Shown here: positions 1-32,000 of the stretch, in pieces | Layout: every line of letters starts with the position of its first letter | Numbering within the stretch: the first letter of the stretch is position 1 | Origin: Mucisphaera calidilacus | GTDB lineage: Bacteria > Planctomycetota > Phycisphaerae > Phycisphaerales > Phycisphaeraceae | Direction of reading: 5' to 3' | NCBI RefSeq assembly: GCF_007748075.1 | Contig: NZ_CP036280.1 | Location: 1,620,001-1,652,000 of the forward strand | DNA length: 32,000 nucleotides | The notes under the pieces: model-generated | Databases searched by the model: none | Told to the model about the DNA's origin: nothing | Seen by the model: the letters and a program-made list of their open reading frames with translations, nothing else | Made by a program: the position numbers and the translations under genes

Positions 1-341
1 CCCCTCGTCTTTACTATGTGTCCTGGGGCATGCTGATGTCGTTGACACTCAGCCTTGTCCTGATGCGGCTGTGGCTTCCCGGCGTGTTGATGTCGGCTGT
101 CCGTTTCCTGAGCTCGGCGTCGCTGTGGATCTATCTCTGGCACATCGCGGTGCTGTATATCATCCGCTGGCATCTCGGGGGCGTCGAGGTGCTCAAGAAC
201 CACTGGATCAAGTTCGGCGTGGTGCTGGTGACCGCATCCCTGATCACGCTGGCACACCGCCTGGTATTCCGTTGGCTCAGTCGGCGGCTGGAGCCGCTCC
301 CGCCCCTCGCGGGCTTCGTGCGACTGGCGTTTCTCAAGTAA
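1..341 (+). CDS. 3' end of an integral-membrane protein gene, probably acyltransferase family 3 (O-acyltransferase-like); the 5' end lies outside the window
   Basis: The frame of the 18..341 ORF stays open back to the window edge. The product is almost all hydrophobic helices (LMSLTLSLVLMRLWLPGVL, LWIYLWHIAVLYIIRW, FGVVLVTASLITLAH), like the C-terminal helices of acyltransferase_3 proteins. TAA at 339-341. Confidence 0.4.
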   Translation, partial: PRLYYVSWGMLMSLTLSLVLMRLWLPGVLMSAVRFLSSASLWIYLWHIAVLYIIRWHLGGVEVLKNHWIKFGVVLVTASLITLAHRLVFRWLSRRLEPLPPLAGFVRLAFLK

Positions 342-353
342 CAGGAGGCCTCC

Positions 354-2261
354 ATGCCCTGCACGGATCAAACGCTGTCTTGCGCGGGGCTTGTTGTCCT
401 GGCGCTGTCTTTCTTCGTCAGTCTGTCGCCGCCATCCGTGCGTGCGGATTCGATACCGAGCGACGTCGATGACGCCATCACGTATCTCGACCTGACCTAC
501 CTCAATCACCTTGACCTTGCGGATGGCGCACAGGCGCGTGAAGCCTGGGACACGCTTCACATGGTCGCCACCGTTCAGGGGATTGTGAACAGGGACCGGC
601 CCCGGCTGTATATCCGGTTCATCGAGCGTGCGGATGACTTCTGGTGGGCCTATCTCCGAGAGGAGGGGCAGTGGCTTGATGGCCGGGAGGTGGTCAGGGT
701 CCGCTCGCTCGAGCAGTTGCTCGCACGCTTCGAGCACCTGCTCAAGGGCATCGTGGTCTACCGCGAGCGGCCGTGGGTGAGTTCGAATCTGGCGAGCACG
801 ATCGCCGGTGTCGAAGACCGTGTCGCGTTGCGGTATTCGGACCGACGCGATTCTGTCTGCCAGCGCGTGCTGCGCAGCGGCCTGGATTTTGTCGGTGATC
901 GTTTCGACCTGTCCGACGAGCGGGGACGACCGATCTGGAGCGTCGAGGATGAGAAGCTCGGGACCACATCGGGCAGCGTCAAGTGTGATGCTTACCGGTG
1001 GCTCAGGCGTCATTACCTGGATACGGGCCGGGTTTCGGCAGAGTACATGGGCTACTACATCGATGCCTTCTGGCTGACGGATCCGGACAAGAGCCAGGTT
1101 TCGAACTGCACCCTGTCGAATCACGATTTCTTCATCGCTCAACGCTCGCTGTTCTTCGATCTTCATGTCTGGGGGGACGAAACGCCCGTCGACGATCCCT
1201 CACAGGCCGAGGGCACGGACGTGGCGACGCTTCACCACCTTCTGCACGGCATGCAGGAGCACGCCGACGGGGAGATTTATCACATCGGCGGGTTTACGCC
1301 CTGGGCTTGGAAGTACACGAGTCATCCGGGTGCCGGTTCCCGGCACGGTCCGGTCCCGACCGAGTGGAAGATGGTGCGCGAGACATCGGCCTACAACGGG
1401 TACATCGATGCCGACGCGCTGGGGTTCTCGGGCATGGCCAACGCCTCGTTCTATCAGCACTTCCCGCTGCGTGAGCACTACCCTCAGAACACGAAGCCGA
1501 CGGATGCTGATCTGCGTCGATCCGGGTTCCTGTCGGGTGACAACCGTGTGGCGGATCAGACCTATGTTTTGCTCTACATGGGCGACTACGACTCCGCGGC
1601 GTGGTTCTATCAGCGGATGCCGGATCTGTATAACGACTCCGCTCGGGGTGATCTGACCTGCAACTGGGCCTTCAGCCCGATCCTGGACCGTCGTGCCCCG
1701 CACGTGATGCATTACGTGCGCACGCGGAGCACCGATCGTGACTGGTTCGTCACCAGCGACAACGGTGCCGGCTATCTCAACCCGTCGATGCTGACCGCGC
1801 CACGGCAGAACCCGGCGATCGAGGATGGGTGGGAAGCGTGGATCCGCCATAACCAGCAGGCGTCGAGGCGTTACGACCTGACGATCGTCGGATTCCTGAT
1901 CGACGGGTTTGCGCCAGACATGGGCCGCAAGGGCATGGATGGTTATTCGCGTATCAGCCCCGATGGCATCGTTCGGAATCAGTACAGCGAACGGTTCGGC
2001 CTGCACGATGGGGTCATGCCGTATGTCCGGGCAACGTCGGACATCGGCGGCACGCCCGAACAGGCCGCGGCCCGCGTGCTCGCAAGGGTCGGTGAGGATC
2101 CGGTTCAGTTCCTGATGTTCCGGAGTATCCTGCAGTCACCCGTCTGGCACCAGCAGGTGATCGAGCGGATCAAGGAACAGGATCCGGAGGATCGGATCCG
2201 TTTCCTGGATGCTTACTCCTTCTTCCGGCTTGTTCGACATCACGAGCAGAGTCGGCGGTGA
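354..2261 (+). CDS. Secreted GxGYxYP-family-like protein (putative glycoside hydrolase, activity unknown)
   Basis: AGGAGG at 343-348 sits 5 nt before the ATG. Signal peptide LVVLALSFFVSLSPPSVRA/DS. N-terminal LHMVATVQGIVNR..PRLYI and C-terminal SDNGAGYLNP (a variant of the GxGYxYP signature). The ORF is long with no credible competitor. Confidence 0.55.
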   Translation: MPCTDQTLSCAGLVVLALSFFVSLSPPSVRADSIPSDVDDAITYLDLTYLNHLDLADGAQAREAWDTLHMVATVQGIVNRDRPRLYIRFIERADDFWWAYLREEGQWLDGREVVRVRSLEQLLARFEHLLKGIVVYRERPWVSSNLASTIAGVEDRVALRYSDRRDSVCQRVLRSGLDFVGDRFDLSDERGRPIWSVEDEKLGTTSGSVKCDAYRWLRRHYLDTGRVSAEYMGYYIDAFWLTDPDKSQVSNCTLSNHDFFIAQRSLFFDLHVWGDETPVDDPSQAEGTDVATLHHLLHGMQEHADGEIYHIGGFTPWAWKYTSHPGAGSRHGPVPTEWKMVRETSAYNGYIDADALGFSGMANASFYQHFPLREHYPQNTKPTDADLRRSGFLSGDNRVADQTYVLLYMGDYDSAAWFYQRMPDLYNDSARGDLTCNWAFSPILDRRAPHVMHYVRTRSTDRDWFVTSDNGAGYLNPSMLTAPRQNPAIEDGWEAWIRHNQQASRRYDLTIVGFLIDGFAPDMGRKGMDGYSRISPDGIVRNQYSERFGLHDGVMPYVRATSDIGGTPEQAAARVLARVGEDPVQFLMFRSILQSPVWHQQVIERIKEQDPEDRIRFLDAYSFFRLVRHHEQSRR

Positions 2262-2292
2262 TCGCGTCAGCGGTTGCACCCCCGGGGCATGA

Positions 2293-2320
2293 CCCGCCGA
2301 GTTCTCCAAGTCTCGGCGGG
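2293..2320. terminator. GC-rich hairpin between convergent genes (candidate bidirectional terminator, no U-tract)
   Basis: Perfect 9-bp inverted repeat CCCGCCGAG (2293-2301) / CTCGGCGGG (2312-2320) with a 10-nt loop. It lies in the 89-nt gap between the stops at 2261 (+) and 2351 (-). Confidence 0.35.
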
Positions 2321-2350
2321 CCATGAGAATGCTCTGATACGTCGGCGAAG

Positions 2351-4765
2351 CTACTCGTTCTCGAGCAGCTTGATCATCTCTTCGCCGGCCAGGAGAAAGG
2401 CACCGACGCCGTATTCATAGGAGGCACCGGGTTGGACACGGTCGGGGCCGGCACCGATCCGCTGCACGTAACCCATGCCGCCGTCCGGGTAAACACACCC
2501 GGTCAGTCCCTTCCATGCGAGTTTCGCGGCCTGCTCGTAGCGTGGCTCGGTGAGGACGCCGTTGTTGACGCCCCAGGCGAGGCCGAAGCAGAAGAAACCG
2601 CTGCCGCTGGCCTCGGGCACGATGTGAAACTCGGGGTCGAGGAGACCGGAACGCCAGAGGCCGTCACGCCCGTCCTGGATGGAGACGATCTTGTCGGCCA
2701 TCTCTCGGTAGATCCTGATGAAGTAGGGACGGTCGGGGTGATCCTCCGGCATGTACTGCAGGACTCGGACCAGCCCGCCGAAGACCCAGCCGTTGCCCCG
2801 CGACCAGAAGACCGATTCGCCGTTCCTCTCCTTCTTGTTGAAGTAGTGGCGGTCGCGGAAGTAGAGGTGCTGTTCCTTGTCGTAGAGAAACTCGGTGGCG
2901 TCCTTCCACATGTCGATGGTGAACTCGAGATACTTCGGGTCGCCGGTCACCCGGGAGAGCCTCGCGTAGGCGGGTGGGGCCATGAACAGGGCGTCGCACC
3001 ACCAGTAATCGACGCGCCCGGGCTTGGGATCGGCGATCATCTGGTCGAAGCGTGCCCGTGTGTCGGCGATCCGGTTCAGGTCGGGCTGGACCTCGTACAG
3101 CTCGGTGTAGAGCTGGCCGATGGTGTGGTCGTCTGCGTGGCGTACGTCGAGGGTGTCGCCGAGTTTCCACTGGTTGATCTCGGCGAGTTCGGTGGCGACG
3201 TCCAGGTATCGCTGGTCCTGGGTTGTGCGATAGACGGCCATGATGCCGGTCATCAAGGCACCGCGGACCCAGCCCGCCGGCTCGTGGACGTGGCGTGTGC
3301 CGCGCGAGCCGTAACCGGCGAGGTGGTCGATCTGCCAATCAGCGACCTTGGCCACGAGGCGTCGGCTGTAGTCGGCGGTCGGTTCGGGGAGTTCCATGAT
3401 CAGCCGGGTTATGACGCTTGTAGCCCGGTCCTTGTCGACCCGGGGCCTGAGCAGGACACCGGTCCCTCCGGCGATCGTGAGCTTCGCCTTCTGGTTCTGA
3501 AGCGAGAGGGGCCCGGTCTGGCCGTCGAGCCAGCTGAGTGCGTCGACCCCGACGACCGTGGGGTCGAACGTCAGCGTGATGGTGTCAGCCAGTTCGGACG
3601 CGGACTGCCCGGGGCCGTGTCGCTTGTTCACCACCCAGGCGTAGTCGTTGCCCTGCTCGTCCTTGAAGAATCCGATCACGGCGTCCTTGGCGTCGATGCC
3701 CGCGATCCACGACGTCTTGGGCTGGAACCGCTTGTGGCCGGGCGCGGGGTGGTTGTGCACGACCTCCACGCTCGTGAGATCGAGCAGCAGATCGCCCACC
3801 TGGAGCACGGCGTGGTTGATGCCTTTGACGACGTCGTAGAGGTCTGTCGGCTGACCGTCTCGCGGGTCGACGATGGCCACGTCGTCCCACCGGTGCCACC
3901 CGACGGGCCCCCAGTAGGTGAAGTACCAGAGCCCCTTGGCGCCGTAGGCGAGGTTGGTGAACTGCTTGTAGCGAACATCACTCTCGCTGGGACGACGGTA
4001 GCGGTAGTGCTTGATCGTCATGGCAAAGGCCCAGAAGGGGACGTCGTGCTCCAGGCTCTTTCTGCGGAAGAGGTCGAGGTTGTCGTAGTGGGCCTGATCC
4101 CTTGTCGCGCCGTCGGCCATCATGATGTAGTGGTCGTAGCTGAGGATGGGCATGCCCTCGGCGACCGCTCGGTCGATGACCGTCTCGGTATCGGGATCTC
4201 CCTGCGCGAAGGGCGGGAGCATATTGAAGAGGGCGTAACGCGTCGGGTCCTGCGTCATGAGCGCGTGGACCTCTCGGATCGCTGCGTCCACGGCCTCGGG
4301 GCCGTGCGGCTCGTCGTGGGTGAACCAGCCGATCGGCTCGGATGGATGACCGGTGTAGCGGACCCTGCGGTCGGGCAGGCCAAAACCCTGGGTCTGGCGG
4401 AAGGCCATGATGTCGAGGCCGGCGGCGCTGGCCATCCGCATTGCCCGGTCGAATCCGCTGTCCGGATTGGCCGCGTAGATCGTGAAGCCCGCGTCCCGGT
4501 AGCGTTTGAAGTCGACCGGCTGCGCGGTTCCGGGTGGGCCCCACCACGCGATGATCGGGAACTTGTCGAATACCCAGGGCTTCTTATCGACCCTGGCGTA
4601 ACGCGGGACTGATGCGTCGGCGGGTGATGCCGCCGTTCGGGCCGGGTGTGTCGGTGACGAGGCATCTGTCTCGCGTGCCTGCGCACAGGATGCGCAGTGC
4701 AGCAACGCGAAGATGATCGCCAGTGTGGCTGCGAAGCTTCTGGCTGCGTGATTCTTCATGATCAT
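2351..4765 (-). CDS. Secreted two-module enzyme: N-terminal unassigned DEP-motif hydrolase-like domain plus beta-sandwich, fused to a C-terminal GH105/GH88-type unsaturated rhamnogalacturonyl/glucuronyl hydrolase
   Basis: GGAG 7 nt upstream of the ATG. Signal peptide ...ALLHCASCAQA/RE. The C-terminal ~350 aa (about 2351-3403) carry YteR/GH105-like motifs: DYWWCDALFMAPPAY, VFWSRGNGWVFGGL, DGLWRSGLLDP, EASGSGFFCFGLAWG. The N-terminal part (about 3448-4588) has GWFTHDEPHG (DEP codons at 4307-4315), ILSYDHYIM and GAKGLWYFTYWGP, which align with the proteins at 19111-20901 and 20949-22625. Confidence 0.8.
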   Translation of the reverse strand: MIMKNHAARSFAATLAIIFALLHCASCAQARETDASSPTHPARTAASPADASVPRYARVDKKPWVFDKFPIIAWWGPPGTAQPVDFKRYRDAGFTIYAANPDSGFDRAMRMASAAGLDIMAFRQTQGFGLPDRRVRYTGHPSEPIGWFTHDEPHGPEAVDAAIREVHALMTQDPTRYALFNMLPPFAQGDPDTETVIDRAVAEGMPILSYDHYIMMADGATRDQAHYDNLDLFRRKSLEHDVPFWAFAMTIKHYRYRRPSESDVRYKQFTNLAYGAKGLWYFTYWGPVGWHRWDDVAIVDPRDGQPTDLYDVVKGINHAVLQVGDLLLDLTSVEVVHNHPAPGHKRFQPKTSWIAGIDAKDAVIGFFKDEQGNDYAWVVNKRHGPGQSASELADTITLTFDPTVVGVDALSWLDGQTGPLSLQNQKAKLTIAGGTGVLLRPRVDKDRATSVITRLIMELPEPTADYSRRLVAKVADWQIDHLAGYGSRGTRHVHEPAGWVRGALMTGIMAVYRTTQDQRYLDVATELAEINQWKLGDTLDVRHADDHTIGQLYTELYEVQPDLNRIADTRARFDQMIADPKPGRVDYWWCDALFMAPPAYARLSRVTGDPKYLEFTIDMWKDATEFLYDKEQHLYFRDRHYFNKKERNGESVFWSRGNGWVFGGLVRVLQYMPEDHPDRPYFIRIYREMADKIVSIQDGRDGLWRSGLLDPEFHIVPEASGSGFFCFGLAWGVNNGVLTEPRYEQAAKLAWKGLTGCVYPDGGMGYVQRIGAGPDRVQPGASYEYGVGAFLLAGEEMIKLLENE

Positions 4766-4826
4766 GACCTACTCCAGAGGAAAACAGTTGAAGTGTGATT
4801 CATCGGGGGGAATGGTTGGCGTGATC

Positions 4827-7800
4827 TCAGGGTTCCTGAGACGGATCTGCTACGGATTGGAAGTAATACCTGCCCGAACCGATCGTGCAGGTGACATATC
4901 CCTCTTGCTTCTTCCGGATCACGACACCCGATGCCGCCGCAAGCGGCTTGTCGGATTCGGTGATAAGGCCGGCGGGGATGTGGATCGTCGCGGTGGTGTT
5001 GACGGGCACCGAGATCTCCCACGAGAAGACCGCTGCGTCTCGTTGCCAGTGACTCATCACGTCGCCGTAGGGTGTTTGGTGCTGTGCGTTGACGTGCGTC
5101 AGCCCTTCCGGGGCGTGCGGCCTCAGCTCGAAGTGCTCAAAGCCGGGATAAGCCGGGTCGGGCCGTATGCCCGCGAGGTCCTCGAAGCACCAGATCACGA
5201 GGTCGCCGAGCAGCATGACGTGGTTGCTGCTGTTCATAGCGGGGTTGGCGGTATCGCCGTTCCACAGCTCCCAGATGGTGGTAGCCCCCCTCTCGACCAT
5301 GTAGCCCCAGCTGGGGTAGTCGGAATTGGTCGCCAGCGTGTACGCGAGATCGACGTGGCCGTTCTCGGTCAGGGTACGCATCAGCCACTGCCCTCCGATG
5401 AGGCCGGTCCCGAGGTGGCTGTCGGTCTTTTCGCGGATGTGGCTGGTCAGGTAATCGAGGACCCGTTCGCGCCGTTCGTCGGGAACCATGCCGAAGGCGA
5501 GCGGCAGGACCTGCGACGTCTGCGATCCGTTGCCGTAGCACCCGGTTTGCTCATCGAACAGCGTCGCGTTGAACGCGTTCCGTACCGCTTCCGCTTCTGC
5601 GCGATAGGCCTTGGCCTCCTCGGTGCGGTCGAGCAGATCGGCGTAGCGGGCCATCTCGCGGAGGCACATGTAGTAGTAGCTCGTGGCGAGCAGCCGCCCT
5701 GGTGTTTTTCGCCATTCCTGCTGGCTGTGAATCAGCTCCTCGCTCTCGGGCGGGCAGCACCAGTCGCCATAGCGATCCCGGTCGATGGTGCCGTCGTCGT
5801 CCTTCTGCGCTCGGAGGTAGTCGATCCACTTCACCAGCGACGGATAGCATTGCTCGACGGAACGCAGCTCCCCGTACTGCTGATGGAGTGTGCCCGGGAT
5901 CACCACGAAAGCCGCGGGCCATGTGACGTTGCCGCTGTAGAACTCCCAGTAGTTGGGAGCGACGTCGGGGACCACGCCCTCCGCGTTCTGGGCATCACGG
6001 ATGTCGCCCATCCACTTTTCATAGAGCAGCAGGTTGTTGAAGAGGTAGGTCTCGCCGAGTTGTTCGGCGGTCCGGTCCCCCAGCCAGCCGTGCCGCTCGT
6101 CGCGTTGTGGGCAGTCGGTCGGGATGGACAGATAATTGCCCCGGATCCCCCAGCGGGCGTTGCGTACCACCTGATTGATAACCTCGTTGGAGCAGTCAAA
6201 GACCCCGGTGATAGGCAAGTCGGTGTGGATCACTTCGCCGCGCAGCGTCTGCTCCGTCGGCTTGCCGGGATAGCCCGTGATCTCGACGTATCGGAAGCCG
6301 TGATAGGTAAAGCTGGGCGTATATTGTTCGGGCCCGCCCCCGCGGAGGATGTAGGTGTCGGTGCATTCCGCGGCCCGGAGATTGCGCATGTCGAGCGTGC
6401 CGTCCGGGTAGAGTTTCTCGGCAAAGCGCATCTGAACACCGGTGCCGGCTGGCCCTTCGACCTTGAGACTGCACCGCCCGACGAAGTTCTGGCCGAAGTC
6501 ATAGATATAGACGCCGTCTTTCACCTCGGTGATCGAGACCGGATCGATGACCTGCGTGACACGCATCGGCTGCATCAGCGACGCGGACGTCAGCTGACCG
6601 TCGGGCCGTTTCATCCTGTCGGCGGCCTGCCATGATTCGTCGTCGTAATCGGCCTGGGCCCACGGGCCGAGGTCGCGTCGCGCATCGTAGTACTCGCCGT
6701 CGTAGTCGTTGTTGTTGCGGATCGGGCCGTTGTCGGTCACCCGCCAGTCCGGGTTGCTGAGAATCATCTGGCGCAGGCCGTCCTCGTACTCGACCTCGAT
6801 CTGAAGCAGGAGCGACGGCTTGCCGAAGTCCCTTGTGGGCACGGGCACCGACGTGTGCGGCGCGAAATAGCGGCCCGCTCCGAGCACGGCACCGATCGCG
6901 TTGGTTCCTTTGTGCAGGGCGTGGGTCACGTCGTAGGTGACGTAGGGCACCTGCTTGGAGTAGTCGCGGAGAATCGGGTCCAGTTCGTGGTCGCCGACCT
7001 TCTGGCCGTTGACGTGCAGCCGGTAGTACCCGAGTCCGCAGACGTAGGCGGTGGCCCGGACGACAGGCCTGTCGAGGTTGACCTCGTTGCGGAGATAGAC
7101 CGCCGGGATACGTCGTCGTGCGGAGGATGTCGCCTGTCCCCACGGGGCCATGCCGTAGGGGCCGATGATCCTGACTTCACCCCAGAGCTCGTCATCGGTC
7201 TCCTGCTCCTGCCAGTCTTCGGGCATGGACGCGGCGGACTCCCACTGCGGATCGGTGACCATCACGTCACGCCTGCCGCTGTCGGATTCGACAACAGCAA
7301 CCGCCATGAGGCCGGCGGGGTTGGGGGCTTCGCCTCCGTTGTTCACCTCGATGGCGATCGTGTTGGTGCCCGCGTGGACCAAGGCCCCAAACTCGAAGAC
7401 GCGTGTCGACGTGTGTCCGAAGTGATCCCCCAGACGCTCGCCGTTGAACCAGAGACGCAGGGAGTCGTCCGCGGTGAGGCAGATCGACGCGTGCGTGACC
7501 CGCTCTCCCTCGGGCCACTCGAACTGGCGCCGGAAGAAGCGCACGCCGGGCGGCACGTCGAGCTGCTCTCCCTCGGTGTGCCAGACCCAGTTGGCTTCGG
7601 CGAGCTGAGCCTGTTCAAACGGCTTGTCGCCGAGCTCATCGGCATCGACCGAGGCCCGCTCCATGCCAATCCATTCTGCCTGCCAGTCACTGGTTTTGAG
7701 CAAGCCCATCGACCATGCCGCGGGTGTGCTCCACGCCGATGGCTGGTCGTCCTTGTCCCACGCCATGACTTTCCAGTAGCACTTCTGTCGCGAGGCCAGC

Positions 7801-8117
7801 GGCTTTCCGGCGTAGGTCACGCCAACGGATTGGCGACTGACGATCTTGCCGCTGTCCCAGAGGTCACCGCGATCCTGTTCGAGTTCTTCGGGGGTGCAGG
7901 CAACGAGCACACGGTAGGCGGTCTGTGCCTGCCCGCGGACCCTGCTCGTCAGCTGCCAACTCAGGCGCGGGGATGTCTCGTCGAGGCCGAGCGGATTCTC
8001 CTGGTACTCACAACGCAGGTAGGTCAGGGCGAGATCGGCCTGGGCGGAGGCGACCGAAGTCAGCACCGTCATGATCATCGCCACACTGACAAGAGCGAGA
8101 AGGCTAGGGATGGACAT
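4827..8117 (-). CDS. Secreted GH78 alpha-L-rhamnosidase
   Basis: Hallmark N-terminal LRCEYQENPLGLDETSPRLSWQL and catalytic-domain DCPQRDERHGWLGDR motifs, plus a C-terminal GH78-like region. I chose the start at 8117 (MSIPSLLALVSVAMIM..ASAQA signal peptide) because AAGGAG lies 9 nt upstream. The longer ORF to 8216 would abut the stop of the upstream gene and adds a non-signal extension. Confidence 0.9.
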   Translation of the reverse strand: MSIPSLLALVSVAMIMTVLTSVASAQADLALTYLRCEYQENPLGLDETSPRLSWQLTSRVRGQAQTAYRVLVACTPEELEQDRGDLWDSGKIVSRQSVGVTYAGKPLASRQKCYWKVMAWDKDDQPSAWSTPAAWSMGLLKTSDWQAEWIGMERASVDADELGDKPFEQAQLAEANWVWHTEGEQLDVPPGVRFFRRQFEWPEGERVTHASICLTADDSLRLWFNGERLGDHFGHTSTRVFEFGALVHAGTNTIAIEVNNGGEAPNPAGLMAVAVVESDSGRRDVMVTDPQWESAASMPEDWQEQETDDELWGEVRIIGPYGMAPWGQATSSARRRIPAVYLRNEVNLDRPVVRATAYVCGLGYYRLHVNGQKVGDHELDPILRDYSKQVPYVTYDVTHALHKGTNAIGAVLGAGRYFAPHTSVPVPTRDFGKPSLLLQIEVEYEDGLRQMILSNPDWRVTDNGPIRNNNDYDGEYYDARRDLGPWAQADYDDESWQAADRMKRPDGQLTSASLMQPMRVTQVIDPVSITEVKDGVYIYDFGQNFVGRCSLKVEGPAGTGVQMRFAEKLYPDGTLDMRNLRAAECTDTYILRGGGPEQYTPSFTYHGFRYVEITGYPGKPTEQTLRGEVIHTDLPITGVFDCSNEVINQVVRNARWGIRGNYLSIPTDCPQRDERHGWLGDRTAEQLGETYLFNNLLLYEKWMGDIRDAQNAEGVVPDVAPNYWEFYSGNVTWPAAFVVIPGTLHQQYGELRSVEQCYPSLVKWIDYLRAQKDDDGTIDRDRYGDWCCPPESEELIHSQQEWRKTPGRLLATSYYYMCLREMARYADLLDRTEEAKAYRAEAEAVRNAFNATLFDEQTGCYGNGSQTSQVLPLAFGMVPDERRERVLDYLTSHIREKTDSHLGTGLIGGQWLMRTLTENGHVDLAYTLATNSDYPSWGYMVERGATTIWELWNGDTANPAMNSSNHVMLLGDLVIWCFEDLAGIRPDPAYPGFEHFELRPHAPEGLTHVNAQHQTPYGDVMSHWQRDAAVFSWEISVPVNTTATIHIPAGLITESDKPLAAASGVVIRKKQEGYVTCTIGSGRYYFQSVADPSQEP

Positions 8118-8215
8118 CGGAGCAAACTCCTTGGTGAGGCATCTGGATAGGTCGTCAGAGACTGCTGCCGGCAGGACACCGTGCCGCGGCTGTTCCTCGT
8201 TCAGTTCGTGACTCA

Positions 8216-10375
8216 TCAGCCCGCATCCTCCCGGCTGTGTTCAGGATGCGATCGGATCGATGGATTGACCCAGTAGGCCCAGTCGTGCACGTTCGTCTCT
8301 CTGGCATCGACCTCGAGCGTCAGTGCAATCTGCCGCCCGCGGAGTGACGAGAGATCAACGCGGTGACGGCTTCGCTGCGCGTCCGTAACCGTCTTCTCGA
8401 AGAGCAGCTGGTCATGGTTCAGCACGCGATAGACGACTCCGTCACCGTTGCCCGCCATCAGGTAGAGACCGAAGGTCAGTTCCGGGCGGGGTTCGTCCGG
8501 CACCTTGAGGCGCAAGCGGAGCCGCGCGGGTTTTGTGCTTCCAGCCCCCGGGTGAAGGTAGATCGCCTGATCGACACCACCGTCGGCGCGAGGCCAGGTG
8601 CGCTGATGGCAATCGAGCGCGTTTGTGACCTCGGCCCGATCCAGTTGGTCGGCGAGCCGGATGATCCTGTCGGGGTCTGTCGGTGTGGGCCCGCGCTCTG
8701 GCGCACGATCCGGTAGCGGCCCGGTCATCACCACAGCGTCCTGCCAGGACGCGAGGTCGAGTATCGGCAGGGCAAAGCGGATGTTCTCGTACCACGACTC
8801 GGTGCCCGCGGCGCGGAAGACGTGCCAGATCCGCTTCCTGCGGCCGGGCGTGGAAGCGGGCGCCGGCTCGGGGAGAGCGGTCCAGAGTCCCAGGCGAAGC
8901 CCCCCCTCACCGCGGTGATCGACGTGGCGGTGCAGGATGTAGGCATCGATACCCGGGATCTGCCGAATCCGCTCGTAGGAGAGCGCGTAGGCGGCGGCCT
9001 GCAGGTTCTCGCCGTCCGGGTTGTCCTCGGTCTGAAACCCCTGCTCCGAGAGTATCAGCCGACGGGGCTTGTCCCGGTATCGGTTCTGGGGAAGCCTGAG
9101 ATACGCCGCGAGCACCTCGATGTTGCGAAAGGTCACCAGCGGGGTGTCGTAGGCGAAGGCCGTGCGATCGTCCATCCAGAACCTGGGGTTGGTCAGGTCC
9201 TGCGGGTACGGGTGATGGGCGACGTGCCAGCCGAAATCGCCCTGCGCCGCGCTCAACGCCACCAGGCGGTCCAGCAGCGCGCGTCCGGCGACGCAGCGCT
9301 CGGGATCGGTGGTGCTGGGTTGGGTCCAGCTGTGTGTCAGCGAGGCAAAGATCGGGATATCGGGGTGCCAGCGCCGGACGGAGAGCCATGCGACCCGCAG
9401 TTCATTGATGTAATGGCCTGCGACCTGTTCTTCGCTGGCGGGCCCCATGTTGTGCCAGATGCCGTGCGCATCAACCTCATTACCGATGATGTAGCCACCG
9501 ATCCAGCCGTGCTCCTTTCCGGGACTGCTGTAGCGTCCGGCCAGGAAATTCATCAGGCCCGCGTAGCGTGCGACGGCCTCGTGGGTGTGGAGGTTGAAAG
9601 CGGCGTACTGCACATCGCCGCGGTCTCGTTCTGTGGCGGGGTGCAGCCAGAGGTTGTCGCGTGTGCCATCGCCACGGCAGGGATTCAGAATGACCGCCAC
9701 GATGTTGACGCCCTGATCGGTCAACGCCCGGACGCGCTGATCGAGGGACGCGACCGCCTCGGGGTCCAGCCTCAATCTGACGCCCTGCTCGTGGCGGATC
9801 CACTGCGCCGGCGGGTCCGGGTCCGAGTCGCGCAGCAGCAGGCCGCTCAGCTTGATGTTGATGTGCGTGTGGCGTGCACCGAGTTCTGCGAGATCGGGGA
9901 TATCGACCGGGCAGGAAACCCCCTTGATGGGCTTCGGCCAGGGCATGGGGTGCTGACGCGTCGACAGGCCCGACACGTCGGTCACGCCAGACTCGTAGCG
10001 GCGGTCGTCAAGCCTGATACCAAAACGGTGGTAAAGCCGATCGTGCGCGCCCTCGAAGCGGGGGACGGTCAGCCCCTCGCGGGGAACGGGACCCGTGTAG
10101 AGCGATCGTGCATCCTCAGGAGGTGCGTGAACCGGTCGTGACTCGATGCGACAGACGCGTGCGTCGTGAGGAAACACGATGCGTATCGAAGCCCCGGTCG
10201 CGCTGATGACAAGTCCCGGTCGATGTTCGCCGGTCGAAACCCGCGTGTCGGCGTCGACACCTGTGTTGTCAGGGTGAACGCCACAAGCCGCCAGCAGCGC
10301 GATCAGGAACACCGCGGGGAGGCGGGTCAGGACGGAGGCGCACAGGCAACGCTTGACATCCATGCAGAAGAGCAT
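8216..10375 (-). CDS. Lipoprotein with a clan GH-A-like (beta/alpha)8 glycoside-hydrolase core and a C-terminal beta-sandwich; family unassigned
   Basis: Lipobox LIALLAAC/G. GGYIIGNEVDAHGIW resembles a clan GH-A acid/base Asn-Glu motif, and RRLILSEQGF resembles a nucleophile Glu motif. C-terminal ~150 aa (ELTFGLYLMAGNGDGVVYRV...HDWAYWVNPSI) look like a CBM-type sandwich. The start could be M1 (10375) or M5 (10363). Confidence 0.55.
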   Translation of the reverse strand: MLFCMDVKRCLCASVLTRLPAVFLIALLAACGVHPDNTGVDADTRVSTGEHRPGLVISATGASIRIVFPHDARVCRIESRPVHAPPEDARSLYTGPVPREGLTVPRFEGAHDRLYHRFGIRLDDRRYESGVTDVSGLSTRQHPMPWPKPIKGVSCPVDIPDLAELGARHTHINIKLSGLLLRDSDPDPPAQWIRHEQGVRLRLDPEAVASLDQRVRALTDQGVNIVAVILNPCRGDGTRDNLWLHPATERDRGDVQYAAFNLHTHEAVARYAGLMNFLAGRYSSPGKEHGWIGGYIIGNEVDAHGIWHNMGPASEEQVAGHYINELRVAWLSVRRWHPDIPIFASLTHSWTQPSTTDPERCVAGRALLDRLVALSAAQGDFGWHVAHHPYPQDLTNPRFWMDDRTAFAYDTPLVTFRNIEVLAAYLRLPQNRYRDKPRRLILSEQGFQTEDNPDGENLQAAAYALSYERIRQIPGIDAYILHRHVDHRGEGGLRLGLWTALPEPAPASTPGRRKRIWHVFRAAGTESWYENIRFALPILDLASWQDAVVMTGPLPDRAPERGPTPTDPDRIIRLADQLDRAEVTNALDCHQRTWPRADGGVDQAIYLHPGAGSTKPARLRLRLKVPDEPRPELTFGLYLMAGNGDGVVYRVLNHDQLLFEKTVTDAQRSRHRVDLSSLRGRQIALTLEVDARETNVHDWAYWVNPSIRSHPEHSREDAG

Positions 10376-10598
10376 AATGATGTTTTATATTAGAAACAAG
10401 TTATTCATATTTGAACACTTGTCGTTCGCGGAGTCAGCCCGATGCATCGCGTGAATCCGAGCACAACCTGCCCCTTCAACGACTTTCCGGCCGGCTGCCG
10501 TCGTGCGGCGCAGGACGACAACACCGTCATTCGGCTCACCCCTCAGGATGCAGGACGCCATGCGTCGTGCCGTTGAGTTCACCGAGAGGAATCTGTTC
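10376..10598. promoter_or_regulatory. Divergent intergenic control region with an AT-rich core
   Basis: This is the gap between the divergent genes starting at 10375 (-) and 10599 (+). There is a sharp local AT-rich stretch at about 10376-10415 (TAATGATGTTTTATATTAGAAACAAGTTATTCATATTTGAACA). A 6-bp inverted repeat ACAAGT (10396-10401) / ACTTGT (10417-10422) has a 15-nt spacer. No hexamers could be assigned with confidence. Confidence 0.4.
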
Positions 10599-13226
10599 AT
10601 GAAGACCCGGTCCACCTGCCCCCCCTTTCGGATCATGGCACTCGCGTTCTGCCTGATGCTGTCGCCTCTGGCTCGTGCCGAAGAAGCCTCCACCGAGGGA
10701 TACCGAGGTATCTGGTTCACGCTCGGCCAGTACCGAGGCCAGAAGTACGGCGACAAGTACGCCGGCGGTCTGGGCACCTACACCGCCAAGCACGTGCCCA
10801 TCGCGGCCTACGCCGCCGAGGCCAACAAGACCTTTTTTACCTACGGCGGCACGATCCACAACCAGAGACACCTGCTCATCATGGCGGGCAGCTACGACCA
10901 CAACGACGGCACCGTGTCGCGGCCGACGCTCGTGCACGACAAGCAGGGCGTCACGGATCCCCATGACAACGCGAGCATCTGCATCGATGACGACGGGCAC
11001 GTCTGGATCTTCGTGAGCGGCCGCGGCCGCGCGCGTCCCGGGTTCAAGTATCGAAGCGTCGAGCCTTACAGCATCGATGAGTTTGAGCGGGTGACCCAGG
11101 AGGAGATGACCTATCCCCAGCCCTGGTACCTGCCCAAGACCGGCTTTGTGCACATGTTCACCAAGTACGCCCGGGGCCGCGATCTCTACTGGGAGACCAG
11201 CCCCGACGGCCGGGAGTGGAGCGAGGACCACAAGCTGGTCGGCTTCGGCGGTCACTATCAGGTCACGGGGCGGCTGGGCACGCGCATCGTCTCGGCCTTC
11301 AACTGGCATCCCGAGCATCGTGTCGACCGCAGAACGAACCTCTACTTCATCCAGACGCACGACCACGGGCACACGTGGACCAACATCCATGGCGAGGCAC
11401 TGACGGTCCCCCTGGAATCACCCGACAACCCCGCGCTGGTCCGAGACTACGCCGGCGAGGGCATGCTGGTCTACATGAAGGACATCAACTTCGATGCCGA
11501 GGGCAACCCGGTCATCATGTACGTCACGAGTCACGGTCACTCGGCAGGGCCAGAGGGTGATCCCAGAGAACTCTGCGTCGCGCACTGGGACGGCTCGCAA
11601 TGGCAGTTTCACTCGATCAGCAGGACCGATCACAACTACGACATGGGCTCGCTGCACATCGAGCCTGACGGCACCTGGCGTGCGATCGCTCCGACGATCG
11701 ACGGCCCGCAGGTGTACGGCACCGGCGGCGAGATGGCGATGTGGGTCAGCCGTGACCGGGGCGTGTCCTGGGAGTTGGAGCAACAGATCACCTCAGGCAG
11801 CCTGTACAACCACACCTACGCGCGGCGACCGATGCCCGCGCATCCCGATTTTTACGCCCTGTGGGCCGACGGCAATGCCTTCGAGATGTCGCCCTCGAGA
11901 CTGTACTTCACGAATCAGGCCGGCGATCAGACCTACGTCCTGCCCGAGACCATGACGCAGCCGCGCATGCGGCCCGAGAAGTACCTGACACCAACGATAC
12001 ATTCCGTGAACGTGGGCACGGGCTGGGCAAAGAACACCGTCAACGCCCCGATCTTCCGGCAGCACGCACTGACCACGCACGGGCAGACCCAGTACATCGC
12101 TTTTTACAACGATGCCGGTGAAGTGGTCCTCGGCCGACGACCGATCGACCGTGAGGCGTGGGAACTCGTGACGACGCGCTACAAGGGTGACGTCAGGGAC
12201 GCGCACAACGCGATCAGCATGGCCGTCGATGGCCGTGGGGTTCTGCACCTAGCATGGGATCACCACGGGCACCCGCTTCAATACGCACGCTCTGTAGCAC
12301 CGGGCTCGCTTGAACTGACAGATCCTCAGCCGATGACCGGCGTGAACGAGGCAAGCGTGACGTACCCCGAGTTTTACAACCTCGCGAGCGGCGACCTGCT
12401 GTTCCTCTACCGGGAAGGCGTGTCCGGCCGCGGCCAGACCATGCTCAATCGGTATGACGTCGCAACCGGTGAATGGTCTCCCGTACAGCACCCGCTGATT
12501 GACGGCCAGGGACAACGCAATGCGTACACCAACCAGATCGCCATCGATCATCGCGGTTTCTGGCATATCTCGTGGGTGTGGCGGGAATCCGGGGACGTCG
12601 CCACCAATCACGGCCTCTGCTACGCGCGGTCCGAGGATCAGGGAAAGACCTGGGTCAAGACCGACGGCACGCCTTACACGCTGCCGATCACGGCGTGGAA
12701 TGCGGAGGTGGTCCAGAATGTTCCGCAGAAGAACGGGCTGATCAACCAGTGCTCCATGGCCGTTGACAGCCGGGGACGCCCGATGATCGCGACCTACTAC
12801 CGCCCTTCGGGGGCCGACGTCCCGCAGTACCACCTCGTCTGGTTCGATGGCACCGAATGGCACGCCCAGCAGGTTACGAAGCGCAGGACGCCATTTGACC
12901 TGAGCGGCGGGGGGACCAAGCGTATCCCCATGTCGCGTCCGAAACTTGCCGTCGACGATCAGGACCGGATCTACATGCTCTTCCGCGACGCAGAGCGAGG
13001 CGACCGGGTATCGGTCGCGATCTGCGATGACCCAACGCGCGCCGTGTGGACACGAACCGATCTGACGCGGGACTCTGTTGGTCAGTGGGAGCCCTGCTAC
13101 GACCAGCAGCGATGGCAGCAGGACAATGTCATGCACATCTACGTGCAGCGTGTCGGACAGGGCGACGGCGAGACCCTGGAGAACCTTCCGGCCCAGATGA
13201 TTTCCGTGCTCGAATGGACGCCCTGA
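10599..13226 (+). CDS. Secreted two-domain beta-propeller protein (BNR/Asp-box; C-terminal half resembles the BNR_4 family)
   Basis: GAGAGGA 8 nt upstream of the ATG at 10599. Signal peptide MKTRSTCPPFRIMALAFCLMLSPLARA/EE. Asp-box motifs SRDRGVSW and SEDQGKTW, plus a degenerate THDHGHTW. The second half has NAPIFRQHALTTHGQTQYIAFYND, DAHNAISMAVDGRGVLHLAWDHHGHPLQYARS and NQIAIDHRGFWHISWVWRE. The first half has parallel motifs (NASICIDDDGHVWIFVSGRG). Confidence 0.65.
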   Translation: MKTRSTCPPFRIMALAFCLMLSPLARAEEASTEGYRGIWFTLGQYRGQKYGDKYAGGLGTYTAKHVPIAAYAAEANKTFFTYGGTIHNQRHLLIMAGSYDHNDGTVSRPTLVHDKQGVTDPHDNASICIDDDGHVWIFVSGRGRARPGFKYRSVEPYSIDEFERVTQEEMTYPQPWYLPKTGFVHMFTKYARGRDLYWETSPDGREWSEDHKLVGFGGHYQVTGRLGTRIVSAFNWHPEHRVDRRTNLYFIQTHDHGHTWTNIHGEALTVPLESPDNPALVRDYAGEGMLVYMKDINFDAEGNPVIMYVTSHGHSAGPEGDPRELCVAHWDGSQWQFHSISRTDHNYDMGSLHIEPDGTWRAIAPTIDGPQVYGTGGEMAMWVSRDRGVSWELEQQITSGSLYNHTYARRPMPAHPDFYALWADGNAFEMSPSRLYFTNQAGDQTYVLPETMTQPRMRPEKYLTPTIHSVNVGTGWAKNTVNAPIFRQHALTTHGQTQYIAFYNDAGEVVLGRRPIDREAWELVTTRYKGDVRDAHNAISMAVDGRGVLHLAWDHHGHPLQYARSVAPGSLELTDPQPMTGVNEASVTYPEFYNLASGDLLFLYREGVSGRGQTMLNRYDVATGEWSPVQHPLIDGQGQRNAYTNQIAIDHRGFWHISWVWRESGDVATNHGLCYARSEDQGKTWVKTDGTPYTLPITAWNAEVVQNVPQKNGLINQCSMAVDSRGRPMIATYYRPSGADVPQYHLVWFDGTEWHAQQVTKRRTPFDLSGGGTKRIPMSRPKLAVDDQDRIYMLFRDAERGDRVSVAICDDPTRAVWTRTDLTRDSVGQWEPCYDQQRWQQDNVMHIYVQRVGQGDGETLENLPAQMISVLEWTP

Positions 13227-13312
13227 GTACGCGCACGGTTGACGGCAAGGGTCGCTGTGACAAGATAGCGCCCGGTCTGCCCCCGGAACACCCATCGATT
13301 GAAAGCAGAGCC

Positions 13313-14374
13313 ATGCAACGGAAACTGATCAGACTCACCACCCTCCTCACCCTGACGCTGGTTGCCGCGGCCTGTTCGAGCACGCAGACCGGCTCCGCCC
13401 CGACAACGGCGGACGAAGCTCCAACTCCAGCCGCCACGACGCAGCCCCGCACCACGCCGAGCATCTCTGCCGAGAAGAAGGCCGCGTTGCTGATCGACTA
13501 TCTCGCGGACAACTCGCGGCACTTGTCGCGGCTGACACCCGGTTATATCTACGAGCGTCTGCATCATCGCGAGGACTCCGCCGCGATCTGCGACGCCTTC
13601 GACAGGCTCCTCGTCGCCGTCGTGCCTGACGCGCACCAGCACCTCATCGACGAGCTTGAACTCGATTTCATTCATGATCCCGACACATCGTCGCTCGATC
13701 TTCTTAATTACGAGCTCAAGGTTCACTTCAGCACCTTCCCCTGGGAAGCGAACGACTACCCCGGCGGCCCCGAGGGGGCCAATGAGCAGCTGGCCGACAT
13801 CATGGTCGATGCGCTGGACATTGTGCGTCCGGAGCGACGCGCGAACCGATCACGGACCGCGGTCATCCGACGGGACGTCGTGACGGATGAGATATGGGCC
13901 TACATGCTGGCTCAGTGGACGCCGGTGCCGGGTGAGCCGGACTGGAAACTCAACCGCCACGCCGTAGACGCCTACGTACGGATGCGTGAAGCGGCGGCGG
14001 CCGACGGCGTCACGCTCAAGATCCGTTCGGGGCACCGTGATCCCGCCAAGGCCAAGCGGAACGCGGCTCGTCGCGGGAATCACTTCGCGACGGCCAGCTT
14101 CTCCGCGCATTCGCTGGGTCTCGCGATCGACTTCGCGCTGCCCGATCCCAAGAGTGATCGCGTCTTTGACATCACGACTTCGCCGATGCCCTACGTCGTG
14201 GCCATGCGCTATTCGCCCGTCCACAAGTGGATGCACCTGCGTGGCGAGCGGTTCGGGTGGTACCCCTTCCAGCACGAGCCCTGGCACTGGGAGTTCAACC
14301 CGCCCGGATTCCGCGAGGTTTTCTTTGCCGACTACCCCGGTGGCGCCCCCGACATGGAGCCCGTCTTCGAGTAA
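13313..14374 (+). CDS. Lipoprotein, VanY-like D-Ala-D-Ala carboxypeptidase (peptidase M15B) with a ~190-aa N-terminal region of unknown function
   Basis: Start at 13313 gives MQRKLIRLTTLLTLTLVAAAC/SS (lipobox). The motifs match exactly: SAHSLGLAID (SxHxxGxAxD) and EPWHWEF (ExxH), preceded by IRSGHRD. The upstream extension to 13046 overlaps the previous gene and is not signal-like. Confidence 0.8.
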   Translation: MQRKLIRLTTLLTLTLVAAACSSTQTGSAPTTADEAPTPAATTQPRTTPSISAEKKAALLIDYLADNSRHLSRLTPGYIYERLHHREDSAAICDAFDRLLVAVVPDAHQHLIDELELDFIHDPDTSSLDLLNYELKVHFSTFPWEANDYPGGPEGANEQLADIMVDALDIVRPERRANRSRTAVIRRDVVTDEIWAYMLAQWTPVPGEPDWKLNRHAVDAYVRMREAAAADGVTLKIRSGHRDPAKAKRNAARRGNHFATASFSAHSLGLAIDFALPDPKSDRVFDITTSPMPYVVAMRYSPVHKWMHLRGERFGWYPFQHEPWHWEFNPPGFREVFFADYPGGAPDMEPVFE

Positions 14375-14463
14375 CGAGACGTGACGGCAACGACATCGCG
14401 TGATCGGCGGCTGTGTCCCCGTGATCCCTTTCTCTGTGACGATTCAGCATCGAGAGGATCTGC

Positions 14464-15900
14464 ATGAGCACCACGACCTCGAAAGAGTCTGCCCCCGTGA
14501 TCTCCGAGGAGTACGAGCGCCAGCCCGTGCCCGCGTCGGCCCTCAAGGGGCCCGGCAAGTTCTGGGGCATGTACGCCGGCGAGCACGCGGCGGGCACCGA
14601 GTTCATGATCGGGCCTCTGTTTCTGGCCTGGGGCGTGGGGGCGCAGGACCTGATCCTCGGCCTGCTGCTCGGCAACCTGATGGCCGTGCTGAGCTGGCGT
14701 TACCTCTGCGCACCGATCGCGACCTCGGCACGCATGACGCTCTACTACCAGCTCGAGAAGATCGCCGGCGTCCGGCTGGTCACGCTCTACAACCTTGCCA
14801 ACGGTGTGCTGTTCTGCTTCCTGGCCGGTGCTATGATCACGGTCTCGGCCACAGCCGTGGGCATCCCCTTCAACATGGACATGCCCGCGTTCGGGCAGTT
14901 GATGCCCGACAGCGTGCTCTGGGTCGTGATCGTCGCCGTGGTCGGCATCGTGATCTCGCTCATCGCCGCGGCGGGCTACGACGTGGTGGCACGATTCGCC
15001 AATGCCGTCGCGCCGTGGATGGTGCTGGTCTTCCTTGCGTGCATCTTTCTGGCCCTGCCTCAGCTGGGCGTCGCCTCGCTGAGTGAGTTCTGGGACGCCG
15101 CCGGCGAACGCATATGGGTCGGCAAGGAAGACAATCGGTTTACCTTCTGGCACATCTTCTTCTTCGCCTGGTTCTGCAACGCTGCGATGCACGTCGGCAT
15201 GAGTGACCTGAGCGTGCTTCGGTACGCGAAGAAGCCGAGCTACGGCTGGGCGTCAGCGGCGGGCATGTACATCGGTCACTTCATGGCCTGGATCGCGGCG
15301 TCGCTGCTCTACGCCGTGCAGCTGTCCGAAGACCCCACCAACACAGCCGTCCTGCCCGGGCCGATGGCCTGGCAGGCCGCGGGACTGGCCGGTGTTGTCT
15401 GCGTGATCGTCGCCGGCTGGACCACCGCCAACCCCACGATCTACCGGGCCGGCCTGGCCTTTCAGGCGATCATGCCCAGACAGTCACGTTTCGTGGTCAC
15501 ACTGATCGCGGGGCTCGTGGCCACGGTCGCGGGCGTGTTCCCCGCTTTCGCGATGCGTCTGCTTGATTTCGTGGGAATCTACGGCACGATCCTGGCGCCG
15601 ATCGGAGCGGTGATCTTCGCCGACTGGTACCTGTCGAAGCGGCTTGGCATTCAGCCCTTCTACGCCGATCGCCAACGGGTCGGTATCAATCTGGCCGTCC
15701 TGCTGGCCTGGGCGATTCCCATCGGCGTCTCGATGTACATGATCTTCGGGCAGGGCATCTTTGCCTCGTTCTTCCCGCTCCCCTGCTGGATCGCGACGGG
15801 CCTGCTCTTCCTGCTCTTGAGTCGGGTCTTCAACCGGGGGCATGTCACGAACGATGAACCCGCACACGCTGCCGCTGACGGCGACCTTCCGAAGGAGTAA
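14464..15900 (+). CDS. NCS1 / purine-cytosine-permease-like (LeuT-fold) secondary transporter, substrate unknown
   Basis: GAGAGGA precedes the ATG. About 12 hydrophobic helices. N-terminal EEYERQPVPASA...W, mid SDLSVLRYAKKPS, GWTTANPTIYRAGLAFQAI and APIGAVIFADWYL resemble conserved NCS1/CodB segments. Confidence 0.6.
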   Translation: MSTTTSKESAPVISEEYERQPVPASALKGPGKFWGMYAGEHAAGTEFMIGPLFLAWGVGAQDLILGLLLGNLMAVLSWRYLCAPIATSARMTLYYQLEKIAGVRLVTLYNLANGVLFCFLAGAMITVSATAVGIPFNMDMPAFGQLMPDSVLWVVIVAVVGIVISLIAAAGYDVVARFANAVAPWMVLVFLACIFLALPQLGVASLSEFWDAAGERIWVGKEDNRFTFWHIFFFAWFCNAAMHVGMSDLSVLRYAKKPSYGWASAAGMYIGHFMAWIAASLLYAVQLSEDPTNTAVLPGPMAWQAAGLAGVVCVIVAGWTTANPTIYRAGLAFQAIMPRQSRFVVTLIAGLVATVAGVFPAFAMRLLDFVGIYGTILAPIGAVIFADWYLSKRLGIQPFYADRQRVGINLAVLLAWAIPIGVSMYMIFGQGIFASFFPLPCWIATGLLFLLLSRVFNRGHVTNDEPAHAAADGDLPKE

Positions 15901-15903
15901 GCC

Positions 15904-16113
15904 ATGACACCCCGACAGACAATCCACCTGCTTGTGGGCCTGCCCGGACTCCTGCTGACCCTGGCCCCGTCGCTGCTCTATTTCTACGGCGTCATCGAGC
16001 ACAGCACCACCAAGACGCTGATGCTGGTGGGCATGATTCTCTGGTTCGTCGCAGCGAGTGTCGCAGCCCTGCTTCAGGAGGGCGTTCGGCACGCAGCGTC
16101 CGATGAGGGCTAG
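15904..16113 (+). CDS. Small two-helix membrane protein translationally coupled to the permease
   Basis: GAAGGAG (15891-15897) lies inside the end of the permease gene, followed by TAA at 15898-15900 and ATG at 15904. The 69-aa product has two clear hydrophobic helices (LLVGLPGLLLTLAPSLLYFYGV; LMLVGMILWFVAASVAALL). Confidence 0.55.
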   Translation: MTPRQTIHLLVGLPGLLLTLAPSLLYFYGVIEHSTTKTLMLVGMILWFVAASVAALLQEGVRHAASDEG

Positions 16114-16162
16114 GGCATCCCGAGCAACAGGCCGGCCTGATCTTCCGCAGCCGTCGGCTCGC

Positions 16163-17185
16163 TCATGAGAGCGTGACGGTTCGGCCCGTGCGAACACTCT
16201 CGACTTCTGCCTCGATCACCGTCAAAGAAGTCGCCGCGTCTTCAACCGTGACGACATCAGGCGTCCGGCCGTTGCGGATGCAATCGATGAAGTAGGCCAG
16301 CTCGTGCTGATAGCCCATGTTGGGGTCTAACTCGATCGCTTGGGTGTCGCCCCCTGCGTGGTGAAGCGTGAGTGGATGCTCCGCGGCGAGGTCGAAGACG
16401 GCCGTGGCCTTCTCGAAATTAACCGCGTACTGCATGGTGAACGGGAAGGATGACGCCATCGCCCAGCCGCCTTCGGCTGTGACCAGCGGGACGTCGTCGT
16501 AGTGATACTGCGTGGTGATGTGATCAACCGCGTCCGTGACGGTGCTGTAGCCACGGCTGGTCACGGCCGCCGGCACGCCGAAGCAGTATTGCACGAAGTC
16601 GGTGTCGTGGATGTGGAGGTCGAGTGCCGCTCCGCCACAGGCATCCCCGTTGAGGTAGAACGCTCCTCCGGGATGGGCGGCCACACGCCGGAACGTTGCA
16701 GCGTGCACCGAGCCGTAGGTCTTCTGGTCGACCGCCTGCTTGAGCCAGTCCCAGCCCGGCCAGAACCGCATGCACATGGCCACCATGGTCATGCCCGAGG
16801 CCCGACGGGCCGCAGCGACCAGTTGCTCGGCCTGATCGAGGGTGCGTGCGACCGGCTTCTCGATCAGAACATGCTTACCCGCTTCCATGGCCTGAACAGC
16901 GAATCGCAGGTGGGCGGGGGTCGGCAGGCAGATATCGACCACGTCCACCGCCCCCTCTTTGATGAGTGCCCCGGCGTCGCTGAAGCGTTCAACCTGTTCC
17001 AGGTCAAAACCGCCTTGCGCCTGCCCCTCGATATTGCCCCCCGCACGCTCCTTGCCGCTCAGCCGGTCGGGGTCGGCATCGGCGACCGCGGTGATCTCCA
17101 CCCCTTCCATCTGGCTGTAAACATCCAGGTGCGTGTTGCCCATCATGCCAAGGCCGCAGACGCCAACTCTGATCATCTCGAACAC
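16163..17185 (-). CDS. Gfo/Idh/MocA-family NAD(P)-dependent oxidoreductase (cytoplasmic)
   Basis: N-terminal Rossmann motif IRVGVCGLGMMGNTH and the family EKP motif (HVLIEKPVARTLDQAEQL). No signal peptide. Last gene of a minus-strand run. Confidence 0.9.
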   Translation of the reverse strand: MFEMIRVGVCGLGMMGNTHLDVYSQMEGVEITAVADADPDRLSGKERAGGNIEGQAQGGFDLEQVERFSDAGALIKEGAVDVVDICLPTPAHLRFAVQAMEAGKHVLIEKPVARTLDQAEQLVAAARRASGMTMVAMCMRFWPGWDWLKQAVDQKTYGSVHAATFRRVAAHPGGAFYLNGDACGGAALDLHIHDTDFVQYCFGVPAAVTSRGYSTVTDAVDHITTQYHYDDVPLVTAEGGWAMASSFPFTMQYAVNFEKATAVFDLAAEHPLTLHHAGGDTQAIELDPNMGYQHELAYFIDCIRNGRTPDVVTVEDAATSLTVIEAEVESVRTGRTVTLS

Positions 17186-17200
17186 TCCATCAAGATCGGT

Positions 17201-18037
17201 TCACATCGAAAGGATACGGGACAACGCGGAAGCGGTGCGCTCCAGCAGGCCGTCGCTGTGCGGGATCATCTCCGCGACGATCGTTTGGCTGTAGCCGATG
17301 GCCCGAAGAGCGGCCATGGTCTCGGCCCAGGGCATGTCGCCATCGAGCAGATCACAGAAGCCATCGAGCGAACCGACGGATTGCTTGAAGTCCTTGACGT
17401 GCACCCGGCGTATGCGCTGTGCCAGCACCTCGATCCAGTGGGGCGGGTGCTGGTGATATCCGAGCAGATTGCCCGCGTCGAAGTAGACGCCAAGCCTCGG
17501 GTGATCAAAACCGTCCACGAACGAACACAGCTCCAGCGGCGAGTAGAACAGGCCGTTCCAGACGTTCTCGATCAGCAGGTCGACACCCGCCTCTTCGGCC
17601 ACCGGCAGCAGGCGTGATACCGCTTCGCGTGCACGCTCGACCGCGTGGTCGTATCGGATCAGGTCGGGGCTGATCGGGCTCTTGACGACACCGGGCACAA
17701 ACAGCAGCGCCTTGAGCCCCAGCGCTCCTGCGACACGCAGAGCACCCGAGTGCAGCTCGATGGCTTTCTCGCGCACCGATGCGTCGTCCGACGTCGGGTT
17801 GAACCCCCAACTCATGCCGCTGGCCAGCGTTTCTACGGTGAGGCTTGACCCCTCGATCTGCTGACGCAGCACCCGGCACTCTGCGTCCGTGAGATCGGGG
17901 CGAACCACGCCCTCGGGCCCGACACAGAGCTCCAGCGCCGAAAAGCCGGCCTCTTGTGCTTCCGCCAGGGCCTGATCGAGTGGATGGGTATTCTCAAGCC
18001 CCTGCTTGAGAGACCAGTAGCTGATGCCTGCGATCAC
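17201..18037 (-). CDS. Xylose-isomerase-like TIM-barrel protein (sugar phosphate isomerase/epimerase family)
   Basis: Family-typical segments: GFSALELC, LKALLFVPG, IENVWNGLFYSPLELCSFVD, VYFDAGNLLGY, VHVKDF, YSQTIVAEM. Only 15 nt from the downstream oxidoreductase gene. Confidence 0.8.
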   Translation of the reverse strand: MIAGISYWSLKQGLENTHPLDQALAEAQEAGFSALELCVGPEGVVRPDLTDAECRVLRQQIEGSSLTVETLASGMSWGFNPTSDDASVREKAIELHSGALRVAGALGLKALLFVPGVVKSPISPDLIRYDHAVERAREAVSRLLPVAEEAGVDLLIENVWNGLFYSPLELCSFVDGFDHPRLGVYFDAGNLLGYHQHPPHWIEVLAQRIRRVHVKDFKQSVGSLDGFCDLLDGDMPWAETMAALRAIGYSQTIVAEMIPHSDGLLERTASALSRILSM

Positions 18038-18106
18038 GTCATACTCCGGTGGTTGGGTGGTGAATCGACGCCGTGCGTCGGTACGGGATAACGCGGGAGC
18101 GCATCG

Positions 18107-19114
18107 TCATCGCGACACCCCCGCGTGAGCAGAAATCGGGAGCTGCTGCGGGAACACCTCGTGCTCCAGGCTGCCGTCCCGGACGTAGCCGGTGATCTCA
18201 TCGAGGATCATCTGTCCCATCCGTGCGCACTCGCCGTCCATGGACCCTGCGATGTGAGGCGTGAGGAACACGTTCTCCAACGTGTAGAGCGTCGAGGACT
18301 CGTCCGGCGGCTCAGGATCAGTGACATCCAGATAGAAATCGAGGTCCTGTCGTTCCTGCGCCAGTCGCATCAGGGCGGGCTCGTCGATCAGCCCGCCACG
18401 GGCGGTGTTGATCAATGATGCGTTGGCGGGCAGCCTGCCCAGAAGATCGGCCCCGAACATGCCGCGTGTCTCATCGGTCAGGGGCGTGTGCAGCGACACG
18501 ACGTTCGACCGCGCAAACAGCGTCGGCAGGTCCACCGACTCAACCCCCAGATCCGCCATCACCTCCTGCTGCACGAACGGATCATGAACCAGCACCCGTA
18601 CGTCCAGGGATTTCAGCCGATCCAGAACCAGCCGCCCGATCGAACCGAGCGAGACCAGCCCCACGGTGGACTGATAGGCCCCGGGCATGTCGACGCGGAC
18701 TCTCTTGCGGGCAAGGCGGTAAGTCTCCCGATGGCGGAGCACCCGTTTCAACGCGTAAATGATCGTGGCAAACGTGAACTCGGCAACGGGCACCGCGTTG
18801 GCGTCGGTCGCAGTGGTGATGCGGATGCCGCGTTCCCAGATGTCCGGCGTCACAAACGGGGCGATCGATCCCGCGCCGTGACAGATCAGCCTCAGCGACG
18901 GGAACTGATCGAGCCTCTCCGGCCCGAGCCGTGGCAGCCCCCAGGTGCTGAGGATCACTTCGACGTCCCGGTGCACCACGCCCGGCGCAAACGCCTCCGC
19001 GGTCGGGAGCGGGTCGCTGCTCATCGGCATCAGATCGCTGATCTGTTCCCTGATGTGGTCTGGATAAACTTGTCCGGCAAACGGCTCATCGACGACGAAG
19101 CATCCTGTGGTCAT
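18107..19114 (-). CDS. D-isomer-specific 2-hydroxyacid dehydrogenase family protein (NAD-binding)
   Basis: VGLVSLGSIGRLVLDRL (GxGxxG), LINTARGGLIDEPAL (Arg), DVTDPEPP (Glu) and TPHIAGS (His). Its start overlaps the upstream stop in ATGA at 19111-19114. Confidence 0.85.
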   Translation of the reverse strand: MTTGCFVVDEPFAGQVYPDHIREQISDLMPMSSDPLPTAEAFAPGVVHRDVEVILSTWGLPRLGPERLDQFPSLRLICHGAGSIAPFVTPDIWERGIRITTATDANAVPVAEFTFATIIYALKRVLRHRETYRLARKRVRVDMPGAYQSTVGLVSLGSIGRLVLDRLKSLDVRVLVHDPFVQQEVMADLGVESVDLPTLFARSNVVSLHTPLTDETRGMFGADLLGRLPANASLINTARGGLIDEPALMRLAQERQDLDFYLDVTDPEPPDESSTLYTLENVFLTPHIAGSMDGECARMGQMILDEITGYVRDGSLEHEVFPQQLPISAHAGVSR

Positions 19115-19518
19115 GCAATGGCTCTCACACGTCGGGGGGATAGCAGAGAAGCCAACACCATAACTGATCCCAAAGCCGGTTCGGGCACCGACCGTGTGTT
19201 GCCGAAGTTCGCGGCCAGGACACTCAGGTCGAGTAGATCCACCGCGGCATCGGCGTTGATGTCGCCGGTGGAATAACGCACGTCACTGCTGCTGCCGAAG
19301 GAAGAGGCCAGCGTGCTCAGATCGAGAAGATCGACGCGTCCGTCGAGATTCAGGTCGCCAAGAAACGTGTTGAGGTAGTCCGCGCCCATAATCAGGAGGA
19401 GCAGGTCATTGAGATCGGCGTCCTGATCCTCGTCGAGGTCGTACTCCGGATTGCCCAGATTCATCGCGAGCAGGTCCACGTCCTCCACGGACAGGACACC
19501 GTCATCGTTGAAATCGCC
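19111..19518 (-). other. C-terminal module: 4 dockerin-like EF-hand loops plus a PEP-CTERM sorting signal (copy 1)
   Basis: GDFNDDGVLSVEDVDLL, YDLDEDQDADLNDLLLL, GDLNLDGRVDLLDLSTL and GDINADAAVDLLDLSVL, followed by VPEP, a hydrophobic helix and RRVR. Confidence 0.75.
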
Positions 19519-20901
19519 CGGCACCTTCGGAGCCTTGAGCAGCCGCAGGACGACCGTCTCGTAGGCGTCCAGCTCGAAGGAGAGGTTCGTTCCGTCATAG
19601 CCGATGAACTGAGAGCCGAAGGAACTCGGCGCGAGGTTCCATGTGACGCCGTCCAGACTCGACATCCCGGCGAGCCAGATGTCGCCATGGAGCATCGACA
19701 CCTGTATATATTCCGACCAGTCCGTGCTCAGGTCGGCCCCGACGAGATCGGTCCAGCCCACAAGACTCGCTTCCTGCCAGCCCCCCGGGTTGGTGATTCC
19801 GATGTAGTCGGCGTCCTCGTCGGAGCGTGTCCAGACCTGGAGGTCCACCTCATCGTCGGTAAAGTTTCGTTGGACCGGATCGACCACCGTTGTGACGACC
19901 AGTGACTCCGCAGCCTCTTCCATCACCAGAACATCGGACAGAGCCTGAACCTCAGCGCCCACGTCAATGAAGTTCTGCCACTGGTTCGGCGAATCGTTCA
20001 CCATGTCCCACCTCGAGCGTGGCGCCCAGTAGAAACTCGAGAAACCGGCTCCCGCGGCCACCGACAGGTGGAACTGTGCACGCAGCTGGTCGTAAGTTGG
20101 CAGGATATTCTCGGCGGTCAGGGGGATCGGGTTGTTCTGCGGGTAGAACGTGCGCAGGTCGTGGCCCTGCAGCACCGAGCCGATCGTCGTCGTCGGCACG
20201 ATGGCTTCCGCGGCCGCGAAGTCCGTGTAGATCGGGACCAGATCCTCACTGGTCGGCCCGGTGGAGGGGATCGGGTAACGGTCGATAAAGACCGCGTCCG
20301 TGTGTGCCCACATGTCCGAGGCAGGGTAGGCACTGCGTGACGCGTGCTTGGGGCCATCGACGATGACCGCGGGATGATCCGAATCGGCCGACTTGATGGC
20401 CTGGTAGGCGGTTGCCATGTGCTGCGGCGAGATCTCGTCTGTTCTGAGCAACGGCTCGTCCATGATGATCCAGAAACGCAGCGCCGGCTTGTTCTTCAAG
20501 GCACTCACCGCGGTCTGGATGGCCGATGCGTTCTGGCTGTAGACCGCCTCGCGCGGCAGGCCGAGCATCACGCCCACACCCGCCTGATGGGCCAGGTCGA
20601 GATAGGTGGAGGCATCGTCGATCCAGTCCTCGATGCGTTTGCCCGACGAGACCAGGTTCCAGCTGAGGCTCTCGAAGTAGTAGTCGTGCGTGACGTTGAA
20701 CCCGGCTTCGACAACGCCGCCAAACTCGGTCCAGTCGTCCGAGGGATCCCGGAAGGTGCCGTAGAGAAAGGTTCGCTCACCGTCGACCACGGGCATACCG
20801 TCGTCGTCGAAGTAAACCTCCACCGCGGCCGCTTCGCTGATCATCAGCAGAACGGCGGTGATGATGATGCAACCCATTCCGAACACAACTCTGAAGGGCA
20901 T
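19111..20901 (-). CDS. Secreted DEP-motif hydrolase-like protein with a beta-sandwich, four dockerin-like Ca-loops and a PEP-CTERM anchor
   Basis: AGGAGA 6 nt upstream of the ATG, with a signal peptide. It aligns by eye with 20949-22625 (FLYGTFRD/FVVGSFRS, GFNVTHDY/GVSWVHDY, PALRFWIIMDEP/PALWFWYLYDEP, DAVFIDRYPI/DAMWPDRYPI, VLQGHD/VLQLHD, GAGFSSFYWAP/GARGFSYYWAP). DEP codons at 20452-20460. C-terminal VPEPALGSVMVLASLLSPRRVRAIA. Confidence 0.75.
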   Translation of the reverse strand: MPFRVVFGMGCIIITAVLLMISEAAAVEVYFDDDGMPVVDGERTFLYGTFRDPSDDWTEFGGVVEAGFNVTHDYYFESLSWNLVSSGKRIEDWIDDASTYLDLAHQAGVGVMLGLPREAVYSQNASAIQTAVSALKNKPALRFWIIMDEPLLRTDEISPQHMATAYQAIKSADSDHPAVIVDGPKHASRSAYPASDMWAHTDAVFIDRYPIPSTGPTSEDLVPIYTDFAAAEAIVPTTTIGSVLQGHDLRTFYPQNNPIPLTAENILPTYDQLRAQFHLSVAAGAGFSSFYWAPRSRWDMVNDSPNQWQNFIDVGAEVQALSDVLVMEEAAESLVVTTVVDPVQRNFTDDEVDLQVWTRSDEDADYIGITNPGGWQEASLVGWTDLVGADLSTDWSEYIQVSMLHGDIWLAGMSSLDGVTWNLAPSSFGSQFIGYDGTNLSFELDAYETVVLRLLKAPKVPGDFNDDGVLSVEDVDLLAMNLGNPEYDLDEDQDADLNDLLLLIMGADYLNTFLGDLNLDGRVDLLDLSTLASSFGSSSDVRYSTGDINADAAVDLLDLSVLAANFGNTRSVPEPALGSVMVLASLLSPRRVRAIA

Positions 20902-20948
20902 CGCGTTTCTCCTGTGGAATCATCCGTCCGCGTCCGGTTACTTCCGAC

Positions 20949-22625
20949 TTACTCGCTCGACGACCAGGGGGCCTTCACAATGATGACGCCCGACGGCCCA
21001 AGGACCAGTCGGTTTCCGTTCAATCGGCTGCCGGCGTACGCGCTGTGGACACTCCAGTCGCTCACACCACGGACCACGGGAAGCGTGACCTCAACCGAGT
21101 TGTAGACGTCGGTGTTGACCGCGGCGATATACAGGTGCGCGTCATGGACGCGTGACCACTGCATCGTCTTGCCGCCCGCGGGCTGCTGCAGCGAGACGTC
21201 AACGTCCGGCTCGTCCGCGAGCACGATCGGTTCGAGGTCCCTGAACTCGTGAACGACCCGGGTGAAGTGCTTCCAGTGCTGGGGCGCATCCTTCTCGAGC
21301 GAGTACCAGTAGGTGGGTGCCCAGTAGTAAGAGAAGCCACGCGCCCCGCCGACCAGCGCCAGGTGCCCCATGGCGCGGACCTCGTCCGCCGTCGGGCGAT
21401 GGTCGGCATCAGAGGGCATGGCGAGTTCCGGGTTGGACTTGCGCAGCCAGGGGATGCTCCTGTTGTCGTGCAGCTGCAGCACCGGTGCGATCGGCTGGTC
21501 CGGGCCGATCAGCTGACGCACCCGCTGGATGTCCGAGTAGACCGGCGTCGTGGTGACCATCTCCCGCCCCGTCGCGGTAATGGGGTAGCGGTCGGGCCAC
21601 ATGGCGTCCGTGAACGGGTGATAGACGGCATTCGTCTCTTCGAGGTGACAGACCAGGACAACCGGGTGGTTCGGGTCCATCCGCTTGATCGTTTTGTAGG
21701 TCTTGGAGATCGAGGTCACCGGGACGTGCTGAGGCTTGGGCTCGTCGTAGAGATACCAGAACCACAGCGCCGGCTCGTCGGACAATTCGCTCACCCACCG
21801 GGCGACAAACGCCTCGTCCGCATCGACCACTGCCGGACGTGGGATGCTCATCGCGACGCCGAGACCGAGTTCGTGCGCACGGCGGAGGTAGGCACGAGCT
21901 TGCTCAAGAAACGCCTCGAACCCCATTTTCTCAAGATCGCGCACGCGCCCGTTCTTGTAGTCGTGCACCCAGGAGACCCCCGCGGCCTGCGCCGTTGGCA
22001 ACGCGTCGATGTGACGATCCGTCTGCCCGCTCCGGAAAGATCCGACGACAAACAACGGCTTGCCATCAACAATCAGTTCGCCTTGTGATCCATAAGCCAC
22101 AGGCGTCGGGTCCGGCTGATAGTTGGCCCAGAAGGAGAAGCTCAACAGTTCATCGGCTTTGCCCGGCTTGTCGGGATGCCTGTACTGGAACTCGATGATG
22201 TTGAAACCTCGACGAAGCTCGCGGTCCGGGCGAAGCGTCAGCCGCGTCCCCAGGACTGACCACGCATCAGGCGGCAGCGCCTCGCCATTGAGGAGGAATC
22301 CCTCGACCTCGATCTCCTTACGGGCGACCGCGGCGAGATCCAGATAGAAGGGGCCGTGAGGCGATGTCGTGAAGCCCGGTTCCATGTCGACACGCGGCAT
22401 CAGTGAGAAGGCCTTGTGGCGTTCATGACGCTGCGCCGCATAGGTGTCCGCCCCCGGCAGACCGAGCTTCTCGCTGAGCAGCAGCTTCACTTCCGGTTCC
22501 GGCGTCGCCTGGATGCGCGGGTCCTCTTGCTCGGGCGCGGCGGGGTTGGCCGGCTGGGCGACCACTGGGCAGATCGCGGCAAAGAGACAGACGAAAAGCG
22601 GGATGACAACCGGGTTTCGGAGCAT
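20949..22625 (-). CDS. Secreted DEP-motif hydrolase-like protein (paralogue of 19111-20901) with an extra ~180-aa N-terminal domain
   Basis: Signal peptide MLRNPVVIPLFVCLFAAICPVVA/QP. DEP codons at 21738-21746. Paralogy motifs are listed under 19111-20901. It ends in a beta-sandwich-like segment (..LVLGPSGVIIVKAP). Confidence 0.7.
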   Translation of the reverse strand: MLRNPVVIPLFVCLFAAICPVVAQPANPAAPEQEDPRIQATPEPEVKLLLSEKLGLPGADTYAAQRHERHKAFSLMPRVDMEPGFTTSPHGPFYLDLAAVARKEIEVEGFLLNGEALPPDAWSVLGTRLTLRPDRELRRGFNIIEFQYRHPDKPGKADELLSFSFWANYQPDPTPVAYGSQGELIVDGKPLFVVGSFRSGQTDRHIDALPTAQAAGVSWVHDYKNGRVRDLEKMGFEAFLEQARAYLRRAHELGLGVAMSIPRPAVVDADEAFVARWVSELSDEPALWFWYLYDEPKPQHVPVTSISKTYKTIKRMDPNHPVVLVCHLEETNAVYHPFTDAMWPDRYPITATGREMVTTTPVYSDIQRVRQLIGPDQPIAPVLQLHDNRSIPWLRKSNPELAMPSDADHRPTADEVRAMGHLALVGGARGFSYYWAPTYWYSLEKDAPQHWKHFTRVVHEFRDLEPIVLADEPDVDVSLQQPAGGKTMQWSRVHDAHLYIAAVNTDVYNSVEVTLPVVRGVSDWSVHSAYAGSRLNGNRLVLGPSGVIIVKAPWSSSE

Positions 22626-22690
22626 TGAAGTGTCCTGAAAAAGGAAGGTAGGGCTGGGATCAGAAAGTAACGAACGGCGTCCGGCGGGGA

Positions 22691-23485
22691 TCAGAGGCCC
22701 GGGTCCGAGGGATCCGTCGCCTGGTATTTGTATTCATATCCACTGGCGCTACGCGAGTAGGCCGCCTGATCGTTGTTAACCTCAGCGATGTACTCTTCAT
22801 TGACCGAACCCGCGTGACCGTCAGCAAAAGCGGCGTTCGCCGATCCGCCGTGACGCAACGCCAAGCGGTTCTCGTTGTTGGTGCCCCCCTGCGGACGAAT
22901 CGTGTACCACGACAAGCCGCGCGGGTCATCGTCCAGGGCGGGACTACGCATGGAATCTGAGAAGACAAAGAACTCGCTCGCTTCCATGATGGCGTCGAGT
23001 TTGCGGTAATTCTCCCTGACCTGTGCGTTCGCAAAGTTCTCCCCGGACTCGACCCACTGCCGCATGCCGTAGACGTGCTGCCAGAAGTTGTCGGGGCGGA
23101 GCGACATCGCCTCCTGACTGCTTTCGGGGGTGGCCGAGGGGCAGTAGAAGACGCCTGACTCGGCGACGTTCTGCCCGCCGCCCACGAGTTGCTGATCCCC
23201 GACGTAGCCGTTGAGCGCGAGCTTGAAAGGCCAGAAGCGCTTGGTGAGGTTGGCTTCGTTATTCTCGACGCCTCGGTTAATCACGTGCCCCGGGATGAGG
23301 TAGTTGTTGTCGACCGCGTAGGCCACCATGCCCAGAGCGAGTTGCTTCTGATTGCCGGCGCAGATGCTCGCGCGGGCCGCGTTCCTGGCCGCCCCGAGGG
23401 CCGGCAGGAGGATCCCGATCAACAATGCGATGATGGAGATGACGACGAGGAGTTCGATCAGTGTGAACGCGGTGCGGTGTCTCAT
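22691..23485 (-). CDS. Prepilin-type N-terminal cleavage/methylation protein of the DUF1559 / H-X9-DG class (pseudopilin-like)
   Basis: N-terminus [37 protein letters not shown] is a class-III signal with a methylation site. The C-terminal [13 protein letters not shown] fits H-X9-DG exactly. Confidence 0.9.
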
Positions 23486-23519
23486 GGATAGCTGCCTTGC
23501 TGGAGAGGGTGCACGGAGA

Positions 23520-23553
23520 TTAAAACCGATCGTCGCTTCTCAGCGGCGATCGG
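23520..23553 (-). terminator. Intrinsic terminator downstream of the 23570-24739 gene
   Basis: On the minus strand: CCGATCGCCGC-TGAGAA-GCGACGATCGG, an 11-bp stem with one G-U pair (stem arms at plus-strand 23526-23536 and 23543-23553). It is followed by TTTTAAT and starts 17 nt after the TAA stop. Confidence 0.6.
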
Positions 23554-23569
23554 CGTTGGGTACGAAGCG

Positions 23570-23962
23570 TTAGGCCGTTCGTCGGCGGCCCGCGATGGCC
23601 GCGAGCGCCAGCAGGGACAGGCCCGCCGGTTCCGGGACCGCGTTGGAGCTGCCGAAACCGTTGGCGAGGATGCTGAGGTCAAGCAGGTCAACGACGCCGT
23701 CGCCGTTGAAGCTGCCGCCCTCCCAGCCGGCGGCGTTGTTGAAGTTGCTCGCGAGCGAGGACAGGTCGAGGAGGTCAACCTGCTTATCGAGGTTGGCGTC
23801 GCCGAAGAACGTGTCGAGGAAGTCCGGGTCGGTCACCAGCATGATGACGTCATCGGCATCAGAAACGAGGTCACCGTTGAGGTCGTAGGCCGGGTCGCCC
23901 AGGTTGGCGTAGAGCAGGTCGATGTCCTCGGCGTCGAGATCGCCGCTGCCGTTGAAGTCGCC
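23570..23962 (-). other. C-terminal module: 4 dockerin-like EF-hand loops plus a PEP-CTERM sorting signal (copy 2)
   Basis: GDFNGSGDLDAEDIDLL, YDLNGDLVSDADDVIML, GDANLDKQVDLLDLSSL and GSFNGDGVVDLLDLSIL, followed by VPEP, a hydrophobic helix and RRR. It is collinear with copy 1 at 19111-19518. Confidence 0.75.
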
Positions 23963-24739
23963 GGGCAGGCCCGCTTCGACGGCATCACCCGTCACCGTGA
24001 TGTCATCCCAGGTGAAGTCCCGACCGCCGGAAGTATTCGCCTTCCCGATCAGCGCCACGCCGCCGGGTTCGGGGATGGCCTGCCCGCTTGTGAAGGGGAT
24101 GCTGACCGCGGTCTGCTTGAGAATGAAGTCATTGGTGCGGAAGTTCGCCAGCAGGTCGATGGTTTCATCGATCGGGTCGGTGGTCACCGAGAAGTTGATC
24201 TCGACCGTCTCACCGGCATCGAGCGTCGAGGTAAAGCTCTGCGAGGTCTGGAGCGGCTGAATCCCTCCGCCGTTCGGGAGGATGCGGATCAGCTGAATGC
24301 CGGCCTGGTTGTCATTGCTGCCCTGCCCGCCCTGGATGCGGAAGCCGTACATCTCGCCGTCACTCTGCACACGGGCACCCATGCCCCACCAGAGCGAGGA
24401 GAAGAGATCCGACCAGTTGCCCGAGCCCATGGTGGCGGTGATGCTGTAATCCAGCCACTGCGCACTGCCGATGCCCTCGTCGGAGGCACCGGTGTAAGCG
24501 GACGTCTGAATGCCCGCCCCGCCGGCCGCGAGTTGCGCGGCCTGACTGCCGTTGTGCCAAGCCGGCGTGAGGACATCGAAATCGCCGTTCAACTCACCCC
24601 AGCCCGAGGGCATGGCATCGCTCGGAGCGACCACCGACGAAAAGTCTTCGGTGAAGGTGAAGCTCTCGGCACCGGCGTGAGCGGCCAGAGCAGCCATGAG
24701 CGTGCAGGCGAGAAAGGTTTGCGTTGCGTGATCAGCCAT
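23570..24739 (-). CDS. Secreted lectin/jelly-roll-like protein with four dockerin-like loops and a PEP-CTERM anchor
   Basis: Start chosen at 24739 (MADHATQTFLACTLMAALAAHAGA/ES signal) because AGGAGG lies 6 nt upstream. The N-terminal ~250 aa are paralogous to 24817-25641. C-terminus VPEPAGLSLLALAAIAGRRRTA. Confidence 0.75.
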   Translation of the reverse strand: MADHATQTFLACTLMAALAAHAGAESFTFTEDFSSVVAPSDAMPSGWGELNGDFDVLTPAWHNGSQAAQLAAGGAGIQTSAYTGASDEGIGSAQWLDYSITATMGSGNWSDLFSSLWWGMGARVQSDGEMYGFRIQGGQGSNDNQAGIQLIRILPNGGGIQPLQTSQSFTSTLDAGETVEINFSVTTDPIDETIDLLANFRTNDFILKQTAVSIPFTSGQAIPEPGGVALIGKANTSGGRDFTWDDITVTGDAVEAGLPGDFNGSGDLDAEDIDLLYANLGDPAYDLNGDLVSDADDVIMLVTDPDFLDTFFGDANLDKQVDLLDLSSLASNFNNAAGWEGGSFNGDGVVDLLDLSILANGFGSSNAVPEPAGLSLLALAAIAGRRRTA

Positions 24740-24773
24740 CGTGTACCTCCTGTTGTGTGACAAAGCGTAAAGC

Positions 24774-24801
24774 GTCTCCCCGACCCGACAGCCGGGGAGA
24801 C
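24774..24801 (-). terminator. GC-rich hairpin between the tandem PEP-CTERM paralogues (candidate partial terminator or stabiliser)
   Basis: Perfect 9-bp inverted repeat GTCTCCCCG (24774-24782) / CGGGGAGAC (24793-24801) with a 10-nt loop. On the minus strand it is followed by GCTTTACGCTTTG, a weak T-rich tail. It lies between the stop at 24817 and the start at 24739. Confidence 0.4.
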
Positions 24802-24816
24802 GGGACGGTTGAAAGA

Positions 24817-25641
24817 TCACCCACGACGCCCGGCGACACCCGCGAGACCCAGCAGGGCCAGAGCGAGTGCAGAGGGCTCGGGAACGGGCACGGCCAGGCC
24901 GTTGACAACAATGTCATCCCACGAGGGGCCACGGTTGGCCGAGTTCGCCACAAAGCCCAGAGGCCCCGGCGTCGCGATGACGGTGCTGTTCGAATAATCC
25001 ACGCTGCGCGAGAGACTCTTGGTGACACCGTTGTTCGTAACCATGGTCACCGCAAGATCGACTTCGCTGTTGATGTCGTCGTTGGAGACGCTGAATTCGA
25101 TGTCGACCGTTTCGCCCGAGTCGATCGTGCTCGTGCTACTGCTGGTGCCGAGGGTGGCAATCCCGCCTGTCGACGTCACCCGGATCAGCTGGATCACGGT
25201 GTTCGTGACGCCGTTCGAGGTGATGCGGAAGCCGTAGGCCGAGCCATCGTCCTGAACGCGTGCGAGCATGCCCCACCAGATCGAGGTGCTCTCGGACCAG
25301 GTGTCGGTCCCGAGGCTGGCGCTGAAGCCGTAGTTCAGCCAGTTCGCCGCGGGTGACATGCCCGGATCGGTCGACAAGCCGTTGTAGGTCGCCACCTCGA
25401 TACCGCTGGCCGAACCCACGAGCTTGGCAGCGTTGGTGTTGCCGTGCTTCGCCTCAAGGCTGATGTCAAAGTCGCCGTTGGCCTCGACCCAGCCGGCCGG
25501 CAGCAGATCGCCCACGGGCGTGCCGTCGAAGTTCTCGGAATACGAGAAGCCGACCAGATCGGCCTGCACGGCCGATGAAGCCGTTGTCAGGACAACGCCA
25601 GCTACCAGTGCGTTCGTTAGAGTCAATCCATTCTTAAACAT
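24817..25641 (-). CDS. Secreted lectin/jelly-roll-like PEP-CTERM protein (short paralogue without dockerin loops)
   Basis: GAGGAG precedes the ATG. Signal peptide ...VVLTTASSAVQA/DL. It aligns with 23570-24739 (FSYSENFDG/FTFTEDFSS, GWVEANGDFDI/GWGELNGDFDV, IWWGMLARVQDDGSAYGFRI/LWWGMGARVQSDGEMYGFRI, VIQLIRV/GIQLIRI, GETVDIEFSV/GETVEINFSV). C-terminus VPVPEPSALALALLGLAGVAGRRG. Confidence 0.75.
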   Translation of the reverse strand: MFKNGLTLTNALVAGVVLTTASSAVQADLVGFSYSENFDGTPVGDLLPAGWVEANGDFDISLEAKHGNTNAAKLVGSASGIEVATYNGLSTDPGMSPAANWLNYGFSASLGTDTWSESTSIWWGMLARVQDDGSAYGFRITSNGVTNTVIQLIRVTSTGGIATLGTSSSTSTIDSGETVDIEFSVSNDDINSEVDLAVTMVTNNGVTKSLSRSVDYSNSTVIATPGPLGFVANSANRGPSWDDIVVNGLAVPVPEPSALALALLGLAGVAGRRG

Positions 25642-25865
25642 CGATTCTCTCCTCTTAAAGTGAATGAAACGGTGCGATGAGTCGAGCGGGAAGGGATACA
25701 GGCCCTCGACGAGAGGGGCTTGAAGATCCTGAACGATCCGCTCTGCCGTAAGCGGACGCCGACTTCAGCGTGTTGCTGAGACAGCCCATGAATCCGCAGG
25801 CAGAAGTTTGTGCTGTTACTGGGGACATTCTTGATCCAAATCAAACAAACGAAACAGCGATCAGG

Positions 25866-25915
25866 GTGACACGTCAGGCTTAATTGGAGTATACTGAATA
25901 CCTATTCATGGTCAA
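25866..25915. promoter_or_regulatory. Candidate face-to-face divergent sigma70-like promoters sharing a palindromic -10
   Basis: Plus strand: GTGACA (25866-25871), N18, TATACT (25890-25895). Minus strand: TTGACC (complement of 25910-25915), N16, TATACT (complement of 25888-25893). The two -10 hexamers overlap in the palindrome AGTATACT (25888-25895). They lie in the most AT-rich intergenic region of the window. Confidence 0.35.
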
Positions 25916-26028
25916 GCGTATCTCGGTTCCTTTTTTTAATCACGGTCTCCAGACCGCCCCTGGAGCCCGCTCAGGCCCGAAAATACCGTCACCCCACGCT
26001 CGGATGACCCAGGCTTCGGAATCATCGC

Positions 26029-27111
26029 ATGCAGAAACAACGCGACAGACTCGAACAGCTCTTTGAGGGTTTGTACCAATGGCTGGGACGCCTCTATGTG
26101 CCTGACCAACATGGATTTGTCTATCAGCTCAGCAGCCTCGAGAATCCCGAGCGATTCTCGCCGGATCTCGAATCCACCGCTCAGGCGCTCATCATCCTGC
26201 ACCGATCCGGGCTGACAGAGCATCTGCCCGACGAGACCCGCCTTGGCGTCGCGGAATTTTTTAACCGCCACCAGCACCCCGACGGCTATTTCCGGGCACC
26301 GGGCGGACCTGACCACAACACCGATCGCATGCTCGGTCGCTACCTCAGCTACGCCACGGGCGTCCTGGACAGCCTTGGCGTCGAGCCCCGCTACCCCCTG
26401 CCCCGCCAACTCCGGGGCGAGGGGCAGGACAGGCTGCCCCTCGACGAGAACGCCTTACGCGCCTGGGTCGATCAACGCTCGTGGGACAATCCTTGGCGAG
26501 CCATCGATGAGATCTCAGCACGGGCACAGATCATCAGCGTCCTGCCCGAGCCTGCACGGACCGACGCGGGCAACATCCTGCTGGACTGTCTTGACGCTAT
26601 GCAGAACCCCGGGGACGGCCTCTGGGGTGGCGGTGAACCCTATGTGAGGGTCTCGGGAGGCTTCAAGGCATCGCTGGTCTACCGGAACCGGCGACCGATG
26701 CCCCGTCCGGAACGAATCTACGACACCACGATGAACTGCCTGCGTCAGCAACGCGCCAACCGGGTCACGTGGGTCTCCAATCTCCTGAACCTGATCCTCT
26801 CGGTCCGCCCCCATCTCGATCATAAGATCCCCGCCCGGGACCGCGAGGACCTCGTGCGGATCAGCATCGACAATCTCTCGACCTGTCGGCGAGAGGACGG
26901 CGGATTCTCCATCGAGAGCAAGGGCTCGTGGCCTGCGCCCAACGACGGGATCGTTCTCGGACACGGACGCGTCGAGGGCGACATGAACTCCGCGGCACTG
27001 GCGCTCCAGGTCTGGTTCAACCTCCTCGATCTCATGGGGCTGGAGCCGCGCCCGCCGGCCTCGGCAGAAGGATTCAGAGCGGCCATGCCCGAGCGTCTGA
27101 CCGCCCGATGA
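26029..27111 (+). CDS. Cytoplasmic hypothetical protein with prenyltransferase/terpene-cyclase-like alpha/alpha-toroid repeats
   Basis: No signal peptide. Recurrent repeat-like motifs: HPDGYFRAPGG, NPGDGLWGGGEPY, REDGGFSIESKG. Its stop (27109-27111) directly precedes the lyase gene. The fold call is weak. Confidence 0.4.
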   Translation: MQKQRDRLEQLFEGLYQWLGRLYVPDQHGFVYQLSSLENPERFSPDLESTAQALIILHRSGLTEHLPDETRLGVAEFFNRHQHPDGYFRAPGGPDHNTDRMLGRYLSYATGVLDSLGVEPRYPLPRQLRGEGQDRLPLDENALRAWVDQRSWDNPWRAIDEISARAQIISVLPEPARTDAGNILLDCLDAMQNPGDGLWGGGEPYVRVSGGFKASLVYRNRRPMPRPERIYDTTMNCLRQQRANRVTWVSNLLNLILSVRPHLDHKIPARDREDLVRISIDNLSTCRREDGGFSIESKGSWPAPNDGIVLGHGRVEGDMNSAALALQVWFNLLDLMGLEPRPPASAEGFRAAMPERLTAR

Positions 27112-27151
27112 CGTGACCCCGCGCTCACACCGAAAGGTAAAGGTCGTCCGC

Positions 27152-29062
27152 ATGCAGCTTCAATCACAACGGCGAACAGCACAACATCCCCTGCTTCGCC
27201 GGGGCACGCCGCCCGGTCTGATCCTGGTGGTGACCATGCTGTTGATGCTCGCCGCGTTCTCTGTCGCACAAGCACAGCATGATCCTCGTCTGCTGATCGA
27301 GGACGAGAGCTGGTCGGCGTACCGCACACGGGTGATGGCTGATGACCGCCTGACCTCATTACGGCTCTGGATGAAGGATGAGGCCAACCGCATGCTCGAG
27401 CAGCCGGTCAGCGTTCGTGAACTGGAAGGCATCAGGCTGCTCACCGTGGCTCGTCGCGTCCTCAGCCGCGTGCTCGTGCTATCGCAGACCTACCACCTGA
27501 CCGGTGACGATCGCTACGCCAGCCGCGCGATCGAAGAGATGCTCGCCGCCGCTCGATTCGAGGACTGGAATCCCGACGTGATGCTGGACGTGGCCACCTT
27601 TGCCACCGCGTTGTCACTCGGCCACGACTGGCTCCACGACGTGTTGACGCCTTCCCAGCGACACGAGATCAGGCAGGCGCTCAAAACCAGAGCGCTCGAC
27701 GTCTACCCACCGACCGACCACTTCCTCTGGACCTCCAGCAACAACTGGAATCAGGTCTGCCTGGGCGGGCTGACGCTCACCTGCCTGATCCTCGAGGAGG
27801 AGTTCCCCGACCAGACCGCCGCCATGATGGAGCAGGCGCGGGCCCACTGGCACCACGGTCTCCAGTCCTTCGAACCGGACGGCGTCCCCTTTGAGGGGCC
27901 GGGGTACTGGTCGTACGGGGCGAGCTACACCGCCATCATGTTCGCCGCCCTGCAGACAGCCAAAGGGGAAGACCCGAGAGAGCACGTCACCGAGGGCTCG
28001 CGGAAGGGCGCCACCTGGCGACTCCTCCTCGATACCACGTCGGACAGCTGGTACAACTTCGCCGACAACATCGAGTCCCTGCGCATCGAACCGGCACTGA
28101 TCTGGTTTGCGCGCCACCTCGACCGTCCCGGCGTCGACGCCAACACGTGGAAGCTCCTCCAGGACGTCCCCGCCTACATCGAACGCATCGGACCCCGTGA
28201 GGCGCTGCGCACACGCCTCTCGCTCGCACTGGTCTGGAGCGGTCCCGGCGACGGCGCACCCCGGCCGCAGATACCCCGGGTCATGATCGGCGACGGCGTC
28301 GTGCCCGTCACGGTCCTCCAGTGGCGGGACCCGGCCAACCCCGCAGCTCACGCGTACGTCGGCATCAAGGGCGGAAAAGCCAACATGCCGCAGACCCACG
28401 CCCACATGGATATGGGATCGTTCATCGCGGAACTCCGTGGCGTCCGCTGGTCGGTGGACCCCGGGCGTGAGATGTATGGCGACGTCGAGAAGCACATCGG
28501 ACATCGCGGGATGTGGCTGTTCGGGCCGGGCAGCCCGCGATGGACCCTCACCCGCTACCAGAGCCTCTGGCACAGCACGCTGACGATCGCCGGCGCGATC
28601 CAGGACGTGAACGGCAGGGCCGAATTCACACGCGTCGGCAGCGAAAAACAACCCTTTGTGGAGATGGATCTCACACCCGTTTACAGCGGTCAGGCACAAA
28701 CGGTCCGGCGACGCGTCGAGATCCTCTCCCCGCACGCCATCCAGTTCACCGATCGACTCACGGGCGTCCGCCTCGGCGACAGCGTCACCTCGATATGGAT
28801 GACCGACGCCAATGTGACCGTGGAAACCCCACGCCGGATCCGTCTCGACAAGCAGGGCCGGACGGCCTGGCTTCACATTAATCAGCCCACCCGGCCCACC
28901 ATCAGCACCCGCCGATTCGAGGACCTGCGACAGGATTACGAGCGCCCGGACCCGAACCTCGTGGCGATCGATCTGACCTCGGCCCCGGATGATGCCGGCC
29001 GACACGCCTTCGTGCTGACACTCAGCGAATCACCCCAGCCCCACCACGATGAAAGCGACTAA
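27152..29062 (+). CDS. Secreted heparinase II/III-like polysaccharide lyase family protein
   Basis: Signal-like N-terminus MQLQSQRRTAQHPLLRRGTPPGLILVVTMLLMLAAFSVAQA/QH. N-terminal toroid motif SSNNWNQVCLGGLTLTCLIL. C-terminal Hepar_II_III-type HAHMDMGSFIAELRGVRWSVDPG. An alternative GTG start at 27113 is possible. Confidence 0.75.
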   Translation: MQLQSQRRTAQHPLLRRGTPPGLILVVTMLLMLAAFSVAQAQHDPRLLIEDESWSAYRTRVMADDRLTSLRLWMKDEANRMLEQPVSVRELEGIRLLTVARRVLSRVLVLSQTYHLTGDDRYASRAIEEMLAAARFEDWNPDVMLDVATFATALSLGHDWLHDVLTPSQRHEIRQALKTRALDVYPPTDHFLWTSSNNWNQVCLGGLTLTCLILEEEFPDQTAAMMEQARAHWHHGLQSFEPDGVPFEGPGYWSYGASYTAIMFAALQTAKGEDPREHVTEGSRKGATWRLLLDTTSDSWYNFADNIESLRIEPALIWFARHLDRPGVDANTWKLLQDVPAYIERIGPREALRTRLSLALVWSGPGDGAPRPQIPRVMIGDGVVPVTVLQWRDPANPAAHAYVGIKGGKANMPQTHAHMDMGSFIAELRGVRWSVDPGREMYGDVEKHIGHRGMWLFGPGSPRWTLTRYQSLWHSTLTIAGAIQDVNGRAEFTRVGSEKQPFVEMDLTPVYSGQAQTVRRRVEILSPHAIQFTDRLTGVRLGDSVTSIWMTDANVTVETPRRIRLDKQGRTAWLHINQPTRPTISTRRFEDLRQDYERPDPNLVAIDLTSAPDDAGRHAFVLTLSESPQPHHDESD

Positions 29063-29945
29063 GACCATGTACCTCACCGGATTTGCCGATGAAGCTGCCG
29101 CCGACCTGCCCACGCAGATCAAGGCGACGCAGGAACTCGGCTGGAAGAACATCGAGTGCCGCAAGATCGACGGCGTCAACCTCCACGACCTCGACGAGGC
29201 CGCTTTCGATCGGGTCTGCGAGCAACTCGCCGAGGCCGACGTCCGCATCAACTGCTTCGGGTCCGCGATCGCGAACTGGGCCTGCTCCGTCAACGATCCC
29301 TTCGAAGACACACTCGACTGCGTGAAGCGCGCGATCCCGAGGATGCAGCGATTGAACACGAGCATGATCCGGATCATGAGCTACCGCGTCGAGAAAGACC
29401 GCGCCGCCGATGACCAGCAGGAGGACGAGCGTTTCCGAAGGCTGCGAACGATCACCGACCTCTTCCTGGACGCCGGCCTTCAGCCGGTGCACGAGAACTG
29501 CATGAACTACGGCGGCATGGGCTGGACCTACACGCTGCGCATGCTGGATGCCGTGCCGGGTCTCAAGCTCGTATTCGACACCGGGAACCCCTGTTTCACG
29601 CCCGAGTACCGCAAGCCCGAGCCGCATCCCAGACAGAGCAGCTACGACTTTTTCAGGCAGGTGCGTGACCACGTCTGCTACATCCACATCAAGGACGCGG
29701 TCTATCGGCCCGATCAGCCCAAGCCCATCCACACCATGCCCGGCGAGGGCCATGGCGACGTCAGGCTGGTGCTCGCCGATCTCGTCCGAGAGGGCTACCA
29801 GGGCGGGATCTCCATCGAGCCGCACCTGGCCAGCGTCCACCACACCGACGAATCCGACGCCAACCGAAACGCCTACGACACCTACGTTGCTTACGGCCGA
29901 CGACTGATGGAACTGCTCGCGGATGCCGGAGCCGACCTCAACTAA
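29049..29945 (+). CDS. Xylose-isomerase-like TIM-barrel protein (sugar phosphate isomerase/epimerase family), second copy
   Basis: Motifs VHENCMNYGG, LVFDTGNPCF, YIHIKDA, GEGHGDV and YQGGISIEPH. No signal peptide. The ATG at 29049 overlaps the lyase gene by 14 nt, and an alternative ATG at 29067 lies just after that stop. Confidence 0.8.
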   Translation: MKATKTMYLTGFADEAAADLPTQIKATQELGWKNIECRKIDGVNLHDLDEAAFDRVCEQLAEADVRINCFGSAIANWACSVNDPFEDTLDCVKRAIPRMQRLNTSMIRIMSYRVEKDRAADDQQEDERFRRLRTITDLFLDAGLQPVHENCMNYGGMGWTYTLRMLDAVPGLKLVFDTGNPCFTPEYRKPEPHPRQSSYDFFRQVRDHVCYIHIKDAVYRPDQPKPIHTMPGEGHGDVRLVLADLVREGYQGGISIEPHLASVHHTDESDANRNAYDTYVAYGRRLMELLADAGADLN

Positions 29946-29948
29946 CCC

Positions 29949-31337
29949 ATGGAGACCGACATGCTCGAGTCACAGATCCAGCCGACAGCCGGTGATCACG
30001 CCTGGTTCACACACGCTCGCTTCGGAATGTTCATCCACTTCGGGCTCTACAGCCTCGGCGCACGTCACGAGTGGCTGCAGTCCCGAAAGTTGATGACACC
30101 CCAGGCCTACCGCGACCAGTACTTCCCCCGCTTCGAACCGGACCTCTACAACGCCGAGGAGTGGGCCGATCGCGCCACCCAGGCCGGCATGAAGTACGCC
30201 GTCCTCACCGCCAAGCATCACGACGGCTTCTGCCTCTGGGACAGCGACCTCACCGACTTCAAGGCGACCAACACACCCATCGGGCGCGACCTCATCGCAG
30301 AATACGTCGAGGCCTTCCGCTCGCGTGGCCTGCGTGTCGGTCTCTACTACTCCCTGATCGACTGGCAACACCCCGACTACGTCGTCGACTACATGAATCA
30401 TCCGCTGCGCAACCACCTGCCGACCAGCGACCGCAAGGGACACCTCCCGCACCCGGACGCCTCGCAGTACGACGGAACCGACATCAACGCCGGACGCGAT
30501 CACAGCCAGTACGTCGAATACATGCACGGGCAGGTCCGCGAGCTGCTGACGCGATACGGGCAGATCGACATCCTCTGGTTCGACTTCTCCTTCGTCGACC
30601 CGGAGAACCGCGACGACCTGACCCGCGGCAAGGGGCGCGAGGCATGGCAGAGCCAGAAGCTGCTCGACATGATCCGCCAAGAGATGCCCAACGTGCTCCT
30701 GACCGACCGGCTCGACCTCGACCTGCCCTTGTCGGGTGGCGACTACAAGACGCCCGAGCAGTCGCAGCCTCAGCGATGGGTACACGTCGACGGCAAGCCC
30801 GTCGTCTGGGAAGCCTGCCAGACCTTCTCGGGATCGTGGGGATACCACCGGGACGAGTACGACTGGCGCAGCGCATGCCAGCTGCTCGTCACCCTGATTG
30901 ATTCCGTGAGCAAAGGCGGCAATCTCCTGCTCAACGTCGGCCCGAACGGACGCGGCTGTTTCGACGACCGCGCCCGGGAACGCCTGGCATCGATCGGCGA
31001 ATGGATGTCGCTGCACGAACGGAGCATCCGAGGCTGCACGCAGGCCCACGCCGACTTCGCCTGCCCCGAAGGGTGCAAACTCACCTACGACGCCGAACGA
31101 CACCGCCTCTATATCCACCTCTTGGTCTGGCCCTACAAGACGCTCCATCTGGAGGGAGACGCCTACCGGGATCGCGTTCTCTACGCGCAGCTGCTCCACG
31201 ACGCGAGCGAAACACCCATCAAGCACTTCGAGTGGCAGGGACCAACCGACGAGCGGGTCGAGGTCACGGGGATCAGCCTGCCGCAGCGCGAACCACAAGG
31301 CATCGAGATACCGGTCCTCGAGTTGTTCCTGAAGTAG
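29949..31337 (+). CDS. GH29 alpha-L-fucosidase without a signal peptide
   Basis: WFTHARFGMFIHFGLYS, GMKYAVLTAKHHDGFCLWDS, GLRVGLYYSLIDW, IDILWFDF and GGNLLLNVGP are classic GH29 segments. It starts 3 nt after the previous stop, and TAG is at 31335-31337. Confidence 0.9.
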   Translation: METDMLESQIQPTAGDHAWFTHARFGMFIHFGLYSLGARHEWLQSRKLMTPQAYRDQYFPRFEPDLYNAEEWADRATQAGMKYAVLTAKHHDGFCLWDSDLTDFKATNTPIGRDLIAEYVEAFRSRGLRVGLYYSLIDWQHPDYVVDYMNHPLRNHLPTSDRKGHLPHPDASQYDGTDINAGRDHSQYVEYMHGQVRELLTRYGQIDILWFDFSFVDPENRDDLTRGKGREAWQSQKLLDMIRQEMPNVLLTDRLDLDLPLSGGDYKTPEQSQPQRWVHVDGKPVVWEACQTFSGSWGYHRDEYDWRSACQLLVTLIDSVSKGGNLLLNVGPNGRGCFDDRARERLASIGEWMSLHERSIRGCTQAHADFACPEGCKLTYDAERHRLYIHLLVWPYKTLHLEGDAYRDRVLYAQLLHDASETPIKHFEWQGPTDERVEVTGISLPQREPQGIEIPVLELFLK

Positions 31338-31395
31338 ATCAAACCACCCCAGCGACGCGCATCCAGCGTTCGCCGATACCCTCAGCGATGAACGT

Positions 31396-32000
31396 ATGAA
31401 CAATCAGAAACGGGCTGACTCTCAAGACCTCCAGACACGCAGGGCATTCCTGGCAACAGCAGGCCTGCTCGGGCTTGCATCCCTCGCGGGCTGCTCGACG
31501 ATGAAACGGTCTCGCCCCCGATTCCAGGGGGAATTCCCCGCGCGTGCCCGGAACATCCTGATGCTCTGCGTCGACGACTTGCGTCCGCTGCTCGGGTGTT
31601 ACGGCGACCCGCACGCCCATACACCCAACATCGACCGCCTCGCCAAGCGGGGCATGCTCTTCAAACGAGCCTACTGCCAGCAGTCTATCTCCGCGCCTTC
31701 CCGGATCAGCTTCCTGACCGGGCTTCGCCCCGAAACACTCGACATCTACACCCTCGGAACACCGCTCAAGAATCACCGTCCCGGTACCCAGACACTGCCG
31801 CTCTATCTCCGCGATCAGGGTTACACCACGGTCTCCATTGGCAAGGTGTTCCATCACGAGGGCGACCGCCCCGAGAGCTGGACACGCGAGATCCGTCCCT
31901 ATCAGAAGTACAGCCGGGGTTACGTCACGCCCAAAGGGCAGAGCATCGTGGATCAACAGGCTGACAACAAAGTCGATGCCGAAGGCATCCATCGAGGCCG
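31396..32000 (+). CDS. Sulfatase (S1, iduronate-2-sulfatase-like), 5' part only; Tat signal plus lipobox; Ser at the formylglycine position
   Basis: This ORF is not in the supplied track because it runs off the window. My own translation from the ATG at 31396: MNNQKRADSQDLQTRRAFLATAGLLGLASLAGC/S..., then NILMLCVDDLRPLLGCYGDPHAHTPNIDRLAKRGMLFKRAYCQQSISAPSRISFLTGLRPE. This fits the sulfatase signature (C/S)xPxR-xx-FLTG, with TCC (Ser) at 31690-31692. Confidence 0.85.
   Translation, partial: MNNQKRADSQDLQTRRAFLATAGLLGLASLAGCSTMKRSRPRFQGEFPARARNILMLCVDDLRPLLGCYGDPHAHTPNIDRLAKRGMLFKRAYCQQSISAPSRISFLTGLRPETLDIYTLGTPLKNHRPGTQTLPLYLRDQGYTTVSIGKVFHHEGDRPESWTREIRPYQKYSRGYVTPKGQSIVDQQADNKVDAEGIHRG

What the first reader, a model, noticed from the sequence alone, without database searches (positions are those of the whole stretch)
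19111..25641. Candidate cell-surface glycan capture and degradation system: lectin-like PEP-CTERM pair, H-X9-DG pseudopilin and DEP-motif hydrolase-like pair
Five consecutive minus-strand genes encode only exported proteins of undefined function. They are two tandem jelly-roll/lectin-like PEP-CTERM proteins, one pseudopilin, and two paralogous hydrolase-like proteins. One lectin-like protein and one hydrolase-like protein carry the same dockerin-like plus PEP-CTERM tail. The run then continues, via the ATGA overlap at 19111-19114, into the three cytoplasmic enzyme genes down to 16163. The arrangement suggests binders and enzymes anchored by an exosortase-dependent tail and possibly assembled through Ca-dependent dockerin-like contacts, with a pilus-like component. 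That would be a cellulosome-like or fibre-associated system that has not been described in PVC bacteria, as far as I know. No cohesin-like partner, exosortase or pilus-assembly genes lie in this window, so the model rests on the arrangement alone.
Basis: inference. Interest (0 to 1): 0.7.

Follow-up and report, generated by a model that had tools for sequence, protein, structure and literature searches.

The report
Repressor-controlled glycan capture and degradation operon
A marine planctomycete (Mucisphaera calidilacus) carries a probably repressor-controlled operon for two surface-anchored sugar-binding proteins, its own pilin-like protein and two unusual glycosidase-like enzymes, which looks like this phylum's way of catching and cutting a polysaccharide, not a cellulosome.

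Summary
Five consecutive minus-strand genes (19111-25641) encode exported proteins. They are two paralogous lectin-like PEP-CTERM proteins, one DUF1559/H-X9-DG pseudopilin, and two paralogous DEP-motif TIM-barrel proteins. Two of them share a dockerin-like plus PEP-CTERM tail. An ATGA overlap leads into three cytoplasmic sugar-enzyme genes.

The broad reading (glycan capture and degradation) is supported by new evidence:
- The cassette of LacI regulator, lectin-like PEP-CTERM protein, pseudopilin and a 360-aa protein recurs in three related metagenome contigs, with G4/G5-like genes nearby.
- A 14-bp palindrome, TGAAT-N4-ATTCA, occurs once in the window, inside the promoter spacer upstream of G1. 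It also precedes the LacI, G1-like and G5-like genes in those three contigs only.
- The lectin-like domain is homologous to a domain fused to the TIM barrel in other family members.
- The enzymes model as clan GH-A barrels (nearest family GH158), but Gln replaces the canonical nucleophile Glu.

The cellulosome-like reading is not supported:
- The window holds no cohesin.
- Orthologues keep PEP-CTERM but lack the dockerin-like module.
- The same tail sits on unrelated proteins elsewhere in Planctomycetota.

The presence of an exosortase could not be tested. The substrate and the pseudopilin's role remain inferred. I rate this a new variant of a known kind, of moderate-to-high interest.

The parts
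25888..25915 (-). Sigma70-like promoter: TTGACC, 16-nt spacer, TATACT. The spacer is filled by the palindrome TGAATAGGTATTCA (25895-25908), a candidate LacI-family operator. The intergenic region is shared with the divergent gene at 26029.
   Evidence: Promoter scan and sequence. The palindrome occurs once in the 32 kb window against 0.01 expected. The same palindrome occurs 6 times in L001, L005 and L006 against 0.002 expected, and 0 times in 218 kb of other loci.
24817..25641 (-). G1: signal peptide, ConA-like (lectin/CBM-like) domain, PEP-CTERM.
   Evidence: The RBS AGGAG is seen.
23570..24739 (-). G2: paralogue of G1 with an inserted dockerin-like module (three F-hand loops, about 23639-23971) before the PEP-CTERM (23573-23638). 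The likely start is Met at 24739; an alternative GTG start lies at 24820.
22691..23485 (-). G3: DUF1559/H-X9-DG type IV pilin-like protein (pseudopilin). It has Ala rather than Gly at position -1 of the prepilin cleavage site.
20949..22625 (-). G4: signal peptide, N-terminal beta domain, DEP-motif clan GH-A-like TIM barrel, C-terminal beta sandwich. It has no anchor.
   Evidence: (49-58% identity to a gene in L005).
19111..20901 (-). G5: signal peptide, DEP-motif clan GH-A-like TIM barrel (about 19912-20829), Ig-like beta sandwich (about 19537-19911), dockerin-like module (about 19189-19527), PEP-CTERM (19114-19188).
18107..19114 (-). D-isomer-specific 2-hydroxyacid dehydrogenase (cytoplasmic). 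Its start overlaps the G5 stop (ATGA).
17201..18037 (-). Xylose-isomerase-like TIM-barrel sugar isomerase/epimerase (cytoplasmic). It is 54% identical to a gene in L005.
16163..17185 (-). Gfo/Idh/MocA sugar oxidoreductase (cytoplasmic), the last gene of the co-directional run.
26029..27111 (+). 360-aa protein with no signal peptide and a weak prenyltransferase-like alpha/alpha-toroid hit. In L005 and L006 its orthologues (49-53% identity) follow the pseudopilin directly. Here it is divergently transcribed from the operator-containing region, followed by genes for a heparinase II/III-like protein, a xylose-isomerase-like TIM-barrel protein and a GH29 fucosidase.

Best explanation
This is a substrate-inducible polysaccharide-utilisation operon of a PVC-specific type. 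I propose that it works as follows.

1. Regulation. A LacI-family repressor encoded outside the window binds TGAATAGGTATTCA in the spacer of the promoter upstream of G1. An oligosaccharide inducer releases it (inferred).
2. Transcription. One transcript covers G1-G2-G3-G4-G5 and the three cytoplasmic enzyme genes. This is inferred from gaps of 15-84 bp between genes and one ATGA overlap.
3. Export and anchoring. G1, G2 and G5 are exported by Sec. Their PEP-CTERM helix holds them in the membrane until an exosortase processes them and leaves them attached at the cell surface or matrix (inferred from what is known of the family).
4. Capture. G1 and G2 are stand-alone carbohydrate-binding modules. 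The same domain is fused to the catalytic barrel in other family members.
5. Pilin step. G3 is a cluster-specific pilin. It would be assembled by the cell's type II secretion or type IV pilus machinery. It would then either present or retract the captured glycan ('fishing rod'), or act as a cargo-specific adaptor for secreting G1, G2, G4 and G5. The strict G1-G3 adjacency argues that the two interact physically (inferred).
6. Cleavage. G5 (anchored) and G4 (soluble) cleave the glycan. Both are clan GH-A-derived barrels that keep the acid/base Glu. They have Asp before it, and Gln in place of the nucleophile Glu. Their chemistry is therefore not the classical double displacement. One possibility is substrate-assisted catalysis.
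7. Catabolism. The products are imported and converted by the 2-hydroxyacid dehydrogenase, the isomerase/epimerase and the Gfo/Idh/MocA oxidoreductase.

The dockerin-like module is a lineage-specific Ca-binding spacer placed before the anchor. It is not a cohesin ligand.
For: - Gene content and paralogy.
- Synteny. The order LacI, G1-like (39-46% identity), G3-like (35-38%) and 360-aa protein (49-53%) holds in L005 and L006, and as far as the contig end in L001. G5-like or G4-like genes lie in the same loci.
- Regulon. The palindrome sits in the promoter spacer, once in the window against 0.01 expected. The same palindrome lies upstream of LacI, G1-like and G5-like genes only in L001, L005 and L006, with 6 sites against 0.002 expected. 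Their LacI proteins are orthologous, at 47-49% identity.
- Domain fusion. hhalign of the G1/G2 family against the C-terminal domains of P0005, P0006, P0014, P0018 and P0023 gives probability 95.9% and E 6.4e-9.
- Enzyme fold. The G5 model has pLDDT 89 and shows a TIM barrel plus a beta sandwich. Foldseek returns GH35, GH140, GH2, GH164, GH158 and GH39. The family profile hits GH158 at E 3.5e-14 with DEP aligned to NES.
- Pseudopilins are a regular part of such clusters. L002 and L024 run LacI, pilin, GH-like. L025 runs LacI, two pilins, GH-like. L027 runs GH-like, pilin, GH29, SASA, GH20.
- A pseudopilin protein was over-expressed on alginate in a verrucomicrobium, whose alginate-induced cluster also holds a pulG-like pseudopilin gene (PMC13274419).
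- The window is a CAZyme island with GH88, GH78, a GH145-like protein, a heparinase II/III-like protein, GH29, DUF5722 and GxGYxYP.
Against: - No regulator, exosortase, secretin or pilus-assembly gene, or outer-membrane transporter was found among the 20 large window ORFs scanned. The rest of the genome could not be searched.
- The G1 fold model is weak (pLDDT 58).
- G4 and G5 have Gln at the canonical nucleophile position, as do 79% of the 155 family representatives examined. They could therefore be non-catalytic.
- G3 has Ala, not Gly, at position -1 of the prepilin site. Cleavage and assembly into a fibre are therefore uncertain.
- Only three related loci carry the full cassette, and two metagenome scans found no more.
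- No expression or biochemical data exist for this locus.
Confidence: 0.62

Rival explanations
1. Cellulosome-like assembly. The dockerin-like modules of G2 and G5 would dock, Ca-dependently, onto a cohesin-bearing scaffold or fibre, building a multi-enzyme surface complex.
For: - Both tails contain paired F-hand loops that match dockerins of solved cohesin-dockerin complexes (E 4e-4 to 3e-3; Pfam Dockerin_1 at 20.5 and 14.3 bits).
- One binder and one enzyme carry the same tail, at 50% identity.
Against: - The Pfam scores are below the cutoff of 22.9.
- No cohesin lies in the window.
- Orthologues of G1 and G5 have PEP-CTERM without the module, so the conserved system works without it.
- The same dockerin plus PEP-CTERM tail sits on unrelated N-terminal domains in other Planctomycetota. 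That pattern fits a generic spacer or anchor module.
Confidence: 0.07
2. Matrix remodelling rather than nutrition. The PEP-CTERM proteins would be components of the organism's own exopolysaccharide matrix, and G4 and G5 would trim or recycle that self-made polymer.
For: - PEP-CTERM/exosortase systems are phylogenetically tied to exopolysaccharide production (PMC1569441).
- The strain grows as a viscous colloid (abstract of PMC8882080).
Against: - A LacI-type operator, three cytoplasmic sugar-catabolic enzymes translationally coupled to G5, and flanking exo-glycosidases and lyases all fit catabolism.
- The 20 large window ORFs scanned include no glycosyltransferase or polysaccharide-export gene.
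- Haft et al. noted that most PEP-CTERM genes are single-gene units, unlike this operon.
Confidence: 0.12
3. G4 and G5 are non-catalytic glycan-binding pseudo-enzymes, and G3 is an uncleaved, inner-membrane-anchored periplasmic binding protein. The locus would then be a binding and uptake relay without its own depolymerase.
For: - Gln replaces the nucleophile Glu in both proteins and in 79% of 155 representatives.
- G3 has Ala at position -1. Cluster pseudopilins in other loci have Asn, Arg or Ser there.
- The Pfam identifier for DUF1559 is SBP_bac_10.
Against: - Asp148, Glu149, Asp173, His176, Asp202, Asp207 and Tyr209 are 84-97% conserved across the family. That pattern is typical of an active site, not of a decayed one.
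- The family is large, with 9065 cluster representatives at E <= 1e-3. Its members carry CBM4_9 or LamG modules, as real enzymes do.
Confidence: 0.13
4. Chance neighbourhood. DUF1559 pseudopilins are among the largest planctomycetal gene families, so G3 would merely sit between unrelated exported-protein genes.
For: DUF1559 is one of the largest families in the phylum (PMC4807772). One verrucomicrobial genome holds 67 paralogues.
Against: - The G1-like and G3-like genes are adjacent in 4 of 4 loci that hold a G1 homologue, and the G3 orthologues are specific (35-38% identity across the globular part).
- A pseudopilin lies next to the regulator or the GH-like gene in 4 of the 6 loci reached through GH-like proteins (L002, L024, L025, L027). 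In a fifth, L001, the G3-like pseudopilin lies one gene from the LacI.
- No pseudopilin occurs in the 17 tail-selected loci.
Confidence: 0.04

Closest known systems
Bacteroidota polysaccharide utilisation loci (Sus-like systems with surface glycan-binding proteins and surface endo-glycanases)
   Same: The logic is the same. One substrate-specific, regulator-controlled locus encodes surface-anchored glycan binders, a surface enzyme, a second soluble enzyme and downstream sugar catabolism. The nearest solved enzyme family, GH158, was itself found in such a locus (PMC7157763, listed).
   Different: - There is no SusC/SusD pair or TonB-dependent transporter in the window.
- Anchoring is by PEP-CTERM rather than a lipid tail.
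- A pilin-like protein is a conserved component.
- The regulator is of LacI type with a TGAAT-N4-ATTCA operator.
PEP-CTERM/exosortase protein sorting (Haft et al. 2006, PMC1569441)
   Same: G1, G2 and G5 have a signal peptide and a C-terminal PEP motif, hydrophobic helix and basic cluster. The phylum is known to carry the system.
   Different: These PEP-CTERM genes sit in a catabolic operon with enzymes and a pilin, not in single-gene units next to EPS genes. Two of them carry a dockerin-like spacer. The presence of an exosortase was not tested.
Cellulosomal type I dockerins
   Same: They share duplicated F-hand Ca-binding loops with Asp/Asn at loop positions 1, 3, 5, 9 and 12. There are weak sequence matches to dockerins of solved complexes.
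   Different: - The Pfam scores are below threshold.
- A third F-hand precedes the pair.
- The module is followed by a membrane anchor.
- No cohesin was found.
- The module is absent from orthologues and is present on unrelated planctomycetal proteins.
[quoted passage not shown]
   Same: Both have a (beta/alpha)8 barrel plus a C-terminal Ig-like domain. The acid/base Glu at the end of strand 4 aligns (DEP against NES). The Tyr-Trp at strand 8 is conserved.
   Different: - Asp replaces the Asn before the acid/base.
- Gln replaces the nucleophile Glu at strand 7.
- Asp-x-Tyr sits at strand 6, where I recall His-x-Tyr in GH5 (not checked here).
- There is no Pfam or NCBIfam model.
- The activity is unknown.
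DUF1559 / H-X9-DG prepilin-type proteins of PVC bacteria, and GspG or type IV pilins
   Same: The N-terminal FTLIELLVV helix matches type IV pilins and GspG. The DUF1559 and H-X9-DG motifs are present. A pulG-like pseudopilin gene lies inside an alginate-induced verrucomicrobial cluster, and a pseudopilin protein was over-expressed on alginate (PMC13274419).
   Different: Here the pilin is strictly paired with a PEP-CTERM lectin-like protein under a shared operator. Position -1 is Ala. The globular domain has no solved relative. No function has been shown for any member of the family.
Planctomycetal 'fishing-rod' pili hypothesis (Boedeker et al. 2017, as cited in PMC8882080 and PMC12078418)
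   Same: It proposes pilin-like proteins that bind whole polysaccharides for uptake into the periplasm.
   Different: To my knowledge no genes have been assigned to that hypothesis. This cassette would supply candidate substrate-specific components.

Membership tests
PEP-CTERM/exosortase substrates | C-terminal PEP motif, then a hydrophobic helix, then a basic cluster at the extreme C-terminus | tested here: met
   G1 scores 24.1 bits on PF07589, above the 20.7 cutoff. G2 scores 16.3, below the cutoff. All three tails match the pattern VPEP + 8-25 residues + R[RK] (Arg, then Arg or Lys) + stop.
PEP-CTERM/exosortase substrates | N-terminal signal peptide | tested here: met
   By inspection of the translations. 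Orthologues P0157 and L001_271 have the same leader. No predictor was run.
PEP-CTERM/exosortase substrates | Exosortase (EpsH/Xrt) encoded in the same genome | not testable with these tools
   None was found among the 20 large window ORFs scanned. The rest of CP036280 could not be searched. The only hint is that the strain has an N-acyl amino acid synthase, a gene type linked to exosortase systems.
Type I dockerin / cellulosome | Duplicated 22-residue F-hand Ca-binding segment recognised by the Dockerin_1 model | tested here: inconclusive
   G5 scores 20.5 bits and G2 scores 14.3 bits against a cutoff of 22.9. PDB dockerins match at E 4e-4 to 0.013. The loops GDLNLDGRVDLLD and GDINADAAVDLLD are visible.
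Type I dockerin / cellulosome | Cohesin-bearing partner or scaffoldin | tested here: not met
   No Cohesin hit in the 20 large window ORFs scanned or in the called genes of the related loci. A genome-wide search was not possible.
Type I dockerin / cellulosome | The module is conserved as part of the enzyme system | tested here: not met
   P0002 (50% identical to G5), P0157, P0158 and L001_271 end in PEP-CTERM without the module.
DUF1559 / H-X9-DG pseudopilin | Prepilin-type N-terminal methylation motif plus DUF1559 region | tested here: met
   N_methyl scores 27.9 against 21.2. SBP_bac_10 scores 31.4 against 23.3. This holds for G3 and all three orthologues.
DUF1559 / H-X9-DG pseudopilin | C-terminal H-X9-DG motif | tested here: met
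   TIGR04294 scores 17.1 bits against a cutoff of 19. The motif [12 protein letters not shown] is present and aligns in all ten cluster pseudopilins compared.
Type IV pilin / T2SS pseudopilin | Gly at position -1 of the prepilin peptidase site | tested here: not met
   G3 reads MRHRTA|FTLIE, with Ala. Orthologues have Gly (L001_267, L005) or Ala (L006). Other cluster pilins have Asn, Arg or Ser.
Type IV pilin / T2SS pseudopilin | Assembly machinery (secretin, ATPase, platform protein, prepilin peptidase) | not testable with these tools
   None was found among the 20 large window ORFs scanned.
Clan GH-A / GH158 | (beta/alpha)8 barrel with a C-terminal Ig-like domain | tested here: met
   AlphaFold model with pLDDT 89 and pTM 0.90. 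Foldseek gives GH-A families at E 1e-12 to 1e-8. The architecture of GH158(Pro) is as described in PMC13195107.
Clan GH-A / GH158 | Acid/base Glu at the end of strand 4 | tested here: met
   Glu149 is 97% conserved. It aligns with the Glu of the NES motif of GH158 and of the NEP motif of GH2.
Clan GH-A / GH158 | Nucleophile Glu at the end of strand 7, and Asn before the acid/base | tested here: not met
   Position 245 is Gln in G4, in G5 and in 79% of 155 representatives; Glu occurs in 5%. Position 148 is Asp in 97%.
Bacteroidota-type PUL | Adjacent SusC-like TonB-dependent transporter and SusD-like protein | tested here: not met
   No such Pfam or NCBIfam hit in the window ORFs scanned.
ConA-like lectin / carbohydrate-binding module | Beta-jelly-roll fold | tested here: inconclusive
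   The model is all-beta but has pLDDT 58 and pTM 0.64. The top Foldseek hits are legume lectins and PL7 lyases, at E 3e-5 and TM about 0.48.
ConA-like lectin / carbohydrate-binding module | Occurs as an accessory module fused to catalytic domains | tested here: met
   hhalign gives probability 95.9% and E 6.4e-9 to the C-terminal domains of five GH-like proteins. BLASTP of G1 against P0005 gives E 2e-4.
LacI-family regulon | Palindromic operator at the promoter, conserved with orthologous regulators | tested here: met
LacI-family regulon | Regulator gene present | tested here: not met
   tblastn of seven LacI proteins against the window found nothing. The regulator must lie elsewhere in the genome, if it exists at all.

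The most novel reading that the evidence does not exclude
The conserved cassette would be the substrate-recognition head of the planctomycetal 'fishing-rod' glycan-uptake apparatus. It consists of a LacI operator, a PEP-CTERM-anchored CBM-like protein and a dedicated H-X9-DG pilin. That would give the hugely expanded DUF1559 family its first function, as substrate-specific pilins paired with surface lectins in a role analogous to SusD or SGBP. In addition, the DEP/Gln barrels would form a new, large glycoside hydrolase family (at least 9000 clusters at 50% identity) derived from clan GH-A. This family would have abandoned the Glu nucleophile, for example in favour of substrate-assisted catalysis through the Asp-Glu pair.
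Probability: 0.2. Interest if true: 0.8.

Novelty: new variant of a known kind. Interest (0 to 1): 0.58.

Why it matters
How Planctomycetota and their relatives capture and import polysaccharides is unresolved. They lack SusC/D systems. Pili are only hypothesised to act as 'fishing rods'. DUF1559/H-X9-DG pilin-like proteins, one of the largest gene families of the phylum, have no known function.

This locus offers a compact, regulator-defined and cultivable test case in strain Pan265. One operator controls one pilin, its strictly paired surface lectin, and two enzymes. The locus also points to a very large family of clan GH-A-derived barrels with no Pfam or NCBIfam model and an altered catalytic centre. 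That family is a candidate new CAZyme family relevant to marine glycan turnover.

Tried and rejected
- The look-up of encoding contigs had no record of G5 itself, so the genome beyond the window could not be read.
- A word-index search with G1 alone returned only G1. The search with the G1/G2 alignment found just two further homologues.
- Metagenome scans with the G1 family (A3) and the 360-aa protein family (A5) found nothing.
The number of such tails in this genome is therefore unknown.
- An HMM built from G1 and G2 alone did not detect the fused domains in P0005 and its relatives. Profile-profile comparison did.
- L001_286, a second PEP-CTERM protein next to a second pseudopilin, is not detectably homologous to G1 outside the tail.
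- Considered and rejected:
  - G1/G2 as PL7-like lyases. They have no invariant His, and only the fold resembles PL7.
  - G4/G5 as members of GH158, GH42 or GH35, because the nucleophile test failed.
  - G3 as a Verru_Chthon cassette protein, because only the N-terminal helix matches.
- Terminator-like sites inside the run are no more frequent than in shuffles (4 against 6.2). They give no evidence for or against sub-operons.
- Rfam found nothing in the window.
- The substrate could not be assigned. Flanking genes point to a polymer containing rhamnose, uronic acid and fucose (GH78, GH145-like, GH88, heparinase-like lyase, GH29). The Asp-Glu pair would instead suggest a HexNAc substrate. These two hints do not agree.

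Full report
**Observation.** G1 and G2 are paralogues, with 41% identity over 235 aa (E 1e-44). G4 and G5 are paralogues, with 32% over 314 aa (E 7e-40). G2 and G5 end in the same 133-aa tail at 50% identity (E 4e-32). Pfam and NCBIfam give the following:
- PEP-CTERM for G1: 24.1 bits against a cutoff of 20.7.
- PEP-CTERM for G2: 16.3 bits, below the cutoff.
- N_methyl and DUF1559 for G3: both above their cutoffs.
- H-X9-DG for G3: just below its cutoff.
- Dockerin_1 for G5 and G2: 20.5 and 14.3 bits against a cutoff of 22.9.
- G4: no hit at all.

The ATGA overlap between the G5 stop and the next start is real. Two corrections follow. G2 probably starts at Met28 (24739), which gives a normal signal peptide and matches the 389-aa NCBI protein. 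G1 starts at 25641, behind an AGGAG box; the 250-aa database version lacks the signal peptide. A 100% match (P0001) identifies the source as Mucisphaera calidilacus, strain Pan265, class Phycisphaerae.

**Context.** The whole window is a carbohydrate-degradation island. It encodes:
- a GxGYxYP protein;
- GH88;
- GH78 rhamnosidase;
- DUF5722;
- a BNR_4 protein close to the GH145 rhamnosidase BT3686 (615 bits against a cutoff of 700);
- a heparinase II/III-like lyase;
- a second xylose-isomerase-like barrel;
- GH29 fucosidase.

Downstream of G5 lie genes for a 2-hydroxyacid dehydrogenase, a sugar isomerase/epimerase barrel and a Gfo/Idh/MocA oxidoreductase. The gaps between genes in the run are 15-84 bp.

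**The hydrolase-like pair.**
- The word-index search found only 11 relatives. An exhaustive profile search found 9065 cluster representatives at E <= 1e-3 and 863 at E <= 1e-30. The family is therefore large, but none of the 22 members scanned matched a Pfam model for the barrel.
- The AlphaFold model of the G5 catalytic region is confident (pLDDT 89, pTM 0.90). It shows a (beta/alpha)8 barrel followed by a beta sandwich.
- Foldseek returns clan GH-A enzymes: GH35, GH140, GH2, GH164, GH158 and GH39, at E 1e-12 to 1e-8.
- The family profile hits GH158 at E 3.5e-14, with DEP aligned to NES. GH158 has the same barrel plus Ig-like architecture, with Glu143 as acid/base and Glu229 as nucleophile (PMC13195107).
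- Across 155 representatives the conservation is W144 97%, D148 97%, E149 97%, D173 95%, H176 84%, D202 95%, D207 85% and Y209 95%.
- The residue at the end of strand 7, where clan GH-A places its nucleophile, is Gln in 79% and Glu in 5%. It is Gln in both G4 and G5.
- The pair is therefore GH-A-derived but fails the GH-A and GH158 membership test on the nucleophile.
- An Asp-Glu pair at strand 4 without a strand-7 nucleophile resembles the substrate-assisted hexosaminidases (GH20 type). That comparison comes from my own knowledge and is a hypothesis, not a result.

**The lectin-like pair.**
- The family is tiny. It comprises G1, G2, two metagenome proteins (P0157, P0158) and one more gene found in L001.
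- The model is weak (pLDDT 58) and all-beta. Its best structural matches are legume lectins and PL7 lyases, at E 3e-5 and TM about 0.48.
- The stronger evidence is a domain fusion. Profile-profile comparison shows the G1/G2 domain is homologous to the C-terminal domain fused to the GH-like barrel in P0005, P0006, P0014, P0018 and P0023 (probability 95.9%, E 6.4e-9).
- G1 and G2 therefore behave as detached, anchor-bearing accessory modules of this enzyme family.

**The pseudopilin.**
- G3 and its orthologues pass the N_methyl and DUF1559 models and carry RH-X9-DG.
- Only the N-terminal helix matches solved type IV pilins and GspG.
- Position -1 of the cleavage site is Ala in G3. Among the ten cluster pseudopilins compared it is Gly (four), Ala (three), Asn, Arg or Ser. 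That is unexpected for substrates of a prepilin peptidase.

**Synteny and regulon.**
- Three high-GC metagenome contigs carry the same order. L005 and L006 have LacI, G1-like (39-46% identity across the three contigs), G3-like (35-38%) and an orthologue of window gene 26029-27111 (49-53%). L001 has the same order up to its end.
- Each contig also holds a G5-like or G4-like gene: P0002 at 50% to G5, a region of L005 at 49-58% to G4, and a gene in L006 at 33% to G5.
- In the window the 360-aa gene is instead divergent from G1.
- The only sigma70-like promoter on the G1 strand in this intergenic region is TTGACC, 16 nt, TATACT. Its spacer is filled by the palindrome TGAATAGGTATTCA.
- TGAAT-N4-ATTCA occurs once in 32 kb against 0.01 expected.
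- It occurs six times in L001, L005 and L006 against 0.002 expected. Those sites lie upstream of the LacI genes, the G1-like gene of L006 and the G5-like genes of L001 and L006. It never occurs in 218 kb of other loci.
- The three LacI proteins are mutual orthologues at 47-49% identity, against 20-29% to the other LacI proteins. None is encoded in the window.
- This is good evidence that binder, pilin and enzyme genes form one regulon.

**Generality.** More distant members of the GH-like family sit in operons of the same style:
- L002 and L024: LacI, pseudopilin, GH-like.
- L025 (P0008, which NCBI names as Armatimonadota): LacI, two pseudopilins, GH-like, a PcRGLX_1st-domain protein.
- L027: GH-like, pseudopilin, GH29, SASA, GH20.
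- L003, with three tandem GH-like genes, has no pseudopilin.
- The 17 loci selected only by the tail contain no pseudopilin.
- A 2026 paper reports a pulG-like pseudopilin inside an alginate-induced cluster of a verrucomicrobium, a pseudopilin among the alginate-induced proteins, and 67 paralogues in that genome (PMC13274419).

**The tail.**
- The module has three F-hand loops before the PEP-CTERM and weakly matches dockerins.
- Orthologues of G1 and G5 lack the module but keep PEP-CTERM.
- Dockerin_1 plus PEP-CTERM tails, 30-42% identical over the whole tail, occur in Pirellulales and Planctomycetales MAGs. There they sit on an amidase, on lamin-tail-domain repeats and on unknown domains.
- No cohesin was seen. 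The module is best read as a lineage-specific Ca-binding spacer in front of the anchor. It is not evidence for a cellulosome.

**Mechanism.** This is my best-supported reading, and the inferred steps are marked as such in the Best explanation section.
- A LacI-type repressor would hold the divergent promoters until an inducer appears.
- The operon then supplies anchored binders (G1, G2), a cluster-specific pilin (G3), an anchored enzyme (G5), a soluble enzyme (G4) and three cytoplasmic enzymes.
- Whether G3 forms a glycan-binding fibre, adapts the secretion machinery to these cargoes, or stays in the inner membrane as a binding protein cannot be decided here.
- Exosortase, secretin, pilus-assembly genes and the regulator lie outside the window and could not be searched.

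**Comparison and novelty.**
- Functionally the locus works like a Bacteroidota PUL (surface binders, a surface enzyme and a regulator). It lacks SusC/D, uses PEP-CTERM anchors and includes a pilin.
- It is not a cellulosome, and its enzymes are not GH158 members.
- My literature searches found no description of the pairing of a PEP-CTERM CBM-like protein with an H-X9-DG pilin under one operator, nor of the Gln-for-Glu barrel family.
- The general ideas of pilin involvement and PVC glycan clusters do exist.
- I therefore rate it a new variant of a known kind, with interest about 0.58.

**Limits.**
- Only three related loci carry the full cassette.
- The G1 fold model is weak.
- There are no expression or biochemical data.
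- The substrate is unassigned.
- Two fold libraries were unavailable.

Noticed in passing
window 4789-4802: A one-mismatch copy of the operator palindrome (TGAAGTGTGATTCA) lies in the 61-bp gap directly upstream of the GH88 gene start (4765, minus strand). With one mismatch allowed, 0.24 sites are expected by chance in the window, so this is only a hint that GH88 belongs to the same regulon.
   Followed up: partly
window 26029-31337 (+): A divergent unit shares the operator-bearing intergenic region. It comprises the 360-aa toroid-like protein, a heparinase II/III-like lyase with a signal peptide, a second xylose-isomerase-like barrel and GH29 fucosidase, with the genes adjacent or overlapping. 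The functional locus is probably larger than the five genes reported.
   Followed up: partly
window 25569-25641 and 24740-24820: There are database start-site problems. The NCBI G1 protein (P0012, 250 aa) starts 24 codons too late and loses the signal peptide; the ATG at 25641 has an AGGAG box. The longest G2 ORF (GTG at 24820) is probably 27 codons too long.
   Followed up: yes
L001 1806-3566 (-): A second pair is unrelated in sequence: a 286-aa PEP-CTERM protein immediately upstream of another DUF1559 pseudopilin (268 aa). The protein is not homologous to G1 outside the tail. 'PEP-CTERM exoprotein plus H-X9-DG pilin' may therefore be a general two-gene cassette.
   Followed up: partly
G3 (window 23465-23470) and the pseudopilins of L001, L002, L005, L006, L024, L025, L027: The residue before the FTLIELL helix is Gly in only 4 of 10 cluster pseudopilins. 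The others have Ala (three), Asn, Arg or Ser. This is unusual for prepilin-peptidase substrates and remains unexplained.
   Followed up: no
L001 4183-8067 and L006 1-3210: An AraC regulator gene plus ferredoxin, ferredoxin reductase and cytochrome P450 genes are conserved next to the cassette in two related contigs but are absent from the window. From memory, such P450 trios demethylate methylated algal sugars; this was not checked.
   Followed up: no
L005 12695-16048: The G4 orthologue (49-58% identity) is split over two reading frames inside a gene called as a 1117-aa LamG/GH31 protein. The contig name carries a '4x' tag, which I take to mean low coverage. This is probably a frameshift error rather than a real fusion.
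   Followed up: partly
window 10503-13226 (+) and 13046-14374 (+): The BNR_4 protein matches the GH145 rhamnosidase BT3686 model in two stretches, the best at residues 500-904. Its N-terminal region of about 500 aa is unassigned. The next ORF (weak VanY hit) overlaps it by 180 bp as listed, so its true start is probably later.
   Followed up: no
P0005, P0013, P0014 (GH-like family): A small clade of the family has Glu (VPE[ST]GD) where G4, G5 and 79% of members have Gln, while keeping the Asp-Glu pair. These members also carry the fused G1-like domain. The clade is a natural comparison set for the catalytic question.
   Followed up: partly
window 14464-15900 (+): A 478-aa multi-pass membrane protein converges on the end of the operon. 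It has no Pfam hit and only a weak match to cytosine permease (NCS1-type; 41.9 bits against a cutoff of 326). It is a possible importer for the locus, but this is unproven.
   Followed up: no
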